NCBI GenBank assembly: GCA_026394595.1
Contig: JAPKXX010000045.1
Coordinates: 4,024 to 68,023, forward strand
DNA length: 64,000 nucleotides
Source of the DNA: Methanoregula sp.
GTDB taxonomy: Archaea > Halobacteriota > Methanomicrobia > Methanomicrobiales > Methanospirillaceae
Reading direction: 5' to 3'
The notes under the pieces are model-generated. The model was not told the origin of the DNA. It did no database searches and saw only the letters and a list, made by a program, of their open reading frames with translations. This document shows positions 1 through 64,000 of this stretch, piece by piece. The position numbers were made by a program, and so were the translations under genes. Position 1 is the first letter of the stretch. Each line of letters opens with the position of its first letter.

Positions 1-1
1 T

Positions 2-928
2 CTGGAAGTATCGTTTCCATCCGTCGCAGGGCATCTGAAGTTTGTTGATCTCATGCGGGCACTAGGCCTGACCAATGATCAGGAGATCGTAAATGCAGTC
101 TCTACAGACGAGGATATCCTTACCTTCATGATGCAGAACCTCGAAGAGAGCGAGTGCGATTCTGTAGACTGTGGCGTCATGTATGTAGGCAAGAAACTGG
201 CGCCGAACCAGACAAAGGACTACCAGCGCAAGCGGGCGGAGTTTGTCCTTGATAATTACCTCCTCCCCCACCTTAATTACCAGCATGGAAACCAAAAGGA
301 GGGCGACGAAGGGTATCTCGAATCGATCCAGAGTGAACGCCTTGCAAAGGCACACTTCCTGGGACGCATGGCGGAAGCATGTTTTGACCTCGTATTGCAG
401 AAGCGTCGGATCGACGACAAGGACCACTATTCAAACAAGCGCCTGAAACTCGCCGGGGACCTGATGGAAGACCTTTTCCGCATCTCCCTCAACCGTCTTA
501 CCCGCGACATCAAATATCAGCTTGAGCGGGCGAGCATGCGCCACCGTGACCTCTCGATTGCCACAGCCGTTCGTGCGGATGTGCTGACCGAGCGTCTGCT
601 CCACCCCCTTGCCACCGGCAACTGGGTGGGTGGCAGGACCGGTGTCTCCCAGCTCCTCGATCGCGTTGACCATATGAGCGTGCTATCCCACCTGCGCCGG
701 GTTATCTCACCGCTCTCACGATCGCAACCGCATTTCGAGGCGCGCGATCTGCACCCGACACAGTGGGGCAGGATCTGCCCCAGTGAGACTCCCGAAGGCC
801 CGAATTGTGGTCTGGTGAAGAACTTTGCCCAAATGGTTGAGATCAGCAAAGGAGTTGACAAAGAGGAGGAAGTGATGCGGATCCTGTACTCGCTCGGCGT
901 CGAGAAGATCCGGGGTGAGGTGCGATGA
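2..928 (+). CDS. rpoB2: DNA-directed RNA polymerase subunit B'' (C-terminal part; 5' end lies left of the window)
   Basis: The frame is open from nt 2 ([23 protein letters not shown]...). It contains [24 protein letters not shown], typical of the second-largest RNAP subunit. The TGA at 926-928 overlaps the next ATG (ATGA). It is first in the archaeal B''-B'-A'-A'' order. Confidence 0.9.
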
Positions 929-2742
929 CAAAGAAGTCACGCGTCTTTGTAGATGGGGCGCTCATCGGATTAGCCGATGAAGGAAAATCGCTTGTACAGA
1001 ATATTCGTTCGATGCGGCGGCGGAGTGCGATCTCGTCCGAGTTGAACGTCTCGTTTAAGGAATATAACGGTGATGTAGTAATCCTGACCGACAGGGGCAG
1101 GGCACGCCGCCCACTCATTGTGCTGCACGAAGGCAAGCCCCTCATTTCCGATGATGATCTTGGGAAGCTTGCACGGCGTGAGCTGGAATTTGATCACTTT
1201 GTCCGGCATGGAATGATCGAGTTCATCGATGCGGAGGAGGAAGAGGACCTCTTCATTGCGATGAACCCCAACGATACGACACCGGAGCACACGCACCTTG
1301 AGATCGACCCCTCCCTGATTCTTGGTATAGGCGCAGCACACGTACCGTTTCCCGAGCACAACGCAAGTCCGCGTGTCACAATGGGCGCGGGGATGGTAAA
1401 ACAGGCGCTCGGTTTTGGCGCTGCGAACATGAAGCTGCGCCCTGACACGCGCGGACACCTGCTCCACTATGTGCAAAAACCCCTCACTCATACCCAGACA
1501 TCGGAGCTGATCGGTTCCGATGACCGTCCTGCAGGACAGAATTTTGTCGTAGCGATCTTAAGCTACGAGGGTTACAACATCGAGGACGCGCTCATCTTCA
1601 ACAAAGCATCCATTGACCGGGGGCTTGGGCGGTCACACTTCTTCCGGACGTACGAGGGCGAAGAGCGCAGATATCCCGGTGGACAGGTTGACCGGATTGA
1701 GATCCCCGAAGAGGATGTGAGTGGTGCCCATGGCACCGAGGCGTACAAGAATCTCGATGAAGACGGTGTTATCAATCCTGAAACGATTGTTATGGAGAAG
1801 GATGTGCTGATCGGTAAGACATCCCCCCCGCGGTTCCTCGAAGAACCAACGAGTGACCTGATAACAGTCGAAAAACGACGTGACACTTCAGTAACAATGC
1901 GCAGCAACGAGCATGGCATTGTTGACACGGTGATTATAACAGAGGGAGAGAACAGCTCCCGGCTTGTCAAGGTCAGGACCCGCGACCTTCGGATACCCGA
2001 AGTCGGCGACAAGTTCGCCTCCCGGCACGGGCAGAAAGGAGTGATCGGCCTGATCTCCCAGCAGGAAGACATGCCGTTTACCGAGAGCGGCCAGGTGCCT
2101 GACCTGATCATCAACCCCCATGCAATCCCGAGTCGGATGACGATCGGGCACATGCTCGAGATGCTCGGCGGTAAGGTCGGTGCGCTAGAAGGCCGCAGAA
2201 TCAACGGCACTGCCTTTGGCGGTGAATCTGAGAGCACGATCCGCCAGTCACTGAAAAAGATTGGGTTCTCCCATAATGGACGCGAGGTGATGTGTGATGG
2301 CATCACAGGCAAGACGTTCAAGGCGGACATCTATATCGGCGTGATCTATTACCAGAAACTCTACCATATGGTCTCATCCAAGATGCACGCACGTTCAAGG
2401 GGCCCGGTTCAGGTGCTCACCCGCCAGCCAACGGAAGGCAGGGCCCGCGAGGGTGGATTACGGTTCGGTGAGATGGAGCGTGACGTGATGATCGGGCACG
2501 GTGCCGCTATGGCATTGAAGGAGCGCCTGCTCGACGAATCCGACAAGGTGCAGGAGTACGTGTGCGCCCACTGCGGCATGGTCGCGATGCTCGACCGGAA
2601 ACGGAATATGACCCGCTGCCTTGCCTGCGGGAACGAGACGGATATCTACCCGGTCGAGATGAGTTATGCGTTCAAGCTGCTGCTTGACGAGATGAAGAGC
2701 ATGGGGATCGCCCCAAGGCTGAAGCTTGAGGACGTCGTCTAG
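925..2742 (+). CDS. rpoB1: DNA-directed RNA polymerase subunit B'
   Basis: 605 aa with [15 protein letters not shown] and the C-terminal zinc motif CAHCG...CLACG, which are hallmarks of the C-terminal half of RNAP subunit B. Confidence 0.95.
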
Positions 2743-2752
2743 GAGGTGCACC

Positions 2753-6561
<3,809 letters not shown>

Positions 6562-6566
6562 GAGAA

Positions 6567-6863
6567 TTGCGAATGGATTTTAATGCTTCATTGCGCAGAG
6601 CGATAAAAACCGGAATTGTCATTCTTGGTCAGCACAACACGCAAAAATGTATCAAAGAGGGCAAAGCGCAGATTGTCGTCATCGCAAAGAATTGCCCGGA
6701 GAAATTCAGAGCCAATATATCAAGCTATGAGAATCTTTTTATCCATACATTTGAGGGTTCGAGTGTCGCGCTTGGTAAATCCTGTGGGAAACCGTTCATG
6801 GTAAGCACGCTTGCTGTCGTGGACCCGGGGGAGTCAGATATTCTTTCCCTCAAGAGGGTATGA
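6567..6863 (+). CDS. rpl30e: 50S ribosomal protein L30e
   Basis: 98 aa reading like L30e/L7Ae-fold (KTGIVILGQHNTQKCIKEGKAQIVVIAKNCP). It occupies the conserved position between rpoA'' and nusA. Confidence 0.9.
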   Translation: MRMDFNASLRRAIKTGIVILGQHNTQKCIKEGKAQIVVIAKNCPEKFRANISSYENLFIHTFEGSSVALGKSCGKPFMVSTLAVVDPGESDILSLKRV

Positions 6864-6864
6864 T

Positions 6865-7329
6865 ATGGCGGAAGTCAAACTGACAGAGGACTGTATGCGC
6901 CTCATCTCCCAGTTTGAGAGCCTTACTGGCGCCGGAAGCCGCGACTGCGTTGTTGATGAGCGTAATGGCAGGCTTATTTTTGTGGTGAACCCCGGTGATA
7001 TGGGGCTTGCGATCGGGAAAAAAGGTGCGAGTATCAAGAAAGCCTCGGAAGTCATGGGAAAGAAGATCGAGGTCGTTGAATATAACAGCAACCCTGAACA
7101 GTTCATCAAGAACTGCTTTTTACCCGCTCAGGTCACTTCCATGACATTCGAAGGTGAACCCGGAGAGCAGAACGTTCAGGTCGAGGTACGAGATGAAGAT
7201 CGCGGGATCGCGATTGGAAAAGACGGAAAAAACATCTTCAAGGCAAAAAAGCTCGCTCAGCGCCAGCATAATATCATAGACGTGCAGATCCTGCAAAAAC
7301 CAATGATGGAAGAGCCGGCTCCCCAGTAA
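6865..7329 (+). CDS. nusA: Archaeal NusA-like transcription termination/elongation factor (two KH domains)
   Basis: The ATG at 6865 lies right after the L30e stop. It has two KH GxxG motifs (GLAIGKKGASIKK, GIAIGKDGKNIFK). Position is conserved. Confidence 0.85.
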   Translation: MAEVKLTEDCMRLISQFESLTGAGSRDCVVDERNGRLIFVVNPGDMGLAIGKKGASIKKASEVMGKKIEVVEYNSNPEQFIKNCFLPAQVTSMTFEGEPGEQNVQVEVRDEDRGIAIGKDGKNIFKAKKLAQRQHNIIDVQILQKPMMEEPAPQ

Positions 7330-7450
7330 TTTTAAATATCCTTTTTTAAAGGGATAATCACTCCCTGGTAATTTTTTCATTTCTCGCTTCCCTAATTGCG
7401 ATCGATTGTACAAGATACTCAATTAACTTTCACTCATTATTAAAAAAGAA

Positions 7451-7525
7451 CGGGCCTGGGGGGATTTGAACCCCCGACACCCGGGTTAGAAGCCCGGCGC
7501 TATGTCCAAGCTAAGCCACAAGCCC
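7451..7525 (-). tRNA. tRNA-Arg (anticodon TCT)
   Basis: The reverse complement folds by hand into a cloverleaf. Acceptor stem is GGGCTTG/CAGGCCC, anticodon stem CCGGG/CCCGG with loop CTTCTAA, and T arm GGGGG-TTCAAAT-CCCCC. Discriminator is G and no CCA is encoded. Confidence 0.85.
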
Positions 7526-7617
7526 CGACGCCTATTAGATTCGTATTCTGGGATAATTAAGGTGTGTCCTGCCCGGGTCACTTATAAAAAGAACGTGCTG
7601 AACACCCGGAATTTTTT

Positions 7618-7902
7618 TCATTTCTTGCTTCTCTCTATGGTCTCTTTCATGCGGTCAGCTTTTTCCTTGATCTGCCGGATCCTGCTGTCAGTACTTGCTG
7701 AATCGGCATGGGTCAGTCCGAACCATATCGAAGCGCACCCGACACCAAAGATCGCAATCGAGATAATAACATTATTTGGATTACTAGGAAAGATGCCAAA
7801 CATGGCTGTGGCAAAGAGCACCAGCACGATTCCGGCATAGGGAATCATCCACTCAAAGGACTTTTGATCTTTTTTTTCTCCAGATGATACCTCTTTTACC
7901 AT
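7618..7902 (-). CDS. Small hypothetical membrane protein
   Basis: 94-aa ORF with two hydrophobic stretches (IPYAGIVLVLFATAMFGIF, IAIFGVGCASIWFGL). I recognise no family. Confidence 0.4.
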   Translation of the reverse strand: MVKEVSSGEKKDQKSFEWMIPYAGIVLVLFATAMFGIFPSNPNNVIISIAIFGVGCASIWFGLTHADSASTDSRIRQIKEKADRMKETIERSKK

Positions 7903-8070
7903 GTGATAATTCCTTTTTTATTAATTCTCATAAAGGACGATATATTAGGTTTTTGATTTGGATCTGTCGATCTTCCCTATGATTATATTAAAATTTGGTC
8001 AAGCTTTAGGAAAAAGAATAATCTATTGAAACGGTCATCACGACCGGATTATTATTGATTGAGTGCTATT

Positions 8071-8478
8071 TTACCCCGCATGGTAACACGATGACTTGAG
8101 CACTTCAACCGCTGTCGGCTGGATCATCCCTTCATGGAAGACTGCCTTCACGACAGATGCTGCGCAGTACTTTACCTGAATACGGGCTGACATCCGCTCC
8201 CGCTCCTCATAGTTCAGCCCGTGTATGAACTCGACGATCCGCTTCATCATGATATTGACGGAAAGCACGTACACGCAGATGCCGGTATCACCAGGTGTAA
8301 GGTCCTCCATATCGATCGAGGTCATAAAAAGGTGCGTCTCCGGGCCTGGGATGATATTTGCAAGCGTGATGATATTGTGGGTGCTCTGGATCTCGATGGT
8401 ACGGGGGCGCCCCGCTTTAAGATCCCTGATGATGTCTGGGGATATGCCGGTTAATGCTGGACATTTCATTGCAATCAC
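8071..8478 (-). CDS. Hypothetical protein (conserved-looking, family not recognised)
   Basis: 135-aa ORF whose start overlaps the stop of the upstream PAC2-like gene by 4 nt, which suggests an operon. Confidence 0.45.
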   Translation of the reverse strand: MIAMKCPALTGISPDIIRDLKAGRPRTIEIQSTHNIITLANIIPGPETHLFMTSIDMEDLTPGDTGICVYVLSVNIMMKRIVEFIHGLNYEERERMSARIQVKYCAASVVKAVFHEGMIQPTAVEVLKSSCYHAG

Positions 8479-9287
8479 CCGTACATCGGAAGATCTTTTT
8501 TAGGTGCCTGTTCTGCGGACTGTACTTCTTGGGCGACCCTTTGCATGCTCTGCTCGATCTCAACAGCCTGCTCAAGGAGTGGCTGGGTGTCGAGATTCAG
8601 GTTATACATCTTGTTGAGCACATCGATTGTCACCGCAGATGACCTTGGGTCGGGCGCATTTACGGTCTCTCCCAGAAGCCCATACGCCGGGATGCCACGG
8701 ATCTTGCACTCGGTGAGAATGCTCGATGCGATCCCCGAAATACTCCCGATAGGTAAAATCAGTGTGAGGTCCTGAATTCGCTGGAGTGCCTGGGGCGTAG
8801 TTGCGACACCAAATACCCGCTTCTCCGGCTCGTTTGTTATAATACCCGCGATTGTCACCACCTCCTTTGGCTTGAAGGGACTCAGCCAGTCCATGATCCC
8901 GTTGGAAACTTCGTAGCAGATCATCGGGTGGATCGGGATTTCGGCAACAATTGCAGCGATGTCATTCTTTGCATAAATCCGGACCGGATCATTGATCACC
9001 CCTTTGTTCATCATTGCAAGCGGTGGGAAGAACTTGGAGGTCATCGTACCGATCAGCTCGAACTCGAGCTGGTCGACCATATACTGGAGCGCGATGCTCC
9101 CGACAAGCCCGCTTCCGGGAAAACCCATAAGGACGGCAGTGTCAGGTGAAGGGAGTGGTTTTGATAAGATTTTGATTTCATCTTTTTTTAACGCATCAAC
9201 AGATTTATGTATATCTTCAAGTCTGTTGATTATATTTTTAATTTCTTCATAGTAATCCGTGGTCATTAGATTAACATATACGCACAT
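8475..9287 (-). CDS. PAC2-family (proteasome assembly chaperone-like) protein
   Basis: 270 aa with VLMGFPGSGLVGSIALQYMVDQL...FFPPLAMM...VRIYA, as in the archaeal PAC2/COG2047 family. An alternative ATG is at 9266. Confidence 0.7.
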   Translation of the reverse strand: MCVYVNLMTTDYYEEIKNIINRLEDIHKSVDALKKDEIKILSKPLPSPDTAVLMGFPGSGLVGSIALQYMVDQLEFELIGTMTSKFFPPLAMMNKGVINDPVRIYAKNDIAAIVAEIPIHPMICYEVSNGIMDWLSPFKPKEVVTIAGIITNEPEKRVFGVATTPQALQRIQDLTLILPIGSISGIASSILTECKIRGIPAYGLLGETVNAPDPRSSAVTIDVLNKMYNLNLDTQPLLEQAVEIEQSMQRVAQEVQSAEQAPKKDLPMYG

Positions 9288-9301
9288 GCTAAAAAAGTAT
9301 T

Positions 9302-9616
9302 ATGCAGGAATATCCGATTAAACGCGGTTTAACCCGGGACCTTCAGGGCCGGATTGTCGCGGAATTAAAGAACTGTTTCGGGATCGAGCCGGTGGATGCA
9401 GGCGGCAAATTCCGAATCAGCTTTGGCGCCCTCAAACGGCTTGATGTCAAAGCGGGTAATGGTGATAAAACGGTCATTATCGATACTGAATCCAACATGA
9501 ACGTAAGCGACGAGGAAATCCTCGATACCAACAAGCGGTTCCGGAAATACCTTGATGCGGTAACAGGGTTTTCGACAAAGGAGCGGGTAAAGCGGGCGAA
9601 GGGCAAAGTGGAGTAA
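9302..9616 (+). CDS. Hypothetical protein
   Basis: 104-aa ORF with core-like composition. It is followed by a T-run and a GC hairpin at 9692-9716. Confidence 0.5.
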   Translation: MQEYPIKRGLTRDLQGRIVAELKNCFGIEPVDAGGKFRISFGALKRLDVKAGNGDKTVIIDTESNMNVSDEEILDTNKRFRKYLDAVTGFSTKERVKRAKGKVE

Positions 9617-9750
9617 TTAAAAAAATTCCTGTAAAGGCTCTGTAGAATTCCTTGTTTTTAGGTGATTATATACAATCACACGCAGGGTAAAGGAGGGGAC
9701 AGGCACGGTCCCCTCCCACTATGTTGGGAATACGTTTCATCATATTTATC

Positions 9751-9790
9751 AAAAAAAAAAATTCGCACATACTAACTCCTTGTTAGTATG
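9751..9790 (-). terminator. Putative leuS terminator (hairpin plus T11 on the minus strand)
   Basis: A perfect 9-bp stem CATACTAAC/GTTAGTATG (9768-9790, 5-nt loop) lies just after the leuS stop. On the minus strand it is followed by 11 T (9751-9761). Oligo-T is the archaeal termination signal. Confidence 0.4.
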
Positions 9791-9813
9791 CGATCTTACA
9801 CAATCACCAAAAA

Positions 9814-12594
9814 TTATTCAATCACTATCGCCGGCTTGAATGGCAACGCAGTCAATGCCTTTGCATGTGCACTGCCTTCTGCATCGGTGATGTGGACCGG
9901 GACGCCGAACTCTTTTTCAAGGAATGATTTTGCCTGCTCAAAGACCGCACGCTCGTTGACACCCTCTGATGCGATCATCTCCACAATCTGCGGGGGCAGC
10001 CTGTGGATCAGGTTGGTGCACTGTTTTACGGTGTCCATCGCCTCTTTCCCGCGCCTGCGCATTGCATTGTCTTTCATGATCTCGCGGATGGCGAGGGTCT
10101 TATCTGCCGAGCGGGCAATCGTGATGAACACCGTGTGTTTCCATAACGGTGCGAGAGAGAGTGTGATGCATTTGGGCGTGATCTGGATCAGTTTTCTGAT
10201 CGAATCGATATCCTCGACGGTTCGCAGGAGCAGCTCCTCGGCAAGCTCGATACGACGGTTTACCAGTTTTTTATCTTCGACCGGCCAGTCAGCAAACGAG
10301 ACAAGCCCCTGCTCACCGAATTCCTGCCAGAGTTTCTCACAGGTAAACGGGATGAATGGGGCAAGGAGGCGCACCCATGCCGAGCAGAGCGAAACGAGCA
10401 TCCTGCTCCCATCGCATCCTTCGGAAAGACGGCGCCGGTACCACTTCAGGTCGTTCTCGATCCCGAAATATGCTTCCTGGAGCGCCTGCCGGGTCTGGAA
10501 ATTGTCCAGCGCTGTGGTAGTGCGCCCGATATGTTCCTGAAGACGGCTCATCAGCCAGATGTCGATATCTTCCGGCTCCCCCCCGACATCTTTCATCTCA
10601 TGTATAGCATTATAGAACCGCTCTATCTGCTTTTTTGTAGAGAGGACCAGTTCGTTGCGCCAATCAAAGTCCTGCCATGGTTCGGCACTGCCCATTAAAA
10701 ACATCCGCACGGTGTCGGCACCAAACTCATTGATTGCATCCTCGAGTAAAAAGACGTTACCCTTGGACGAGGACATCTTGGCCCCGTTTAACAGCCCCAT
10801 ACCGAAGACAACCATCCCTTTCGGGAGCTGATGTTTTTGGAAGATGGCGACATGGTGAAAGATCTGGAAGGTGAGATGATTGGAGATCAGGTCTTTTGCT
10901 GAGAACCGGAAGTTGTACGGATACCAGTACAAAAACTCCTTTCTCATTGCATCGAGTTTCTCCTTTTCGGGCAGGTTGGGGGATTCTATGCCAAGGAAAA
11001 TATAATCAAACACCTCGGGTGTGAGTTTTTCAGGTGATATTTCTCGGATCCTGTGGGCGATGGTGTAGTATGCCATGTAGATAGTCGAATCAGAGAGGGG
11101 CTCAATCAGCTGGGTAGTATCCCACGGGAACCGTGTACCCAACCCTACCCGCCGTGTGCACGCCCAGTCCTTAAGCCAGTCGACCGTCCGATCAAATTCA
11201 AGGCGCACTTCCGGGGGGACAAGCACCATATCCCTCAATTGGTCCGAGACCTGCGACTTCCACGATTGGTCGCTGTACTTCAGGAACCATTGGTCGTGGA
11301 GGATCTTTACCTGCACGCGGTTACCGCAGCGGCAGACAACAGGGCGGGTATCGAACTCGTACATGATAACAGACCCGTATTTCTCGATCATCTCCTGAGC
11401 AACCTCTTCACGGGCGATACGGACGGGTTTTCCCCCGAACCTTTCGAAGAGTTTTCCTTTGGAAAATTCTGCAGAATAGATCTCCTGCGTGAGTTCCTCC
11501 ATGCGGGTATCAAGCTGGTTGATAATGCCTGCCGTTTCCACAGCATCCTGCGCAGGGATCTCCCCGTATCCTTCCACTTTGATCAGAGGGATCGGTTTGA
11601 TATTTTTGTATTTTCCCTGCCGCTGGAGGTCGCGCAGCGCGATGAAGTCGAACGGTGCATGGGCAGGTACGCTCATCACCATACCCGAAGCCATATCAGG
11701 GTCAACAAAGTCTGCAGGAAGGATCTGGATCTCACCGCACAGTGGGTGGGATACGGTTTTGTTAATGAGATCCCTGCCCGTAATCTCCTTTTCGATGGTG
11801 ACAACGTGATCCTGCAGTTGGAGTTTCTCCGCCGCCTCCCTGCTGATAACCCATGGTTTTCCATCGACCAGCGCCCGGACATAGGTGACATTGGGGTTCA
11901 CCCATAGATTCGTGACACCGTGAATGGTCTCCGGGCGCAGCGTGGCGGTCGGGATTATTGCATCATCGAATTTGAAGATGACGAGCGTGAATTTGATCAC
12001 CTCAGCTTTATCCCCTTCCAGGAGATCGTGGTCACCTACAGGATTCTCATCATGCGTGCAGTACCTCACCGGGTGTACCCCCTTGGTTACGTGCCCCGCC
12101 TCATACAGGTGCTTCCACTGCCATTCGATGAACTTTGAATACGTCGGATCAACGGTAGTAAACCGGCGGCGCCAGTCAATTGACAGACCACACCCGGTCA
12201 TAACCCGCTGGTATTCGTCGGAAAAATGTTTGACAATCGTCAAGGGATCCGTGAACTTATCCAACACCGCGGGCGGCACTTTATAGAGATCGCGATAGAG
12301 CTTGATGGTCTTCTCATCCTTCCGGGCGATCCGTTTCGAGATCCCGATCACCGGCGCACCCGTCACATGGAATGCCATCGGGTAGAGCACCTGCATTCCC
12401 CGCATCCGCCAGAACCTTGCTATCACATCGGGAACAATATATGTCCGCCCGTGCCCGACATGCATCGCGCCACTGGGGTACGGGTAGGCGACGGTCAGGT
12501 AGTACTTCTCTTTTTGTGACGGGTTGGATTCGAAGGCATGCGTCCACCTCTCCAGTGCTTCCTTCTGAAACGCTGCAAGATCAAATTCGGTCAC
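9814..12594 (-). CDS. leuS: Leucine--tRNA ligase
   Basis: 926 aa with the HIGH-type motif HVGHGRTY and the KMSKS-type motif KMSSSKGN. Length is typical of archaeal LeuRS. Confidence 0.95.
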
Positions 12595-12632
12595 GTGATT
12601 TCACACTCCAAAAAATCCCGCGATGTGGTATG

Positions 12633-14576
12633 TTATACAGGTCGCAGTTTGATAACTTCTCCTGCTGTGGAACGACGGATCATTTCCTGTGCGATACTTG
12701 AATTCTTAGCAAGGTGGATCTCACCATTGTCGTTTACCGTTGCGGTGAACAGGTATTCCTTCCCTGCAAATACGTCAACAATCTTCCCATTGTGGTCAGG
12801 GGCAATGATCATCAGCTGTTTCTTATCTGTGTGGATCTTCACTCCCCCTCCGAGGTTGAACTCCTCCTCCTCCTTTTTCTGCTTTTCGAGTTCGTTTCTG
12901 GGCTTGATGTCGATCCCTATTCCGATCTTGTTCACGATTGCGGAGATGTTCTTCCCTCCTTTCCCGATCGCTGCCGGAACATCTTTGTCATCGATGTAAA
13001 CCACAGCTTTTGTGTCGCTTATCATCTGGACGTCTACGGCACCATCGGTGTACCGTCCGATCTCCCGCTGGATTTCCTTCTCGGAAAACTTCCAGCCCGC
13101 AGGTTCCTGGCTCTCCTTTCGAGGTAACAACTCAGCAGGAGTCCTGACTTGGGGGATTACCTGCGCAACCGGTACAGCGGGTGAGGAACGCGGCGGTTGT
13201 ATGGCAGCTGTTGCTTTCTGGTCTTCGGGATATATCACCGGCATCACGATCGTTTCACCGTCATACCTGAAGACATCGAAGGCAAGCGATCCGGTCTCGT
13301 AATCGCTGACCGTTGTAACAGGCCGGATATGCATCTCATGTGCCATCCCTTCCGGCACTTTGAGGGTAAATCCAATGTCGTAGATCTTGGTGATCACACC
13401 CTCCCTGACAAAGACGATGGTGTTGATGACCTGCGAGAGGACGCCGTAATCAACACGGTCACAGAAACGCTGGAGCGCGTCGCGGACATCAGTTGCGTGG
13501 ACGACGCCGACCATCCCCATACCGGCAAGCCGCATATCAGCGAAGATCCGGAACTCTTCGTTCTTCCGCAGCTCGTCAAAGATAACAAAATCAGGACGCA
13601 CGAGCATCAACACATCTGCGGTGTTCTGCATGCTCCCGTCCAATGCCGTATATTGTGTGATCTGATCTGGCACTTGCAGTTCGCGGGGTGCTTCCATTGT
13701 CTTCACTACGAACCCGTAGTTGGAAAGGAACATGGCGACGCTCTGGGCAAGTGTTGTCTTTCCTGAGCCGGGTGATCCCGCGATAATCAACCCGCGTTTT
13801 TCTCCCGTCAGCCGGTCCTTAATGACCTCTGCCTTAACATAATCTTCGAGGGTCACATCCACGATGGGACGGACCGCGGTGATCTCCATCCCATCTGAGA
13901 ACGGGCGCCGGGCGATTGCGATCCGCATGGACCCAATCTGGACGACCGTAATACCGCGCTTTTCGACCTCGATAAAGCCGTCAGGATTGCGCTTTGCACG
14001 TTCCAGAATCTCCTGTGCAAGTGCCCGTAATTCGAACTCAGTCGTTGGCTGGTCGCGGATTTGCACCAGTTTCATCGCGCTAATCGTTCCTTTCTTTGCG
14101 CAGGGACAGACCCGCTCCTTGAGATATACTGCGATGGTGTGCTCATCAAAGAACTGGTCAATGCCCAAAGGCACAAAATCGGTTATCTGGGGTTTTAAGT
14201 AGATGACATTGAGCCCCTTTGCACGTGCAACCTCTGCCTGAACACTGTCGCTGGTGATAAACTGGGCGCTGTTCTCGATCGCGATATTGCGGATCATCGC
14301 ATCGATCTCCCCGCCACTTGAAAGCTTTACCTGCTCGAGTGTTGGTCGTGTGCCGGAAAATTTCAGTTCTATCACTTTTTCATCTGCAAGCCTGCAGAGC
14401 GCCTGTAATTCGTTGAGGCCGGAAAAACCGATCTCCCTGCCCTGGTTTGCTTGCGCTTCGAGTTCCGCGACAACCGCTTCGGGGACGATTATTGTTGCCC
14501 CTTTGTAATCCCCGGCCTTTATCATCGAAGTAATACGTCCATCAATCAGGACGCTGGTATCCGGTACAATGTTCAT
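12633..14576 (-). CDS. PIN-domain / P-loop ATPase / KH-domain protein (COG1855-type PilT-family ATPase)
   Basis: It has an N-terminal PIN-like IVPDTSVLIDG, Walker A GSPGSGKTT and a C-terminal KH motif AIGKGGKNISAI. Confidence 0.8.
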   Translation of the reverse strand: MNIVPDTSVLIDGRITSMIKAGDYKGATIIVPEAVVAELEAQANQGREIGFSGLNELQALCRLADEKVIELKFSGTRPTLEQVKLSSGGEIDAMIRNIAIENSAQFITSDSVQAEVARAKGLNVIYLKPQITDFVPLGIDQFFDEHTIAVYLKERVCPCAKKGTISAMKLVQIRDQPTTEFELRALAQEILERAKRNPDGFIEVEKRGITVVQIGSMRIAIARRPFSDGMEITAVRPIVDVTLEDYVKAEVIKDRLTGEKRGLIIAGSPGSGKTTLAQSVAMFLSNYGFVVKTMEAPRELQVPDQITQYTALDGSMQNTADVLMLVRPDFVIFDELRKNEEFRIFADMRLAGMGMVGVVHATDVRDALQRFCDRVDYGVLSQVINTIVFVREGVITKIYDIGFTLKVPEGMAHEMHIRPVTTVSDYETGSLAFDVFRYDGETIVMPVIYPEDQKATAAIQPPRSSPAVPVAQVIPQVRTPAELLPRKESQEPAGWKFSEKEIQREIGRYTDGAVDVQMISDTKAVVYIDDKDVPAAIGKGGKNISAIVNKIGIGIDIKPRNELEKQKKEEEEFNLGGGVKIHTDKKQLMIIAPDHNGKIVDVFAGKEYLFTATVNDNGEIHLAKNSSIAQEMIRRSTAGEVIKLRPV

Positions 14577-14870
14577 AAAAATTCATCTCCTGTATGTATT
14601 GCTATTCCAATTGTATTGTTCGCTATTCTATTCCTGAATTCAACGATGGAATATCGTTGATACGGTACATGTATGTGTTGCAAACAATTATATACATACG
14701 CGGGTTTGAGGTGTTTATCTGTTGATAGGAAAAAATAACAGCTTTGTATTTTATGCAAGATCTCCAATACAAGTTTCCGGAACATATCCGGAATTTATTT
14801 ATATAGCAAATTCACGAAAAAATGCAATAATTAATATAAGCATAATCTGATATTCCATCTGATACATTGT

Positions 14871-15299
14871 ATGGCGGGAAAAAGATCCGGCTTTCTGACT
14901 GAACCGAGAAGGGAATATATCAGAATGCCACTAAAGGATCGGGCGGAGTACTATTCCGAAAGTCAGCGGATCCAGCATGACGCCGCGATCCACAAGCAGG
15001 CAACTGTCGCGCTTGAGGATCTCATTCTTATCGCACGCGGGGGCGATGAAGAGATGCTCAAGAACATTTTCTCTAAAGATGCAATGACTGAGCTGCTAGA
15101 TGTTCTGATGGATCGAATCGGTATGGATGAAGTAGGGATCGGGCAATTGTATTATGAGATTCCTGTCAGAGCGATCGAACAAAGGATTCGTAAGAAATAT
15201 TTGGAACACCAGCGCTTCTTCAAACTTGAGGAATCCGAATTCCCGCTTCTTCCCAGCAAACCGGCATATCGCGATGTGAAGGATTATATGAAAAAATAA
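14871..15299 (+). CDS. Hypothetical protein
   Basis: 142-aa ORF downstream of an AT-rich divergent intergenic region. No motif recognised. Confidence 0.45.
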   Translation: MAGKRSGFLTEPRREYIRMPLKDRAEYYSESQRIQHDAAIHKQATVALEDLILIARGGDEEMLKNIFSKDAMTELLDVLMDRIGMDEVGIGQLYYEIPVRAIEQRIRKKYLEHQRFFKLEESEFPLLPSKPAYRDVKDYMKK

Positions 15300-15428
15300 T
15301 TCTCAAGATCACTGGATCCAATATTTGTTTTTCCACTATCCTTTTTTGAAATATCAGATGTATGAACGTACAACTTATCTGAAAAGGGTGATGATTACCG
15401 TGGATCCCATGCATGATTGGCAGGGGAA

Positions 15429-15752
15429 TTAAAAACGGGAGTCCTCCTCCTGGTCGTTCCTGATTCCGCCATTCAGAAACAGGTACAGTGCGGCGATGAC
15501 CAGGATGTATCCGGATGTCCGTGCAGTGATCATGGCGGTTTCCCAGGTTGAGCCCAACCCAAGCAGGGTGTAGAGATGGGAGATACCAAAAAGTCCGAAT
15601 GCGACACCTATGAGCAGCGCACCCATCGCACCTTTCCTCGTATATACCAGAATACCGAGAATCACAATGATTGTACAGAGAACGACATTAAGCAGGGGAA
15701 TCAGGTCGGAGACAAATACCATTTTCATCAGCGCTCCTTTGATGCTATGCAC
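15429..15752 (-). CDS. Hypothetical integral membrane protein
   Basis: 107 aa with three hydrophobic helices. The start could be one of several nearby Met codons. Confidence 0.5.
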   Translation of the reverse strand: MHSIKGALMKMVFVSDLIPLLNVVLCTIIVILGILVYTRKGAMGALLIGVAFGLFGISHLYTLLGLGSTWETAMITARTSGYILVIAALYLFLNGGIRNDQEEDSRF

Positions 15753-15868
15753 TAGTTCCCACTATCTCCATATATAAGGTTTCTATCAATGGAGGTGATC
15801 CGAAAAAAGTTACTTCCTTATTGAACCCGAAAATTACAGCGATGGCAGACGAGAAAAAGATATGGAAA

Positions 15869-16243
15869 TTATTGTTTTCTCTCTCTCTTCTTATACACTT
15901 TATCGGGATCAAATGCCCGTTCTGAAATGATCGCCCCATCAAGCGTTCGAAAGAAACAACTGGTGTAGCCTGTATGGCAGGCAGCTCCTGTCTGCTCCAC
16001 ATCGTAGATCAGGCAGTCCTCATCGCAGTCCACAAGAATCCGCACAACCCGCTGGAAATGCCCGCTCTCCTCCCCTTTTTTCCAGATCTTGTTCCGGCTC
16101 CTGCTGAAGTAGTGGGCAAATCCTGTTGTTCTTGTGAGATTAACCGCCTGTTCAGTTGCGTACGCGAGCATCAACACATCGCGGCTTTTTGCGTCCTGCA
16201 CGATGACAGGAATCAAACCGTTAACAAATTTCATCGGAATCAT
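15869..16243 (-). CDS. hisI: Phosphoribosyl-AMP cyclohydrolase
   Basis: 124 aa with LIPVIVQD...[18 protein letters not shown]...[26 protein letters not shown], the classic HisI pattern. Confidence 0.9.
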
Positions 16244-16244
16244 T

Positions 16245-17078
16245 TCAAAGACCCATTACCGTTTTCATGATCACAAAGAGGAAGTCTCCCAGAACGACCG
16301 CGCTGATAAGACCGGCAGTGATCGGGATGATAAACGGCACTGCATAGGAAATCCAGACCGTACCAGCCTTCCGGTAGAACGTGAGTTCCTTTTTATAACG
16401 TTCGGGGTAGAGGCGCAAATCCTTGGTGTAGATCCGTTTTTCTCCTGATAACATCCTTCGGAGCGATTCGCGGATTCCTACAAAATTCCGGACCAGCAGA
16501 CCCTCATTTTCGTACATATCCTCCATAACAAACCCGAAGGTCTTCTGGATGCCCGAACCATCTACGGGGAACCCGAAGAACATGTATGGCAGAGGGGCAT
16601 GGTTACCTTTGATGAGATTTTTCATAAAGATCCCGGCAGGAGCAGCAAGGTTGAGGAGTACGGCATTGGTGAGGACCGTAAAGGGGAGGAATCCAAGCGG
16701 GGGGTATCCAAAGTATGGTGTAAGAGGGAAAAAAGGGATACAGGCGGTAATGAAGATCAGTGCCCAGGCATCTGCGCCCCCGAACAGGTTTTTTATGGCA
16801 AACATGTAGAACATCAGAGAAAAAATAGTACAAAGGGCGATATAGCCGGCAACAAGCCCCCATCTGCCGGAAAGACCCATAGTACCATAGAAATATACCG
16901 CTGACGGTAATCCAACAATAAGCATCGGATACCATGTGGGGAATGGCACCCTGCGATCTCTGACATCAAGGTATGAGGCATAGATGAGTGTGACAAACAC
17001 TGCCAGGGCTGAGATGGCCATTGGTATCTGGATCTGATCAGCAAACATCCGTTGAGATAGTGTTGTGTCGGGTACCAC
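16245..17078 (-). CDS. A24-family aspartic prepilin/preflagellin peptidase (FlaK/EppA/TadV-like)
   Basis: Polytopic membrane protein with the two catalytic Asp contexts [10 protein letters not shown] and GGADAWAL, plus a soluble insertion as in archaeal FlaK-type enzymes. Confidence 0.8.
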
Positions 17079-17273
17079 TTATGCATGGCGATGCGGTGGC
17101 AGACAGGTTATCCTATACCATAACCCCGTCTGGACGATTCTCATAATTCTCATACCCGTCTCTTCCCCCCAACAATCCATCCACACATTAATATTATGAC
17201 AGGGTTGAATATTCCGATCAGGAAATGGCCGGGCCTTCCTATCTCTACGCGTTCGGCAGAAGGAAACCGTTAC

Positions 17274-17885
17274 ATGAAGATTCAAGAGCTGCTCGAAAAC
17301 GTTCTCAAAGGGTCAAAATATCTGGGGACATTTGACCTGCTTGCGCTACTCCAGTATGCCAGCACACACGGTGTCCAGGGCATTGCGGTTGCAAAGGGGG
17401 GCGGTTTGGAGTTATACATTGCCCTTCTCAAAGGCGAACCGGAAGGCGCCATTTATGTTGATGAAAAGGGGGTGCTTTTCGGTGACAAGGCTGTGCTCAT
17501 GATCGGGGGAAAAGAGAAGTTTGTCCTTACTGAAATCCCTGCAGATATTGTCGAACCCCTCGTGATGAGCAGCAGGATCTTTGATAAAAACCGGATCAAA
17601 AAGAGCATCACCTGCGCTGTTCCGGAGATTGGACGTACCTGGGGAGGAATCGGCCACCTGACGGTCACTGTGGTAAAAGAGGGAAAACCGCAGAACGGTC
17701 TCCGCGTCTCGATCCGCAAGGATGGAAAGATCGTGGGCAGCGATATTACAACCAATGACGGTGCTGTCGGATTCAAGATTGCGTATGGAAATTATGACTG
17801 TATCCTGCAGGATAAGACACAGGTCGTTACCAAATACCGGATTGAGTTCGATGAATCCCACAATTCTATTAAACTAGGGATCTGA
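17274..17885 (+). CDS. DUF4388-like domain protein with C-terminal Ig/carboxypeptidase-regulatory-like beta domain
   Basis: The start is taken at the ATG at 17274 (MKIQELL). The N-terminal reads GTFDLLALLQYASTHGVQGIAVAKGGG...GAIYVDEKGVLFGDKAV, the pattern I associate with DUF4388. The C-terminal reads GHLTVTVVKEGKPQNGLRVSIRKDGKIVGSDITTNDGAVGF. Confidence 0.5.
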   Translation: MKIQELLENVLKGSKYLGTFDLLALLQYASTHGVQGIAVAKGGGLELYIALLKGEPEGAIYVDEKGVLFGDKAVLMIGGKEKFVLTEIPADIVEPLVMSSRIFDKNRIKKSITCAVPEIGRTWGGIGHLTVTVVKEGKPQNGLRVSIRKDGKIVGSDITTNDGAVGFKIAYGNYDCILQDKTQVVTKYRIEFDESHNSIKLGI

Positions 17886-17990
17886 ATCAACCGGTTCATC
17901 GACAATCCCTGTTCCTGTCATTTATCTGCTTTTTTATCAGACAAAAACAAGACAAAATCCTTTAAATAAAGAACAACAGAGCTATGCCCC

Positions 17991-19118
17991 ATGGATAAAA
18001 AGAAAATCGGGCGTGAGGATTTTGAAGCTTTGCTCAGAGGAGAAAAAGATATAACGCCCTATATCGAGATGGATCCTGCTGCCGGGACCTATTCAGTGTT
18101 CGGAGTAAGGACCGCCAGCAATCCGAATTATCTCGTAAAAGCTATTTATGAAATGTATGAAGTCAACCTGAACAAGAAGCTTGCTGTACAGGCTGTACGC
18201 AAGCTCTTCCGCTCCGTTGGCATGGGATCTGTCGGACTTCAGAACCTGTTAAAGAAATTCGGTATGGATCTCAAGCCGGCTGAATTCCTCATGCTCGTAT
18301 TCAGGCTGCAGCACCAGCAGGGCTGGGGTGCCCCGTTTGAGCTTGTTGAGCAGGGGGAAACAAAGATCGTAATCCGCACGAAACAGACCTTTGAATCCCA
18401 GGTCATGAAAAACTGGAAAATGCCGGTCTGTGGTATCCACCAGGGCTGGATTGAGGGGATCCTGATCACTGTCACGGGCAAGACCTGGTTCTGTCTCGAG
18501 ACTAAATGTCTCGCAAACGGTGATGACTGTTGTGAGTTTGTTGCCGATCAGAGGGAATCCAGCTGGAAGTGGAAGGCAGAGGCAATCGTAAAAGGTGACA
18601 CTGCCATCACTGAATATATCGAGCACAAGCCGTTGGAGGGGACGATCAAGCTTATCGATGATCCAGTCGTCATGATGCCCCGCTTTATCTTTTCCTCAAT
18701 GATGAATTCTTTGAAAAAGACGATGGGAGAGATGCCCGCTGGTGGTGTTAATTACCGTGCGTACATGGATATGGGCAAGGAAAATGTTGAACACTACAAG
18801 AAGATGGGCATCACCAAACCAAACATTCTTGCCGATATGGCGTTTGCTTTCTACTCCCAGATGGGCTGGTTCAGGATCATCAAGATGGAATGGAACGAGG
18901 CCGCCAAGACAAAGACAATAACGCTCGAGCACACCGTAGAATCGGATTCATTTGGTAATACCGGAAAGAATGTCTGTTTCTGTACGGCAGGACTCCTCGC
19001 AGGCATTGTAGAAGGCGCTTTTGGTATCAAAGTACAGGGAAAGGAGATGAAGTGCCGGTCAAAGGGGGATGATCACTGCGTGTTTGTGATCACGAACAAA
19101 CCTGAGAAGGCAGGATGA
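17991..19118 (+). CDS. Double V4R-domain protein
   Basis: 375 aa with two copies of the V4R-type Cys signature near the domain ends (CLANGDDCCEF and CRSKGDDHCVF). Confidence 0.65.
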   Translation: MDKKKIGREDFEALLRGEKDITPYIEMDPAAGTYSVFGVRTASNPNYLVKAIYEMYEVNLNKKLAVQAVRKLFRSVGMGSVGLQNLLKKFGMDLKPAEFLMLVFRLQHQQGWGAPFELVEQGETKIVIRTKQTFESQVMKNWKMPVCGIHQGWIEGILITVTGKTWFCLETKCLANGDDCCEFVADQRESSWKWKAEAIVKGDTAITEYIEHKPLEGTIKLIDDPVVMMPRFIFSSMMNSLKKTMGEMPAGGVNYRAYMDMGKENVEHYKKMGITKPNILADMAFAFYSQMGWFRIIKMEWNEAAKTKTITLEHTVESDSFGNTGKNVCFCTAGLLAGIVEGAFGIKVQGKEMKCRSKGDDHCVFVITNKPEKAG

Positions 19119-19236
19119 CCTCATTGTATCCCTCAGTCCAGTACTCTTCTTTTTATTAGCTTCTTTATCGCCATTGGTAAGAAAATAAATTAAAATTCAT
19201 TGTAATCACGAATAAAAAGGAAAAAAGAGATGGATG

Positions 19237-20022
19237 TTATTTTCTCTTGAAAAGGGCTTTGGAGAACCGATCGATGAATCCTTCTTTCGGGACTGCCACC
19301 TTCTCTTCCTTGTAAGCGACACCGATAATATTGGCGGCGATCCGCTTGAACGCAAGCGTTGCCGGCGATGCGGGAAATTTCACAACAATTGGTGTCTTTG
19401 CCGCCGCCGCCCTTCGGACATTCGTATCCTCCGGGATGATTCCGATCACTTTGACTCCCAACACCTTCTCCATCTTTTTTGTAATGACGTCGACCTTGTC
19501 CTGATCGACACGATTGATGATGGATCCAAGTACCTGCCCCCCGACCACTTCAGTCAAAATCTTGGTCTTGAGGGCATCGACGATCGAAGAAAGCTCTGGG
19601 TTGACAACAAGGATCACTTCGTCTGCCACGGCAAGCGGGACGACTCCGTCTTTGCTGATCCCTGCCGGGGCGTCAATTAACAGAAATTCGCATTGTTTGA
19701 TGATCTCACTCATCACGTCACGGATCCGTTCGGGATCTGCCATCTGGAACCCCTGCAATGAAAGCCCGCTTGGGATGACCTTGAGCCCCGCAGGACCCTC
19801 GTATATCGCTTCTTTGAGGGTTCCTTTGCCGGCAAGAATTTCGTGGAGAGTGACCGGTGCATCCTGAAGACCAAGGAGAAGTCCAACGTTTGCCATGCCG
19901 ATGTCTGCGTCCATGAGAAACGTTTCCTTTCCCATCTGCGAGAGCATCGTGCCAAGATTGACTGCAACGGTGGTTTTCCCAGTACCCCCCTTACCGGAAG
20001 CAATTGTATAAACCTTGACCAT
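19237..20022 (-). CDS. minD: MinD/ParA-family P-loop ATPase
   Basis: 261 aa with the deviant Walker A ASGKGGTGKTT and DADIGMANV. Length and layout match archaeal MinD. Confidence 0.85.
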   Translation of the reverse strand: MVKVYTIASGKGGTGKTTVAVNLGTMLSQMGKETFLMDADIGMANVGLLLGLQDAPVTLHEILAGKGTLKEAIYEGPAGLKVIPSGLSLQGFQMADPERIRDVMSEIIKQCEFLLIDAPAGISKDGVVPLAVADEVILVVNPELSSIVDALKTKILTEVVGGQVLGSIINRVDQDKVDVITKKMEKVLGVKVIGIIPEDTNVRRAAAAKTPIVVKFPASPATLAFKRIAANIIGVAYKEEKVAVPKEGFIDRFSKALFKRK

Positions 20023-20093
20023 TAGGCACCCTTACTACGGAATGATTTTTTTTAAATTTATATAAGATTGATCAATTTACCTTCATAATTCTG

Positions 20094-20711
20094 TTACAAC
20101 CACCATTGTAAAATACCTTTTGTATCTCCCCCGATCTCTTTTTTCCAGTTCTGGGGAAGCTCGTTTTCCGTCCTGATGATACCGATCAGGTGCGATCCTT
20201 TGTGATTAAGTTCGAACAGAGTCACATCCGGGTCATCAGGGGGTGATTCCCTCCCTCTGATCTGACTGAATTTTGCGGCATCTGCCTCAACATCCCGTCC
20301 TGCAGAGGATGCGAAGACAAGTCCGTCATCTGTTGCAATAGTGATCTCGGAAAGCGAATATTTCCGGGCGAGTGCCTGCAGGCTTGCTGTGATATCTTGA
20401 CGGTTTTTGATCAAATCAATTGGGCTAGTTTTTGTTTCCAAATCAGGATCTTTTACAGAAAAAAAGGTATGTGGTTTCGCCTCCTGCTCAGTATGCATTT
20501 CCGGTTGTTGGGGGTATTTCACCCGGGACACAAGTTCAAATATCTCATCTGATTGTGGGGGGTTGTAAGTGATCTCATCCTTTCGTTTTAAAAATTTTAA
20601 TGTATGGTAGAGTGCGAGAAAAAAGATGATCGCGAGGATGACGCACACGAGGACAATGGTTGTAATGTCAGTGATACCAAGAAGATTGATCTCGATAAAA
20701 ACCCCCCCCAT
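20094..20711 (-). CDS. Membrane-anchored protein with Roadblock/LC7-like C-terminal region
   Basis: It has an N-terminal TM helix (ITTIVLVCVILAIIFFLALY). The C-terminal reads ITIATDDGLVFASSAGRDVEADAAKFSQI...LFELNHKGSHLIGIIRT, resembling the Roadblock alpha-beta pattern. It lies in an operon with the flanking genes. Confidence 0.45.
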   Translation of the reverse strand: MGGVFIEINLLGITDITTIVLVCVILAIIFFLALYHTLKFLKRKDEITYNPPQSDEIFELVSRVKYPQQPEMHTEQEAKPHTFFSVKDPDLETKTSPIDLIKNRQDITASLQALARKYSLSEITIATDDGLVFASSAGRDVEADAAKFSQIRGRESPPDDPDVTLFELNHKGSHLIGIIRTENELPQNWKKEIGGDTKGILQWWL

Positions 20712-20717
20712 ATAAAA

Positions 20718-21395
20718 TTATTTCTCGGTCAGATGTTCAAGCTGCAGCTGTTTGAGAATTACTTTGACATCCTTGCGGATCTTCTGTGTTACGTCGTCAA
20801 AGTCCATAGAGTCAATCGAATCGTACTCCTTTTCCGTGGGGGAAGGTTCTACGTCTGGGGCTGTCACCGGTTTTTGAGGGGAGGGAATCGATCCTGATTC
20901 TGGTGAATTGGGTGCTGGCCTTTTTTCAGGTTGAACCGGATGCACCGCACCTGCAAAGGTGAGCGGGGTTGTTTTAATAAATTCCTTCTCCTTCTCAACA
21001 TGAAGTTGGCTGGTGGCAGCTGTCTTCTGCTCAGCCCCATGGTGCATAGCGCCGGTTTTCTGAACCGGGGGGGCCGTGAGACCCCCCGCGTTTTTAACAT
21101 ACGCATTTTTATTGAATTCCAGCGCCAGCTGCAACTGGGTTGCATTAAGATCCGACAATACTGCATCGATTACCTGTTCCTCCCGTGCTCGTGTCTCTGC
21201 CCAACCTCCATCACCATACTGGTCCTGAACCTTTGCAAGGATGCAGGTTCCGCCTTTAAACACCAGCGAACCGCTGATGTCACCTGATGAGAAAGAGCAG
21301 ATACCGGTGAATCTTGTTGTTATAAGCTCACCGATCAAATCCCCCAGTCGGATACCTTTCCTGATAGAGCGAAACGTGCCTCTCGGGAGCTCCAT
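20718..21395 (-). CDS. DUF4388-like domain protein with Pro/Glu-rich linker
   Basis: The N-terminal reads LGDLIGELITTRFTGICSFSSGDISGSLVFKGGTCILAKV. The middle is low-complexity (PAPNSPESGSIPSPQKPVTAPDVEPSP). Confidence 0.5.
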   Translation of the reverse strand: MELPRGTFRSIRKGIRLGDLIGELITTRFTGICSFSSGDISGSLVFKGGTCILAKVQDQYGDGGWAETRAREEQVIDAVLSDLNATQLQLALEFNKNAYVKNAGGLTAPPVQKTGAMHHGAEQKTAATSQLHVEKEKEFIKTTPLTFAGAVHPVQPEKRPAPNSPESGSIPSPQKPVTAPDVEPSPTEKEYDSIDSMDFDDVTQKIRKDVKVILKQLQLEHLTEK

Positions 21396-21620
21396 TATAT
21401 CTCTATTGTCATCGTTTTGAGTTTATATTTTATTGGTAGTTCAAAAGAGGCAGAGTATGCTGTTGTTGAATGGAATTGCTGACTAGTGGTATCGGAAAAA
21501 TTTCATAACGAAATTCAGGAAGTTTTTATAATCTGAAAGAATCTTGTGCGTTTTTGATAATTAAGACTAAAGATTTAATAGAACTGGGCGAGAACAATAC
21601 GCTTATAAACTGGTGACAGA

Positions 21621-21968
21621 ATGCTAAAGCCTTTACTTGAAGAATTTTTGAAAGTGGAGGGAGTATCAGCGGCGGTTGTTGTCGGAAGGGACGGGTTTGT
21701 AATCGAAAGTGCGGTCTCCGGAAAAGTCGATATTGAGGCGCTTGGCGCGATGGCATCAACAGGGCTGGGTACCTCAGAAGCCATGGGGACGACACTGGGT
21801 AAGGGGGAACTCCACCAGATGCTTGTTGAACTGGAGAAGGGACCGATCATTCTCTCACCGCTTTCTGCTGATGAGCTGATCGCAATCGTCGCGGACAGTT
21901 CTTCCAACATCGGAAGAATCCGGTACGAATTAAAGAAAAATAAGGAACGGATCATCGCTGCTCTTTGA
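21621..21968 (+). CDS. Roadblock/LC7 (MglB-like) domain protein
   Basis: 115 aa with VEGVSAAVVVGRDGFVIES...ALGAMASTGLGTSEAMG...HQMLVELEKGPIILSPL, a textbook Roadblock/LC7 pattern. Confidence 0.8.
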   Translation: MLKPLLEEFLKVEGVSAAVVVGRDGFVIESAVSGKVDIEALGAMASTGLGTSEAMGTTLGKGELHQMLVELEKGPIILSPLSADELIAIVADSSSNIGRIRYELKKNKERIIAAL

Positions 21969-22675
21969 CCATGGAACTTCCAGCAGGAACCGAAGGTGGG
22001 GTCATCACGAACCCGCAGGAAGAGGGCGCAATCCAGCAGCTGATCGGGTTTCGCGGTGCAATTGAGATCGATACCCAGATGGGGCATGGATTCATCATCA
22101 CTGATCACGGTACGCTCATCGCTGCCTATTTCAAGGACATGAGCGGGTCTTTCCGGGGAAAAGTAGCCCTTGACCATATGAACCTGGTTCAGTCCGACGA
22201 TACTGGATACCGGCAGACGTTTACGCTCCGTTCCTATAATGACGATGAATTTTTAAAAGCTGTGTCGATCTGTGATGAAGAGGGGCTGGGCTTATCCGGG
22301 GAGAAAACGGGATACATGAAACAACAGCTTCCCGACCTTCTGGATGAAACAAAGCTCAAGAAAATACTTTCACTACCTGGCGTGGTTGCAATTTCGGCAT
22401 TTTTTGAAGGTTTCTCTGTTCAGTCGATGGGCGATGCCGATTTTGAGCATGTGGCAGCCCTTGCCGAAGACCTCCTCCGTGCGGGGACGAAGATCACAAG
22501 GGAGATGGAAATCGGGAACCTTGACCAGCTGATTCTTGAAACTGCCTCAAACAAGCTCATCATCGCACCGTGCGGCGACCTGTTCCTGTGTGTATTCACG
22601 TTAAAGGATGCACAGCTCGGGCTCGTCCGGATGGCGATTAAAAATCTCCAGTCTGTTCAGGAAGCGAATTCATGA
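21965..22675 (+). CDS. DUF4388-like plus Roadblock/LC7-like two-domain protein
   Basis: The N-terminal reads IGFRGAIEIDTQMGHGFIITDHGTLIAAYF. The C-terminal reads LPGVVAISAFFEGFSVQSMGDADFEHVAALAEDLL...LILETASNKLIIAPCGDLFLCVF. The start overlaps the previous stop. Confidence 0.55.
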   Translation: MTMELPAGTEGGVITNPQEEGAIQQLIGFRGAIEIDTQMGHGFIITDHGTLIAAYFKDMSGSFRGKVALDHMNLVQSDDTGYRQTFTLRSYNDDEFLKAVSICDEEGLGLSGEKTGYMKQQLPDLLDETKLKKILSLPGVVAISAFFEGFSVQSMGDADFEHVAALAEDLLRAGTKITREMEIGNLDQLILETASNKLIIAPCGDLFLCVFTLKDAQLGLVRMAIKNLQSVQEANS

Positions 22676-22828
22676 ATATTGTTCGGTGTTGATCTTATAA
22701 AGGAGACCTCATATGGAACCACGAGTGGATGAAGGAGACCCTCCAGAGAATAGATATACTTCCATGGAGATGTATCAATTAAGCAATTTATACACGCAAT
22801 ATCCAGATGGATTGGGGGGAAGTCCTGC

Positions 22829-25240
22829 TTGACCGACGATGATACACAACCGGATGAAACCTCATTGATGAAGATGCTTGGGGCTTTGAAAAAGCCCGGC
22901 GAACTGAGGAAAAAAGAAGAGGCCAGAAAACCTGCAGAATCTGAAAATGCGGCCGAAAATGTGGATGCCGGCGATTTAAGCGCACTCCTCAAAAAAATAT
23001 CTTCGGGAAAAAAAGAAGAATCCACACCACCACCGGTTTTATTGTCTCAGGATGAACAAAAGGAAAGAATCATTCCAGCACCCGATATCGAGAATGTAGT
23101 GGAAGCCCCCCCAGATGATACTATCCTCCTCACCGGTCTAAAAAGAGGGGGATTACCCACCAAGAGCAAGGATGAGATCAGTGCCGATGATGTCCGCGAA
23201 TCGCTCGGCAAGATCATCACTGAGATAGGGGTGCAAAAACAAACGGTGGAAGAAGAACGCAAACCCCCATCACAACCCTCAGCTGGTGTCCCACAAACTC
23301 CCCGGGAGACTTTGGCTGCCCCATCTGGAGAACCCGATGAAGCCGGACAAACCGTAAAAACCCTCGCGGTGGCAAAAACACCCGCGGGTATCCCTCCTAC
23401 AGAAGCGGACGAGAAGATTATATCTGTGGATCAGATCTCCGATTTATCTGAACTGATCCTGCCTAAAGGTGCCACATTCAAGATCGAAGAGCTGAAGCTT
23501 CACGGGCGGGTCAACGTTTTTGAGGGCAAAGGTACGAGTGTACTTCCCCCAGAAATCAACGAGATCTGGCAGCGGGAATTTTCAACAGGTGCGTTTAAAG
23601 ACTTTGATATTGAAATAGACCTCCTCAAGGAGAAGGCAACGAGGTTTGCCCCCTTTAAAAAATTCAGCCTTTCCAGCATTTTCAAGGTGATCGGATCGGA
23701 AGTCGAGGATTACAACCCCAAAATCCACGGTCCCCTTGTTGATCTCACATTCCAGCCAAAACCCGGATTTGAAGAAATTGAAGTATATCCTGTCAACGAA
23801 CCCTTTGCCTACATCCGGATTATTTACGATCACTCCACCCACGAGTACACATACCTAATACTCGAACCTCTTCTCACGGAACCGGAAAAAGACCTTTTAA
23901 AGGAGCTCAAGCAACGCCTGTTCGAGACGCTCGATATCAATACAAAGGATATCTCAAAGGAAGAAGCAAAGCACAAACTCCGGATAGCCGCGGACGAAAT
24001 TATGCGGGACTATGGCATCAAATTAACTCCGATACAACGCGAAAAGATCCTGTATAACATGCAAAAGGATTTCCTCGGCGACGGGCTTATCGATGCGATC
24101 ATGCATGATAAATACATCGAGGATATTTCCTGTGATGGCGTCAACAGCACGATCTTTGCGTATCATGCAAGTTATGAATCGATGAAGACGAGCCTCATAT
24201 ACCATAATGCCGAGGAGCTCGATTCGTTTGTTACAAAGCTCGCCCAAAGGGCAGGAAAATACATCTCAATTGCTGAACCGATTATTGATGCAACGATGGG
24301 AGACGGTTCCCGTATCCAGATGACCCTCGGGCAGGAAGTTACTGCACACGGTTCCACGTTCACGATCCGTAAATTCAAGGATGAACCGATTACACCCACT
24401 GACCTCATCGAGTGGCATACCTTTGCCCCGCTGTCGATTGCTTATATATGGCTCTGCGTTGAAAATGGCAAATCCGCGATTTTTGCCGGTGGGACTGCAT
24501 CAGGAAAGACCACGTCGCTTAATGCAATTGCGCTCTTCATACCGCCCCTGGCAAAGATTGTCTCGCTCGAGGATACCCGTGAAATCAAACTCCCCCATCC
24601 CAACTGGATCCCCAGTGTCACGCGCGATTCCTTTGATGCGGCGGGACGCGGCGAGATAAACATGTATGAGCTCCTGCGTGCCGCAATGCGACAGCGTCCT
24701 GAATACATCATCGTAGGTGAGGTCCGTGGTAAGGAGTGCCAGACACTTTTCCAGGCAATGAGCACGGGTCACACAACGTACTCAACCACACACGCGGACT
24801 CGGTTTCTAGTGTAGTGCACCGTTTCGAAAACCCGCCGATGGACGTACCACGCAACATGCTTTCAGCCCTTGATTTTATCTTAATTCAGGTGCAGGCGCG
24901 TGTGGGTGGTAAACGTATCAGGAGATGCAAGCAGATCATTGAGATCCTGGATATTGATCCCAGAACCAACGAACTGATCACCAATGAGGTCTTCAAGTGG
25001 CGGTCGGCGACTGATGAGATAAACTACTCCGGGAAGTCCTATCTGCTCGAAGAGATCATGGAAGCAAAGGGTTGGAGCGAGAACCGGATGCGGGAGGAGC
25101 TTAAACGGAGGCAGGAGGTGCTGGAATGGATGAGGATCAAGAAGATCCGGCACTACAAGGACGTATCAAAGATCCTGATCTCATACCATCGCGATCCGGA
25201 AGCCGTTATTGAAAAAGTAAGGAAAGACCTTTATGAATAG
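22829..25240 (+). CDS. Type II/IV secretion-family ATPase (TadA/CpaF/EpdL/FlaI-like) with long low-complexity N-terminal extension
   Basis: Walker A is GGTASGKTT and Walker B context is RQRPEYIIVGEVRG, followed by a His box. The ORF-track start at 22829 is TTG, and the first in-frame ATG is 22868. Confidence 0.85.
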   Translation: MTDDDTQPDETSLMKMLGALKKPGELRKKEEARKPAESENAAENVDAGDLSALLKKISSGKKEESTPPPVLLSQDEQKERIIPAPDIENVVEAPPDDTILLTGLKRGGLPTKSKDEISADDVRESLGKIITEIGVQKQTVEEERKPPSQPSAGVPQTPRETLAAPSGEPDEAGQTVKTLAVAKTPAGIPPTEADEKIISVDQISDLSELILPKGATFKIEELKLHGRVNVFEGKGTSVLPPEINEIWQREFSTGAFKDFDIEIDLLKEKATRFAPFKKFSLSSIFKVIGSEVEDYNPKIHGPLVDLTFQPKPGFEEIEVYPVNEPFAYIRIIYDHSTHEYTYLILEPLLTEPEKDLLKELKQRLFETLDINTKDISKEEAKHKLRIAADEIMRDYGIKLTPIQREKILYNMQKDFLGDGLIDAIMHDKYIEDISCDGVNSTIFAYHASYESMKTSLIYHNAEELDSFVTKLAQRAGKYISIAEPIIDATMGDGSRIQMTLGQEVTAHGSTFTIRKFKDEPITPTDLIEWHTFAPLSIAYIWLCVENGKSAIFAGGTASGKTTSLNAIALFIPPLAKIVSLEDTREIKLPHPNWIPSVTRDSFDAAGRGEINMYELLRAAMRQRPEYIIVGEVRGKECQTLFQAMSTGHTTYSTTHADSVSSVVHRFENPPMDVPRNMLSALDFILIQVQARVGGKRIRRCKQIIEILDIDPRTNELITNEVFKWRSATDEINYSGKSYLLEEIMEAKGWSENRMREELKRRQEVLEWMRIKKIRHYKDVSKILISYHRDPEAVIEKVRKDLYE

Positions 25241-26156
25241 TTACGAGAGGTTATGCTTCAACCTCCTGGGAAAGCGGATGAAGGTACAGCGGGAGCAGTA
25301 TGCCCAGCTGAGAAATGATCTCATCTCTGCCCGCTCCAAAACCCCGTTTGAAGTGTATATTTCAACCGCCCTCATCAGCTCTGTGATTGTAGGACTGGGC
25401 ATGGCAATAGTACTTGGTGCGGTTACCTATCTTCTCCAACTTCCAAAACTGATTTCCTATAAAGGGCAGGTTCCCGAAGTTATAGTCGGTCTCTCCCAGT
25501 ACAGCCTAATTCTTGGTACTATCTTTGTTGTTCTCTTCTCTCTGGGCTTTTTTGGGGGGTTCACCTACATCGCCTTCCTGATCTACCCGAATATCGAGGC
25601 AGGGAACCGGCGGCGAAACATCGATGCCTCCCTTCCTTATGCAATCAACTACATCACTTCCATGTCAACCGCAGGTATCACACCTGCTGAAATCTTCAGG
25701 CTGCTTGGGGACAGTCCGATTTATGGAGAGAGTGCGGTTGAGGCACGGTACATTGCTCGCGAGATCGATATCTTCGGAAGGGATCTGATCGATGCCTTGC
25801 GGCTTGTCTCTGCAAGTACGCCGAGCTCACGGATGAAGGAATTTTTACAGGGTGCAATGGCAAGTATCTCCTCGGGCGGCAACCTCACTGCATACTTCCG
25901 GACAAAGTCAAACCAGTATGCACTTGAGAACCGTCAGACTCAAAAAATGTTCCTCGATACTCTCGGGCTTATTGCAGAGTCCTATGTCACGGCGGTTGTG
26001 GCGGGAATGTTGTTCTTGATCATTTTACAGTCGATCATGTCCGTGCTCTCAGGCGAGAAAACCCCCCTATTTCTCTATGCAATCATTTATGTGATGATCC
26101 CGTTCGGCAGCATCGGGTTCGTAATAATGGTCAGTACCATGACACCGGAGATATGA
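25233..26156 (+). CDS. GspF/TadB-like (EpdJ/FlaJ half-size) platform membrane protein
   Basis: 307-aa polytopic protein with a cytoplasmic T2SF-type domain (LPYAINYITSMSTAGITPAEIFRLL...). It overlaps the ATPase stop. Confidence 0.75.
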   Translation: MNSYERLCFNLLGKRMKVQREQYAQLRNDLISARSKTPFEVYISTALISSVIVGLGMAIVLGAVTYLLQLPKLISYKGQVPEVIVGLSQYSLILGTIFVVLFSLGFFGGFTYIAFLIYPNIEAGNRRRNIDASLPYAINYITSMSTAGITPAEIFRLLGDSPIYGESAVEARYIAREIDIFGRDLIDALRLVSASTPSSRMKEFLQGAMASISSGGNLTAYFRTKSNQYALENRQTQKMFLDTLGLIAESYVTAVVAGMLFLIILQSIMSVLSGEKTPLFLYAIIYVMIPFGSIGFVIMVSTMTPEI

Positions 26157-26157
26157 T

Positions 26158-27192
26158 ATGGGAATCAAGGATACGGTCAATAATCTGTTCAATCGTGGAC
26201 CATTTAAACAGAAAAAAATCCCTCCAACCGACCTTGTCAAGGTAGAAAAAGAGGTCCACGAGATTACAAATAAACTCGAGATCGAGCGCAAGAGCCGGGA
26301 GGGGATAGGGAGGTTCTTCAAACACCCGGTCCAGGTTCTCACGGAAAAACCGATCAATATCCTCATCGTCTCTATTCCCCTCGCCCTGATCATCTTTTTT
26401 TGGGGATTTATTTCGGGCGTCATGACCTACGGCATCTCTGTGCTCACCACCACAACGATGGTCGATGACTTTGCCATCTTTGCGGTATTGATCGCCGTTG
26501 TTCCCCTTGCGATGCTGGATTTCAAAGAGCAACACAGGGTCAAAAAACTGGAGGAGGCGCTGCCGAACTTCTTCCGCGACCTTGCCGGCATGAACGACAG
26601 CGGCATGACGCTGCCCAATGCCGTGCACCTTGTTGCCGGTGCTGAGTATGGCACCCTCACCCCCCATATCAAGAAACTGGATAACGAGATGTCATGGGGG
26701 GTGGGTTTTGTCGAGGCTCTCCATCACTTTGGAAGCAGTCTTGGGACAAAACTTGCCGATCGCAGTGTTGATCTCATTGCAAAAGCAAGCAAGGCAGGTG
26801 GGGATATCAGTGAAGTGCTGCGGGCAGCAGCAAATGACACGTTCGAGATCGTGAACCTTGCGCAGGAACGGAGCAATAATATGATAATCTATGTGGTCAT
26901 CGTGCTTGTCTCGTTTGCGGTCTTCTTATTTGTCATCGCCATCCTTGTCAGTACGTTTCTGACCACAATGGCGACTGCCGGTGCGGCTGCAGCGGAAGCC
27001 GGAGGTGGTTCGTTCATGGGAAGAATTGATATTAATGCATATAAGCGGCTCTTTTCCCATGGTGCAATGATCCAAGGGTTCTGCTCGGGCCTTATGGCAG
27101 GACAGATGGGCGAGGGAAGGGTGACCGCCGGACTCAAATATTCGGCAATGATGCTTTTTATCGCGTGGGTGACGTTCCGGTTTTTCATTTAA
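26158..27192 (+). CDS. GspF/TadC-like (EpdK/FlaJ half-size) platform membrane protein
   Basis: 344 aa holding a second T2SF-type domain (LPNFFRDLAGMNDSGMTLPNAVHLV...). It starts 2 nt after the previous gene. Confidence 0.75.
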   Translation: MGIKDTVNNLFNRGPFKQKKIPPTDLVKVEKEVHEITNKLEIERKSREGIGRFFKHPVQVLTEKPINILIVSIPLALIIFFWGFISGVMTYGISVLTTTTMVDDFAIFAVLIAVVPLAMLDFKEQHRVKKLEEALPNFFRDLAGMNDSGMTLPNAVHLVAGAEYGTLTPHIKKLDNEMSWGVGFVEALHHFGSSLGTKLADRSVDLIAKASKAGGDISEVLRAAANDTFEIVNLAQERSNNMIIYVVIVLVSFAVFLFVIAILVSTFLTTMATAGAAAAEAGGGSFMGRIDINAYKRLFSHGAMIQGFCSGLMAGQMGEGRVTAGLKYSAMMLFIAWVTFRFFI

Positions 27193-27680
27193 CTCTGGTG
27201 TGCGAACAGAATCCAACCTTGGTTTAAAAACCGGGGACTTTATCCGTCTTTTAAAAAGTATCCCGGTCTGATAACTTCTCATATCCTCCCTTGCATATCG
27301 AAGACACCCTGACGGATCTCGTCTCACATTCTCACTGACCAATAGTCGCGGCGAATACTCTTTTCCCGCTCTTGATGAATAGCGATAGTGACCGGGCGGG
27401 TGTTCTGGGATTATCACCTTTAGGGGTGTCTGCCGTGGCAGAGGGTCAAGTGCCGATTGGAGAAAAATGTCTGAAAGATATTTTAATTCATCACAGCAAC
27501 GGCGCCAAAACACCTGCGGTCGTGAATGTTACAAAGTGAAGAAATTTTTTGGATGAATCACAATGCCGGAAAACTTTTAAAAATCTTAAATCCACAAGAC
27601 CCGGTGCGTCTTCAGTAACTTATATCCATCAAGAGCGATATTGAGCGATATTAAGAATAAAAACAGGATTGCCGGAAAAA

Positions 27681-27986
27681 TCAGGAAATATTATCCACAC
27701 TGTATCCCTTTACCGTGAGCAGATCTTTTACACGGTCACGGTGATTGCCCTGAAGTTCGATCGAATTTCCCTTGACCGTTCCACCGCAGGCGAGTTTTCC
27801 TTTCATGAATTTTGAGAGATCCTCAAGGTCAATATCTGTCGGGTCGAGGCCTTCGATGACGGTCACTTCTTTTCCATACCGGCGTTTGTTGACTTTGACA
27901 TTGATCCTCTGCTGTTCCTTTGCTACCTCCTCACAAATACATAATTCTTTAGGTAGACCACACGTCGGACAAATCCCACCAATCAT
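27681..27986 (-). CDS. Translation initiation factor aSUI1 (aIF1)
   Basis: 101 aa with the N-terminal zinc knuckle [13 protein letters not shown], then [13 protein letters not shown]...[22 protein letters not shown]. Confidence 0.9.
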
Positions 27987-28114
27987 TATGTTATTTTTAT
28001 CGTTTCTGTTTATTTATTCCTTTACATTGCCGGACAGGTTATTTCCTGTCATTTGAAAAAAGAAAAGCCGGACTATCGCCTTTTTTATGAAGGCTGCATC
28101 AATATATTTCTGGC

Positions 28115-29560
28115 ATGTCAGTCTTCGTGGTCGGCACCGCATCCCATGCAGGAAAGAGCGTGACCGTTGCTGCAATCTGCCGAAGCATGATAAACCGTGG
28201 AATCAGCGTAGCACCGTTCAAGTCCCAGAACATGAGCCTGAACTCGAACGTGACGCCCGACGGTGGAGAGATCGGTATGGCACAGGCGATGCAGGCTCAG
28301 GCAGCACGGGTCGCTCCCAGAACCGACATGAACCCGATCCTGTTAAAACCCAAAGGTGACTGTATATCTCAGATAGTTCTTTTCGGGCGCCCGTATAAGG
28401 ATGTGCCAATTACTGACTATTACCTTGAAACGGATCGTCTTCTGGATCTCGCAGTGGAGGCATATCATCGTCTTAAAAACGATTTCGGGCAGGTTATTGT
28501 AGAGGGCGCCGGTGGTGCCGCGGAACTCAATCTCTACGACCGTGATATCGCCAATATCAGGCTTGCCCGGGTGCTCGCGATCCCCATAATCCTTGTTGCC
28601 GATATCGAACGGGGTGGAGTCTTTGCCCAGATCCTCGGGACGCTCGATCTCCTTCCCGATGACGTGAGACCACTTGTACGGGGTATCATCATCAACAAAT
28701 TCCGCGGGGACCCTGCACTATTTGAGGATGGCATCACCATGATCGAACAGCGTGCGGGGATTCCCGTTCTTGGCGTCGTCCCCTATTTTGATATCCCGTT
28801 GCCAAGTGAGGACTCCCTCTCCATAGCCGACAAAAAAACCCGGGCCAGCGCGATACGTATTGCGGTTGTCCGCCTCCCCCATATCTCAAACTTTACGGAT
28901 TTTGAACTGCTCGAACGGCATGCTGCGGTGGAGTATGTCCCGCTTGATATATCCCTTGATGGTTATGACTGTGTAATCGTGCCCGGCACCAAGAACACGG
29001 TGGAGGATCTCATGCGGCTTGAACAGAGCGGAATGGCAGACGAGCTGCGCAGGTCCCGAGCACGTAACATCCCCATCATCGGCATCTGCGGCGGGTACCA
29101 GATGTTGGGTACGCAGATTATTGATTCCGGTGTTGAATCACGTGCCGGCACATATGCAGGGCTCGGCATGCTGGACTGCGTTACCCGGTTTGGTCCCTAT
29201 GAGAAAAAAATTCGACAGGTACACCGGCATGCCTGCAATGTCCCTCCCATCCTGTCCTCAATAGGGGATGTGACCGGGTACGAGATCCACATGGGGGAGA
29301 CAGAAGCAGGAAATGACCGTGAGGCTTTTATTGGTGATGGCAGGGTAACGGAGGATGGGCTGGTTTTCGGCACGTATATGCATGGGCTTTTCTCAAACCC
29401 GTCAGCAGTAAATGCGATCCTGTCATACATCGCAATACAAAAACAGTTAGAGTTCACCCCGATACCTCAAGATTCACCGGACCCCTATGACGAACTCGCT
29501 GCACTCTTTGAAGAGTACGTCAATATGGATGCGATCTCCGCCCTTGTGACCGAACAATAA
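28115..29560 (+). CDS. cobQ: Cobyric acid synthase
   Basis: 481 aa with the N-terminal GTASHAGKS (CobQ/CobB/MinD-like) and the C-terminal glutamine amidotransferase motif GICGGYQMLG. Confidence 0.9.
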   Translation: MSVFVVGTASHAGKSVTVAAICRSMINRGISVAPFKSQNMSLNSNVTPDGGEIGMAQAMQAQAARVAPRTDMNPILLKPKGDCISQIVLFGRPYKDVPITDYYLETDRLLDLAVEAYHRLKNDFGQVIVEGAGGAAELNLYDRDIANIRLARVLAIPIILVADIERGGVFAQILGTLDLLPDDVRPLVRGIIINKFRGDPALFEDGITMIEQRAGIPVLGVVPYFDIPLPSEDSLSIADKKTRASAIRIAVVRLPHISNFTDFELLERHAAVEYVPLDISLDGYDCVIVPGTKNTVEDLMRLEQSGMADELRRSRARNIPIIGICGGYQMLGTQIIDSGVESRAGTYAGLGMLDCVTRFGPYEKKIRQVHRHACNVPPILSSIGDVTGYEIHMGETEAGNDREAFIGDGRVTEDGLVFGTYMHGLFSNPSAVNAILSYIAIQKQLEFTPIPQDSPDPYDELAALFEEYVNMDAISALVTEQ

Positions 29561-29595
29561 TGATCCCTGCCGGGTCACGAAGGGTGGTTCCTCTG

Positions 29596-29862
29596 CTACC
29601 CGATGATATTTGCGATGGAGTGAAATCCTTCACCCTGCCTGTCCGCGCATTTCACTGCATCGACATTTTTAAGATTCACTTCTTCAGTCACCCGGCACTG
29701 CAGGCAGTAGGCAAGTGAGGGGGATTTCACAAACCTGCCCTGTACCAAAAATTCCCGTGCATGGATACAGAACCGGCAGTGGTCGACAGGCTCCTTCTTG
29801 TCAGAAAGACATTGCACCTTCTCGTCTAAGACCGGAAGTACACGGTACTTGTCATCACTCAT
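29596..29862 (-). CDS. Small Cys-rich hypothetical protein
   Basis: The internal ATG at 29862 gives an 88-aa product (MSDDKYRVLPV...CRFCIH...CLQC...). The longer 162-aa ORF would overlap the strongly supported nucleotidyltransferase gene. Confidence 0.4.
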   Translation of the reverse strand: MSDDKYRVLPVLDEKVQCLSDKKEPVDHCRFCIHAREFLVQGRFVKSPSLAYCLQCRVTEEVNLKNVDAVKCADRQGEGFHSIANIIG

Positions 29863-29929
29863 CGCTGGATATTCTCCTGAGAACTTCCGTATCAGTATAG
29901 TTAAAACGATCCAGCACAAAAACCTCTGT

Positions 29930-31108
29930 ATGAAGGTGTGTATCATGTGCGGCGGTGAGGGTACCCGCCTGCGCCCTCTCACATTTGAGCGGCCGAAACC
30001 CTGCATCCCTATTGTAAACCGCCCATCCATCGAACATCTGGTTACACACTTGTCCAATCTTGGGTTTGGCGATGTGATCATCACCCTTGGCTATCTCGGT
30101 ACGGCAATCGAGGAAGCGCTTGGCGACGGTTCGCTGTTCGGGACCACGATAACCTATGTCCGGGAAAAGAATAAACTGGGAACTGCAGGCAGCGTGAAGA
30201 ACGCCCAGAAATATCTTGACGGGCAGGATTTCCTTGTAGTTGGCGGGGACCATGTCACTGACCTGAATGTTCTGGAATTTTACCGTGCGCATAAAAAGGA
30301 GAAGGCATCTGTTTCGATCGGGCTTATCAGCATCGACGAACCGGGCGATTACGGTATTGCCGAGATCGATGTCAGATACGTGATAAAGAGGTTTAAGGAA
30401 AAACCGGCACCGGGGGAAATTTTTTCAAATCTTGCAAGCACCGGGATGTACGTTTGCAGCCCCTCTGTCTTTGACGCTATTCCGGCGGGAAAGAAATTCG
30501 ATTTTGCCCGGGATCTTTTCCCGGAGATGATGGAAGGGGGACACATATTGAAAGGCTGGCTTGCGCGTGGGAACTGGACGGATGTCGGGAGCCCGCACTC
30601 GCTTCGGCATGCGGAACGCTGGAAGCTAGCAGGTATGGCATCAACGACAATCAACGGTGATCTCTCCATGCGGGGTGCGTATGTCCAGGGCCCTGTCCAA
30701 CTGGGCGATGCAGTCACGTTAGGAAAGAACTCGAGGATCATCGGTCCGGTGGCGATCGGTGCCGGTACGACAATCGGGGGCAACGTTCTTATCGGGCCGT
30801 ATACCAGCATTGGCGAAAAATGCATCCTGAGAAATAACGCAAAAGTGTTTTCCTCTTCAATCTACAACCGTGTCATTATCGCTGCGAATACTACGATTAG
30901 CGGGAGCATAATCGATAATGACACCCATATCGGCGAGGAATGCAGTATCGAGAATGACACGGTCATCGGACCACGGGTGGTATTGCGGGACAAGGTGGTT
31001 GTTCATTCAAAGACCCGGCTCTGGCCCGAAGTGGTTGTTCCTGATGGGAGTATTATTAAAGAGCATGTGCTCAATGAAAAATTTGATGTGAGCTGCGAGG
31101 GATCCTAA
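29930..31108 (+). CDS. Sugar-1-phosphate nucleotidylyltransferase with C-terminal left-handed beta-helix (hexapeptide) domain
   Basis: The start is MKVCIMCGGEGTRLRPLT (the G-x-G-T-R-x-x-P signature). The C-terminal third is rich in hexapeptide-type repeats (IGAGTTIGGNVLIGPYTSIGEKCIL...). Confidence 0.8.
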   Translation: MKVCIMCGGEGTRLRPLTFERPKPCIPIVNRPSIEHLVTHLSNLGFGDVIITLGYLGTAIEEALGDGSLFGTTITYVREKNKLGTAGSVKNAQKYLDGQDFLVVGGDHVTDLNVLEFYRAHKKEKASVSIGLISIDEPGDYGIAEIDVRYVIKRFKEKPAPGEIFSNLASTGMYVCSPSVFDAIPAGKKFDFARDLFPEMMEGGHILKGWLARGNWTDVGSPHSLRHAERWKLAGMASTTINGDLSMRGAYVQGPVQLGDAVTLGKNSRIIGPVAIGAGTTIGGNVLIGPYTSIGEKCILRNNAKVFSSSIYNRVIIAANTTISGSIIDNDTHIGEECSIENDTVIGPRVVLRDKVVVHSKTRLWPEVVVPDGSIIKEHVLNEKFDVSCEGS

Positions 31109-31893
31109 CCTCTCTTTGCGAGCCGGTGCGTGAGTGCAACGAGCGGGTGGCGTGCATAGTCGAGCACTTGGATGTCGTCCAATGTCCGCAAATTCATCGC
31201 TTGTGCTGTCCGCTCCATGCCGAGCTCCACATCCTGCGCAATCTCGATGATATATGCATCGAGTGCGGTAATCCCCAGTTTTTTTGCCGCAACTGCCCGG
31301 TGATGCCCGTCAACGAGGATCATGCGGTTCGGGCGCTTAACAACGAGGATCGGTTCTACAAGACCTTTTTTTATCTCGTAAACCCTCCCTTCAAGCTCAT
31401 CTTCATAAATCTTAGACTGGGTTGGCAGGAGGTCACTGATCGGAACGGTGCCACGGTTTAGTGTCGGATCGACACCATACAGTTTTTTAAGGGTAGTCAT
31501 AAAATTGAATACTTTCTCTGGTGAAACGCGTTCAATCTGGGACCGGATCACATCGGAGTTTGAGATGATCCCCAGCAGGTGGCTCTTCTCATCCACCACA
31601 GGAAGTTTCTGGATACCTGAACGGAATATCACGCGTGCTGCATCCGTGATGCTCATGTCAGGATCTGCGACGATCAGGTTAGAAGACATCACTTTTTCGA
31701 TGGGAGTTTCCGGCGGGACAAACAGCAGATCACGGGCAGCGATGTAACCGACCACCTCGTTATCTGAGAGCACAGGAAATCCATCGTGGTGCGTGGTCTG
31801 GATCATATCCATGACATCTTTTATCGTGTCGTGGAAATCAACGCTCACGACATCGTATGTCATGTAGTCCTTGACCTTTTTTTTGTCCATCAC
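31105..31893 (-). CDS. CBS-pair plus ParB/sulfiredoxin-like nuclease-domain protein
   Basis: The N-terminal has two CBS repeats. The C-terminal reads LLPTQSKI...ILVDGHHRAVAAKKLG, typical of the ParB-like domain. Confidence 0.7.
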   Translation of the reverse strand: MMDKKKVKDYMTYDVVSVDFHDTIKDVMDMIQTTHHDGFPVLSDNEVVGYIAARDLLFVPPETPIEKVMSSNLIVADPDMSITDAARVIFRSGIQKLPVVDEKSHLLGIISNSDVIRSQIERVSPEKVFNFMTTLKKLYGVDPTLNRGTVPISDLLPTQSKIYEDELEGRVYEIKKGLVEPILVVKRPNRMILVDGHHRAVAAKKLGITALDAYIIEIAQDVELGMERTAQAMNLRTLDDIQVLDYARHPLVALTHRLAKRG

Positions 31894-31951
31894 TACAGCT
31901 TATGGTGCAGATTACTTGAACTCATCGTTGAGGAGATAAAAAGAAAAGGAA

Positions 31952-32425
31952 TTATTCAATCTGGATGCGTGTCTTTTGCGGGGTCTTTGCCTTTTTAAGC
32001 CGTATCTCGAGCACGCCGTTTTTAAATGTCGCAGTTGAGTCAGATTCTGTCACATCGGCAGGAATCGCAACAACACGACTCATTGAACCATATACACGTT
32101 CCCTCATGAAGTAGCCTTCAGTCTGATCCTTTATCTCTCCCTTTCGCTCGCAGGAGATCTCCAGCGCCCGTGGATTCACGAGCTGGAGTGCAACATCCTC
32201 CTTCTCAACGCCCGGCAGGTCGGCAACCACGATGACTTCATCGTCATGGTCACGCACATCAACGCGGAATTCACCGCGGATTGCAGGGAGCATCCTGTCG
32301 GTGACTCCTCCGGGCGGGAGCAGTTTGCCACCGGCATACGCATGTTGGAACATGTTCTCCAGTTCATCTCGCATCTTTTCCATGTCCCGCCACATCGATT
32401 CAAACGGATATCGTCTCCATGCCAT
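31952..32425 (-). CDS. Hsp20/alpha-crystallin small heat-shock protein
   Basis: 157 aa with RVDVRDHDDEVIVVADLPGVEKEDV...ATFKNGVLEIRLKK. Confidence 0.9.
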   Translation of the reverse strand: MAWRRYPFESMWRDMEKMRDELENMFQHAYAGGKLLPPGGVTDRMLPAIRGEFRVDVRDHDDEVIVVADLPGVEKEDVALQLVNPRALEISCERKGEIKDQTEGYFMRERVYGSMSRVVAIPADVTESDSTATFKNGVLEIRLKKAKTPQKTRIQIE

Positions 32426-32623
32426 GTTTCTTCCCTCCTTTTCTGGTTATTCCCCCGGTCTGTACCTATGGGGTAACTTTTGGTTAGTTCTCATTATATT
32501 TAAATTCTCTTCAAGGGGGTTCTGGTATGTTGATTATGAGAGTGAGCGGTCTTTTTTTTTAATAAATTGAATCGGAATAGTTTATCTCAATTGGATGATG
32601 AACTAATAAGGAGGATCCGAGCA

Positions 32624-33310
32624 ATGGGTGAAAAAAAACAGAAACAGGCGACAAAAAATTGGTATAAGGTTCTTGCCATCATTGGGTGCATACTTTTTGT
32701 TGTGCTCATGGTGGTCTCTTCGATGGGGAGTAGCTGGGTTAACTTCTTTTCTGTGATCAAACCTGGGGATACCGTCACTATCGATTATACGATACGGGAT
32801 GCACGGGGATCACCGATTGTAACGACGGATCAGCAACTCTACACAACTGTTGCGGGCTCCGGATACGGACTTTTTTTTGGAAAGCAGCTTGTTATTCAGG
32901 CAAACCAGAGCACGACAAAGGGGGTCATCCCTCTCCCTGTCTATTACCGGGAAGAGGGTTGGTCAAAGTCATTTGCCCTCTTTGGGGCTGAGCATGATGC
33001 CATCACGATGGGTGTCATCGGGATGAAGCAGAATGAACAAAAAACCATTACTATGCCCTTCAAGGATTCGATGACACAAGCTTGGTCTGCTGACCAGTTG
33101 ACCCGAAATGGAGTAAATTTAAGTGAAGTACAGGTCGGTGATTCGATTTCCATGGGGGTATCAGATTCTCCTGAACTTGCGACTAATACCACCCCCCAGA
33201 CCGTATATATCAGGATCGGGGAGGTCACTAAAAAGACCTCTGAAGGAGTTGTCATTAATTTCGGGTATCCCGCGATTGATGTGCGAATCGTTGCAATATC
33301 CAAACAATAA
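32624..33310 (+). CDS. Membrane-anchored FKBP-type peptidyl-prolyl isomerase-like protein
   Basis: The ATG at 32624 follows AGGAGG. It has an N-terminal TM helix, then GDTVTIDYTIRDARGSPIVTTD and GMKQNEQKTITMP, resembling FKBP signatures. Confidence 0.5.
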   Translation: MGEKKQKQATKNWYKVLAIIGCILFVVLMVVSSMGSSWVNFFSVIKPGDTVTIDYTIRDARGSPIVTTDQQLYTTVAGSGYGLFFGKQLVIQANQSTTKGVIPLPVYYREEGWSKSFALFGAEHDAITMGVIGMKQNEQKTITMPFKDSMTQAWSADQLTRNGVNLSEVQVGDSISMGVSDSPELATNTTPQTVYIRIGEVTKKTSEGVVINFGYPAIDVRIVAISKQ

Positions 33311-33361
33311 CCCCCCCATCTAGCGTATCTTTTTTTATCCCTCCCTCTCATTTGTGTACTT

Positions 33362-33622
33362 ATGGCAGTACACGTGATCTGTTTTTTTCAGCCTGGTTGC
33401 ATGGGCTGCATGGAGCAGAGCCCGATCAACTACGAAGTGGCACAAGCCCTTCGGATGGATATCGAAGAGATCGATGCGATCAAAAATCCGCTGTATATCA
33501 AGCAGTATTCCCTGAAAGCGACCCCGACAATTATTATTGAAAAGGATGGCTCGGTAAGGGAACGGTTCGAAGGGGTGGTGCACCGCGAGCAGCTTGAAGG
33601 GGCGATTAGAAAATATTTATAA
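33362..33622 (+). CDS. Thioredoxin/glutaredoxin-fold protein
   Basis: 86 aa with a CMGC (CxxC) motif after the first beta strand and a cis-Pro context (KATPTIIIEKDG). Confidence 0.7.
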   Translation: MAVHVICFFQPGCMGCMEQSPINYEVAQALRMDIEEIDAIKNPLYIKQYSLKATPTIIIEKDGSVRERFEGVVHREQLEGAIRKYL

Positions 33623-34192
33623 CCGGTACCCATACACCCTTTTGATCCGGTGCGCAACGGTCTTCCAGCCCTCTTTTCGCATGAGAGGGCCGTCCCGCAG
33701 CTTCAGTTGGGTAATTTTAAAGCGTTTTCCCTGAACGGTGAGGATTTCACCTACGACAAATGGGTCTTCACCCTCGCATTCCTTGTAGAGTGGGATCGTA
33801 CGCTTTCCGTCATGGACCGATATCTTGACAATCGCCTGCTCGATCACCCGAGTCCAGAGCGTGGTAATGTCCTGCGCCTGAGCCCGGTTCACCCGCCGAT
33901 CCCCGCTCTCGATTCCCGTGATCTCGACACCGTAAGCGTCTTCGCCGCACTCCGCCACAAGATGGTCATCAACAGAGCAATCATCATTTGGCATGAGTTC
34001 AATGCCGCAGACAATCGATGCATCCTCTTGGCTCACTATAGTCTTGATTATGATCGGTTGGGGTGCTCTCCCCTTTTTTAACCTCTGGACATGGCTGCAT
34101 ATTGAACAGCGTACAATCCTGTCACGGGTATCTGCGACTACCTCATGATCGCATTCCTTCCTGCACTCGGGGCAGTAGGTGGAAATAAACAT
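33617..34192 (-). CDS. Zinc-ribbon protein of unknown function (COG1326-like)
   Basis: The N-terminal has CPEC...CSIC, a four-Cys ribbon, followed by a beta-rich body. Confidence 0.55.
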   Translation of the reverse strand: MFISTYCPECRKECDHEVVADTRDRIVRCSICSHVQRLKKGRAPQPIIIKTIVSQEDASIVCGIELMPNDDCSVDDHLVAECGEDAYGVEITGIESGDRRVNRAQAQDITTLWTRVIEQAIVKISVHDGKRTIPLYKECEGEDPFVVGEILTVQGKRFKITQLKLRDGPLMRKEGWKTVAHRIKRVYGYRL

Positions 34193-34225
34193 TGATTATC
34201 AATAGCGACCCTCACTTATTAAAGC

Positions 34226-34654
34226 ATGGAGGCAACAGAGGTCATCCACTGCCGTGGCCATCCCCGTGTGTCCGCGAGTCACCCGACAACGTTTGAAGTG
34301 ACAAGAGAGGATACGCTAACAAAAAACGGGCATTGCATTATCGGAGTTGGTGCGGATAAGGGATGCCAGGGGCTGTCACCCGAATTCCGGCAGATCCTCT
34401 GCCATGATGAAGCGGTCCTCACGACAGTACTATCCTGTGGAGGGATAATTACCGAGGTGCATTCAGCAGGGAGTGCTGCAATGACTCTCGATCACCAAAG
34501 GGATCTGGTATGGAGAAAAAGTACGTTTGTCTGCGGGAGGACAATCGGGATACGTTCGGACCGTGTGGCAGCAACGTTGCCGACAGAGCTTGTCGCACTC
34601 ATGAGGGCGGGACGACTGATGGTGGTGAGGATGACGGTCAGGCGTCCCGGCTGA
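34226..34654 (+). CDS. DUF371-family protein
   Basis: 142 aa with HCRGHPRVSASHPTTFEVTRE...NGHCIIGVGADKG, as I remember the archaeal DUF371 family. Confidence 0.6.
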   Translation: MEATEVIHCRGHPRVSASHPTTFEVTREDTLTKNGHCIIGVGADKGCQGLSPEFRQILCHDEAVLTTVLSCGGIITEVHSAGSAAMTLDHQRDLVWRKSTFVCGRTIGIRSDRVAATLPTELVALMRAGRLMVVRMTVRRPG

Positions 34655-34841
34655 GGGTGGTGATCTTTGCTTCAGCCTCGGAAAGCAGTGTCTCACACTG
34701 CTTGACAAGAACCGCTCCCTGTTCATAGAGCCGGATGCTCTCATCAAGGCTTGTGTTCCCGTCTTCGATTTTTTCGATGATCTTTTTTAATTTTTCGATC
34801 TTCTGCTCATATGTTTCCGTCATGTTCAACACGCTCCACAA
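34638..34841 (-). CDS. xseB: Exodeoxyribonuclease VII small subunit
   Basis: The sequence YEQKIEKLKKIIEKIEDGNTSLDESIRLYEQGAVLVKQCETLL is the XseB pattern. The ORF-track start is TTG. The ATG at 34823 with an upstream GGAG is an alternative. Confidence 0.8.
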   Translation of the reverse strand: MWSVLNMTETYEQKIEKLKKIIEKIEDGNTSLDESIRLYEQGAVLVKQCETLLSEAEAKITTLSRDA

Positions 34842-36063
34842 TTACATGGCTTTTGCCATCATAAAACCGGATTTTAAGTCGGTCATCCGGAACCAGGGTA
34901 TCCACGCTTTTAACCAGCCTGCCATTCTTCTCTGCAACACAGAACCCCCGGGCGAGGACGGCAAGCGGGCTTCTTGACTCAAGCGCAGTTTTAATTTCTG
35001 AAAGCAAGAGGTGTTCACGTCCGGTCCGGTGGCTAAATGCCCGTTCGAACCGATCTGCAAGGTCGGCGGTCACCTGTTGCCGGTCCTCAAGTCTTTTAAT
35101 AAACCGCTGGGGACGGATCCGGTCTCTGATATCGGCAACGATCTCCTTCGCCTGTTCAATGCGGTTCAGCAGCAATGCCCCAATCTGGAACCTGTATTCA
35201 TATAATTGCACCATCAGGACTTTTTTATCCGGTACGACAAGCTCAGCGGCAGCTGACGGGGTTGCCGCCCGCATATCAGCGGCAAGATCAGCAAGAGTCA
35301 TGTCCACTTCATGGCCGATTGCGGAGACAACCGGGACCGGACAGGATGCGATTGCCCTCACAACATCCGGGTGGTTGAAGGGGAATAGGTCCTCAAAACT
35401 ACCGCCTCCACGCGCGACAATAATGACATCAACGGATTCCTCAAGACGACGGATTGCCAGCGCAATCTCCTCATGCGCCCCTTCTCCCTGAACAGCTGTC
35501 GGGGATATGATAATCTCTACCGGGTAACGTCGGGATATGACGGTCCTGATATCATGGATGACCGCACCTGTTTCTGATGTGACTACCCCCACCCTTGACG
35601 GAAAGGCGGGCAGTTGGCGCTTCCGTTCACCTGCAAAGCATCCCTCAAGGGCAAGTTCTTTTTTCCACTGTTCAATAAGGAGGTACTTCTCACCGATGCC
35701 TGCCCTGAGGATCTCTTTTATCTTGAGCTGGTATCTGCCCTGCGGGGCATATGCAGAAACCGAGCCGTACACAATGATCTCCATCCCATCAGATGGGGTA
35801 AAGGAAAGCCGTTCGGCATCGGCTTTCCATATGACGCAGGAGATCACAGCGGTAATTTTTGCCCCTTTTCCTTCTGAAAGGCTAAAATAGCAATGTCCAC
35901 GGGAACTTCGGGTATATTTTGTCACTTCACCTTTTACCCAGATATCCTGCAGTAGTTTGTCGTTCAGCAGGTTCTCAATTATCAATGAGACTTCCGATAC
36001 GAGCAACGGTGCTGTTTTCCCTGCCAACGGCTTATCCGGGCTGTAAAACCAGTCCATCAACAA
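34807..36063 (-). CDS. xseA: Exodeoxyribonuclease VII large subunit
   Basis: 418 aa with an N-terminal OB-fold (WVKGEVTKYTRSSRGHCYFSL) and a catalytic core (GVVTSETGAVIHDI...IIVARGGGSFEDL). It is translationally coupled to xseB. Confidence 0.9.
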   Translation of the reverse strand: MLMDWFYSPDKPLAGKTAPLLVSEVSLIIENLLNDKLLQDIWVKGEVTKYTRSSRGHCYFSLSEGKGAKITAVISCVIWKADAERLSFTPSDGMEIIVYGSVSAYAPQGRYQLKIKEILRAGIGEKYLLIEQWKKELALEGCFAGERKRQLPAFPSRVGVVTSETGAVIHDIRTVISRRYPVEIIISPTAVQGEGAHEEIALAIRRLEESVDVIIVARGGGSFEDLFPFNHPDVVRAIASCPVPVVSAIGHEVDMTLADLAADMRAATPSAAAELVVPDKKVLMVQLYEYRFQIGALLLNRIEQAKEIVADIRDRIRPQRFIKRLEDRQQVTADLADRFERAFSHRTGREHLLLSEIKTALESRSPLAVLARGFCVAEKNGRLVKSVDTLVPDDRLKIRFYDGKSHVIVERVEHDGNI

Positions 36064-36087
36064 CTATTATGCGCAAAATACATATTA

Positions 36088-36921
36088 ATGAGTATGACCA
36101 TGCCCGTCTTCGCTGTCTCCAGCATGTTCTTCCATGAATATACTCTCAAGGAGATCTTCTCATATGTGGGTGCATCGGGCTTAAACGGCATGGAGATCTG
36201 GATCGAAACGCCTGATTTCTGGCTCCGTGACTGTCCGGTTGATGAGGTTATTGCATGCAAAAAGAACCAACCGGAGATCCCGTCGATCACCGTGCATGCC
36301 CCGGTCCTCGACCTGAATCCCTGCTCCATCAACCCTAGGGTGGCGGCAGTCTCCCTTGAGTACATCGTCAGATCGATCAGGCTTGCGGAGCTGATGGGTG
36401 CCGGTGTGCTCACGGTGCATCCCGGCAGGCGCACGGCAAAACGCCCGCCATCTGATGCGGATTTCGCACGGTTCGACCGGTATATCACTATCCTCCGTGA
36501 AGCGGCAACAACAACTGAAGTGAAGATTGGTATGGAGAATATGGAGCCGATCGTCAACTCCCTGCTCTGCACTCCGGAACGGATGCGGGAGCTCCTCGAT
36601 GCCGAACCATGGCTCCTCTTCACTCTCGATGTATCGCATGCGATATCAGGAAAAGCAGATGACCTTGTCACGTATCTTGAGCTATGTGCAGACCGGCTTA
36701 CAAATGTGCATATCAGCAGGGTTGAGGGCAAACGCCTTCATCTTCCCCTTGACAACCACCCTGATATGGCACGGGTTATCGGAGTGCTGGGGGATTGCGG
36801 ATATGCCGGACCATTCACGCTCGAGATTGATGACCTGAATTTTACCCGCCCGTTGACCGCACAAGAAAAGGTGGCAGTTCTCTCAGTCGATCGCGCCTTT
36901 CTAGAGCACTGTTTTTGTTAA
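36088..36921 (+). CDS. Xylose-isomerase-like TIM-barrel (sugar phosphate isomerase/epimerase) family protein
   Basis: The beta-strand-end motifs GMEIWIE, ITVHAP, LTVHPG, IGMENM and LDVSHA match the AP-endonuclease-2/xylose isomerase-like barrel. Confidence 0.7.
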   Translation: MSMTMPVFAVSSMFFHEYTLKEIFSYVGASGLNGMEIWIETPDFWLRDCPVDEVIACKKNQPEIPSITVHAPVLDLNPCSINPRVAAVSLEYIVRSIRLAELMGAGVLTVHPGRRTAKRPPSDADFARFDRYITILREAATTTEVKIGMENMEPIVNSLLCTPERMRELLDAEPWLLFTLDVSHAISGKADDLVTYLELCADRLTNVHISRVEGKRLHLPLDNHPDMARVIGVLGDCGYAGPFTLEIDDLNFTRPLTAQEKVAVLSVDRAFLEHCFC

Positions 36922-37016
36922 TCCGCTAATTTTATCTCATTCCTTCGCCCTATGTGTATTGTTATCTGCTCTATGAATACCCGTCTTTACTATTACCGCA
37001 CTGCGGTGGGGATTTT

Positions 37017-38303
37017 ATGATCATCGATCCCCTGAATATCGTTCTTTTTATCGCCTGTGTGCTGCTATCAGCGTTTTTTTCGAGTTCTGAAGTGGCGCTT
37101 ATCTCGATCACCCGGGCAAAAGTCCGGACGCTTGTCAATGAGAAGAGAACCGGTGCCGAGGCGCTTGCCCTTCTCAAGGAATCGCCCAACCACCTGCTGA
37201 CTACGATTCTGATCGGCAATACGATCGTCAACATTGCCGCTGCGGCGATCGCAACTGCAATCGCGATCACGGCGTTTGGCAACCTTGGTATCGGGATCGC
37301 GACCGGGGCTGTCGTGATCATCCTGCTTGTCTTTGGGGAGATCGGCCCCAAGGTCTACGCAGCACGGGCGTCTGAGGATTTTGCTTTGGCGGTTGCACGC
37401 CCGGTACTGTTCCTTTCCTTCCTCTTCACCCCGTTTATCTGGCTCGTTAACAAGGTGAGCCATTCGCTGCCACTGTACCGGGACCAGCCGGATCAATCAG
37501 TAACAGAAGAGGAGATCAGGGAATGGATCGATGTGGGTAAGGAAGAGGGGACGATTGAGCAGGAGGAGCAGGATATGCTGTACTCGGTGCTTGAGTTCAG
37601 TGATACGACCACACGGGAGATCATGACACCCCGCGTAGATGTAATCCTCATGGAAGATACCGTGACGTTTGAGGAGGCGATCCGGATCTTCAATGAGACC
37701 GGCTTCTCCCGGATCCCGGTATTCCATGAGCATATCGACAACATCACCGGCATACTCAATGTCAAAGATGTGTTTTCAGCGATGGTGTTACGCCGGAAAG
37801 ACACGACGATAAAAGAGATCATGTACGACCCCACCTTCGTACCGGAGACAAAAAAGATTGATGACCTGTTAAAAGAGCTTCAGCTCCACCGGGTCCAGAT
37901 CGCGGTCGTGATCGATGAATACAGCAGCTTTGTCGGGATCGTGACTGTCGAGGACATACTTGAGGAGATCGTCGGTGATATCCAGGACGAATTCGACAAG
38001 GAAGAACCTGATGTCCAGAAACTGAGCGAGGGTGTGTATGTGGTAGACGCCCAGATGTGGGTGGACGAAATCAACGAACAACTGGGGATCAACCTTCCGA
38101 TTGACGAGTCTTATGAAACGATCGGGGGACTCCTGCTCGACCGGCTGGGACATATCCCGCAACATCCCGGGGAGAAGGCGGAGATCGACGACGGGAGACT
38201 GACGCTTATGGTCATGCAGATGCGGGGTCGGCGGATCGTGAAGGTAAAGGTTATCGCGCACCAGATGCAGGACGGGAGCAGCCGTGAAGGAGGCTCTGCA
38301 TGA
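37017..38303 (+). CDS. CNNM/DUF21 - CBS pair - CorC/HlyC family membrane protein (putative divalent-cation efflux)
   Basis: The start is taken at the ATG at 37017. The N-terminal has 4 TM helices, followed by two CBS repeats and a C-terminal transporter-associated domain. Confidence 0.85.
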   Translation: MIIDPLNIVLFIACVLLSAFFSSSEVALISITRAKVRTLVNEKRTGAEALALLKESPNHLLTTILIGNTIVNIAAAAIATAIAITAFGNLGIGIATGAVVIILLVFGEIGPKVYAARASEDFALAVARPVLFLSFLFTPFIWLVNKVSHSLPLYRDQPDQSVTEEEIREWIDVGKEEGTIEQEEQDMLYSVLEFSDTTTREIMTPRVDVILMEDTVTFEEAIRIFNETGFSRIPVFHEHIDNITGILNVKDVFSAMVLRRKDTTIKEIMYDPTFVPETKKIDDLLKELQLHRVQIAVVIDEYSSFVGIVTVEDILEEIVGDIQDEFDKEEPDVQKLSEGVYVVDAQMWVDEINEQLGINLPIDESYETIGGLLLDRLGHIPQHPGEKAEIDDGRLTLMVMQMRGRRIVKVKVIAHQMQDGSSREGGSA

Positions 38304-38322
38304 ATCGTGGGGGTGGTCTGGT

Positions 38323-38928
38323 ATGACAAAAAGGATTGCTGTGCTGGCGTCAGGGAGAGGGTCGAATTTCCAGGCAGTGATCGATGCGATACGGGACGGA
38401 AGGGTGCCTGCGACATGTGTACGGCTCATCACCGATAATCCCGGGGCATATGCGATCGAACGGGCAAAACAGGCCGGGGTCCCGTGCACCATTATCGATT
38501 ATACCTCATTCCCGTCCTGGGATGCCTATGAGCGGGCTCTTTTACCTGCGATGCAGGACTGCAATGCCGATCTTTTCGTACTGGCCGGTTACATGAGGAT
38601 TGTGGGGAAAGAGGTTGTGAAGGCATTTGTAGGGCGGATGATCAATATTCACCCGGCGCTGCTTCCCTCGTTTCCCGGTCTGCACGGGCAAAGGCAGGCG
38701 ATCCTCCACGGTGTCAAAGTATCGGGGTGCACCGTTCATTTCGTTGATGAAAGTCTTGATGGTGGCCCGATCATTATCCAGCAGTGCGTTCCCGTGCTCA
38801 AAGTCGATGATGAGGATGCGCTTGCCGCCCGGATCCTCGACCATGAGCACCGCTGCCTGCCTGAAGCAATACGGCTCTTCTGCGAGGGCAGGCTTGTGAT
38901 CGATGGGCGGCGGGTCCGTATCCGGTAA
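38323..38928 (+). CDS. purN: Phosphoribosylglycinamide formyltransferase
   Basis: It starts MTKRIAVLASGRGSNFQA and contains NIHPALLPSFPG and VHFVDESLDGGPII. Confidence 0.9.
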   Translation: MTKRIAVLASGRGSNFQAVIDAIRDGRVPATCVRLITDNPGAYAIERAKQAGVPCTIIDYTSFPSWDAYERALLPAMQDCNADLFVLAGYMRIVGKEVVKAFVGRMINIHPALLPSFPGLHGQRQAILHGVKVSGCTVHFVDESLDGGPIIIQQCVPVLKVDDEDALAARILDHEHRCLPEAIRLFCEGRLVIDGRRVRIR

Positions 38929-38996
38929 ATTTTCCAGCCCCTGCCTTTTTTACATGAAACGCTGATACGTATGCGAAAACGGAATCAGGGACTACC

Positions 38997-39323
38997 ATGA
39001 AAGAGCGTTCCCGCACCCCCCAGACGAAAAAGATCGCACGCGAACGTTTAGCAGTGCTCTTTTCTCTGGCACAGGCAATATTTTCCACACACCCCGCATT
39101 GAGTTCCAGGTACGTGGAGATTGCCCGGCGGATTGCGATGCGCCAGCGGATCCGGATCGACCGCGAATTCCGCAGGCAGTTCTGCCGGCACTGCTCATCG
39201 TTTCTGGTGCCGGGGAGAACCTCGCGGGTGCGAGTACACGGGGGCAATGTGGTGGTCACCTGCTTGGGCTGCAAAAAAAAAAGACGATACCCGGTAGGGA
39301 GGGATGCTGACAATGGACAATGA
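38997..39323 (+). CDS. rnp4: RNase P protein component 4 (Rpp21 family)
   Basis: 108 aa with IARERLAVLFSLA... and the zinc ribbon CRHCSSFLVPG...CLGCKKKRRYP. Confidence 0.8.
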   Translation: MKERSRTPQTKKIARERLAVLFSLAQAIFSTHPALSSRYVEIARRIAMRQRIRIDREFRRQFCRHCSSFLVPGRTSRVRVHGGNVVVTCLGCKKKRRYPVGRDADNGQ

Positions 39324-39561
39324 CCGGTCGATGCAGGATTTGAAACCCACGATCTGGATTGGAAAATCGGGCTGCACGGACACCATGATCGACGAGATTA
39401 AAGCCCAGCTCAAAAAGCGCACACTCATCAAGGTGAAATGGCTCCACAACACCGATATCGACCCTGAAGCAATTGCACACCGGACAGGAGCAGACCTCGT
39501 CGCGGTCAGGGGGAGAACACTCGTGCTTGCCCGGCGCAAAAAAACAGGGCGTTCTCCGTGA
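39304..39561 (+). CDS. YhbY-like CRM-domain RNA-binding protein
   Basis: It contains LKPTIWIGKSGCTDTMIDEIKAQLKKRTLIKVKW...GRTLVLAR. Several in-frame Met start options exist (39304, 39313, 39331). Confidence 0.7.
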   Translation: MLTMDNDRSMQDLKPTIWIGKSGCTDTMIDEIKAQLKKRTLIKVKWLHNTDIDPEAIAHRTGADLVAVRGRTLVLARRKKTGRSP

Positions 39562-39595
39562 TGTTTTAAAGGGAACGGCAGATTTTTTTCACTCG

Positions 39596-39605
39596 AAATA
39601 TATAT
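39596..39605 (+). promoter_or_regulatory. Candidate TATA box for the rps19e block
   Basis: AAATATATAT lies about 60 nt upstream of the rps19e ATG, and an SD-like GTGAGGT lies 6 nt before the ATG. This is based on position only. Confidence 0.3.
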
Positions 39606-39665
39606 GAACTTACCTCACAAATAAGATAAGACTGTTATTTATTAGAGCAACAGTGAGGTCCAGAT

Positions 39666-40271
39666 ATGACAACCGTGTACGATGTACCGGCTGACCTTCT
39701 CATTCGTAAGGTCGCAGAGGTGCTCAAGTCCCGGCAGGAAATCAAACCGCCCGCGTGGGCAGCATTTGCAAAGACCGGTGTCCATAAAGAGATGCCCCCC
39801 GAGGATCCGGACTGGTGGTATGTCCGCTCGGCGGCAGTTTTGAGGCGCGTCTATGTTGACGGGCCCCTAGGTGTCCAGCGGATGCGCAGCTTTTACGGCG
39901 GGAAAAAGGACCGCGGCTCCAAGCCAAACGCATTCCGGAAGGGCAGCGGCTCCATCCTGCGCAAGGCGCTCCAGCAACTCGAGGCGTGCAAATTTATTGT
40001 GCACGACAAGACCGGGCGAAGGATCGCGCCGGAAGGGCAGTCTTTTATGGATTCAATGGCAAAGGACACGCTGGTGAACCCACCCGCGCCCATACCAAAG
40101 AAGGTGCAGCCTACCAAGGCAGAGCCAAAGAAACCTGAAACAGGGAAAGCAGAGAAGAAAACATCAGCAAAGAAAGGCGAAGCAAAGAAGCCGGAAAAGA
40201 GTGACGCGCCAAAGGCTGATCACAAGAAGCCTGAGGCAAAAGACGTAAAGAAGTCTGAAAAGAAAGAGTGA
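39666..40271 (+). CDS. rps19e: 30S ribosomal protein S19e with Lys/Pro/Glu-rich C-terminal extension
   Basis: The first ~145 aa read as S19e (VYDVPADLLIRKVAEVLK...WWYVRSAAVLRRVY...). The last ~55 aa are KKVQPTKAEPKKPETGKAEKK... Confidence 0.9.
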   Translation: MTTVYDVPADLLIRKVAEVLKSRQEIKPPAWAAFAKTGVHKEMPPEDPDWWYVRSAAVLRRVYVDGPLGVQRMRSFYGGKKDRGSKPNAFRKGSGSILRKALQQLEACKFIVHDKTGRRIAPEGQSFMDSMAKDTLVNPPAPIPKKVQPTKAEPKKPETGKAEKKTSAKKGEAKKPEKSDAPKADHKKPEAKDVKKSEKKE

Positions 40272-40281
40272 AGGGATCCCA

Positions 40282-40623
40282 ATGGGAGACGACGAGCTGG
40301 CTGAAATCCGAAGGAAAAGGATGGTGCAACTGCAGCAACAGGCAGCAGACCAGCAGCAGGGCATGCAGGAAGAGCTCGAACGTCAGCAGCGACAGAAAGC
40401 CCAGTTGCAGATGGTGCTCATGCAGATACTTGAACCGGATGCCCGGGAGCGCCTAAACACCATCAGGCTGACCAAGCCGGAGTTTGCCGGGGCAGTCGAA
40501 CAGCAATTGGTCCTGCTCGCCCAGAGCGGCAAGCTGCGCCAGAAGATCAGCGACGCACAGCTCAAGGAGCTGCTGCGCCAGCTTGCACCAGCCAAGCGGG
40601 ATTATTCGATCACGCGTAAATAA
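40282..40623 (+). CDS. PDCD5/TFAR19-family DNA-binding protein
   Basis: It contains ILEPDARERLNTIRLTKPEFAGAVEQQLVLLAQSGKL, and its position after rps19e is conserved. Confidence 0.8.
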   Translation: MGDDELAEIRRKRMVQLQQQAADQQQGMQEELERQQRQKAQLQMVLMQILEPDARERLNTIRLTKPEFAGAVEQQLVLLAQSGKLRQKISDAQLKELLRQLAPAKRDYSITRK

Positions 40624-41216
40624 TGAGAGCGGGAGTGCTGTACAGCGGTGGAAAGGACAGTTCCCTTGCAGCAATGATGCTGGGTACGTATTATGAAGTC
40701 GAACTGAATGCGTTCGTCTTCGACTCCGCCCGAAAAATCCCGTCTGTTGAGGCTGCGGCGCAGGTGTTGGGACTACCTATAAAAAAAAGAATATTCCGCG
40801 AAGGATTGTTGACTGAGGCGGTGGATCTGGTGACACAGCGAGGTTTTCCTAATGAGGCGATCAATCTGGTACACCGTACCGCCGTTGAAACCCTCTGTAG
40901 TGAGTACCGGGTTGTCGGGGATGGCACACGGTTTAACGACCGCGTCCCGATGCTGACGCGTGCGGAGGTTCAGAGCCTGGAAAGCCGGACAACCACCTCC
41001 TATGTCCGCCCTTTGCTGGGTTTTACAAAAACCGAGGTTGACCGGCTCGTGGACCGGTTCCTTGTCGTCACATACGGAGAGACCGGAACGATCAACAACG
41101 GCGACTATGAAGCGGAGATACGGGAGGAATGTCGTGCCCGCGGCATCGATACAGCCCCTCTGTTTCCGCACCACCATGACCAGTCACTGGTTGTGGGACG
41201 AAAAGATACTAAATGA
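40623..41216 (+). CDS. PP-loop (adenine-nucleotide alpha-hydrolase) family protein
   Basis: It has the N-terminal PP-loop SGGKDS. The specific function is not assignable. Confidence 0.55.
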   Translation: MRAGVLYSGGKDSSLAAMMLGTYYEVELNAFVFDSARKIPSVEAAAQVLGLPIKKRIFREGLLTEAVDLVTQRGFPNEAINLVHRTAVETLCSEYRVVGDGTRFNDRVPMLTRAEVQSLESRTTTSYVRPLLGFTKTEVDRLVDRFLVVTYGETGTINNGDYEAEIREECRARGIDTAPLFPHHHDQSLVVGRKDTK

Positions 41217-41229
41217 AAGGTGAATGAAC

Positions 41230-41382
41230 ATGAGCAAATTAAGCAAAGGCAGAAAGATACGCCTGGCAAAAGCATGCGACCAGAACCGCCGCGTGCCCCA
41301 GTGGGTTATGGTCAGAACAAAGCGCAATGTTGTTGCGCACCCGAAAAGACGCAACTGGCGCAAGAGCACATTAAAGGTGTAA
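41230..41382 (+). CDS. rpl39e: 50S ribosomal protein L39e
   Basis: It is absent from the ORF track because it is under 60 aa. Manual translation gives [50 protein letters not shown], the L39e signature, immediately upstream of rpl31e. Confidence 0.85.
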
Positions 41383-41385
41383 CCG

Positions 41386-41652
41386 ATGGCAGAGAAGTTG
41401 CAGGAGCACATCTATATCATCCCGCTGCGGGATACGCGCCGGGCTCCGCGGTGGAAGCGGAGCAACGCTGCGATCAAAGACATTAAAAAGTACCTCGCCA
41501 AGCACATGAAGAGCGACGAGGTTAAGCTTGATAAGAGCATCAATGAAAAAGTCTGGGACCGGGGGAGTACTAAGCCCCCCTCAAAGATCCGGGTCCGCGC
41601 CATGAAGATGGAGGACGGACAAATCCAGGCAGAACTCGCTGAGGAATCGTGA
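41386..41652 (+). CDS. rpl31e: 50S ribosomal protein L31e
   Basis: 88 aa with [29 protein letters not shown]... Confidence 0.9.
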
Positions 41653-41654
41653 AG

Positions 41655-42317
41655 ATGGAACGGACAATCACGTTCACAGGTGGGCCGCACATCGGGGTAT
41701 TTTCCCGTGTTCTTGAGGACATTGCGGTCATTCCCCCGGAAGCACCTGATGTTTTCAAACAGGGTATCCGCGCCGCACTCGATGTTGAACTTGTCGAAAC
41801 GACGATCCAGGGCAGTGCGATCATCGGGTCACTCATGGCCGGCAACCGCAAGGGCATCGTCGTGAGCGGACTTGCCACAAAGGATGAGATTGCCGTACTA
41901 TCAGATTACCGTGAAGTGATGCTGCTCTCAGGCACTATGAACGCTGCGGGCAATATAATACTGGTAAACGACAAAATCGCCATTATCCATCCCGAGTTGG
42001 AGAAGGAAATTGCAGATGCAATCGGCGAATTTCTCGGTGTTAACGTGATGCAGTGCTCACTGGGTGGAGTGAAAACTGTCGGTATGGCGGGTGCCGCGAC
42101 CGGCAAGGGCATGATTGTCCCTCCACGTGCAACCGACCAGGAACTCACAAGGCTTGGGGAATTTTGTGGTATCCCAGTTGGTACTGGCACGATCAATATG
42201 GGCAGCGGGCTCGTGGGAACAGGACTATTGGTCAACACCCGCGGCTATATTGCAGGTGCACTGACAAGCGGGTTTGAACTGGGCAGAATTGAGGATATAT
42301 TTGGATTTCTGGAGTGA
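41655..42317 (+). CDS. eif6: Translation initiation factor 6 (aIF6)
   Basis: The ATG at 41655 lies 8 nt after GAGGAA. The product starts [19 protein letters not shown] and shows pentein-repeat architecture. A GTG at 41649 is an alternative start. Confidence 0.9.
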
Positions 42318-42322
42318 ATGAG

Positions 42323-42514
42323 ATGGAAGAGAAGATGTTTGAAGTCAAAGGCACGTTTCTGATGGGTGAGGACTGGAAGCCGTACACAAAGGTGATCAAG
42401 GCGCCCAATGAAAAGCAGGCACAGGAACGTGCTTTTGCGCTCATGGGCAGTAAACACAATCTGAAGAGACGGTATATCAAAATCGATGGCGTGACACCGG
42501 TTAAGAGTGAGTAA
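42323..42514 (+). CDS. rplX: 50S ribosomal protein LX (L18Ae/L20A family)
   Basis: The product starts MEEKMFEVKGTFLMGEDWKPYTKVIKAPNEKQAQERAF. The ORF-track start is GTG at 42314. The ATG at 42323 follows GGAG. Confidence 0.8.
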   Translation: MEEKMFEVKGTFLMGEDWKPYTKVIKAPNEKQAQERAFALMGSKHNLKRRYIKIDGVTPVKSE

Positions 42515-42736
42515 TTCCAGCCTCCCTTTGCTTTTTGTATAGCCTGGCAGGAAAGGTAATCCCTCTTTTAACGAGCACCCATTGTTCCTATTTTCCTCCC
42601 GAGCCGCATGGGAGATTTGCGGCATTTGCGAGGTAGGGAAGTACCCTCGACAATGATGTATTTATGGTGATGAAGAACATACAATAGAAGAGTTATACGA
42701 ATTCTGTCATCAACGTAAGAAAAGGGGTGGTACATA

Positions 42737-43213
42737 GTGGGAAATAACGCAGAAATGGTGGACCAGCGCGAGCTGCTGACCCTTGAGCATTACCTCAAAC
42801 AATATGGGCAGCAGGCGGAAATTTTTGCCGGTCAGCTGGAACTGATGGAAAACGGGAGGATGGAGGCGCTCGCCGCAATCGAAGCACTGCAGGGCATTTC
42901 TGATGCAGATGACGGTACCGTCCTGCTGCAGATCGGCGGTGGCGCAAGTCTCCGGGTCAAAGTGCTTGAACCCGACAAGGTGCTCCTCAACATCGGTGCT
43001 GAGGTGATTGTCGAGCGGACGAACAAGGATGCGGTCGAGTTTTTAAAAGACCGGATCACCGAGATGGAAGCCTCGGAAAAGAAGGTAGTTGAGACACTCG
43101 ACCGGCTCCGCAGCCAGATGAACGAGATCACCAAAAGGCTTGAGCAGGGATACCAGCAGGCGGTGCAGGCGGAACAGCAGTATTCACCGCCGGCACATGG
43201 TGAAGAGGACTGA
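42737..43213 (+). CDS. pfdA: Prefoldin alpha subunit
   Basis: It has a coiled coil - beta hairpin - coiled coil layout (LLQIGGGASLRVKVLEPDKVLLNIGAEVIVERT). The GTG start is preceded by GGGGTGG. Confidence 0.85.
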   Translation: MGNNAEMVDQRELLTLEHYLKQYGQQAEIFAGQLELMENGRMEALAAIEALQGISDADDGTVLLQIGGGASLRVKVLEPDKVLLNIGAEVIVERTNKDAVEFLKDRITEMEASEKKVVETLDRLRSQMNEITKRLEQGYQQAVQAEQQYSPPAHGEED

Positions 43214-43228
43214 GGCAGGATCTGTTGC

Positions 43229-44263
43229 ATGTTCAGTGGGCTTCGGGAACGACTTCAGGCTGCCCGTGCAAAGCTGGGCATCAGCATAGAGGCAACCATG
43301 ACACCACAGCCACTGCAGGAAACACCATCTGCCGTTCAATCCGTGGTGCAAAATCCCGGGGTCTTTTCTGAAAAACCAACATTTGCCAATAAGATAAAGA
43401 CGCTGATTATTGATCGGGAGTTGATCGTTTCTGAAAAGGAACTCTCTGATGCGCTCTCAGAGCTTGAGATCACATTACTCGAGAGCGATGTCGCCCTGCA
43501 AGTCACCGATGCGATCATCGCCCATGTACGAACCGATCTCGTAGGAAGACACCGGAAGATCGGGGAATCGGTGGATGGACTTGTGGTCGGCACACTCAAA
43601 GGGGCGCTCCTCGATGTGCTGGGAAAGGGTTTTGACCTCACGGAATATGTTCGGAACCACCAGCGCCCGGTAAAAATTCTCTTCACCGGTGTGAACGGGA
43701 CAGGAAAGACAACGACGGTTGCAAAGATTGGTTTTTTTTTAAAAAAACAGGGATTTACGGTTGTAATCGGTGCCGGGGACACGCACCGCGCCGGGGCAAT
43801 CGAACAGATTGAAGTGCATGCCGAACGGATCGGGATCAAGATTATTCAGCACCAGCAGGGTGCGGATCCGTCGGCGGTGCTCTTTGATACCGTGCAGTAT
43901 GCCTCTTCACACAAGATCGACGTGGTGCTCGCTGATACCGCGGGCAGGTTCCACACCAAGGCAAACCTGATGAACCAGCTGGAAAAAATCCGCCGGGTGA
44001 TGAAGCCAGATCTCATCGTGTATGTCGATGAGGCAGTGGCAGGAAATGATGCGGTCGTCCGTGCTGCTGAATTTGACAAAACCGTCGGGGCTGATGCAGT
44101 TATCCTTACCAAGGCGGACATGGATTCACGGGGGGGTGCCGCTATCTCGATTGCACATACCATCGGAAAACCGCTTATGTTCTTGGGTACGGGTCAGGCA
44201 TACGATGACATTATGCCATTCTCACCCAACCAGATGGTTGAGGACCTGCTGGGTGATACATGA
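43229..44263 (+). CDS. ftsY: Signal recognition particle receptor FtsY
   Basis: It has an NG domain with [15 protein letters not shown] and TKADMD. Confidence 0.9.
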
Positions 44264-45585
44264 TGCTCGATACACTTTCCAACTCGTTAAAGGATGCCCT
44301 CAAGAAGCTTGCGGGAAAAACGGTGGTTGATCGAGCAGCAGTTGATGAGCTGGTAAAGGATTTGCAGCGTGCGCTGCTATCCGCGGACGTGAACGTGAAA
44401 CTTGTCATGGATCTCTCCAAGGCAATCCGGACGCGTTCTCTTGAGGAGCCGCCTCCCAAAGGGATGGGCGTGCGCGAACATGTGCTGCGTATTGTTTATC
44501 AGGAGCTGGTCAGGCTTATCTGGGCATCCACGGATCTGAAGCTGGAACCCCAAACGATCCTGATGGCGGGACTGCAGGGCAGTGGTAAGACAACAACAAC
44601 TGCAAAGCTTGCCCGCTATTTCCAGAAGAAGGGGCTTAGGGTGGGTGTCATCTGTGCCGATACCTTCCGCCCCGGTGCATACGACCAGCTTTATACCCTG
44701 TGCCAGAAGATCAACATTCCCTGTTTTGGCAATCCGCAGGAAAAGGACGCGCTTTCGATCACCCGCAACGGACTTGCAGCATACCATGATCTCGAAGTGC
44801 TTATCGTGGATACGCAGGGCAGGCATGCCCTCGAAGCGAACCTGATCCAGGAGATCATCGAGTTAAACCGGCTCACGAAAGCCACGCACCGTTGGCTCAT
44901 AATTGACGCCGCTCTCGGTCAGCTTGCAAGCGAACAGGCGCGACGATTCCATGAAGCGATCGGGATTGACGGAGTCATTATAACAAAAATGGACGGCACG
45001 GCCAAAGGTGGCGGGGCACTGTCCGCGGTAGCGGAGACAAAAAGCGGGATCGTCTTTATCGGGCAGGGGGAGACGGTTGAGGATCTGGAGCGGTTCGACC
45101 CGGACGGTTTTATCTCCCGGCTGCTTGGCATGGGCGACCTCCGGGCGCTTGTGGAGCGGGCGGAAGAAGCCATCAATGCGGATGATGTGGACGTCAACGC
45201 GATGATGAAAGGCAAGTTCACCCTTCGCGATATGTACAAGCAGCTCGAAGCGCTCAACAAGATGGGGCCGCTCAAGCAGATTATGAGCATGCTTCCGCTG
45301 GGCAATATGGAGCTTCCGGATGGAGTCTACGATGTGACGAGCACCAAGATGGTACGATACCGTATCATCATGGACTCGATGACGAGTAACGAGCTGGACG
45401 ACCCTGCGCTTATCAACAGCTCGAGGATGCAGCGTATTGCCCACGGGGCCGGGGCGACGCCCGATGAAGTCCGGGAGCTGTTGAAATACTATAAGATGAT
45501 GCAGCGGACGCTCAAGGGGCTGCGGGGCAGTGGCGGAAAGTTCAACATGCAGCGCCTGATGAAGCGGTTCTCGGGAATGCAGTGA
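44260..45585 (+). CDS. srp54: Signal recognition particle protein SRP54
   Basis: It has an NG domain ([21 protein letters not shown]) plus a Met-rich M domain. Confidence 0.95.
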
Positions 45586-46166
45586 GCATGACCTCGTTTG
45601 CAGTTATCGGGCACACCGCCCGCTCGGATGGAGCGTTCAGCCTTAACGACCTTCCGTCAAGCGGTGGGCGCATGGACGTGCTCTGCCGGTGCGTGAATGC
45701 GTCGCTCTTTCTTTCACACGGATTACGGCGGGATGTGGAGTGCTTTCTTGTATTTCAGGGGGAACCGGGTCCGAAAAAAACAGTAAAATTTTCGGGAAGC
45801 TCCTTACGATCGCTGAACCCCGATGAGCGAAATGCCGGGGCGCTGATAAAAAAAGCACTGGTGTTACCATGTGGTGCGGAATTCCGCGAAGCGTCTCCCG
45901 GCGTTTCAGTCCGAAAGGGAGGGTTCGAACGTCTTGTGCAGGAAGGTGCATACTCTGTACTCGATGAACGGGGCACTGATATCCGAAAGGCAGATCAGAT
46001 CCCCTCGGCATTCCTTCTCTCTGACCATATGAACTTCACGATAGAAGAAGAGGCGTTCATTTTGGATTGTCCGAAATATTCTGTTGGTCCTGCGGTCCTC
46101 CATGCTGACCATGCAATTACGGTCCTGCTGAATGAACTGGACCGGAGGAATGCCGGATGGAATTAG
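45582..46166 (+). CDS. trmY: tRNA (pseudouridine54-N1)-methyltransferase TrmY (SPOUT, DUF358)
   Basis: It contains [33 protein letters not shown]. It lies adjacent to pus10, whose product it methylates in archaea. Confidence 0.75.
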
Positions 46167-47386
46167 ATGAAGCAGTCGAGAAGATCCTTGCCTACGGGGC
46201 GTGCTGCGACCACTGCTTGGGCAGGTTCATGGGTAAACGAGGGCACGGGCTCTCCAATGGCGAACGGGGCAGGGCTTTCCGAATCTACCGTGCGATTGCA
46301 CAGAACCTGAAGTACGAACCGTTCTCTGGTTCCTGCTGGATCTGCAATAATTTTTTTGATCATATACATGAATGGGCAGAACACATTGCGGTTGCGTGTC
46401 TTGGGATCGAGTATACAACATTTCTTGTCGGTTGCCGCGTTCCCCCTCTGATCTCCGAAAGTGAAGAGATGGTCTGGAGCGATCTGTCTCTTGCTGACCC
46501 CGAACCGATAAAGTCCGAAATTAACCGCGAGGTGGGAAAGGCTTTTTCTGCCATGAGCGGAAAAGAAGCGGACTTTAAAAATCCCGATATCGTAGTATTA
46601 CTTGACTTTGCAAAGGATGCTGTTGATGTACAGATCAATCCGGTCTTTTTCTACGGCCGATACCGGAAATACGAGCGTGGCATCCCCCAGACGCACTGGG
46701 ACTGCAGGGCGTGCCGGGGTGCAGGGTGTGAGATGTGCAATTTCACCGGTAAGCAGTACCAGGATTCCGTGGAGGAGCTGATCGGGCGGCCGGTTACTTC
46801 AATGTTTTCTGCAAAGAATGCGATTCTTCATGGCGCGGGAAGGGAGGATATTGATGCACGGATGATTGGCACGGGACGACCATTTATCCTTGAAGTTGTC
46901 ACTCCCAAGCGGCGGACGGCCGATCTCACCGAGGTTGAAACGGCAATTAACCAGAGCGCAGAGGGGCGTGTATCTGTTGTCCTGTCGCGCTGGTGTGTGC
47001 GGGCAGAGGTGGAAACCCTTAAATCAAACAAGGCTCATAAAAAATACAGGATTATAGTCAATGTTGAGGGTGCTCCCTCAGCGGCGGAGTTCGCAAAAGC
47101 CGTCAAATCCTTAACCGGCGCCATAATTCACCAGCGCACTCCGGAAAGGGTCGCACATCGGCGTGCAGATAAAATCCGCGAACGCAGGGTTCTGGATATT
47201 GAATGCACTGGTGAGGATGCCGGCAGGTTTATCATTGAGGTTACGGGCGAAGCCGGGCTCTACATCAAGGAGCTCATATCCGGGGACAACGGGAGGACCC
47301 GGCCAAGCCTTTCGGAGATGCTCGGACTCCCCACCCGTGTAACCAGCCTCGACGTCGTAATGGTAGAAGAGAGAAAGGAGGAATAA
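46157..47386 (+). CDS. pus10: tRNA pseudouridine(54/55) synthase Pus10
   Basis: It has the N-terminal zinc motif CDHCLGRF...CWIC, a THUMP-like region, and the catalytic region with RTPERVAHRRADKIRER. Confidence 0.85.
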   Translation: MELDEAVEKILAYGACCDHCLGRFMGKRGHGLSNGERGRAFRIYRAIAQNLKYEPFSGSCWICNNFFDHIHEWAEHIAVACLGIEYTTFLVGCRVPPLISESEEMVWSDLSLADPEPIKSEINREVGKAFSAMSGKEADFKNPDIVVLLDFAKDAVDVQINPVFFYGRYRKYERGIPQTHWDCRACRGAGCEMCNFTGKQYQDSVEELIGRPVTSMFSAKNAILHGAGREDIDARMIGTGRPFILEVVTPKRRTADLTEVETAINQSAEGRVSVVLSRWCVRAEVETLKSNKAHKKYRIIVNVEGAPSAAEFAKAVKSLTGAIIHQRTPERVAHRRADKIRERRVLDIECTGEDAGRFIIEVTGEAGLYIKELISGDNGRTRPSLSEMLGLPTRVTSLDVVMVEERKEE

Positions 47387-47389
47387 TAT

Positions 47390-47680
47390 ATGGCACATCA
47401 CAACGGACCACGAAAAAAGACTCGCTATAAATTCAAGAAGGAGCTGCGCCGACGGGGACTCCCGCCGGTAACATACGTCATCCAGAAATTTGAGATCGGT
47501 GAGAGAGTCCACATTGTCTGCGATTCCAGCATCCAGAAGGGCATGCCGCACCGCCGGTTCCACGGAAAGACGGGCACGGTATTAGGCCAGCGTGGACGCG
47601 CTTGGATGCTCGCAGTGAATGACGGAAACGCCGAAAAGATCGTCATTGCAAGACCACAACATCTAAAAGCACAAAAGTAA
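47390..47680 (+). CDS. rpl21e: 50S ribosomal protein L21e
   Basis: 96 aa starting MAHHNGPRKKTRYKFKK and containing HRRFHGKTGTV. Confidence 0.9.
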   Translation: MAHHNGPRKKTRYKFKKELRRRGLPPVTYVIQKFEIGERVHIVCDSSIQKGMPHRRFHGKTGTVLGQRGRAWMLAVNDGNAEKIVIARPQHLKAQK

Positions 47681-47701
47681 ATCCTCTGTCAGGTTATTGG
47701 C

Positions 47702-48052
47702 ATGAAAGTCAAGGCTATTATTAGCGAAGAGAAGGTCACGCTTCCCCAGGTGCGGGAGGTTCTGCTGGGTGTCGAATCGCAGCGGATCGCCGCGGAGAAG
47801 GAGATGGCTTATGAGTTTCGCCGCAGCATCGAGCATGCCAATCAGCTTGCCAAAACACCGCCTGAAAAATCACAGGCGCTTGTTGTGGAACTCCAGAAAC
47901 TGGAGAAAATGAAACCGGAGATCGCGTACCGCATAACCAATATTATGCCCCGGACACGGGACGAACTGCGGGCGATCTATGCCAAGGAGCGGTTTACGCT
48001 CTCCCCTGAAGAACTCGATTCCATCCTTGAGATCGTCACATCCCACTTCTGA
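47702..48052 (+). CDS. rpoF: RNA polymerase subunit F (Rpb4 family)
   Basis: 116 aa, helical, in the conserved position L21e-RpoF-DUF655-KsgA. Confidence 0.7.
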   Translation: MKVKAIISEEKVTLPQVREVLLGVESQRIAAEKEMAYEFRRSIEHANQLAKTPPEKSQALVVELQKLEKMKPEIAYRITNIMPRTRDELRAIYAKERFTLSPEELDSILEIVTSHF

Positions 48053-48053
48053 G

Positions 48054-48626
48054 GTGGCGCACTTGAAGGTCGAGAAGAAGGAGGTTAACGCCGTAGTACT
48101 TGACATTCTGGCAAAGGGGCATCCGGAAGATCCCCGCCCTCCGTACAAACGCGAGCCCCTCGTTCAGGCCATGGGGCTGGAACAGTTCAAGCTGCTCGAG
48201 CTCGTTCCCAAAGCCAATGTGCCTATAGAACTCTACGAGAGTCTCTATATCGGTGATGGTGAAAGGGAGAAGATCGAGCGGGTAAAGCGACGCATCGGTT
48301 ACGAAGAGCTGACGCAGACCGCCCGTGGAGAACTACCTTTTTTGGTCGAGAAGGAGGTCAAGCAGCGCGAGCACGACTTCGTCCAGTTCTTTAACACCGC
48401 AGTGCCGATCACCCCGAAAATGCATATGCTTCACCTGCTCCCAGGAATCGGCAAAAAGCTGATGTGGGAGATTCTGGATGCCCGTAACCGCAAGCCGTTC
48501 GACAGCTTCGCTGATATTGCAGCACGGATAAAGTCTATTCCCCATCCCGAGAAGATGATCATTTCCCGGATCATGGAAGAATTACAGAACAAGGACGTCA
48601 AGTACCACGTTTTTACTACAAAATGA
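48054..48626 (+). CDS. DUF655 (OB plus helix-hairpin-helix) RNA-binding protein
   Basis: Homology-looking sequence starts at VAHLKVEKKEVNAVVLDIL. The likely start is GTG at 48054 (or TTG at 48063), right after the rpoF stop. The upstream part of the long ORF overlaps rpoF. Confidence 0.65.
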   Translation: MAHLKVEKKEVNAVVLDILAKGHPEDPRPPYKREPLVQAMGLEQFKLLELVPKANVPIELYESLYIGDGEREKIERVKRRIGYEELTQTARGELPFLVEKEVKQREHDFVQFFNTAVPITPKMHMLHLLPGIGKKLMWEILDARNRKPFDSFADIAARIKSIPHPEKMIISRIMEELQNKDVKYHVFTTK

Positions 48627-49387
48627 AGGCGTACCGTGACCAGCATTTCCTGATCGACCAGAGGGCAATTGAGCGGATTGTAAATGTCATTGAGGTCAGG
48701 GATCGTGAAGTGCTGGAGGTTGGGCCCGGCAACGGTGCACTGACGAAGGCGCTGCTTGAACGCGGCGCGATTGTACACGCGGTAGAGCTGGAGGGGGCGT
48801 TCTGTGAGGGACTTACCGAACGCTTTGCCGATGAGATTGTTGCTGGGAAGCTCACTGTAACCCACGGCGATGCAGCCCGGTGCGATCTTCCTCCTTTTTC
48901 ACTTGTGGTTTCAAACCTGCCATACTCGATCTCATCGAAGATCACATTCCGGCTGCTCAGGATTGGTTTTGAGGTCGCGGTTCTGATGTACCAGATGGAG
49001 TTTGCACAACGTTTGGCTTCGCCTGCCGGTACCAAGGACTGCGGGAGGCTTTCGATAATGGTGCAGACCTATGCGACCGTGCAGCAGTGTTTCACGCTCT
49101 CTCCTAACTGTTTCTCACCAAAACCGCAGGTGCACTCAACTGTGGTGAAGATCGTTCCTCGTCCGCCGATTTTTTATATTCACGATCACAACCGTTATGC
49201 GGATGTCGTACGGGCTCTTTTCTCCCATCGGCGAAAAACGGTGAGAAACTGCCTGAAAGCATCGAAAGGGATGCTTGATCCTGTATGGGTTGATCGCGTA
49301 CTGGCGTTTCTCCCTGAGGAGATCCTTGCGAGCCGTCCAGAAAAATTGTATTTAGAAGACTTTGCGACAATATCCAATAGTCCGTGA
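48623..49387 (+). CDS. rsmA: 16S rRNA (adenine1518/1519-N6)-dimethyltransferase KsgA/Dim1
   Basis: It has the SAM motif VLEVGPGNGALT and SNLPYSISS. Confidence 0.9.
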   Translation: MKAYRDQHFLIDQRAIERIVNVIEVRDREVLEVGPGNGALTKALLERGAIVHAVELEGAFCEGLTERFADEIVAGKLTVTHGDAARCDLPPFSLVVSNLPYSISSKITFRLLRIGFEVAVLMYQMEFAQRLASPAGTKDCGRLSIMVQTYATVQQCFTLSPNCFSPKPQVHSTVVKIVPRPPIFYIHDHNRYADVVRALFSHRRKTVRNCLKASKGMLDPVWVDRVLAFLPEEILASRPEKLYLEDFATISNSP

Positions 49388-49411
49388 TCTTTTTTTCAGC
49401 AGGACTCCGCA

Positions 49412-52000
49412 TCATTGCACAGCCTTTTCTTTGTTCCAGTACTTGAACACCTCAAACCATACGATACTGAGAACGCCGGCTCCGGTACACATAACAAGAT
49501 CCAGCGGCGGAACTGACCCGAACCTGAAGAGATCCTTGAGTGCCGGAACATTCAGGACAATAAGCAGGCAGGAAAGCGTTCCTAGAAAAACCCACCAAAG
49601 TGCTTTATTGGGTGATCGCAACGATTTAACTAGGGTTTCTGACCACGACCGGTTTGTCAGGATCAGCCCGAGATTAGCGATCACGATAGTTGTAAATGTT
49701 AGGGTTCTTACGTCAGGTTCAGAAAAGCCCCGTGCAAGTGCGGTGATATAAACAATCAGGACAATGGCTAACACAACTGCTCCCTGGAGGAGACTGAGAG
49801 TGAGCATCCGACGTGTAAAGAGCCCGTCTTCCGTTTTTCTTGGCTGGCGTTTCATCACGTTTGCTTCTTCTTTTTCAGATTCAAACACAATCGAACATGC
49901 AGGATCAATGATCAGCTCGAGGAACACAATGTGCACCGGAAGCAGAACAAGCGGCATGTTGAACAGAACTGGGATGAGCGACATGCCCGCAATCGGGACA
50001 TGGATGGAGAAAATGTATGCCATCGCTTTTTTTAAGTTATCAAAAATTCTCCTGCCCAACCGAACCGCTGAAATAATCGATGTGAAATTGTCATCGAGAA
50101 GAACAAGGGACGACGACTCCCGGGCGACATCGGTTCCCCTGCCACCCATGGCAATACCTATATCCGCGGATTTTAGTGCTGGGGCATCGTTTACCCCGTC
50201 TCCGGTCATGGCGACTACTTCACCATTTGCCTTTAACGCATTGACAATCCTGAGCTTCTGTTCCGGGACAACCCGGGCAAAGATGGTGACCGTGCCGATG
50301 CGCCGCCTGAGGTCATCCTCTTCCATTACCTCAAGTTCAGCACCGGTGATACAGCGGTCGGCGCTGGCAAGACCGATCTGACGTGCGATATTTTGTGCGG
50401 TAAGGGGATAATCCCCGGTGATCATAATCATCCGCATCCCTGCCTGGTAGCATTCTCTGACCGCTTCTGCCACCTGTGGGCGGACCGGGTCGGTAAAACC
50501 CACGAGACCCAAAAATTCAAAGGTGAAATCGTGTTGCACCTCGGGAAGATCCGTTATTGAAAACGAGGCTTTTGCCACACCCAGTACACGAAGACCCTCT
50601 ACGGCCATTGTGTTGATTGGGCCTGCCATGTCCTGCTGCATGGTTTCATCAAAATGGCACAGGTCGGCAATTGCCTCAGGCGCCCCTTTTGCCGCAATAA
50701 TATATTCGTACCCATCAGGGGATCGCCATACGTTTGACATGGCAAGTAAATTTGGTGAGAGGGGGTATTCCTGGACAAGTTCCCAGCTTGTATGGATATG
50801 TTCGGTTTTCCCGAAATCTCCGTCAGAGAGGGAGAGTAAGGCTTTCTCCATCGGATCGAAAGGGTCTTTTTTGCAGGCAAGGATACTGAACTCGGCAATC
50901 TCATGGCAGACATCGGGGACAGAATTTGTGTCCACGGCATCATACCTGCACATCTGACCCTGTGCATAAAATGCGGCGACCGACATCCTGTTCTGGGTGA
51001 GGGTGCCGGTCTTGTCGACGCAGAGAACGGTGGCTGAACCAAGCGTTTCAATCGCCGTGACCTGCCGGGTAAGTACGTTCCTTTGCGAAATCCTCCATGC
51101 ACCGAGCGCGAGAAATATTGTCAGTACAACCGGGAACTCCTCAGGCAGGATCGCCATTGCAAGGGTAATCCCTGCGAGAAATCCTTCAACCCAGTTGAAC
51201 CGGGTGAAGCCGTACACGACCACGATGATGGCACACAGTCCAATCCCGAACAGTGCGATCGTCCGGACGATCCTTGCGATCTCTGCTTTTAACCGTGTCT
51301 CGCCCCGTTCGAGTGTCTGGAGGACTGCCCCAATCTTACCCATCTCGGTCTTTGTTCCGGTTGACCTGACCTCTGCAAGTCCCTGTCCCAGGACGACCAG
51401 TGTCCCGGAATAGACAAAAGGCTGGTCATCCCCTCCAGGTCGTTCCAATTGCGTCCCCTCTGTCCAGGATATTTTACGGACAGTTGCTGATTCTCCCGTC
51501 AGGAGAGACTCGTCCACTGACACATTATTGGATGAGAGCAGGATCCCATCTGCCGGGACACGGTCACCTTCTGAGAGGATGAGCATGTCACCGGTGACTA
51601 CCTCGCGGCCTGGTATCCTTTTCTGTTCGCCGTCCCGGATAACAAGAGCACGCGGACTGGAGAGGTTCCTGAGCGCTTCTAATGCACGTTCTGTCTTCTG
51701 TTCCTGGTAAACAGTGATCGCGATGATGACGATAACAAAACTCATCAGCATCATCCCTTCGGACACATCACCAAGGAAAAAATAGATCAAACCGCTTGCG
51801 ACAAGCAAAATAAACATCGGTTCGTGGATAACTTCAAAAATAATCCAGAAAATGCTGCGTTTTTTTGAAGAGGGGAGCTCATTGTATCCCTCTTTTTGGA
51901 GTTTTCTTTCCGCCTCTTTGCTGGATAAGCCGGCAACAGTATCAAAATCAAAGACTCGCATTATGGTGTTCCGCAGAATTTGGGTACGTATATTCTGCAA
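49412..52000 (-). CDS. Cation-transporting P-type ATPase (type II, Ca2+/Mg2+-like)
   Basis: 862 aa with the phosphorylation site CVDKTGTLT, the hinge MTGDGVNDAPAL, and TM4 PEEFP. Confidence 0.9.
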   Translation of the reverse strand: MQNIRTQILRNTIMRVFDFDTVAGLSSKEAERKLQKEGYNELPSSKKRSIFWIIFEVIHEPMFILLVASGLIYFFLGDVSEGMMLMSFVIVIIAITVYQEQKTERALEALRNLSSPRALVIRDGEQKRIPGREVVTGDMLILSEGDRVPADGILLSSNNVSVDESLLTGESATVRKISWTEGTQLERPGGDDQPFVYSGTLVVLGQGLAEVRSTGTKTEMGKIGAVLQTLERGETRLKAEIARIVRTIALFGIGLCAIIVVVYGFTRFNWVEGFLAGITLAMAILPEEFPVVLTIFLALGAWRISQRNVLTRQVTAIETLGSATVLCVDKTGTLTQNRMSVAAFYAQGQMCRYDAVDTNSVPDVCHEIAEFSILACKKDPFDPMEKALLSLSDGDFGKTEHIHTSWELVQEYPLSPNLLAMSNVWRSPDGYEYIIAAKGAPEAIADLCHFDETMQQDMAGPINTMAVEGLRVLGVAKASFSITDLPEVQHDFTFEFLGLVGFTDPVRPQVAEAVRECYQAGMRMIMITGDYPLTAQNIARQIGLASADRCITGAELEVMEEDDLRRRIGTVTIFARVVPEQKLRIVNALKANGEVVAMTGDGVNDAPALKSADIGIAMGGRGTDVARESSSLVLLDDNFTSIISAVRLGRRIFDNLKKAMAYIFSIHVPIAGMSLIPVLFNMPLVLLPVHIVFLELIIDPACSIVFESEKEEANVMKRQPRKTEDGLFTRRMLTLSLLQGAVVLAIVLIVYITALARGFSEPDVRTLTFTTIVIANLGLILTNRSWSETLVKSLRSPNKALWWVFLGTLSCLLIVLNVPALKDLFRFGSVPPLDLVMCTGAGVLSIVWFEVFKYWNKEKAVQ

Positions 52001-52073
52001 CTAATGTTCATAAGATTAATCTGGGAAGTAATAATCACGAAAAAAATTAGTTTTGGTGGGTGAAAAAAAGAGA

Positions 52074-52697
52074 TCAATCTTCCACGGGATCCCCGTGATA
52101 CCCGTGTGCTGCAAGCACAGTAATCACGTTATTAACCCATTCATGATCTTCGGTGTGCTGCAGCCCGTGGAGATGGGCATGGATATGGGTGTCATGGCCA
52201 TGGGCTGCCTGTGCACCCGGACCATGCGAATGCTGGATCTGTGCATGCTGGCTTTCAATTGGATGCGGCAAATGGGCTATTTTTTCCTTCCAGAGTGCTG
52301 CAAGGATCTCATCCTGGGTCTTGAGTTCGTTGATCCCGATGACCTTTCCGCGAAGCTCCCCGCTCGTGTGGTGATGGATCAACATGCGATAGCACCGGAA
52401 TTCCCGGCAGATCGAGGGACGATTGGGATAAATTGCGCACGCAAAACCCTTACCTGCGGGATTTTTGCGCATGAATGCGCATCCTTTCTCCAATGCATCC
52501 TTTCGATTACCGGATTGTTCAAGGAATTCTTCGTCAATCTCATCAGCAAACTCAGGCTGCACGTGAACGAGGAATAGTTCATTGGTGATCCCGTACCGAC
52601 AATAGTAATCCCTGTTGGTAAGCTGCCGTTCAATCCTTATGAACTCCCCAAAGCTCTGGCAGCATTTCCCGCACCAGTTGCAATCGAACTTGGCCAT
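52074..52697 (-). CDS. YkgJ-family Cys-cluster protein with His-rich C-terminal tail
   Basis: The N-terminal has CNWCGKCCQ (the CxxCxxCC cluster of UPF0153/YkgJ). The tail reads HLPHPIESQHAQIQHSHGPGAQAAHGHDTHIHAHLHGLQHTEDHE. Confidence 0.7.
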   Translation of the reverse strand: MAKFDCNWCGKCCQSFGEFIRIERQLTNRDYYCRYGITNELFLVHVQPEFADEIDEEFLEQSGNRKDALEKGCAFMRKNPAGKGFACAIYPNRPSICREFRCYRMLIHHHTSGELRGKVIGINELKTQDEILAALWKEKIAHLPHPIESQHAQIQHSHGPGAQAAHGHDTHIHAHLHGLQHTEDHEWVNNVITVLAAHGYHGDPVED

Positions 52698-52924
52698 TTT
52701 TGTATCAGCTCTCTTCAGCCGCAGTGGATAATAAATTATGTGATATAATCACACCAGAACAACCAACAAAATAGTTACAATAGGAGTTGGGAGAGGTCAT
52801 ATTTGAACCAGACAGATTCCTAACGCAATTACTATCAGCGAGGTGATCCCGTCCATAATCATTATCGGTTTTTTAGATTCCCGTTATAACCTATCTTTGG
52901 TTTGGATTCGGATTCTCCCAACAA

Positions 52925-52941
52925 CAGTACTTCCGAAAGTA
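52925..52941 (+). repeat. 17-nt element end CAGTACTTCCGAAAGTA (left copy)
   Basis: It has an exact inverted match at 55255-55271. Its first 13 nt also match the tips at 55277 and 63811. Confidence 0.8.
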
Positions 52942-53089
52942 GACTAATCGGTGACTATTGTGGCTTTCTAAAAAAATATATCTTGTGATATACGATATTC
53001 TCAATCTATAGGATAGGTGATGATAATGGGACTTCGATTAATAATAAAAACAAAAAACAAGGTTCAACAGACCGGATTAATGAAGATAT

Positions 53090-53887
53090 TTGATGTGGTT
53101 TGGGATTGGGGATCGGAACGATCCGATGGTTGTCGGGACAAAACCACAAAAAGGAACAACCTGGGCGTTTAGATTTGCGACACTGATGATTATCGAAGAC
53201 AATTGCCGGTTGACAATCAAAGCGATACCGGTTAGTGAAATCACTTCGAAAACTGATGTTGTCGCCGAACTTTTGAACTATGCGAAGGAAAGGATCAAGA
53301 TTGGGGTTGTCTGTATTGATCGCGGGTTCTATTCAGTCGAAGTTCTCTCGACTGTAGAAGGAATGGGCCTGAAGTACCTAATACCTGCTGTCAATACTCC
53401 TAAAATTAAATGGATAACACGAGCAAAAGAGCCCCCTCAGATTATTCCATATACAATGGGATCTAAAGAGAGACAGATCTCAACCAAACTTGTGATCATT
53501 CTCGATAAGAATATGGAAAAGAGGAATTTTGTTACTAATCTGGATATAGACAGAATGCATACCCGAAAGTTGAATGAGATATACAGCAAGCGGTGGGGGA
53601 TTGAAGCAAGCTATCGGGTAAAGAAGGATTTCCGATCAAAAACCACGTCTAAAAACTATATTATTAGGCTGTTCTATTTCCTTCTCTCCGTTTGTCTCTA
53701 TAATCTCTGGGAGATAGTGAATATCATCTTAGCAGTATTAGACCAGGTTGGATCCAAAATACCCATTATCACGGCCAAATTGTTTGGGACAATATTATTC
53801 CGTGTCTTTGAGTTGAGCGGGATAGGGCCACCACCTGATACCGCGCCTAAAAAATGTGAGGATATTCAAACGACCCTCAATTTATAA
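53090..53887 (+). pseudogene. 5'-truncated DDE transposase (same family as 56609-57826)
   Basis: It aligns by eye with residues ~155-405 of the full-length copy (GDRNDPMVVGTKPQ..., YSKRWGIEASYR, ...IQTTLNL) and lacks the N-terminal ~150 aa. A degenerate copy of the 59-nt IR appears to follow the stop (~53889-53919). Confidence 0.8.
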
Positions 53888-53919
53888 TTGAATCTGAAGC
53901 ATCAGGGAATCGGCGGGTT

Positions 53920-54147
53920 GACCTCGGTGAAGAAACCGTAGATTCTATTTTGCTTTATGCTTGTAACAAACCGATTTTTGTTATTGACGCATACACAAAA
54001 AGAATTTTTTCGCGGTATGGATTTTTTGAAGAAAAAGCAAAATACCGAGAAATTCAAAATTTTTTTATGAGTCATCTTCCAAAGGATGCGATTTTATATA
54101 ACGATTTTCATGCACAAATTGTTCATCTAGGAAATGCGATTTGTAAA
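53920..54147 (+). pseudogene. Endonuclease III-related (HhH-GPD, COG2231-like) gene remnant
   Basis: It reads DLGEETVDSILLYACNKPIFVIDAYTKRIFSRYG...[17 protein letters not shown]. This matches the HhH/GIGxETADSILLYA...VDxYTxR...HGKxxC region. It lacks both the N-terminal half and the C-terminal Cys cluster. Confidence 0.55.
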
Positions 54148-55125
54148 TTGGGGCATCATCCCACGGACTTCTTTCCCGACTTCCTCAATAAGGTGTTCTT
54201 CATCGGCTTTGGTTAGTGCGGTGAAAACAGGACGGTTGACCATATTCTCAAGCATCCATTCCCGGGCAAACTTGCCGGATTGGATCTCTGCGAGAATTTC
54301 CTGCATCGCCTCATAGGCTTCCGGTCCGATGACGCGGGGGCCCCGGGTGAGGTCGCCATACTGTGCCGTATTGCTGATAGACTGGCGCATGTTGGTGAGC
54401 CCGCCTTCGTATATAAGGTCGACGATTAACTTCAGCTCGTGAAGTACCTCAAGGTATGCCATCTCCGGTTCGTACCCGGCATCGACAAGCGTCTCAAAAC
54501 CCGCCTTCACAAGAGATGTGCAGCCACCGCAGAGGACTGCCTGTTCGCCGAAGAGGTCCGTCTCGGTCTCTTCGCGGAATGAGGTCTCAAGTACGACCGC
54601 ACGGGTCGCCCCGATTGCTTTTGCATACGCAAGCGCAATTTTGTGGGCATTCCCGGTATAATCCTGATGGATTGCAATAAGTGCGGGCACTCCCTTGCCT
54701 TCTTCATACTGGCGGCGGACCATAGAACCGGGTCCCTTAGGTGCGACCATGATAACGTCAACGGTTGGCGGAGGTACGATCTGGCCAAAGTGTATGTTGA
54801 ACCCGTGGGAGAACATAAGGCACTTCTTGTCCGAGAGATGGGGCATGATCTCGCTCTTGTAAACTGCTGCCTGATGTTCATCAGGAAGGAGGATCTGGAT
54901 AATATCAGCCTTTTTTACTGCCTCGGCAACCGCCATCACCTTCATACCGTCTTTGACCGCTGCGTCCCAGCTCTTCCCCGGCCGGAGACCGATCACCACA
55001 TTAAGCCCGCTGTCCTTAAGGTTAAGAGACTGCCCGCGCCCCTGTGAGCCATAGCCGATCACAGCTATGCGCTTCTCCTTCAGCACCGAGAGATCCGCAT
55101 CTGCTTCATAATATTTTTTTAACAT
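54127..55125 (-). CDS. ilvC: Ketol-acid reductoisomerase (class I)
   Basis: 332 aa with [18 protein letters not shown] and the full KARI knotted domain. Composition is core-like and GC-rich, in contrast to its AT-rich flanks. Confidence 0.95.
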
Positions 55126-55254
55126 GGTGTATCACTTGATATTCATTTTAGAGAGTACATAAATAGGATAGTCGAATTGGTTCGTTTACACAAATTGTAA
55201 ATTTTTTTGACAACTGCAATTGCAATACCCCAAAATAATTTTATCGAATGATAT

Positions 55255-55271
55255 TACTTTCGGAAGTACTG
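55255..55271 (-). repeat. 17-nt element end CAGTACTTCCGAAAGTA (right, inverted copy)
   Basis: It is the exact reverse complement of 52925-52941. Confidence 0.8.
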
Positions 55272-55289
55272 GACAACAGTACTTCCGAA
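55259..55289. repeat. Perfect 13-5-13 palindrome formed by two element tips head-to-head
   Basis: TTCGGAAGTACTG-GACAA-CAGTACTTCCGAA. Confidence 0.9.
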
Positions 55290-55330
55290 TATCTCGTCAG
55301 ACGACGGGATTGCATTTTTTACGGATCTTG
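55277..55330 (+). repeat. Outer terminal inverted repeat, left
   Basis: CAGTACTTCCGAATATCTCGTCAGACGACG-8 nt-TTTTTTACGGATCTTG. Its partner is at 63758-63811. Patchy similarity continues inward, including ATGGCGGGACTTT at 55365-55377. Confidence 0.85.
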
Positions 55331-55528
55331 AGCGTGGAAAATTGTTCCGATACGGTTCTGTTGCATGGCGGGACTTTGAAGCCCTAAACAAAAAGGATTG
55401 TGATACTTTTGCGGTTCTTTGATTCAAAATGGAAAACTGATGTGTGGCAATTGGTGGCTGGTGGAACTAAGAAAATATATATCCTCATAAAAAATATTGC
55501 TGTAAAAAGAGCAAGTAGTTGTAACAAT

Positions 55529-56023
55529 ATGGCTGAGCTGGTGGAACTCAGTTCATTTATCAATTTCTTACATAAAGAAATTGAATTTAATTTCAATTTG
55601 AATAGTTTTGACTGTAGATTTCGATTGCAAAAATTTGTTTTTTTAGCCAAATTTTTCGGATGGCATAATGATTATTCTTATGGTATTTATTTGAGGGGGC
55701 CATATTCGCAAGACTTGGCTGCTCATTATTATTCTTTCAAAAAAATTGACATTAGATCCGTCCCCACAATCGAATTGACTACATTCGATAAAAAGGCTTT
55801 TCTTAATCTAATTAGGAATAAAGAGGATTTATGGCTTGAAGCAGCTGCAACAATCATATCAATGATGGATAGTTATAAGGTCCATTATAAGGGAGATGAT
55901 TTAAAAACCAAAGTCTTGGAGCGAGTGATTGATTTAAAAGACGAGATTCCAAGATCTGTTATAAATACGGTATACCAAGATTTATCAAGTGCGGGAATTT
56001 TTTCAAATATTGTAAAAGCATGA
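55529..56023 (+). CDS. Panacea/DUF4065-like (SocA/GepA-type) putative antitoxin
   Basis: The start is taken at the ATG at 55529. The sequence FRLQKFVFLAKFFGWHNDYSYGIYLRGPYSQDLAAHYY resembles the KLQKLLY...GP(Y/V)S core of DUF4065. It overlaps the next gene by 4 nt (ATGA). Confidence 0.5.
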   Translation: MAELVELSSFINFLHKEIEFNFNLNSFDCRFRLQKFVFLAKFFGWHNDYSYGIYLRGPYSQDLAAHYYSFKKIDIRSVPTIELTTFDKKAFLNLIRNKEDLWLEAAATIISMMDSYKVHYKGDDLKTKVLERVIDLKDEIPRSVINTVYQDLSSAGIFSNIVKA

Positions 56024-56526
56024 GAGATCCACCTCGGCATGTTCATATTGACACTCAATATCTATATGCATATGTAGTCTCCCGTGGTCATGATGAAGAA
56101 TCTGAAAGGAAAAAACAGATACAAGAGTTGATCCATAATAAAAACCCAAATGTGAAGGCAATAATCTCATTTACAGCCGTTGGAGAAACCTTTAACGAAA
56201 TAAATGAAAAAATTACGCATCCAAGAGAGCGAAGACGGGCGATAAACGAATTTATTGATTTATTATCTGAAAAAAGAGTTGATTTGAAACCGGCTAATGA
56301 ATCGACATTTAAAATAGCTCATAAGATAAAAAAAGAAGACCCACGATTAGACGATACTGATATTTTGATAGTTTCACAAGCAATATGTGATAAACTGGCA
56401 TATTTGGTGTTGTTTCAAGATAGTAAAATCATAGAATCAGAGGTAATAAAAGATTATTGCGTAAATAGAACAAATAAGGATGGTTATGAGTGTGTTTTAA
56501 AAATTAAAGAAAATTATTCTCGATAA
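56020..56526 (+). CDS. PIN-like nuclease-domain protein (putative toxin)
   Basis: The acidic residues are spaced as in PIN domains: HIDTQYL, AVGETF, LDDTDILIVSQAI, LFQDSKI. Confidence 0.5.
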   Translation: MRDPPRHVHIDTQYLYAYVVSRGHDEESERKKQIQELIHNKNPNVKAIISFTAVGETFNEINEKITHPRERRRAINEFIDLLSEKRVDLKPANESTFKIAHKIKKEDPRLDDTDILIVSQAICDKLAYLVLFQDSKIIESEVIKDYCVNRTNKDGYECVLKIKENYSR

Positions 56527-56585
56527 TTATTTTATAGCCGCCAATCCGATCATCGTTTCCCATCAGATTGATCGGGATGTTTGCC
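56527..56585 (+). repeat. Inner 59-nt inverted repeat, left copy
   Basis: It matches the reverse complement of 61154-61212 at 54 of 59 positions, with a 39-nt perfect core at 56540-56578. It contains an internal hairpin CCGATCA...TGATCGG. Confidence 0.9.
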
Positions 56586-56608
56586 GAAATGCGCGCATGA
56601 GGATTCGG

Positions 56609-57826
56609 TTACAAATTGAGAGTTGTTTGTATAGCCCTCCGTTTTTTAGGAACTCTATTATGAGGTGGAGGGCCCGTTCCTATTATTTCAAACACATGGA
56701 ATAGCGCCTTTCCAAACAACAGAGCCGTGATGAAAGGTACTTTCTTAACAACCTGCTCTGATTTGGACAGAATGATATTGACCAATTCCCATAAGTTGTA
56801 AAGACAGACGCTGAAAAAGAAATAAAATAGTCGTATAATGTAATTTTTCGACGTTGTTTTTGGTCTGAACCCATTTATAACCCTATAAGACGTCTCTATC
56901 CCCCATCTCTTTTTGTATAATTGTGGAATACGATGAGCTGAGAGACGAGATACATTTAAATTCGTAATAAAAGCTATCTTTTTACCGTCTTTATCATACG
57001 TGATAACAACGTTGGTGAGGATATTTTTTTCTGTGGTTCCTATACGATAATTATTAATGATTTTTGGTGCTTCGTGTTGCCGAAGTAATTTTTTAATTCT
57101 TGGATTGAGAGTGGCAGGCATTATGTAATGAATATCCATATTATTTAACATCGAAATGACATCAATTGAGAAAAAACCTCGGTCAAGATATACATTGTTG
57201 ATGTTGATCCTGGCTTTCGCATAACTCACTAATTCGTGTACGATTTCTTTTCTTGATATGACTCCATCAACAGGAACCGTTTTGATAGTTAATCTGCAAT
57301 CTTCATCTACTATAGTCAAAGTGGCAAATCTGTATGCTTTAGATGTCCCTCGCTGTGGTTTGGTTCCGACAACCATCGGATCATTTCGATCTCCATAGTA
57401 AAGTTGGTCGGTTGCATCGACTGCAATATCAACTTTACCTCTTAAGAATCCATTCTTCTTTGCTATTGTGATGATTTCATCAATAGCTGATTCGAATCCT
57501 GATATGAGCTCTTGGGGTTCAAATTTTTTCAAATGATACAGGAGTGTGTCAGCATTTGGACAGCCGTTACGCGAATCAATGATTAGGCTCTGTGAACTCC
57601 CCTCCGCGAAATAATTATGAATTCCTGTATACGTTAGCAATTTCAAATAATCATTTTGGGTATATTTGCGCGTATAGGGAATTTTGAGTTTAATATTTGG
57701 CAGCAGAACCTTTTTCGTAAGTTGCCATATTTTTCCTGTCCAACGGCTCCGCTTATTGCTAATAGATTTATTACTTTTAACGCCTTGATCCTTTACTGCG
57801 GAGTTGGTTGCTTTCACAGGTACCAC
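56609..57826 (-). CDS. DDE transposase (IS4/IS5-superfamily type, possibly ISH3-like)
   Basis: 405 aa with AVDATD, YLDRGF and YKKRWGIETSYRVINGFRPK (the Y-R-E-K-type signature). The start is GTG. A paralogous truncated copy is at 53090-53887. Confidence 0.85.
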   Translation of the reverse strand: MVPVKATNSAVKDQGVKSNKSISNKRSRWTGKIWQLTKKVLLPNIKLKIPYTRKYTQNDYLKLLTYTGIHNYFAEGSSQSLIIDSRNGCPNADTLLYHLKKFEPQELISGFESAIDEIITIAKKNGFLRGKVDIAVDATDQLYYGDRNDPMVVGTKPQRGTSKAYRFATLTIVDEDCRLTIKTVPVDGVISRKEIVHELVSYAKARININNVYLDRGFFSIDVISMLNNMDIHYIMPATLNPRIKKLLRQHEAPKIINNYRIGTTEKNILTNVVITYDKDGKKIAFITNLNVSRLSAHRIPQLYKKRWGIETSYRVINGFRPKTTSKNYIIRLFYFFFSVCLYNLWELVNIILSKSEQVVKKVPFITALLFGKALFHVFEIIGTGPPPHNRVPKKRRAIQTTLNL

Positions 57827-58010
57827 TCTTGCACAGGAGGGCGACTTTCGACGGCTGTCCTCCTGTTTTACTTCTATTTGAGTTATAAGTATTTAGACGG
57901 TGTTATACACTTATCACCTTATACACATACACACATAAAGTATTTATTTATTGTGGTTAAGGGGAAAACCATATAAAGCGAGGAGAGCATTATAATATTT
58001 GAGGACAAGT

Positions 58011-58223
58011 ATGGGTAGAATCGATGTTATCCTTCCAGATGACCTTGAAGAAGAGTTCAGAATGGAGGTCGCCAAAGAACTGGGAATGAGAAGAGGTAAC
58101 CTGACCATAGCGTTACACGAAGCGATCAAATTATGGATAGAAACACATCAACAGAGAAGAAGCGAGATCGCAAAAAAAGCATGGGCAACAAGAAAGGAGA
58201 AAAGGGGGGAAGACAATCTTTAA
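58011..58223 (+). CDS. Ribbon-helix-helix (CopG/Arc-like) DNA-binding protein
   Basis: The ATG is at 58011. The product starts MGRIDVILPDDLEEEFRMEVAKELGMRRGNLTIALHEAIKLW, which fits a beta-strand - helix - helix layout. Confidence 0.6.
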   Translation: MGRIDVILPDDLEEEFRMEVAKELGMRRGNLTIALHEAIKLWIETHQQRRSEIAKKAWATRKEKRGEDNL

Positions 58224-58326
58224 AGAATAATTAATATTAATCACAAAAGTTTTTATTTTCACCCTGCGAGCGACAGATCAATATACAATCAACTTCATAT
58301 ACTTTTTTAAATTGGAGAGATGCTAA

Positions 58327-59097
58327 ATGCAAAGTTGCCAGGTATTTTTGAAAGAAAACCGGCCTAAAATATCAATAATATACGAACCGCGAGGAAAAGC
58401 AAGAGAATATTGTGAATTAGCAGCAAATCTCTACCGGGGATGCAGCCATCGCTGCACTTATTGTTACGCTCCTGCAACCCTATATATGTCAAGAGAAGAA
58501 TTTTGCAGACCGAGTGTTAGAATAGATGTCATAAATAAATTTGAAAAGGATGCTACTATATTAGAGAGAATTGGTGAAAAGCGTCCGATTTTATTATCCT
58601 TCACTACTGATCCCTATCAACCGCTTGATATCAAGGAACAACTCACAAGAAAAGCGATTCAAATATTACATAGACATGGATTAAAGGTTTCAATTCTAAC
58701 GAAAGGCGGCAGACGTTCAGAAAGAGATTTTGATCTGCTATCGAAACATCCAGAATTGAGTGAATACGGGGCCACTTTGGTTTTTACTGATGAAAAGTAT
58801 AGAAAAGAGATTGAGAGCGGGGCAGCACCAACAAAAGAGAGGATAGATTCAATTAAGAAAGCGCATGATATGGGGATTTTTACTGATGTATCGCTTGAAC
58901 CTGTATGGATACCTGAACAAAGCCTTGAATTAATCGATTTAACAAAAGATTTTGTTGATTTTTATAAAGTTGGGAAATTAAATTATGATATTCAGGAGAA
59001 AACAATCAATTGGAAGGAATTTAAGAATGATGTTATTAAAAAACTAAAAGATTATGGAAAGAAATATTATATCAAAAAAGATCTACAAAACTATTGA
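58327..59097 (+). CDS. Radical SAM protein, SplB/COG1533 (DNA-photolyase-like) type
   Basis: It has CSHRCTYCY (CxxxCxxC) at residues ~39-47, then SFTTDPYQPLDIKEQLTRKAIQIL and ILTKG, as in the SplB-like rSAM group. GGAGAG lies upstream. Confidence 0.8.
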   Translation: MQSCQVFLKENRPKISIIYEPRGKAREYCELAANLYRGCSHRCTYCYAPATLYMSREEFCRPSVRIDVINKFEKDATILERIGEKRPILLSFTTDPYQPLDIKEQLTRKAIQILHRHGLKVSILTKGGRRSERDFDLLSKHPELSEYGATLVFTDEKYRKEIESGAAPTKERIDSIKKAHDMGIFTDVSLEPVWIPEQSLELIDLTKDFVDFYKVGKLNYDIQEKTINWKEFKNDVIKKLKDYGKKYYIKKDLQNY

Positions 59098-59117
59098 AAA
59101 ACTTGTAAGATACATTT

Positions 59118-60214
59118 ATGCCACTTCCGACTATTTGGTCTATTGAACCCCATACAGAAGCTAAACACAGAATTCTGGAAGAATATTTAAAAGCATGGTT
59201 CCCTATCCTATCGAGATTTCATAAACGAATCTTATATATTGACGGTTTTGCCGGTCCAGGGGTATACGAAGAAGGTGAAATTGGTTCACCGATAATTGCT
59301 CTTCAATGTTTGTTAGAACATAAGCATAAGTTATACCAAAGATCCGTAGAATTTAATTTTTTTTTATTGAGAAGGACAGGGAAAGAGCTGAGATACTTGA
59401 TCGAACTATAAAAGAAAGATTTCCTGATTTGCCAAAAAATGTTCAATATGGTGTTTATCCTGCCGATTTTGAAGCAGCTATGAGTGATATATTAGATAAC
59501 CTCGATAAAGAAAAAAAGCGTCTTGCTCCCACATTTGCATTTATCGATCCATTTGGGTATAGCGGATTGCCATTTTATTTAATACGGAAAATTCTCTCAT
59601 TCCCTCATTGCGAAGTTTTCATAAATTTTGCTTATAGTTCAATCAATCGATTTATAGATACTGAAGATAGTAGAACAGAAATTTTTGACAGTTTATTTGA
59701 AACATCCAAATGGCGTAAGATTAGGGAGATAAATGATCCGACAGAGCGAAACCGACAATTAGTTTCACTTTATACTGTTCAGTTGAAAACTGCTTCGAGA
59801 TATGTCAGATCGTTTGAAATGGAAGATAATGTCGGTAGAATCTCATACTATCTTTTCTTTGCTACAAATCACGTCAAGGGATTCGTAGAGATGAAAAGCG
59901 CGATGTGGCGGGTAGATTCAAGAGGTTCATTCCGTTTTGCTGATACAACAGATACCGATCAAAGATTTTTGTTAGACTTTGATAAAACCTCCTGATACCA
60001 AAATCAAGCCGAATTTCTTTATCAGCATTTTGCCGGAGATACCGTAACAGGAAAAACCGTGATGGATTTTTGTGAAGAAGATACAGGATTCCCGACCCGT
60101 TGGTCTAAAAGTTTAAAAATTTTAGAGACTTCCCAACAAATAACTGTGACAAATAGAGAGAGAAGAGGGATTTATCCCCCCGGATGTGAGATCACATTTA
60201 AAAGGCTTAATTAA
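59118..60214 (+). pseudogene. tcmP: TcmP-like (three-Cys-motif partner protein family) gene, disrupted by a poly-T frameshift and an in-frame TGA
   Basis: The N-terminal reads WSIEPHTEAKHRILEEYLKAW...LYIDGFAGPGVY. The frame shifts in the T9 run at 59357-59365. It continues FFFIEKDRERAEILDRTIKERFPDLPKNV...FAFIDPFGY to the TGA at 59993-59995. The same frame then stays open (YQNQAEFLYQHFAG...CEITFKRLN) to the TAA at 60212-60214. Confidence 0.6.
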
Positions 60215-60624
60215 AAGAGAATAATCGACATTCTTACAGATATCCCTTGTATTACGGAGATGATTGATTATAGGAATTGTAAAAAGAGGTCTTAAAAATG
60301 AAATGCGAATACTGTGACAAAGAAATGGATGCCAATGACCCAAATTATGCTAAAAGTAACATTCACTACGATTGTGCAACCAAGCTTTTTTTTAAAATTC
60401 TATATCAGAAAGTTACGTAACTTTCTATAGTAAGATGAATATACAGGGGGCATAGAATTCTGCTATAGAAATCTCAAAACTTACCTTCTGCACACATTTA
60501 ACCTATTAAAAATATCAGAAGCGCATTACCAACCACGTGCTAGCGTAATTAACCGTAGACGAATCAGAAACCGAATTAGAATAATAATAAATATTGCATT
60601 ATCTTAGTTCTTCTCGATGTAGTT

Positions 60625-61065
60625 ATGCCAAAGGTCCAAAGTAATTTAGTTGAGAAATGTCTGCGGGATTTGTTGAGAGAGAGAGATTATAAAATGAATG
60701 AGATCCGCGGTAATGGAGAGACGGGAGTGGATATTGAGGCGAGAAAGGGTGATAATGTCTTTCATATTGAGGTGATTAGTTATAAGAAGAAAGGTCCGGC
60801 GAGATCTAAAGATTTTTTCCAGGTTTTTTTCAGAGCCATTTCACGATTAAATGATGGTGCTACCCATTGTGTCATTGCATTACCACTCGAATTTGAAACA
60901 GGATTGCCAAAAAGAGTCAAACAATATAAAATTGCTTGGGAAAGAATTGGTAATGTTTTTCCAGAATTGGAAATATGGTTAGTTGATCCTGAAAGTAAAA
61001 AGTGTAAACGTACCAAATGGATAGAGTGGCTTGATACCCTAGTCCAAGGTCTGGTAGTATCATAG
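60625..61065 (+). CDS. Small PD-(D/E)XK nuclease-fold-like protein (putative)
   Basis: 146 aa. The sequence GETGVDIEARKGDNVFHIEVISYKKKG fits a D...E-x-K-type core as in Hjc/Mrr-like nucleases. It is convergent with the methyltransferase. Confidence 0.4.
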   Translation: MPKVQSNLVEKCLRDLLRERDYKMNEIRGNGETGVDIEARKGDNVFHIEVISYKKKGPARSKDFFQVFFRAISRLNDGATHCVIALPLEFETGLPKRVKQYKIAWERIGNVFPELEIWLVDPESKKCKRTKWIEWLDTLVQGLVVS

Positions 61066-61153
61066 GTCTGACGGTTGCAGCGGCGGGTTTGTTTACTGCG
61101 GGTGGATGTGCCCGGTGTGCGGGATGATGCAAAAGGATTAATCCCGCACAGAT

Positions 61154-61212
61154 GGCAATTATCCCGATCAATCTGATGGGAAACGATGATCGGATTGGCA
61201 TCAATAAAATAA
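61154..61212 (-). repeat. Inner 59-nt inverted repeat, right copy
   Basis: It is the reverse complement of 56527-56585 (54 of 59). It lies 3 nt beyond the methyltransferase stop codon. An adjacent GC hairpin GCGGGAT/ATCCCGC is at 61119-61147. Confidence 0.9.
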
Positions 61213-61215
61213 ATT

Positions 61216-62769
61216 TTAAATTTGTAATTCCGCTTGTTTCTCTAATTTCATTTGTTCTAATAATAGAGATAATTTATTAAAATCAGATATTTTTGGTTTC
61301 TTCCGACCATGCATCTGAGTAAAAAACTTATCGAGATCCTTATAGTATATGAACTTCCATCCATATTGATGAATTTCATCACTAAACTTACGCTCTCGAA
61401 GTTTACGATTTAAGAGTGGTTTTCGTTCTTCTGGTATGATAATAATACGATTCAGACCATCAACATTGAGATTAGATCCGCGATCTATTGCCTCACTAAT
61501 ACCTGTTGTATTTTCAACTTCAAACTCATATTTTGGTTGACCATTTTTGAGCCAGATTGCATCAATTTCCTTAACTCGATCTGGATTATCACAATCAAAA
61601 GGTAATGATTTTACACGTCTCCCTGTTATATCAGCAATTACATCAAATCCAAATTTTTCTCCTATTTGAGCAATATAATCAACCATTATATCGTGTTGAC
61701 TGATCCTGATAGATACTGATTGTTTAAGTTTCCACTTTTTATCATCTGTTTTTTCAGCGTAATCGTTTAAAACTTCTTGAATTGTTGTTGTTTCTGGGGT
61801 TAAAGCATTGGGAAAATGAATGTAAACCTCTTGGAGGATTTCATCAAAACCTAGCTGGATCTCACGATTAAGTGCATTAATAACAACTTTTTCAACACGT
61901 TCTTTTAACGGGACTCTATCAATATACGGTACAATTGCTGGATCAGCAAACCACAATTTTTCGTCAACAATTACAAACTCTTTTCCAATATGTTTATTCA
62001 AAACGTCATCTATCGATTGTGATGCCGAAAAGAGAAAACCCTCTTGCTTAAGCCGGTCGTAAATATCTGAGTAACTATTGACAATTAACGAGTATTCTGT
62101 TGGTTGCCCCCTCTCAGCAATTATCCTTTTTATAGTCTCTACAACAACTCGTTCAAATGTAACTATGTCGGGTTGTTTTATTTTAGATGTGTCACGGGGT
62201 TGTGAGGGTTTTTTAAATCTTATATAATAATCACCAAAAGCACTACCATAAGGTGCGAGTTGTGATTTTGGGGACTTGCGAGCTGGGGGTTGATAAATAA
62301 TTTTTTCCAAATCAAAACCAGCTAAAATGCATGCTCGAATTATATCATTATATATTTCCATTTTCGCGTTGTTGAAAGTAATCGTTAGGTATTTTGAAGG
62401 TTTCAATACCCGATAGATTTCACGAAATGCTTTTGCTAGGAGTGTATAATATGTTTTATTATTCTTATCCTTCCGAACTGGACTATCACTAATACATATC
62501 TCTTCATCAAAGTCTGGTTTAAAACCCAACCAAGATGCCCACATATAATTAAGTTCAAGATATGGAACATTATCACCATAGGGAGGATCAGTAAATACGT
62601 AATCTATACTATTCTCTTTTAATTCTGGTATTGAATTTAAGTCGGTAGCAGAATGTGTATAGATTTTAAAATTATTATCTGAATATTTTGAAGAAAGAAG
62701 TTTATTTGATTCTTCTTTCCCTTTTACCAATTTCTCAAATTTATTTCTAAAAAAACGCCAAACATTCAT
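61216..62769 (-). CDS. DNA methyltransferase, C-terminal ORF (motif IV DPPY plus large C-terminal region)
   Basis: It contains IDYVFTDPPYGDNVPY. The C-terminal ~130 aa (EIDAIWLKNGQPKYEFEVENTT) look nuclease-fold-like. It is in the same frame as 62776-63573, separated only by TGA-TAT-GAA. Confidence 0.75.
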   Translation of the reverse strand: MNVWRFFRNKFEKLVKGKEESNKLLSSKYSDNNFKIYTHSATDLNSIPELKENSIDYVFTDPPYGDNVPYLELNYMWASWLGFKPDFDEEICISDSPVRKDKNNKTYYTLLAKAFREIYRVLKPSKYLTITFNNAKMEIYNDIIRACILAGFDLEKIIYQPPARKSPKSQLAPYGSAFGDYYIRFKKPSQPRDTSKIKQPDIVTFERVVVETIKRIIAERGQPTEYSLIVNSYSDIYDRLKQEGFLFSASQSIDDVLNKHIGKEFVIVDEKLWFADPAIVPYIDRVPLKERVEKVVINALNREIQLGFDEILQEVYIHFPNALTPETTTIQEVLNDYAEKTDDKKWKLKQSVSIRISQHDIMVDYIAQIGEKFGFDVIADITGRRVKSLPFDCDNPDRVKEIDAIWLKNGQPKYEFEVENTTGISEAIDRGSNLNVDGLNRIIIIPEERKPLLNRKLRERKFSDEIHQYGWKFIYYKDLDKFFTQMHGRKKPKISDFNKLSLLLEQMKLEKQAELQI

Positions 62770-62775
62770 TTCATA

Positions 62776-63573
62776 TCAATTGGGAGGAATCCAATAACCT
62801 CTTACTTTCCAACCCGGACCTTGCCCTGGAGTATAAACAAGCAATTTGGAAGCTTGGGGAAGCGCAGCAGAAAAAGCGAATTTCATCATATTGCGGATAT
62901 CTGTATCGTGAATTTTGTTGATTCTATTGAACAGAATTGAGAGTGCTATAAGATTTCGCTTGCTGAAAAGATCAGATACTTTTGTACCTTTTGCGATGTT
63001 TACTCTAGTATTCCAAATTAGCTCGTTTTTGGGATACCAATAAGGTATTTTCTTTTTTTCAATATCAGTAATTTTTTTTATGTCTGTGGTTGTTAAATCC
63101 TTGATACCTTTATCCTTACAATTTCCATTTTCACATTCATAGGCAATCTTATTGGGTTTGTTATTCGAATATGTGATATAATAAATTATAGCATCATTGC
63201 GACATTTTGGGCAAGAGGTTTTAAAATAACTTAAAATTTCATCTTTTACATCGGTCTCAATTTTTGTAAATTCTTTTTTCAAACTGGTGATACTTATAGG
63301 CAACGCAGTTAAAGATGCAATAAAGTTTCCAACCTGATCAAGATCAACACCAATTGCTTTGCGTCCCAATCCGAGAGCTTCAATCGCTGTTACACCTGAT
63401 CCAGAAAACGGGTCAAGGACGATATCACCCTTTTTGGAATAATGTTCGATATATGTTGCAACAACATTGTCTGGTTTTCTAGCCCAATATTTGTGAATAT
63501 TATACATTGGAGGATGAAGGCGAGCAACCAATGCATGATTAATATGTGAGATTGATTCACTTTTCGCTTTCAT
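62776..63573 (-). CDS. DNA methyltransferase, N-terminal ORF (SAM motif I plus zinc ribbon)
   Basis: It contains KYWARKP...VLDPFSGSGVTAIEA (FxGxG) and CPKC...CENGNC. It ends at the TGA at 62776-62778, in frame with the downstream ORF. Confidence 0.75.
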   Translation of the reverse strand: MKAKSESISHINHALVARLHPPMYNIHKYWARKPDNVVATYIEHYSKKGDIVLDPFSGSGVTAIEALGLGRKAIGVDLDQVGNFIASLTALPISITSLKKEFTKIETDVKDEILSYFKTSCPKCRNDAIIYYITYSNNKPNKIAYECENGNCKDKGIKDLTTTDIKKITDIEKKKIPYWYPKNELIWNTRVNIAKGTKVSDLFSKRNLIALSILFNRINKIHDTDIRNMMKFAFSAALPQASKLLVYTPGQGPGWKVRGYWIPPN

Positions 63574-63757
63574 TCAAAATCACTTGTCCTTTTGATGTAT
63601 TTACAACATTATAAATGAAAAACCAACCGATTTAAAACTTGAAAAGTCCCGCCATTTATCAGCGCGATCAAAATAGCGCGAAGTCCCGCGAAGTTATCAG
63701 AACCCAAAAAGGGGAGAATTAAATAAGTGGAAGATTCACCCCCATCCGCCACTATAC

Positions 63758-63811
63758 CAAGATCCGTAAAAAACACAGGTTCGTCGTCTGACGAGATATT
63801 CGGAGGTACTG
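63758..63811 (-). repeat. Outer terminal inverted repeat, right
   Basis: It is the reverse complement of 55277-55330 with 7 mismatches. Two GCGGGACTT-type subterminal motifs lie at 63643-63655 and 63681-63690. Confidence 0.85.
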
Positions 63812-64000
63812 GACAAATACCTTCTTGACGGTATAAACTGCCGGCAGGTGTATAGTAGCGATACCGACTCTCTCAGATGGATCCCGGAACTTATTGCTCA
63901 TCATCGGGGGAACATTCCGTCGGCATTTCTATCAGATAAGATATTAATTGCCGATAATTTCGGCAATAAACTATTATAGATTTTTTTTCATGTAATTTTA

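Follow-up and report, generated by a model that had tools for sequence, protein, structure and literature searches.

A probable cargo-carrying ISH3-family transposon of 8.5 kb in Methanoregula, inserted beside the end of an older relative

The 8.5-kb segment at positions 55277-63811 of the window (the whole stretch of 64,000 nucleotides of a Methanoregula sp. contig that was analysed) is a genuine and recent ISH3-family insertion, which carries its own transposase and about nine passengers, mostly defence-like. In full, we consider it probable that this segment constitutes an 8,535-bp cargo-carrying transposon of this archaeal family, resident in a Methanoregula chromosome of about 51% GC, the host genus being supported by homologues of ilvC. 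The ISH3 family was defined by De Palmenaer et al. in 2008 (PMC2266710), and a 2019 survey stated that no cargo-carrying DNA transposon had been found in archaea (PMC6563490). Metagenome assemblies are the source of the evidence throughout.

The element is bounded by 54-nt imperfect terminal inverted repeats, here called type B (55277-55330 on the forward strand, with the tip CAGTACTTCCGAATATCTCGTCAGACGACG, and 63758-63811 on the reverse strand), that match at 47 of 54 positions (87% complementary); recomputation returned every coordinate claimed for these tips in the initial annotation. The 22-nt tip is found at only two places in the window, the two element ends (0.00 expected from shuffles), and homologues of type-B ends occur in two related loci (L002 at 12376-12402, and L019 from 8833). 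The GC content falls to 35.4% in the element, against 51.1% in the remaining window. The pentamer GACAA lies just outside both tips, as annotated (55272-55276 and 63812-63816), and is a real duplication, being single in a contig with an empty site; the direct repeat across the element nevertheless spans 18 bp rather than 5, with one mismatch (TTCGGA(A/G)GTACTGGACAA, at 55259-55276 and 63799-63816). The 13 bp preceding the left GACAA belong to the terminus of a neighbouring transposon with the same tip sequence, which makes the left junction a 13-5-13 palindrome. Duplications of this kind recur at other copies with different sequences: relatives range from 1.3 to 12.9 kb and carry restriction-modification and other defence-like cargo, and independent ones with the same tips are flanked by TTTGC (L009, 12.9 kb), ATTCC (L019, 8.2 kb), (A)TCTGA (L021, 4.8 kb) or, for a second, type-A unit of L002 distinct from its clade-B element (12408-15632, 3.2 kb), TGGCC.

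Hallmarks of the ISH3 family are CRGT tips, duplications of 4-5 bp and a transposase with the pattern Y-(2)-R-(3)-E-(3)-R (PMC2266710). The outer repeats start with CAGT, which fits the first of these, and the element encodes a full-length DDE transposase of 405 aa (56609-57826, reverse strand; NCBIfam transpos_ISH3, Pfam DDE_Tnp_1), whose catalytic motif is intact, with YKKRWGIETSYR at residue 304 and the Y-(2)-R-(3)-E-(3)-R pattern. The match to the NCBIfam ISH3 model (E=1.4e-49, 168.9 bits) lies below the curated cut-off of 225, and tops all other matches by more than 120 bits. The clade to which this enzyme belongs, clade B (the window protein, P0001 and P0002, 87-90% identical), is rare in databases, with three clusters; P0001 and P0002 are 88-90% identical to the window protein and cover 99-100% of it. 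Is this transposase the cognate enzyme of the outer ends? This is probable: clade-B transposases are paired with type-B ends in the window and in relatives, and clade-A transposases with type-A ends in seven cases out of seven, the present element being the only type-B one with both ends visible. In L002, a clade-B enzyme of 88% identity is located 1.17 kb from a type-B end, in a locus devoid of the 59-nt repeats considered next.

The initial annotation had instead assigned the transposase to a nested element with different inverted repeats, so that the outer unit might be non-autonomous or mobilised in trans. In its full form, this reading makes the outer 8.5 kb a non-autonomous, MITE-like cargo shell moved only in trans, around a nested 4.7-kb transposon (56527-61212) with 59-nt inverted repeats. 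There is some ground for it, as a 92% identical inverted pair does enclose the transposase, the small DNA-binding-like protein, the radical SAM (rSAM) protein, TcmP and the Mrr-like ORF, and the bracketed segment fits exactly between two outer genes whose stop codons face each other. Moreover, the module formed by the small protein and the rSAM gene (74-80% and 67-80% identity across elements, respectively) is far more conserved than the transposase (51-55%), and modules have therefore been exchanged. No allele without the bracketed segment was found. However, the 59-mers contain no CRGT and no direct repeat flanks 56527 and 61212, whereas ISH3 elements have CRGT tips and 5-bp duplications (PMC2266710), as do the outer ends with their CAGT and GACAA. 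The first copy (56527-56585) lies 24 bp 3' of the transposase stop and contains a dyad, CCGATCA...TGATCGG; L009 (10637-10695) and L021 (11242-11289) hold the sequence once, just 3' of the transposase stop, and the L002 transposase adjoins its type-B end without any 59-mer. The second, inverted copy (61136-61212) probably survives from the 3' region of a different member of the family, 61136-61180 being 93% identical to L021 11223-11268. The transposase clade, moreover, follows the outer end type. Ownership of the enzyme by an inner element is unlikely, and the idea of an outer unit without its own transposase finds no support. The 59-nt pair would then mark no transposon boundary; it would represent a conserved stretch 3' of the transposase gene, of which mosaic recombination between members of the family would have produced a second copy.

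Mobilisation in trans could also be envisaged in another form, because the 13-mer tip CAGTACTTCCGAA is common to all members, identical among type A, B and C ends: family copies are numerous in these communities, and clade-A transposases might read the shared tip, the element's own enzyme being irrelevant or inactive. This we regard as improbable, as that enzyme is full length with an intact catalytic motif, and the window has just one further transposase of the family, a truncated one. Furthermore, the sequence beyond tip position 13 is clade-specific and kept between the window and L002 (CGTCTGRCG..ATATTCGGAAGTACTG).

The element, with its probable cognate transposase, does not stand alone at this locus: it is bordered on the left by the end of a second ISH3 transposon, which carries ilvC. 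This neighbour (unit 1) is an older, decayed transposon of 2,347 bp (52925-55271), flanked by AACAA and GACAA, the latter doubling as the left duplication copy of the 8.5-kb element. It comprises an N-terminally truncated transposase (53090-53887), an intact ilvC (54127-55125) and an endonuclease III-like gene fragment recognised by eye only. The transposase-3'-side end of unit 1 is a type-A terminus, TACTTTCGGAAGTACTG (55255-55271, reverse strand), whose 17 nt recur at 52925-52941 as a perfect inverted repeat. Metagenome contigs reveal three states of the locus: neither unit, the older 2.35-kb unit alone, or both. A contig of run X3, with unit 1 only and its type-A terminus present, follows 55150-55276 without a mismatch and then runs straight into ATACCTTCTTGACGG (63817 onward), so that GACAA is single and 8,540 bp are missing, which is the empty target site that the initial annotation had proposed to look for. 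An X5 contig joins 52920 to 63813 and contains neither unit, the site reading ...CTCCC AACAA ATACC; the 10,892 bp skipped correspond to unit 1, 5 bp, the 8.5-kb element and another 5 bp. Both units are present in X1, X2 and the window. A 5-bp duplication is thus gained at each insertion step, and both units are therefore true transposon insertions; the anticipated insertion polymorphism exists in sister populations, and the reading of the 8.5-kb segment as a transposon with a 5-bp target duplication is supported by the empty site.

Integration by a site-specific recombinase, with a crossover within the 18-bp identity TTCGGARGTACTGGACAA common to attL and attR, would account for the long direct repeat with its single mismatch, and for the long palindrome around a 5-bp spacer predicted for the joined ends. 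It is very improbable and already largely refuted: profile searches of the element returned no integrase, serine recombinase or Xer-like ORF, relatives lie at unrelated sites with different 5-bp repeats, unit 1 entered a site without the 13-mer, and the 13 bp in question are part of the neighbouring transposon's terminus. Similarly, a chimeric contig, with low-GC foreign DNA fused to Methanoregula sequence at the repeated 13-mer, might be suspected in a metagenomic window with a sharp GC shift and a repeat at the junction, but is scarcely credible given that Logan contigs of two separate runs (X1 and X2) span the left junction without a mismatch, that depth is even (6-8x) over flank and element, and that the duplication arithmetic works out exactly in both empty-site contigs, which are independent of each other (8,540 and 10,892 bp).

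The target of the 8.5-kb element was the 5 bp directly beside the unit 1 terminus, both having the terminal 13-mer in common. At four independent loci, a type-A and a type-B end lie side by side with exactly 5 bp between them, and the spacer differs from locus to locus: GACAA (window), TGGCC (L002), TTTGC (L009) and ATTCC (L019). Both flanks of the neighbour are visible in all four, and the spacer equals the duplication made by the neighbour itself, save for one mismatch in the window, where AACAA stands against GACAA. This exact abutment suggests that insertion is targeted to a resident end, and an orientation specificity is suggested by the fact that the targeted end is the transposase-3'-side end in all five junctions. 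In such a mechanism, the internal transposase would bind the outer type-B ends, excise or copy the whole unit, and join the 3' ends of the element to the target strands with a 5-bp stagger. The resident type-A end would direct target choice, probably because the neighbouring 5 bp are brought into the target site by a transposase sitting on that end, or by the tip sequence as such, much as in the IR-targeting of IS30 and IS911.

In those systems, too, the new copy adjoins a resident terminal repeat, and the spacer between repeats has the duplication length of the family; they nevertheless transpose by copy-out-paste-in, with spacers of 2-4 bp, and target their own ends (PMC9333248), whereas the junctions described here have 5-bp spacers and join ends of two different sub-lineages, a type-B or C end facing a type-A one. 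Like ISH3/ISH27-type insertion sequences, the element has an archaeal host, CRGT termini, a 5-bp duplication and a DDE transposase in which Y-(2)-R-(3)-E-(3)-R replaces YREK (PMC2266710). It differs from ISH3 insertion sequences, which have a single ORF in 1.2-1.5 kb, by its 8.5 kb with about nine passengers, its 54-nt inverted repeats, a conserved companion module (small DNA-binding-like protein, rSAM, TcmP), insertion against a resident family end, and a transposase scoring under the curated NCBIfam cut-off. As in bacterial transporter IS (tIS) and Tn3-family unit transposons with toxin-antitoxin cargo, unrelated passengers, including toxin-antitoxin-like and defence genes, share a single transposase and a single pair of ends for their mobilisation (PMC7157771), but the transposase family and the archaeal host are different, and there is neither resolvase nor res site. 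Finally, unit 1 recalls host-gene capture of the ISEcp1/IS1380 type by its 5-bp duplication and its housekeeping gene (ilvC) inside a mobile unit, except that it has perfect 17-nt inverted repeats and not a surrogate end.

Inside the tips, the motif GCGGGACTT occurs three times in the window, at 55368 (forward), 63644 and 63681 (both reverse), against 0.48 expected, and no shuffle gave three. The left region (55358-55440, forward strand) contains TGTTGCATGGCGGGACTTTG and a second unit in degenerate form, TGTGATACTTTTGCGGTTCTTTG, and lies upstream of the first ORF that reads inward. The right one (63643-63690, reverse strand), upstream of the methyltransferase gene, consists of two CTGATAA-N5-CGGGACTT motifs at a distance of 37 bp; an identical pair with equal spacing is found in L009 (12487 and 12524). 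Subterminal motifs are thus present where annotated, but their interpretation as multi-site ends is doubtful, since in L002 and L009 CGGGACTT is also found at distances of 1.1 to 2.3 kb from the element ends.

The passengers would ride along with the transposase, and include a possible PIN toxin pair, a candidate radical-SAM/TcmP defence pair, an Mrr-like nuclease and a large methyltransferase. The first ORF (55400-56023, forward strand, 207 aa) had been labelled Panacea-like, which found no confirmation: it has no match in Pfam, even at E<=10, NCBIfam or PADLOC, and its best PDB match (E=0.21) is not significant. Its presumed partner (56020-56526, forward strand, 168 aa) has a sub-threshold Pfam PIN match (E=2e-4, 22.4 vs a cut-off of 23.6 bits), and the 4-bp overlap of the two ORFs makes a toxin-antitoxin-like pair possible. 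Divergent from the transposase gene, a small DNA-binding-like protein (MGRIDVILPDDLEEEF..., 58011-58223, forward strand) may be a regulator; it has no Pfam match, reads as ribbon-helix-helix by eye only, and is 74-80% identical to same-position proteins in L009 and L004. It is followed on the same strand by a radical SAM protein (58327-59097; Pfam Radical_SAM, 1.2e-16), similar to SplB and to the proteins of the 'radical SAM mobile pair', with all NCBIfam rSAM families sub-threshold and 67-80% identity to the L004 and L009 rSAM proteins; by TcmP (three-Cys-motif partner protein, 59118-59995), with TIGR04474 on both halves and a match to the PADLOC candidate defence profile PDC-M30A (1e-34); and by an ORF of 146 aa (60625-61065) with a weak match to Mrr_cat (restriction endonuclease-like; PF04471, E=4.8e-4, 20.7 vs 21 bits). 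On the reverse strand lies an N6/N4 DNA methyltransferase of about 785 aa (61216-63573; Pfam N6_N4_Mtase), whose halves match positions 1-217 and 243-430 of a single PADLOC profile, MTase_II. This gene has one in-frame TGA (62776-62778), and TcmP is frameshifted within a T9 run (59357-59365), where one added T yields a 292-aa ORF; with two cargo genes already broken, this copy of the element may be decaying.

The element at 55277-63811 (unit 2, 8,535 bp) is bounded by terminal inverted repeats of 54 nt, 87% complementary (55277-55330 and 63758-63811), and its 22-nt tip has only two sites in the window, the two ends of unit 2, where 0.00 would be expected. The pentamer GACAA lies directly outside each tip; the 5-bp direct repeat described in the initial annotation therefore stands, but the full repeat measures 18 bp, TTCGGA(A/G)GTACTGGACAA. 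The 13-mer tip occurs a fourth time, at 52925, as part of a perfect 17-nt inverted repeat whose other arm is 55255-55271, and this pair delimits the left neighbour of unit 2, an older and decayed 2,347-bp transposon (unit 1), whose ends belong to the terminal class referred to below as type A and which is flanked by AACAA and GACAA. The complete order is AACAA, unit 1 (52925-55271), GACAA, unit 2, GACAA. Unit 2 has a GC content of 35.4%, against 51.1% in the remainder of the window, and an Rfam scan of the window returned one tRNA and none inside unit 2.

The host can be assigned to Methanoregula, as the ilvC shares 88-95% identity with Methanoregula proteins, and the window matches two freshwater-sediment metagenomes (X1 and X2). 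The empty site that had been anticipated exists in a peat metagenome (X3), where one contig follows 55150-55276 without a mismatch and resumes at 63817, thus carrying unit 1 and a single GACAA, lacking unit 2, and skipping 8,540 bp; the 5-bp target duplication by unit 2 is borne out by that single copy. A groundwater contig (X5) lacks both units (...CTCCC-AACAA-ATACC) and joins 52920 to 63813, the 10,892 bp skipped being equal to 2,347 + 5 + 8,535 + 5. Since these contigs represent successive states, unit 1 inserted first, duplicating AACAA, and unit 2 later, and together with the window they prove serial insertion with three allelic states in nature. The right AACAA copy, which is now GACAA, was the point of entry of unit 2, the insertion duplicating GACAA. 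In abundant peat and sediment populations (X8, X9 and X10), 52718 and 63799 are linked by 183 unaligned letters, where a solo end may be present.

To which family does such an element belong? Its sole transposase (56609-57826, minus strand, 405 aa) has the ISH3 model as its top NCBIfam match (NF033541, E=1.4e-49, 168.9 bits against a curated cut-off of 225), the next family being IS4 with 44 bits, and the truncated transposase of unit 1 (53090-53887) also has the ISH3 model as top match, below the curated cut-off (E=4.5e-39). Both proteins harbor the Y-(2)-R-(3)-E-(3)-R motif, as YKKRWGIETSYR at aa 304 in unit 2 and as YSKRWGIEASYR in the unit 1 remnant, which De Palmenaer et al. described as the ISH3 variant of YREK (PMC2266710). 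Other hallmarks of ISH3 are CRGT termini, duplications of "typically five bps" and a restriction to archaea (PMC2266710). CAGT starts both outer ends of unit 2 and all of the 20+ family ends collected, duplications within the family range of 4-5 bp are found both here (GACAA) and in relatives (TTTGC, ATTCC, TGGCC, TCTGA), and relatives of the transposase occur in Methanoregulaceae. Because of the CAGT start and the 5-bp duplication, the outer ends fit the family of the transposase that they enclose. Unit 2 is a member of a known IS family by four defining features, and its end-directed insertion is documented as well. ISH3 elements span 1,225-1,500 bp with a single ORF, while unit 2 spans 8,535 bp with about 10 ORFs, and it is therefore a cargo-carrying derivative and not a simple IS.

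According to the initial annotation, this transposase belonged to a nested element (56527-61212) with inverted repeats of its own, so that the outer unit might be non-autonomous or mobilised in trans. The inner 59-nt repeats lack CRGT, and no direct repeat flanks 56527 and 61212. On the database contig L002, an 88%-identical enzyme lies 1.17 kb from an end of the same class as those of unit 2 (type B), which is homologous to the left end of the window over about 30 nt, and no 59-nt repeat was found there. On two other contigs encoding relatives (L009 and L021), the 59-nt sequence is single-copy and directly 3' of the transposase stop, and the second copy in the window (61136-61212) has a 93% match to the 3' region of L021. 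Between elements whose transposases are just 51-55% identical, identity reaches 74-80% for the small DNA-binding-like protein and 67-80% for the radical SAM protein; as these companion genes are far more alike than the transposases, the elements are mosaics, and the second 59-mer is probably a relic of recombination among family members. These sequence comparisons make the outer ends the most likely cognate ends of the unit 2 transposase. The nested arrangement keeps a small probability, because no allele devoid of 56527-61212 was found in eight runs.

The repeat itself spans about 60 nt (TGGCAAAYATCCCGATCAATCT...GATGATCGGATTGGC), contains a 7-bp dyad, and is present at 56527-56585 and 61136-61212 in the window, at 10637-10695 in L009 and at 11223-11289 in L021, the latter two versions being 11 nt longer. 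It is about 90% conserved 3' of transposase genes of just 53-55% protein identity. A role as a structured strand or RNA was considered and rejected, as single-strand folding does not exceed that of shuffled sequences (z=+0.37); in the alignment fold, the dyad is conserved and a compensatory change is seen in one of the 14 predicted pairs.

Contigs encoding relatives of the transposase were fetched, and the 13-mer tip of the CAGTACTTCCGAA termini was mapped in each of them. Complete elements were delimited in L009 (1975-14860, 12.9 kb, flanked on both sides by TTTGC), L019 (647-8827, 8.2 kb, ATTCC on both sides), L021 (7419-12197, 4.8 kb, (A)TCTGA) and L002 (12408-15632, 3.2 kb, TGGCC on both sides), and simple 1.3-kb ISs are also present in L010 and L013. 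The first 13 nt are common to three end types, which continue as ...GAAAGTAA (type A), as ...GAATATC, GAATATG or GAATGTA (type B), and as ...GAACATC (type C). Transposase clades parallel these end types: the window enzyme and two close database transposases (P0001 and P0002) are 87-90% identical to one another, at most 56% identical to others, and paired with type-B ends, and type-A ends are paired with a clade of 67-90% identity. No left end of the L002 type-B element was found within 12.4 kb, which leaves no second complete type-B element. In the collection of genome contigs, which excludes the window's own genome, the 20-nt type-B tip returned one chance match, located in a 539-aa ORF (comM-like by eye only) of an Ignavibacteriales MAG. 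Scans of viral contigs yielded no junction, and five tip matches there are due to chance, in coding sequence of two virus groups. A 9,918-nt metagenome contig (X4) carries an A|B-type junction that differs from 55255-55321 at eight positions, with a clade-B transposase 7.4 kb from it in the opposite relative orientation; it is probably another independent type-B element with other cargo.

The juxtaposition of units 1 and 2 is recurrent, as exactly 5 bp separate a type-B end from a type-A end in the window, L002, L009 and L019 (L012 has the same sequence as L002, and L011 is the same contig as L009, each pair counting as one locus). The spacers differ (GACAA, TGGCC, TTTGC and ATTCC, respectively), and at all four loci the spacer is the type-A element's own duplication, with one mismatch in the window, where the left copy of unit 1 reads AACAA. 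In L010/L013, it is a type-C end of one 1.3-kb IS that abuts a type-A end of another, and at all junctions (5/5) the type-A partner is the end that lies 3' of the transposase gene in its own element. The X3 contig gives the direction of events: the type-A end and GACAA were resident, and the type-B element arrived. The closest known behaviours are IR-targeting by IS30 and targeted transposition by IS911 (PMC9333248), with which unit 2 shares insertion next to a resident terminal repeat.

Could chance or another kind of element account for these findings? Four or five independent chance landings on one phosphodiester bond in a genome of a few megabases are not credible. Site-specific recombination, raised by the 18-bp repeat and the palindromic junction, is rejected on the basis of the missing recombinase, the variable spacers and a unit 1 target devoid of the 13-mer. 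An integrase-mediated element is dismissed, as no ORF of at least 85 aa has a recombinase domain and no two loci have the same flanking repeats. Tn7-like, Tn3-family and Mu-like elements, which also make 5-bp duplications, are dismissed as well, as the only transposase match is DDE_Tnp_1/ISH3, in place of a TnsB, TnpA or MuA type, and the tips read CAGTAC and not TGT...ACA or GGGG....

The ancestral target of unit 1 (52900-52924) reads ATTCGGATTCTCCCAACAA and has ATTCGGA and ACAA, at equal spacing, in common with ATTCGGAGGTACTGGACAA, the end of the element; the likeness may be coincidental, or may hint faintly at targets that look like ends. In L010 (1327-2705) and L013 (893-2235), two different simple ISs with shared 13-mer tips, whose transposases have 45% mutual identity and about 30% identity to that of the window, are abutted across TCACT, and their outer pentamers are unmatched (CAGGC, TCACT, GGGCT). 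These junctions would fit either IR-targeting or dimer-like junctions without duplication, and such abutments lacking matching duplications are at most suggestive of copy-out-paste-in transposition with a circular intermediate or IS dimer.

The subterminal motif GCGGGACTT occurs three times in the window, as reported, where 0.48 would be expected, and the full motif, CTGATAA-N5-CGGGACTT, is longer than noted before. It is paired, 37 bp apart, at the right end of the window element and again in L009 (12487 and 12524), 2.3 kb from the element end; elsewhere, it is single and 3' of the transposase in L002, and present twice, 350-380 bp inside the type-B end, in L019. Both motif sets in the window lie upstream of inward-reading genes, and in place of the multi-site transposon ends previously proposed, they more likely serve the type-B lineage as sites for a regulator, or as operators, than as sites for the transposase. 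Iteron-like arrays (TGATAA-N4-6-CGG(G/T)...) recur in type-B-related sequence (window 63643-63690, L009 12487-12600, L019 9182-9218, L002 11307). Those of L009 adjoin a degenerate tip-like GTGTACGCGC within a type-A element, as if what is left of a type-B end were buried there.

The cargo of unit 2 includes a 207-aa ORF with no detectable family, formerly annotated as Panacea-like, a label that finds no backing in Pfam even at E<=10, in NCBIfam or in PADLOC (best PDB match E=0.21), and a PIN-like ORF with a sub-threshold match (PF01850, E=2e-4, 22.4 bits; gathering score 23.6). The conserved small DNA-binding-like protein adjoins the transposase, and a DUF2080 protein takes its position in L019 and L021. 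Further genes encode a radical SAM protein and TcmP, the latter matching the PADLOC candidate PDC-M30A, an Mrr_cat-like ORF with a weak match, and an N6/N4 methyltransferase of about 785 aa, both halves of which match one PADLOC profile. TcmP is split by a T9 homopolymer (59357-59365), and one added T restores a 292-aa ORF; the gene could be truly inactivated or phase-variable, or the assembly could be in error. The methyltransferase is divided by one in-frame TGA (62776-62778) into 265-aa and 517-aa ORFs, which may represent a nonsense mutation or read-through. Type IIG/ISP restriction-modification enzymes are found in relatives, as are HEPN, Ymh, HD and DprA-like genes.

The general view is that archaeal genomes hold simple insertion sequences, without the passenger-gene transposons of bacteria. 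A 2019 survey stated that DNA transposons with passengers had yet to be detected in archaea (PMC6563490), and no description of cargo-carrying ISH3 transposons was found in the literature searched. The most far-reaching reading, advanced here tentatively and as a serious possibility more than a probable one, is that Methanoregula and relatives harbor undescribed autonomous ISH3-derived transposons of 1.3 to 13 kb or more with defence or housekeeping cargo, and that a B/C sub-lineage homes to the type-A terminus on the transposase 3' side, into the type-A 5-bp duplication, building defence arrays end to end. If true, these would be the first clear cargo-carrying archaeal DDE transposons, and theirs would be an IR-targeting mechanism in an IS4-related family. 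Here, ISH3-type elements of methanogens move restriction-modification, toxin-like and candidate defence genes, and once ilvC, providing a concrete vehicle for defence-gene exchange among methanogens. Landing 5 bp from another element's end amounts to a testable rule of target choice that could explain the growth of mobile-element and defence islands, and that hints at the chemistry of ISH3 transposition.

In unit 1, ilvC is intact and host-like (53.6% GC), and an exact look-up returned no record, the start codon being different. In other Methanoregula genomes, ilvC lies between GTP cyclohydrolase and Na/sulfate-symporter genes with no tips nearby, and an archaeal transposon thus appears to have taken up a housekeeping gene. 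About 140 N-terminal residues are missing from the unit 1 transposase, and a fragment of an endonuclease III-like gene (53905-54216, recognized by eye from the translation) starts about 25 bp past the transposase stop; because of this proximity, the original 3' end of the IS must have been deleted, and unit 1 is a patchwork. When the DNA of unit 1 was compared with that of the nested region, they were similar in transposase coding sequence alone.

A wetland contig (X6) carries the right end of a related copy, with six differences over 54 nt (compared with window 63727-63840), and its flank GGTAATACCAACCATCTCGGTATAAATCTG resembles a diverged form of the window right flank, so that this element may occupy the orthologous site in a more distant relative. 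The 4.8-kb member of L021 sits in a region (12200-21170) encoding a DUF5906 primase-helicase-like protein and an NrS1-like polymerase, which looks like a provirus or plasmid, and such a residence would offer the transposon a route between cells.

Follow-up and report, generated by a model that had tools for sequence, protein, structure and literature searches.

A probable 8,535-bp ISH3-family cargo transposon from a Methanoregula-like archaeon, with remnants of IS6-like transposase genes in both arms

Insertion sequences of the ISH3 family, defined by the terminus consensus CRGT and a 5-bp duplication, have been described as units of 1,225-1,500 bp without passenger genes, and the same study states that no other subgroup or related family had shown the modular layout known from the IS231 group (De Palmenaer et al. 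2008, PMC2266710). In the IS6/IS26 family, ISDsp3 is the single passenger-carrying member (Varani et al. 2021, PMC7986276), and Harmer and Hall question the place of archaeal members in this family altogether (PMC6807381). Among transposon-like restriction-modification units, no archaeal case passed the filter of Furuta et al. (2010, PMC2853133). The locus considered here lies in a 64,000-nt stretch of Methanoregula sp. DNA (hereafter the window), for which an earlier note had proposed a transposase enclosed, together with passenger genes, by a 59-nt inverted repeat. We favour a different unit: with a probability of roughly 0.75, positions 55277-63811 constitute one 8,535-bp ISH3-family DDE transposon of a Methanoregula-like archaeon, to which the 59-mers are internal. 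In other words, the transposase did capture cargo, but the ends first chosen for it are internal relics. ISH3-family cargo transposons seem to be undescribed.

Judged from sequence, the real mobile unit is 55277-63811, and its ends are a second, outer inverted repeat that the earlier note had overlooked. The left terminal repeat (55277..55330, plus strand; CAGTACTTCCGAATATC..., 'type 2') matches the reverse complement of the right one (63758..63811, minus strand) at 47 of 54 positions, and the two are flanked by perfect copies of the 5-bp target-site duplication GACAA (55272..55276 and 63812..63816). The left repeat begins with CAGT, consistent with the ISH3-family consensus, and the length of the duplication also agrees with the family definition (PMC2266710). 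No direct repeat flanks the previously proposed ends at 56527 and 61212 (TTCTCGATAA vs ATTTTAAATT). The island has a G+C content of 35% vs 45-57% in the rest of the window. The left GACAA also separates the transposon from the right end (55271) of a neighbouring element A (52925..55271, plus strand), a 2,347-bp unit identified by end search, with type-1 ends (CAGTACTTCCGAAAGTA) and flanking 5-mers that agree at four of five positions (AACAA and GACAA). Element A contains a truncated ISH3-type transposase (53090-53887), an IS6 gene fragment (53899-53923) and ilvC (54127-55125), whose product groups with Methanoregula sp. proteins at ≥90% identity. In one contig of run X4 (6,372 nt) and one of run X2 (285 nt), the right flank of the window from 63817 is joined via GAAAA directly to a type-1 element end, with no transposon in between, as at an unoccupied site; these contigs are only 92-97% identical to that flank, one of them stops 12 nt into the resident end, and they could instead represent a related strain or a paralogous site.

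Four more complete CAGTACTTCCGAA-ended elements of 3.2-12.9 kb, all with perfect 5-bp duplications, occur elsewhere: L038 (12,886 bp, TTTGC), L039 (5,394 bp, CGCTA), L041 (4,883 bp, GAATA) and L001 (3,225 bp, TGGCC). Each has exactly one ISH3-type transposase or its remnant; in three the transposase is intact and accompanied by cargo (restriction-modification, HNH and others), and the fourth has only a degraded one. The 13-nt terminus of the window's left end bounds elements in these four loci and also in L035 and L036. The end subtype tracks the transposase subfamily, type 2 ends going with the window and L001 genes (88% amino acid identity to each other) and type 1 ends with their relatives at 51-62% identity. 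In all eight loci with a visible downstream end, the transposase points at that end from a distance of 0.7-4.2 kb. For the L001 copy, an upstream CAGTAC end was not found within 9.9 kb. L038 has in common with the window the RHH and radical-SAM genes (80% amino acid identity), a TcmP-like gene, the outside flank, the junction between transposase and IS6 relic, and inward IS6 repeats.

The transposase of the window element (56609..57826, minus strand) is a 405-aa, apparently intact ISH3-family DDE protein. Its best NCBIfam match is ISH3, at 169 bits and thus under the cut-off of 225; it scores 54.6 against Pfam DDE_Tnp_1 (cut-off 23) and contains the Y(2)R(3)E(3)R motif YKKRWGIETSYR (motif from PMC2266710). 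Homology with copies that are 81-91% identical stops at ~57869 and at 56588-56602, with flanks differing between copies, and the limits seen in L001, L002, L019, L020 and L021 define a conserved core block of ~1.27 kb (~56588/56596 to 57869). In the copies examined (window and L001), no target duplication flanks the block, and its ends form an inverted repeat of only 8 nt. Other copies with a closer left end, which the earlier note had named as evidence against itself, therefore exist in a formal sense only. In our reading, this block is a core that cargo transposons have conserved rather than an IS in its own right. It is also worth pointing out that 81-91% identical copies have just this ~1.27 kb in common, which speaks against a one-unit model and could also be explained by a small IS lying inside a larger shell.

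As to the 59-mers, the earlier note described them accurately. Positions 56527-56585 and the reverse complement of 61154-61212 are identical at 54 of 59 positions, with a 39-nt perfect core; the left copy indeed lies 23 nt beyond the transposase stop (56609-56611), and both are next to gene stops, the PIN stop (56526) being directly abutted and the methylase stop (61216) 3 nt away. Within the window the 38-nt core has exactly two occurrences, whereas 100 dinucleotide shuffles gave none; the depth of the 39-mer unitig is ~1.5-2.5 times that of its flanks in runs X1 and X2, which argues for about two copies in the genome. Comparison with homologues indicates, however, that the 59-mers do not terminate a transposon: each corresponds to the final ~20 codons and the stop of an IS6-like transposase gene. 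Relic L (56527..56595, minus strand; ~aa 371-394 and stop), which contains the left 59-mer, was recognised by tblastn against five intact transposases and by alignment with 9 Methanoregulaceae homologues, its local alignment score being 53-71 against a shuffle maximum of 31. Relic R (61080..61212, plus strand; ~aa 349-394 and stop) contains the right 59-mer. In tblastn, its positions 61080-61184 correspond to aa 349-383 (54%) and 61177-61200, in another frame, to aa 385-392, so that both 59-mers map to ~aa 371-394 and R reaches back to aa 349. The relics read outward and have an 11-nt frameshifting deletion in common; one GATGGGGAACN unit, kept in 9/9 homologues and in L021, is missing from both. 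A degenerate search for the core gave matches in 9 Methanoregulaceae genomes, mostly at the 3' end of a transposase reading frame. The 'degenerate 59-mer' reported after the truncated paralogue turned out to be a different part of the same foreign gene (53899-53923, ~aa 353-361). Of the internal hairpin, the CCGATCA/TGATCGG arms are present in both copies, but folding is no better than that of shuffled sequence (z +0.5 to -1.3), and the arms are complementary in only 2/9 homologous sequences, with no compensating change among the 9. The 59-mers have no demonstrated function.

Intact IS6-like transposase genes encoding 392-403 aa are found at five loci (the full gene in Methanoregulaceae has 394 aa), and 3' fragments in L011, L015 and L017; a further match lies at the contig end of L009. 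The intact protein scores 57 bits with Pfam DDE_Tnp_IS240 (cut-off 27), and its best NCBIfam match is IS6, at 116 bits and under the cut-off of 125; the family comprises 921 clusters at E<=1e-10. Repeats starting with GGTTCTG, with perfect 8-bp duplications, bound IS6-like elements of 2.9, 4.45 and 4.8 kb that carry SocA_Panacea pairs and an MvaI/BcnI restriction-modification system as passengers. These elements are real cargo carriers. In the intact ones of L003, L004 and L006, the stop of a cargo gene abuts that of the transposase, which is the native layout. The window retains a relic terminal repeat (GGTTCTGTTGCATGGCGGGACTTT; 55354..55377, plus strand) and a relic terminal region (GGTTCTGATAACTTCGCGGGACTT...; 63644..63704, minus strand), both detected by motif search and reading inward. 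The former motif also bounds intact elements with 8-bp duplications in L003, L004 and L013, and the latter region resembles the transposase-distal end of the L004 element, with 82.5% identity across 63 nt.

Since the PIN pair and the methylase are part of the transposon, the idea that the element had landed between two convergent genes has to be abandoned. Arm 1 of the cargo (55400..56526, plus strand) consists of ORF207 (55400-56023) and a PIN-like protein (56020-56526), probably an antitoxin/toxin pair: the latter matches the PIN Pfam at E=2e-4, under the curated cut-off, and the former has a 32-aa motif in common with the SocA_Panacea cargo protein of L006 (E=5e-5). Divergent from the transposase is a small RHH-like gene (58011..58223, plus strand), 80% identical at the amino acid level to an equally placed 74-aa gene of L034/L038 and separated from the transposase start by the same 185 nt. 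Its position is taken by a small DUF2080, AbrB-like or unassigned ORF in L001, L035, L036, L039 and L041. It is followed on the same strand by a radical-SAM gene (58327..59097; Pfam Radical_SAM, E=1e-16), 80% identical in amino acids to its L034/L038 homologue, and by a disrupted TcmP-like gene (59118..60214), whose translation contains many stops and in which TIGR04474 and PADLOC PDC-M30A each match two separate ORFs in two frames. The next gene (60625..61065, plus strand) is weakly assigned as an Mrr-like nuclease (Pfam Mrr_cat, E=5e-4, just under the cut-off); contigs of runs X3 and X4 are ~99% identical over it. Arm 2 (61216..63573, minus strand) is a type II DNA methyltransferase gene interrupted by an in-frame TGA (62776-62778); its two ORFs, in the same frame, match residues 1-217 and 243-430 of a single PADLOC MTase_II model.

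Taken as a mechanism, the 405-aa transposase would bind the terminal repeats of ~18 nt, cut at their CA/TG termini and join them to a 5-bp staggered target cut. The transposon, whose ends are the 54-nt imperfect inverted repeats starting 5'-CAGTAC, would have been inserted as one unit beside the end of the related resident element A, bringing in the putative PIN-type toxin-antitoxin-like pair, the RHH regulator, the radical-SAM gene with the broken TcmP gene, the Mrr-like nuclease and the methyltransferase with its internal stop. Each 59-mer would sit in the right-hand fragment of an IS6-like passenger-carrying element, comprising gene tail, convergent cargo and GGTTCTG... terminal repeat. Since two such fragments appear to lie in opposite orientation, one per arm, the outer repeat, the IS6 repeat and the 59-mer are all mirrored. 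The 39-nt perfect core and the 11-nt deletion in both relics suggest that the two arms share an origin or that gene conversion has acted between them.

The earlier note's own model, in which the 59-mers are ends of an ISH3-type IS with 3.3 kb of captured cargo (56527-61212), could draw on 59-mer-like sequence 3' of the transposase stop in several contigs that are independent of one another (the window, L021, an X3 contig, L034/L038 and L035), and on the related fragment after the truncated paralogue. It is already contradicted, and we give it hardly any credence. Besides the coding identity of the 59-mer with another transposase family and the missing target duplications, the ISH3 block of L034 ends in ...GACTCCTG ahead of the relic start, L001/L020, L002, L039 and L041 have no 59-mer-like sequence, L038 has one relic copy only and yet full outer ends with a 5-bp duplication, and the upstream extension of relic R is not adjoined by ISH3 sequence. 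What survives is a transposase within a far larger mobile unit that includes the RHH, radical-SAM, TcmP and nuclease genes. It is also very improbable that the 59-mers are recombination sites inverting the central 4.6-kb segment from transposase to nuclease. A 39-nt perfect inverted core suffices for homologous recombination, and orientation cannot be read from the k=31 contigs of X1 and X2, which collapse at the core; nonetheless, no recombinase gene was found among the eleven main ORFs scanned (53.1-63.6 kb), the contigs show just the four expected arms and no further junctions, the hairpin lacks conservation, and inversion would have no obvious regulatory effect.

Sharp homology limits common to five contigs in four independent contexts, together with a short inverted match (CAGGAGGA/CATGAGGA; ...ACTCCTG in L034), are what one would expect if a free-standing 1.27-kb ISH3 IS (~56596-57865, ends CAGGAGGA.../...TCCTCATG) had entered, by chance or target preference, a larger non-autonomous CAGTAC-ended shell moved in trans. 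We consider this unlikely: besides the absence of a 4-5-bp duplication around the block in the window and L001 copies and its short inverted repeat, 6/6 elements bounded by CAGTAC for which both ends can be seen (one of them having a 4/5 duplication) hold exactly one such gene in fixed orientation, and chance nesting does not predict that end subtype tracks transposase subfamily. A tentative proposal with more in its favour, if still short of even odds, is that 55277-63811 arose from two related or two IS6-like elements placed head to head, with inner parts deleted, as a compound transposon moving on two 'right-end' modules. Three mirrored landmarks (the outer repeat, the IS6 repeat in each arm and the 59-mer) surround unrelated cargo. 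The window element is also atypical in that its ends match over 54 nt, compared with 17-18 nt in other elements; given this and the IS6 relics in both arms, two end modules may have been joined into a composite here, in place of a simple unit transposon. The IS6-type repeats, however, lack an 8-bp duplication (TCCGATAC vs CAAAAAGG), which rules out movement of the unit as an IS6 compound transposon, and the proposal concerns the history of the same element, being compatible with a single ISH3-family transposon and not a true alternative to it.

Compared with known systems, this transposon resembles the IS4-related ISH3 family, with which it shares DDE_Tnp_1 with Y(2)R(3)E(3)R, CAGT termini, the 5-bp duplication and an archaeal host (PMC2266710). 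Unlike described members, these elements are 3.2-12.9 kb long with cargo on both sides of the transposase and have new copies that abut resident ends with exactly 5 nt between; the window transposase, moreover, scores below the NCBIfam cut-off for ISH3. The modular IS and cassettes of the IS231 group (IS4 family, Bacillus cereus group) are similar in belonging to the IS4 superfamily and having extra DNA and passengers between end and transposase gene (PMC2266710), but they are bacterial, belong to another subgroup and make duplications of roughly 10 bp. The IS6/IS26 family including ISDsp3 (PMC7986276) is the parent of the 59-mer relics: the IS6-like parent has its DDE_Tnp_IS240 catalytic domain, GGnnCTG ends (G1, G2, G7) and 8-bp duplications. 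It differs from classical members in a 394-aa transposase with SWIM and zinc-ribbon N-terminal domains and in elements of 2.9-4.8 kb, rather than 0.7-0.9 kb, with toxin-antitoxin and restriction-modification cargo. As in compound transposons of the Tn10/Tn5 type, two mirrored arms surround a central segment and movement relies on the outer ends, whereas here the arms are not complete IS copies, there is one transposase gene only and each arm has different cargo. Finally, like the units of Furuta et al. (PMC2853133), the element combines defence genes with imperfect inverted repeats and a short target duplication, and an empty site can be identified for it; those units are all bacterial and without a recognisable transposase, whereas the window element has its transposase on board.

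The ends of the window transposon lie well outside the 59-nt inverted repeats that the earlier note had taken as its termini. We found an outer inverted repeat, 55277-55330 against 63758-63811, with 47 of 54 positions identical. When the edges of the island at L034, a locus on another contig, were aligned with this repeat, a common terminus CAGTACTTCCGAA emerged, reading inward on both sides; in other members of the family, identity of the element ends is confined to 17-18 nt. Both window outer repeats start with CAGT, and so do those of all related elements. A motif search for the shared termini, followed by comparison of the flanking 5-mers, gave element B in the window (55277..63811, 8,535 bp, GACAA on both flanks) and four further complete elements, each with a perfect duplication: L038 (1975..14860, 12,886 bp, TTTGC; on the same contig as L034), L039 (6880..12273, 5,394 bp, CGCTA), L041 (6960..11842, 4,883 bp, GAATA) and L001 (12408..15632, 3,225 bp, TGGCC). 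The neighbouring window element A (52925..55271, 2,347 bp) is flanked by AACAA and GACAA, which agree at 4 of 5 positions. Each element has one ISH3-type transposase or a remnant of it, and in all eight loci with a visible downstream end the transposase is directed at that end, 0.7-4.2 kb away. The two subtypes of ends, type 2 being represented by element B and L001, track the transposase subfamilies. Ends of neighbouring elements are separated by exactly 5 nt in the window (55271/55277), L001 (12402/12408), L035 (5480/5486), L038 (14860/14866) and L041 (6954/6960), where the facing ends make palindromes of about 31 nt. Such exact spacing points to the 5 bp beside a resident end as the insertion site of new copies. 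We had also considered IS200/IS605-like ends with subterminal hairpins for the outer palindrome, an idea that was dropped because the palindrome is simply two abutting ends and their 5-nt spacer.

An unoccupied counterpart of the site was found as well. The right flank of the window recurs at 92-97% identity in two assembled contigs, one of 6,372 nt from sequencing run X4 and one of 285 nt from run X2. Each contig runs from the flank through GAAAA into a type-1 end (...GAGTTAAACCTACT TTCGGAGGTACTG), not into the interior of element B. This is the expected look of the site without the 8.5-kb element, the contigs coming from a related, not identical, population. Synteny around ilvC did not provide an empty site, since the Methanoregula loci L028-L033 share just ilvC itself (80-83% nucleotide identity).

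The window transposase (405 aa, 56609-57826) has NCBIfam transpos_ISH3 as by far its best match (E=1.4e-49), with a score of 169 bits that is under the curated cut-off of 225, while Pfam DDE_Tnp_1 is over its cut-off. Its translation contains the Y-(2)-R-(3)-E-(3)-R variant of the YREK motif (YKKRWGIETSYR); this motif, CRGT termini and a 5-bp duplication are hallmarks of the ISH3 family (PMC2266710). Copies of the transposase at 80-91% nucleotide identity occur in other contigs, with homology limited to the stretch from ~57869 to 56588-56602. This core block of about 1.27 kb, with ends CAGGAGGA, could be read as a plain IS nested among IS6 relics. The block has an inverted match of only 8 nt and no target duplication in the window and L001, and around the transposase alone (56480-58050) we found no inverted repeats longer than expected by chance. 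The reading was overturned by L034/L038, L039 and L041. At L034 the transposase is only 55% identical, yet the neighbourhood is that of the window: the RHH gene (80% aa identity) lies at the same distance of 185 nt from the transposase start, a radical SAM gene (80% aa identity) and a TcmP-like gene are present, and directly after the transposase block comes an IS6 gene tail, aa 369-394, with 96% aa identity to the L003 transposase. A small gene divergent from the transposase, ~130-185 nt upstream and encoding an RHH, DUF2080, AbrB-like or unassigned protein, is seen in the window (58011-58223), L001 (9659-9841), L035 (2707-2871), L036 (2597-2821), L039 (9701-9865) and L041 (9704-9868). This gene may encode the element's own regulator.

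What, then, are the 59-nt repeats? Their description held up on the sequence: when 56527-56585 is compared with the reverse complement of 61154-61212, 54 of 59 positions match, with a perfect run of 39 nt, and the spacing from the stops of the transposase, PIN and methylase genes is as reported. The window contains two copies of the core; none of 100 shuffles contains it. An exact 30-nt core had no match in public genome and metagenome collections, because an 11-nt deletion is specific to the window; in variant contigs of runs X3 and X4, relatives have GATGGGAAAC twice in tandem, against a single unit in the window. A degenerate half-site pattern matched in 16 genomes, 9 of them Methanoregulaceae, and in most of these nine a transposase reading frame ends in the similar sequence, ...PAQMANIPINLMGNRWETMIGLAVK followed by the stop codon. 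Intact genes of this IS6-like family (392-403 aa) are present at five loci and 3' fragments at L011, L015 and L017; the L009 match lies at a contig end. The intact protein combines an IS6-type DDE domain with N-terminal SWIM and zinc-ribbon parts; it matches Pfam DDE_Tnp_IS240 with 57 bits (cut-off 27) and, as its best NCBIfam match, transpos_IS6 with 116 bits, under the cut-off of 125. This large, multicopy family comprises 921 clusters. By tblastn, the right 59-nt copy corresponds to aa 349-392 and the left one to aa 374-392. Both are oriented outward and terminate in the stop codon of the IS6-like gene, and both lack the same 11-nt unit, so that the frame is shifted. An apparent clustering of the 5' limits of such relics at aa 345-352 was abandoned, as the real spread is aa 315-371 and is not interpretable. 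The 59-nt repeats are fossils of a gene, not transposon ends. Directly outside them there is no target-site duplication (left flank TTCTCGATAA, right flank ATTTTAAATT), and among the complete relatives L038 has only one such sequence and L001, L039 and L041 have none. Thus, of the earlier interpretation, the capture of cargo survives, the genes being within element B, whereas the boundaries assigned to it do not.

Other explanations of the repeats were also weighed. A dispersed intergenic repeat unlinked to the transposase, which the earlier note had named as the possible undoing of its view, disagrees with the depth of the 39-nt unitig, about 1.5-2.5 times that of its flanks in X1 and X2, the two freshwater sediment runs in which the window is present; this depth indicates a two-copy sequence in the window genome. 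The internal hairpin does exist and might have pointed to an RNA element or a terminator, but nothing about it is special: an Rfam search of the 59-mer returned nothing at E<=1, fold z-scores range from +0.5 to -1.3 relative to shuffles, and the stem is broken in 7 of 9 homologues, with complementary arms left in only two. An integron attC site (the '59-base element') was suggested by the size and by the position after gene stops; homology to coding sequence accounts for the repeat, and attC was set aside. As for an invertible switch, no recombinase domain was detected in the scanned ORFs, and contigs assembled at k=31 cannot show the orientation of the central segment.

Intact IS6-like elements from Methanoregulaceae genomes help to place these gene tails. 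Three of them (L003:1662-6114, L004:1156-4084 and L013:3120-7897), of 4.45, 2.9 and 4.8 kb, respectively, have a 394-aa transposase, GGTTCTG... repeats at their ends and perfect 8-bp duplications (GTTTGTAG, CTCAGAAT and ATTTTAGC). Their cargo includes SocA_Panacea toxin-antitoxin pairs and an MvaI/BcnI restriction-modification system. In L003, L004 and L006 the stop codons of the transposase and of a convergent gene are only a few nt apart, and the PIN and methylase genes abut the 59-mers in the same layout. The window also has GGTTCTG repeats at 55354 and 63704, each reading inward; no 8-bp duplication accompanies this relic pair. Taken together, the repeats and the abutting convergent cargo lead us to conclude that each 59-mer is part of the right-hand fragment of an IS6-like passenger-carrying element. 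Elsewhere in the family, adjacent elements at L003 abut, sharing the 8-nt spacer ATTTTAGC. One identical IS6-like transposase, P0154 (L022-L027), is found on >50 contigs in at least three upstream contexts, with variable downstream cargo (a 73-aa ORF, in some cases along with a 211-aa one); the right end of its element was found, and the left end could not be defined. IS6-like sequence seen by inspection beside L001 and L002 was no better than shuffles.

From left to right, element B is composed of the outer repeat, an IS6 repeat relic, ORF207 and PIN, the left IS6 gene relic, the transposase, RHH, radical SAM, a frameshifted TcmP-like gene (PADLOC candidate system PDC-M30A), an Mrr-like nuclease, the right IS6 gene relic, a methyltransferase with an in-frame stop, a second IS6 repeat relic and the outer repeat. 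The host is Methanoregula-like, and the island has a G+C content of 35% versus 45-57% elsewhere in the window. The two arms are mirrored at three landmarks and differ in cargo. An ancestral end module might have been duplicated inversely, or two related elements might have fused; later gene conversion would then account for the perfect core and the shared deletion. Some of the cargo is decaying: the family match of the TcmP-like gene (59118-60214) is split over two frames with many stops, and the methyltransferase has its in-frame TGA within 62770-62778. The segment 60523-61154, comprising the nuclease gene and the start of the right relic, is ~99% identical in X3 and X4, which belong to two unrelated sediment studies. 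Identity of the transposase is only ~90% in these runs, and they lack most of the other cargo, which hints that the segment spread recently. In one X3 contig a two-unit IS6 tail is joined to right-flank-like sequence (window 61200 to 63829, 2,628 nt skipped), a junction that may be due to chance, its shorter side being only 23 nt. Element A (52925-55271) is bounded by type-1 CAGTAC ends and contains, besides ilvC, a truncated ISH3-type transposase and 25 nt of an IS6 gene. The usual neighbours of ilvC in other Methanoregula are GCHY-1 and eIF-2beta, between which it is located, and its presence inside element A could reflect gene capture or rearrangement between elements. Far from the island, a 30-nt direct repeat (7364-7393 and 7605-7634, 83% identity) surrounds the sole tRNA gene of the window, tRNA-Arg(TCT) at 7451-7525, and could be an integration scar.

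In most loci the ISH3 block continues at its 3' edge into IS6-like sequence, entering the IS6 gene at the same position (~aa 369), and this junction is common to transposases only 55% identical: in the window (56588-56596), L021 (~770), an X3 contig, L034 (4175-4180) and L035 (~4150). A different IS6 piece follows the truncated paralogue (window 53887-53899), and in L036 (~4190) an IS6 terminal repeat occupies the same spot. An old insertion that has since spread would fit the shared junction, and a target preference would fit it too. By eye, about 11 of 13 positions agree between the IS6 segment CATCAGGGAATCGG and CATGAGGATTCGG, the inverted terminus of the block.

DDE transposons with cargo are familiar from bacteria and barely documented in archaea. 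With a probability of roughly 0.65, we propose that Methanoregulaceae harbor undescribed ISH3-type DDE cargo transposons of 3-13 kb, with 17-18-nt CAGTACTTCCGAA ends, 5-bp duplications, a divergent AbrB/RHH-type gene and insertion exactly beside resident ends. Their cargo would include restriction-modification, toxin-antitoxin, HNH, radical-SAM/TcmP and possibly ilvC genes; in elements other than B we found a methylase with a BsaWI-like endonuclease, HNH, HEPN and an MmeI-like enzyme. Interleaved with the IS6-like SWIM/zinc-ribbon cargo family and its 8-bp duplications, they might together represent autonomous archaeal 'defence shuttles'. For an archaeal transposon of 8.5 kb whose transposase is apparently intact, the corrected picture defines both ends exactly, together with the target duplication and an unoccupied site, and it adds four complete relatives. 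Annotators would be misled by the 59-nt repeats read as ends, and automated IS annotation fails on such elements because it looks for units of ~1.3 kb. If a family of this kind carries defence genes from one methanogen genome to another, it has a bearing on the formation of archaeal defence islands, and a transposase with 18-nt ends is a compact system that could be tried in methanogens as a possible tool. We came across no account of ISH3-type cargo transposons in the literature searched, which is not proof of their absence. A 2019 survey stated that no composite cargo transposons were known from archaea (PMC6563490). The abstract of a 2025 preprint reports Tn7-family elements across archaeal groups, and in a 2026 archaeal IS census (PMC13343696) the word 'passenger' is absent and 'cargo' is mentioned twice, one of these in the reference list.

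Both families can be compared with their described relatives. Terminal repeats of IS6/IS26 members start with GG and have G at position 7 (PMC6807381), as do the GGTTCTG ends of L003, L004, L013 and the window, and the three intact elements also show the 8-bp target duplication of that family. However, its members are compact, 0.7-0.9 kb (up to 1.8 kb in long clades), and without passengers, whereas the elements found here are 2.9-4.8 kb and carry cargo; ISfinder has a single passenger-carrying member of the IS6 family (PMC7986276). CRGT termini and a 4-5-bp duplication, typical of ISH3, are present in element B (GACAA) and in four other elements. Described ISH3 members are 1.2-1.5 kb long and without passengers, passenger genes being reported for the IS231 group only (PMC2266710). 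Against a family range of 1,225-1,500 bp with the transposase as the sole gene, element B has 8,535 bp and at least eight other genes, and its relatives 3.2-12.9 kb. Because of this greater length and the passenger genes, we regard element B as an ISH3 variant rather than a plain member of the family.

Follow-up and report, generated by a model that had tools for sequence, protein, structure and literature searches.

The closest described relatives of the locus analysed here are the pairs of TcmP (TIGR04474) with a DUF5131 protein, which are listed in PADLOC as the candidate defence systems PDC-M30 and PDC-M41. The PDC systems number 145 candidates in all, delimited by their occurrence within loci of BREX, DISARM, and Type I R-M (bioRxiv 10.1101/2024.01.29.577857). 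No published test of PDC-M30 or PDC-M41 was found in the literature, nor any functional study of TcmP, DUF5131, TIGR04470, TIGR04471, TIGR04474, PF22560, or PDC-M30. The radical SAM mobile pairs A (TIGR04471) and B (TIGR04470) are, like the pair described here, associated with mobile elements. For the individual proteins, the described comparators are spore photoproduct lyase (SPL, SplB; PDB 4fhc) on the one hand and the methyltransferases Trm1 (PDB 2dul/2ytz) and RlmJ (4blv/6qdx/7p9i) on the other.

The window is a stretch of 64,000 nt from a contig of a Methanoregula MAG. On its forward strand, positions 58011–60214 contain an ORF for a 70 aa RHH-like small DNA-binding protein (58011–58223), an intact ORF for a 256 aa radical-SAM enzyme with a predicted SPL-like fold (58327–59097), and a TIGR04474 TcmP gene (59118–60214) that starts 20 nt past the end of the radical-SAM ORF. 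All three are present where the first-pass annotation had placed them. The interpretation favoured here, which as a whole is held with about even confidence, is that the locus is a mobile three-gene module, made up of a small RHH-type regulator, an SPL-fold radical-SAM enzyme, and TcmP, and that its most likely function is SAM-dependent modification of DNA bases in conflict with viruses or mobile elements.

HMM searches of all frames around 81 non-redundant TcmP genome loci identified a Cys-triad radical-SAM-superfamily neighbour in every one, at a median gap of 4 nt. The partner is of the DUF5131 type in 61 loci, the SPL type in 17, and the type seen in the window in 3. A radical-SAM-superfamily partner is also present at 17 of 18 TcmP loci on viral contigs. 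The closest metagenomic relatives of the window radical-SAM protein (L087–L107) adjoin a TIGR04474-family gene in 21 out of 21 cases and in many different contexts, confirming the conserved adjacency of the two genes. The inverted-repeat-bounded segment that holds the cassette does contain several unrelated genes, as would be expected if radical-SAM and TcmP were simply two unrelated cargo genes lying side by side on a transposon, however these co-occurrence counts refute an incidental adjacency, which is left with next to no probability. No third conserved gene, such as a nuclease or helicase, was found around the 81 loci.

The window partner has exactly three invariant Cys in a CX3CX2C spacing, whereas the DUF5131 partners compared have CX6CX2C. 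The radical-SAM protein fills the 'three-Cys-motif' partner slot itself and does not come on top of a complete TcmP pair. This means that the locus is not the undescribed system that had been proposed, since TcmP with DUF5131 is already catalogued as PDC-M30/M41; the window copy is a variant whose partner comes from another subfamily. Of the RHH, radical-SAM, and TcmP grouping described as a two-enzyme module in the first-pass annotation, the conserved core is the radical-SAM/TcmP pair, with the radical-SAM protein as the three-Cys partner and the RHH gene linked only in a subset of loci. The window locus shares with the PDC-M30 and PDC-M41 pairs a TIGR04474 TcmP, a full length match to PDC-M30A, and two tightly linked genes. 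It differs in its canonical CX3CX2C partner, which is of the PA0069/Rv2578c/mobile-pair-B flavour and confined to the 3 of 81 genome loci mentioned above, in the RHH gene, which accompanies some loci only, and in having a TcmP that is a pseudogene.

Pfam and NCBIfam searches gave no significant match for the window RHH-like ORF. A homologue in locus L001, 85% identical to it, has a weak match to RHH_6 (E 0.0078, 17.2 bits against a cut-off of 27), and the sequence fits an RHH pattern by eye only, two helices coming after a brief strand at the N-terminus (RIDVILP). Homologues of 80–90% identity adjoin the module in L001–L003/L007 and L089–L091. The protein is probably a transcriptional regulator of the module that is present in some relatives only.

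The radical-SAM ORF contains CSHRCTYCY at residues 39–47 and TTDPYQP at residues 93–99. It scores 61.8 bits against PF04055 (cut-off 29.5, E 1.2e-16) and is thus a member of the superfamily; its description as a radical SAM protein of SplB/COG1533 flavour is sound. In an alignment of 42 homologues, the cluster motif is C39-x3-C43-x2-C46, with C39, C43, C46, Y45, and Y47 invariant. The protein is 100% identical to a database entry named 'radical SAM protein [Methanoregula sp.]' (P0001), and matches the phage family phrog_13321 at E 1e-29. It also matches TIGR04470 of mobile pair B (E 2.5e-12), while the DUF5131-type TcmP partners match TIGR04471 of mobile pair A (E 1e-22 to 1e-27), although all of these scores are far under the equivalog cut-offs (46.7 vs 410 bits). 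The mobile pairs differ further from the window pair, which combines its radical-SAM protein with one of methyltransferase fold instead of with another radical-SAM enzyme.

The Pfam search found no match of the radical-SAM ORF to PF07505 (DUF5131). Some close homologues have weak matches to this family (for example P0038, 24 bits against 28.9), which in sequence terms indicates a relatedness to DUF5131 rather than membership. Likewise, true DUF5131 partners match the PADLOC models PDC-M30B/M41B at E ~1e-100, P0038 does so only at E 7e-4, and 58327–59097 has no match at E<=0.01 to any PADLOC model, including PDC-M30B and the viperin models. The match to the Pfam SPL family PF20903 is below threshold (18 bits vs 27, E 0.0014) and the NCBIfam search gave no match to TIGR04070 or TIGR03886. 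A PDB profile search with the radical-SAM family returned chance-level matches only, with no sequence-level match to the SPL chains.

The structural model of the radical-SAM protein (pLDDT 91.5) contains a partial TIM-barrel and matches many radical-SAM structures, the best PDB match being spore photoproduct lyase (4fhc, E 6.3e-9, TMq 0.71, 290 aligned columns). This points to an SPL-like fold; the structural links of this enzyme and of TcmP both come solely from Foldseek. With SPL as the best structural match, and with the weak Pfam SPL match, the module could be one of DNA repair, in which a radical-SAM lyase reverses a UV- or radical-induced lesion as SPL does and TcmP is a lesion-recognising or DNA-binding accessory. 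Homologues are named 'DNA repair photolyase' by JGI annotators, and COG1533 SplB-like genes are SOS-regulated, being under LexA control in several phyla (PMC8565304). The Tyr after the third Cys is also kept in a shared cluster context (CxxxCxYCY), Y98 of the G. thermodenitrificans SPL being a studied residue according to entry names. However, the window protein is only 13–15% identical to SplB, is 256 aa long against 340 aa, falls below the Pfam and TIGRFAM thresholds, and has three invariant Cys only. In the family alignment, no further Cys is conserved that could correspond to the catalytic Cys of SPL (C140, 4fhc series). Why a repair enzyme should require a methyltransferase-fold protein as obligate partner is not obvious. 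Every member of the enzyme's closest clade has a TcmP partner. Occurrence is sporadic and on mobile DNA, and the phage genes lie by DNA methylases and MetK. Repair is accordingly considered unlikely.

Viperin structures also match the radical-SAM model significantly (E ~4e-5, TMq 0.58). Since the module stands alone as two genes and includes no nuclease, it could be imagined as an effector on the nucleotide pool, with the radical-SAM enzyme making a chain terminator or signal from a free nucleotide in a viperin-like manner and TcmP methylating or sensing the product. This is very unlikely, as SPL fits clearly better than viperin (TMq 0.71 vs 0.58), the PADLOC viperin models were not matched, TcmP carries a winged-helix domain, and the conserved partners include neither a nucleotide kinase nor an NTP-binding protein.

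TcmP was recognised in the first-pass annotation from its N-terminus and middle, and this identity holds, as both main pieces of the gene match TIGR04474 above the cut-off of 53 bits (78.3 bits for profile positions 1–76, E 8.6e-22, and 128.8 bits for 81–262, E 3.3e-37). The PADLOC PDC-M30A model (PDLC04567) is matched by all three pieces of the gene (E 1.1e-16, 7.1e-35, and 3.6e-5), which extend over positions 5–380 of 381. The motifs EPHTEAKHRILEEYL, YIDGFAGPG, and FIDPFGY are all present, at positions where the family alignment is invariant. An intact homologue, P0121, scores 234.5 bits against TIGR04474 and is 68% identical to the repaired window TcmP. The family is found in Archaea and Bacteria and comprises 5,258 50%-identity clusters at E<=1e-10 among 1.84 billion. 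There are no informative TcmP fusions in the representative library, where the longer proteins have low-complexity or uncharacterised extensions. A PDB profile search with TcmP gave chance-level matches only and so identified no solved structure by sequence.

In the model of P0121, a strand at 37–42 is followed by DGFAGPG, a strand at 79–86 ends at E86, and a strand at 139–144 is followed by DPFG. The topology therefore has motif I after strand 1, an acidic residue closing strand 2, and DPFG after strand 4, and the residues invariant in the alignment include D42, G43, G46, G48, D145, P146, F147, and G148. Foldseek returned 113 PDB matches at E<=1e-3, of which the best 50 are, with few exceptions, class I methyltransferases or enzymes of a related SAM fold, aminopropyltransferases for example. 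The top matches are RlmJ, Trm1, and Trm5a, with TM-scores of 0.37–0.51 at ~10% identity. In BFVD there was no close viral structural relative, the matches being generic methyltransferase folds at TM ~0.3. The model also has a C-terminal winged helix, with weak PF22560 matches. TcmP is thus predicted to be a protein of the class I SAM-methyltransferase fold with a Trm1-type DPFG motif and a C-terminal winged helix. The suggestion that GFAGPG is a Rossmann motif I is supported by its place after strand 1. The position of DPFGY after strand 4 likewise agrees with motif IV, however a reading as the Trm1 type (DLDPFGSP in P. horikoshii Trm1) suits it better than one as a degenerate form of DPPY. 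An invariant His, Lys, and His in the N-terminal helix are atypical of methyltransferases and could point to other chemistry.

Since the closest structures of TcmP are RNA methyltransferases, namely RlmJ (23S m6A2030), Trm1 (tRNA m2,2G), and Trm5a, the substrate could be RNA. The pair might then modify a tRNA or rRNA base, for example making the translation of the host or of the element resistant to anticodon nucleases or ribosome-targeting toxins. TcmP and Trm1 share DPFG after strand 4, and combinations of radical-SAM enzymes and methyltransferases are common in tRNA modification pathways, such as those of wybutosine and ms2i6A. Trm1 and RlmJ have no significant sequence similarity to TcmP, which differs from them in its unique, highly conserved N-terminal helix (PHTxAKHxIL..YL..W), its C-terminal winged helix, and a genomic behaviour that is mobile and conflict-associated rather than housekeeping. 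The patchy, horizontally mobile distribution of the 5,258 clusters speaks against a role in RNA modification, as do the winged helix, which is more typical of DNA binding, a radical-SAM fold nearest to a DNA-acting enzyme, and phage homologues in a DNA-methylase/ParB/terminase region. An RNA substrate is given the same low likelihood as DNA repair.

The viral homologues of the window radical-SAM protein are 45–66% identical to it. In 54 of 80 viral contigs, ParB_N, small methylase-like genes, or a fusion of ParB with an N6_N4 DNA methylase lie within 3 kb of the radical-SAM gene; 6 of these contigs also have MetK, and a terminase lies downstream. The profile of the small phage methylase-like genes matches Trm1 at DLDPFGSP (E 9.8e-5). 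These small proteins were considered as TcmP homologues and rejected, as the profile-profile probability is under 1% and the DxYG/DPFG motif alone aligns. The phage ParB-DNA-methyltransferase modules are like the window pair in combining a radical-SAM enzyme with an amino-methylase fold, and unlike it in that TcmP is beside this radical-SAM family in none of the 80 viral loci.

The flanks of the cellular loci include R-M methylases, components of MADS, DISARM, and Druantia, an EVE-domain gene, and a Type ISP enzyme, although many immediate neighbours of TcmP pairs are housekeeping genes. The phage context of ParB, methylase, MetK, and terminase, together with the flanks of R-M, MADS, DISARM, Druantia, EVE-domain, and Type ISP genes, supports DNA as the substrate and a connection with methylation, as do the loci by which PDC systems were defined and the LexA control of COG1533 SplB-like genes. 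In the favoured interpretation of SAM-dependent DNA base modification, both enzymes would act jointly on a nucleobase in DNA. TcmP would bind DNA by its winged helix, flip the base out, and place a methyl, or another group derived from SAM, on an exocyclic amine, while the radical-SAM partner would use a 5'-deoxyadenosyl radical to activate a C-H bond of the same or an adjacent base, the product being a non-standard DNA modification. The earlier idea of a radical-SAM plus methyltransferase-like nucleic-acid modification system is thus consistent with the families, the adjacency, and the predicted TcmP fold, with the qualification that the pair is already catalogued. The modification would serve either host defence, in line with the PADLOC listing, or protection of the carrying element's own DNA; these two roles share the even confidence given to the whole interpretation, with defence somewhat the likelier.

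It is tentatively suggested that the cellular TcmP/radical-SAM pairs and their phage counterparts install an undescribed SAM-derived DNA base modification, with both sides using this chemistry in conflict. Such a mark might be an N-methylated purine elaborated further by radical chemistry, or be N2-guanine-based, and the DUF5131, SPL-type, and PA0069-like partners would on the same tentative proposal be three lineages of one DNA-acting radical-SAM clade. From the comparisons, ordinary DNA amino-methylases would be the expected partners of the phage versions. The family of TcmP is widespread and, in the loci sampled, always tied to a radical-SAM protein. If the pair writes a new modification of DNA (or RNA), radical-SAM-dependent chemistry would join the known epigenetic and defence marks, and the common phage gene phrog_13321 would be explained.

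The window copy of TcmP is in three pieces (ORFs 59118–59411, 59429–59995, and 60059–60214). Three-frame translation and alignment to intact homologues locate a +1 frameshift at a T9 homopolymer (59357–59365, forward strand), across which the homologue alignment restores the frame as ...EFNFFFIEKDRERA.... An in-frame TGA follows at 59993–59995, in a column where homologues have K, T, or H and from which they run on for ~70 residues. With a frameshift and an in-frame TGA, the gene is a pseudogene. Both lesions are identical, with 0 mismatches, in two independent Logan assemblies (SRR20698646 and SRR20698647); the TGA codon is seen unchanged in the independent contig L265. Sequencing error is ruled out as their source, as the homopolymer reads the same in assemblies made from different runs.

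The neighbouring Type II-like DNA methyltransferase gene (61216–63573, reverse strand, ~786 codons) is also broken, by a TGA at 62776–62778 where the junction reads ...IPPN*YEMNVW. N6_N4_Mtase matches both halves, and the PADLOC MTase_II model PDLC03319 matches at positions 1–217 and 243–430. Homologues are single proteins of 770–830 aa, with Arg at the stop column in 13 of the 15 aligned. Recoding of TGA, with the DNA coming from a donor with an altered code, was rejected because this column is Arg, the TcmP column is K, T, or H, and TcmP is frameshifted as well; a nonsense mutation from Arg (AGA/CGA) to TGA in a single step is the simpler explanation for the methylase. With these lesions, the cassette is decaying and the module is dead in this Methanoregula genome. 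Because the window copy is non-functional, nothing about it is testable in its host, and as a decaying pseudogene of an uncultured methanogen it is of little experimental value.

The cassette lies in a low-GC island with a transposase, a weakly Mrr-like nuclease gene, and the DNA methylase, the latter two being, in weak and broken form respectively, the nuclease-fold and methyltransferase genes previously noted beside it. The transposase (56609–57826, reverse strand) is an ISH3-family DDE enzyme divergent from the RHH gene (DDE_Tnp_1 E 1.6e-14), although its score against NF033541 transpos_ISH3 is under the cut-off despite an E-value of 1.4e-49. A homologous transposase is at the same position beside the RHH gene in L089. 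Two inverted repeat arms of 59 nt (56527–56585 and 61154–61212), 92% complementary, enclose the transposase and cassette, and their core has exactly two copies in the window, where 0 would be expected. No direct repeat flanks these arms as a target-site duplication, no inverted repeat closes an ordinary ISH3-sized unit, and no tRNA gene marks an integration site. The right arm, within which contig L265 ends, translates to IPINLMGN (ORF 61152–61280). The repeat encodes the C-terminal end of an IS6/IS240-like transposase, which L001 and L090 have in intact form and which is unrelated to the resident transposase. The repeat sequence also adjoins the transposase in L001, L089, and L090/L091. Carriage of the cassette by a transposon is no more than plausible; the earlier description as transposon cargo is favoured by the enclosing repeats and weakened by their IS6-like nature and the lack of a target-site duplication.

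The Mrr-like gene (60625–61065, forward strand) encodes a small protein with a score of 20.7 bits against an Mrr_cat cut-off of 21 (E 4.8e-4), and no PADLOC or NCBIfam match. The gene is enclosed by the two repeat arms but does not accompany the pair as a conserved neighbour. Elsewhere its position is taken by the EVE-domain gene in L001 and by the Type ISP enzyme in L004.

The cassette lies on the forward strand of the window, which is part of a Methanoregula MAG, and consists of a 70-aa RHH-like ORF (58011-58223), a 256-aa radical-SAM ORF (58327-59097) and, starting 20 nt past the latter, a TcmP-like gene in three pieces (59118-60214). HMM searches agree with the first-pass annotation, which had assigned the two enzymes to the radical-SAM and TcmP families, and every motif quoted there was located in the sequence. 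The radical-SAM ORF matches PF04055 (Radical_SAM) above threshold (E 1.2e-16) and is 100% identical to the NCBI 'radical SAM protein [Methanoregula sp.]'; the same NCBI record holds NTV10_03065, the DNA methylase fragment beside the cassette. Both main TcmP pieces score above the 53-bit cut-off of TIGR04474 and jointly cover profile positions 1-262. HMM searches with the 70-aa ORF gave no significant family match. A close homologue matches RHH_6 weakly, and on this basis the RHH label is reasonable but provisional. Between TcmP and the Mrr-like gene there is a 40-aa Cys-rich ORF with CxxC...C (MKCEYCDKEMD...HYDCATK) at 60298-60420, which was also called by the gene caller on L265, a contig from an independent Logan assembly.

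In the window, TcmP is a pseudogene in decay. Three-frame translation and alignment with intact homologues revealed a T9 run at 59357-59365 with one surplus base and an in-frame TGA at 59993-59995. The TGA column contains Lys, Thr or His in the homologues, which run on for some 70 residues more. Logan assemblies made independently from two sequencing runs have no mismatches to the window in the stretch that each covers, and assembly error is therefore an unlikely source of the lesions. The T9 run is present in both assemblies and the TGA in L265, the one that reaches this site. A DNA methyltransferase on the reverse strand (61216-63573), a single gene of about 786 codons, is the second pseudogene of the island; it is interrupted by a TGA at 62776-62778, replacing an Arg conserved in 13 of 15 aligned homologues. 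A Tyr codon comes after each of these two in-frame TGAs. The reading frames of the radical-SAM gene and the 70-aa ORF are intact. The radical-SAM/TcmP pair cannot be functional in the window organism, and interest attaches to the TcmP/radical-SAM family and its phage relatives, not to this locus.

A scan with TcmP of one genome per species found 347 relatives, from which the best 80 loci were kept; partners were sought in all six frames of the TcmP loci with HMMs built from neighbours. A gene of the radical-SAM superfamily is present within 1.5 kb of TcmP in 81 of 81 non-redundant loci, with a median gap of 4 nt. The partner is DUF5131 (PF07505) in 61 of these, an SPL-type protein of about 350 aa (PF20903) in 17 and of the window's radical-SAM type in three. 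The reverse scan, of metagenomes with the radical-SAM family, found 577 relatives, and a TcmP-family gene adjoins the radical-SAM gene in all 21 of the closest relatives kept (L087-L107, the best 21 of 577). These are 63-80% identical to the window protein (65% in L097 and 63% in L100). A full-length TcmP is located downstream on the same strand in 10 of the 21. The other loci encode, mostly on the other strand, a divergent protein of roughly 320 aa that lacks the C-terminal domain; within this group the L089 representative scores 76.5 bits, above the TIGR04474 cut-off, and the profile of the group aligns with that of TcmP at 98.4% HHalign probability. The adjacency on which the first-pass reading depended is thus conserved from both directions, and chance placement of the two genes side by side can be regarded as excluded. 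No third conserved gene was found around the TcmP pair, and the two-enzyme module should therefore be seen as the unit of selection. RHH homologues (80-90% identical) are found alongside the module in three different contexts and are missing from others.

The 'three-Cys-motif' partner of TcmP is a divergent radical-SAM relative. DUF5131 belongs to RadicalSAM.org megacluster 5, beside SPL (PMC9477430). TcmP+DUF5131 is listed by PADLOC as PDC-M30 and PDC-M41. The PDC systems are 145 'phage defence candidates' found via guilt-by-embedding within BREX, DISARM and Type I R-M loci (bioRxiv 10.1101/2024.01.29.577857), and PDC-M30 and PDC-M41 have merely been tallied in later surveys. The window TcmP matches PDC-M30A, the TcmP-like gene of PDC-M30, end to end, whereas its radical-SAM partner has no match to PDC-M30B, the DUF5131-type gene. 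The partner is similar instead to three radical-SAM families, PA0069, Rv2578c and 'mobile pair B', with every score far below the cut-offs. The cassette had been proposed as an undescribed system; its kind is already catalogued, and it is best regarded as a variant of the catalogued candidate pair in which the partner has been swapped.

The structure of TcmP was modelled on P0121, an intact homologue that is 68% identical to the repaired window protein (pLDDT 84.5). The model has a seven-stranded class I methyltransferase core, with DGFAGPG past strand 1, a Glu that ends strand 2 and DPFG past strand 4. It also has a helical insertion of 50 residues and a winged-helix-like C-terminal domain, for which PF22560 matches are weak. 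In the PDB, the structures that come closest are those of RlmJ, Trm1 and further class I methyltransferases, with modest TM-scores; by sequence, TcmP has no match there. DPFG is the motif found at the equivalent place in Trm1, being DLDPFGSP in the alignment of P. horikoshii Trm1. The earlier description of TcmP as methyltransferase-like is thus supported, with the model and motif pointing to an amino-methyltransferase of the Trm1 type more than to one of the DPPY type. Two long TcmP proteins, P0399 and P0502, have some 70 additional C-terminal residues in common (…SGG..(L/S)L…(M/V)PGW(Q/E)A..RD.GH..GF.I…), while other long forms resemble read-through in high-GC DNA.

The closest structure to the radical-SAM model (pLDDT 91.5) is spore photoproduct lyase, 4fhc (E 6e-9, TMq 0.71), followed by RiPP maturases, lipoyl synthase and viperin. 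C39, C43 and C46 are invariant in the family, as are the Tyr residues that flank the third Cys. The family alignment shows no further conserved Cys, and the SPL catalytic Cys therefore has no evident counterpart; the window protein also falls below the SPL family thresholds. The model suggests a fold like that of a DNA-lesion-flipping radical-SAM enzyme in a protein that is nevertheless not an SPL. Repair of the SPL kind, to which this fold would be suited, is unlikely given the Cys alignment and the family scores. Nucleotide chemistry like that of viperin would draw on a structural match that ranks behind 4fhc, and is very unlikely.

The window-type radical-SAM family, which corresponds to phrog_13321, is common in viral contigs (397 relatives). 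TcmP is rare there (18 relatives); it still has DUF5131 or SPL-type partners, with a radical-SAM-superfamily neighbour in 17 of 18 loci, and is found in 0 of the 80 viral radical-SAM loci examined. The genes around viral radical-SAM follow a recurrent pattern: ParB_N, ParB-N6_N4 DNA-methyltransferase fusions and methylase-like proteins of about 190-230 aa are upstream, and both terminase subunits (small and large) and portal are downstream. At least one of the three upstream gene types lies within 3 kb in 54 of the 80 loci, the small methylase-like gene is present in 30, TerL is within 3.5 kb in 44, and a phage MetK (SAM synthetase) is part of six. The small methylase-like genes are immediately upstream of radical-SAM in viral and metagenome loci (e.g. 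L183 642-1223; L151 687-1304; alignment A6). Alignment A6 shows a conserved N-terminal DNS...K..LR helix, a Gly-rich motif and D-x-D-x-Y-G-S-P. This family has no significant Pfam or NCBIfam match. Around the DxD(P/A)(F/Y)GSP motif, its profile matches Trm1 (E 9.8e-5); against TcmP this motif alone aligned and the match was not significant. Taking host and virus contexts together, the radical-SAM clade therefore accompanies amino-methyltransferase-fold proteins and SAM supply, and its phage members are placed in a DNA-methylation/packaging neighbourhood. In L205 and L209-L213, MetK is directly 5' of the ParB/methylase-like genes and radical-SAM, with terminase following (e.g. L212 175-1332); this MetK-methylase-like-radical-SAM array is a compact block of SAM supply and SAM consumption.

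The company kept by the radical-SAM clade in phages and hosts is circumstantial, and is the strongest argument for a DNA substrate and for a chemistry tied to base methylation. Joint modification of a DNA base by TcmP and the radical-SAM enzyme is the most likely reading, with about an even chance of being correct. TcmP would bind DNA and apply SAM to the exocyclic amine of a flipped base, its partner would contribute hydrogen abstraction, and the biological role would be defence or self-protection of the element. Substrate, chemistry and role are inferences here, drawn from what the analysis established: the family memberships, folds and conserved motifs, the co-occurrence of the genes, their synteny in phages and the decay of the window copy. 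The RlmJ and Trm1 matches of TcmP would also be consistent with modification of RNA by the pair; weighed against the phage neighbourhood, this is improbable.

The cassette is inside a low-GC island (33-39%, compared with about 50-55% in the flanking core) that begins just past ilvC, at about 55.1 kb, and extends to the window end. Within it, two 59-nt arms of an inverted repeat (56527-56585 and 61154-61212; 92% complementary) lie on either side of a segment with an ISH3-family transposase, the RHH, radical-SAM and TcmP genes, the tiny Cys-rich ORF and the weakly Mrr-like gene. The proposal that the cassette is transposon cargo agrees with these repeats around transposase and cassette, but neither a target-site duplication at them nor a normal ISH3-sized inverted-repeat pair was found, and the inner repeat encodes the C-terminus of a different, IS6/IS240-like transposase, not the resident ISH3. 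In L001 and L090 an intact IS6/IS240-like transposase, with a SWIM finger, stands next to the RHH gene where the window has its ISH3 transposase, while L089 has an ISH3-like transposase beside the RHH gene, as in the window. A repeat sequence of about 55 nt adjoins the RHH-neighbouring transposase in all four contexts (the inner repeats of the window, L001 6415-6449, L089 8700-8756 and L090 8212-8270), accompanying these two unrelated transposase families. One insertion sequence may thus have replaced another repeatedly at this site, and the module evidently travels beside insertion sequences.

Outer inverted repeats of 54 nt, 87% complementary and 8.4 kb apart (55277-55330 and 63758-63811), bracket nearly the whole island, from the ORFs at 55400-56526 through the segment between the inner repeats to the DNA methylase. 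Neither has a further copy within the window. They may be the ends of a larger transposon or paired MITE-like elements. Two ORFs overlap at the island's left margin, one of 207 aa without a family match (55400-56023) and one of 168 aa with a weak PIN domain (56020-56526; E 2e-4); these may be a toxin-antitoxin-like pair. Across the wider sample of TcmP loci the flanking genes vary, with R-M methylases, MADS, DISARM and Druantia components and SMC-like ATPases, as well as plain housekeeping genes. In L001, a Methanoregulaceae MAG locus, a gene for an EVE domain (PUA-like, modified-base-reading) at 10107-10580 comes right after an intact RHH/radical-SAM/TcmP module, in the slot that is occupied by the Mrr-like gene in the window.
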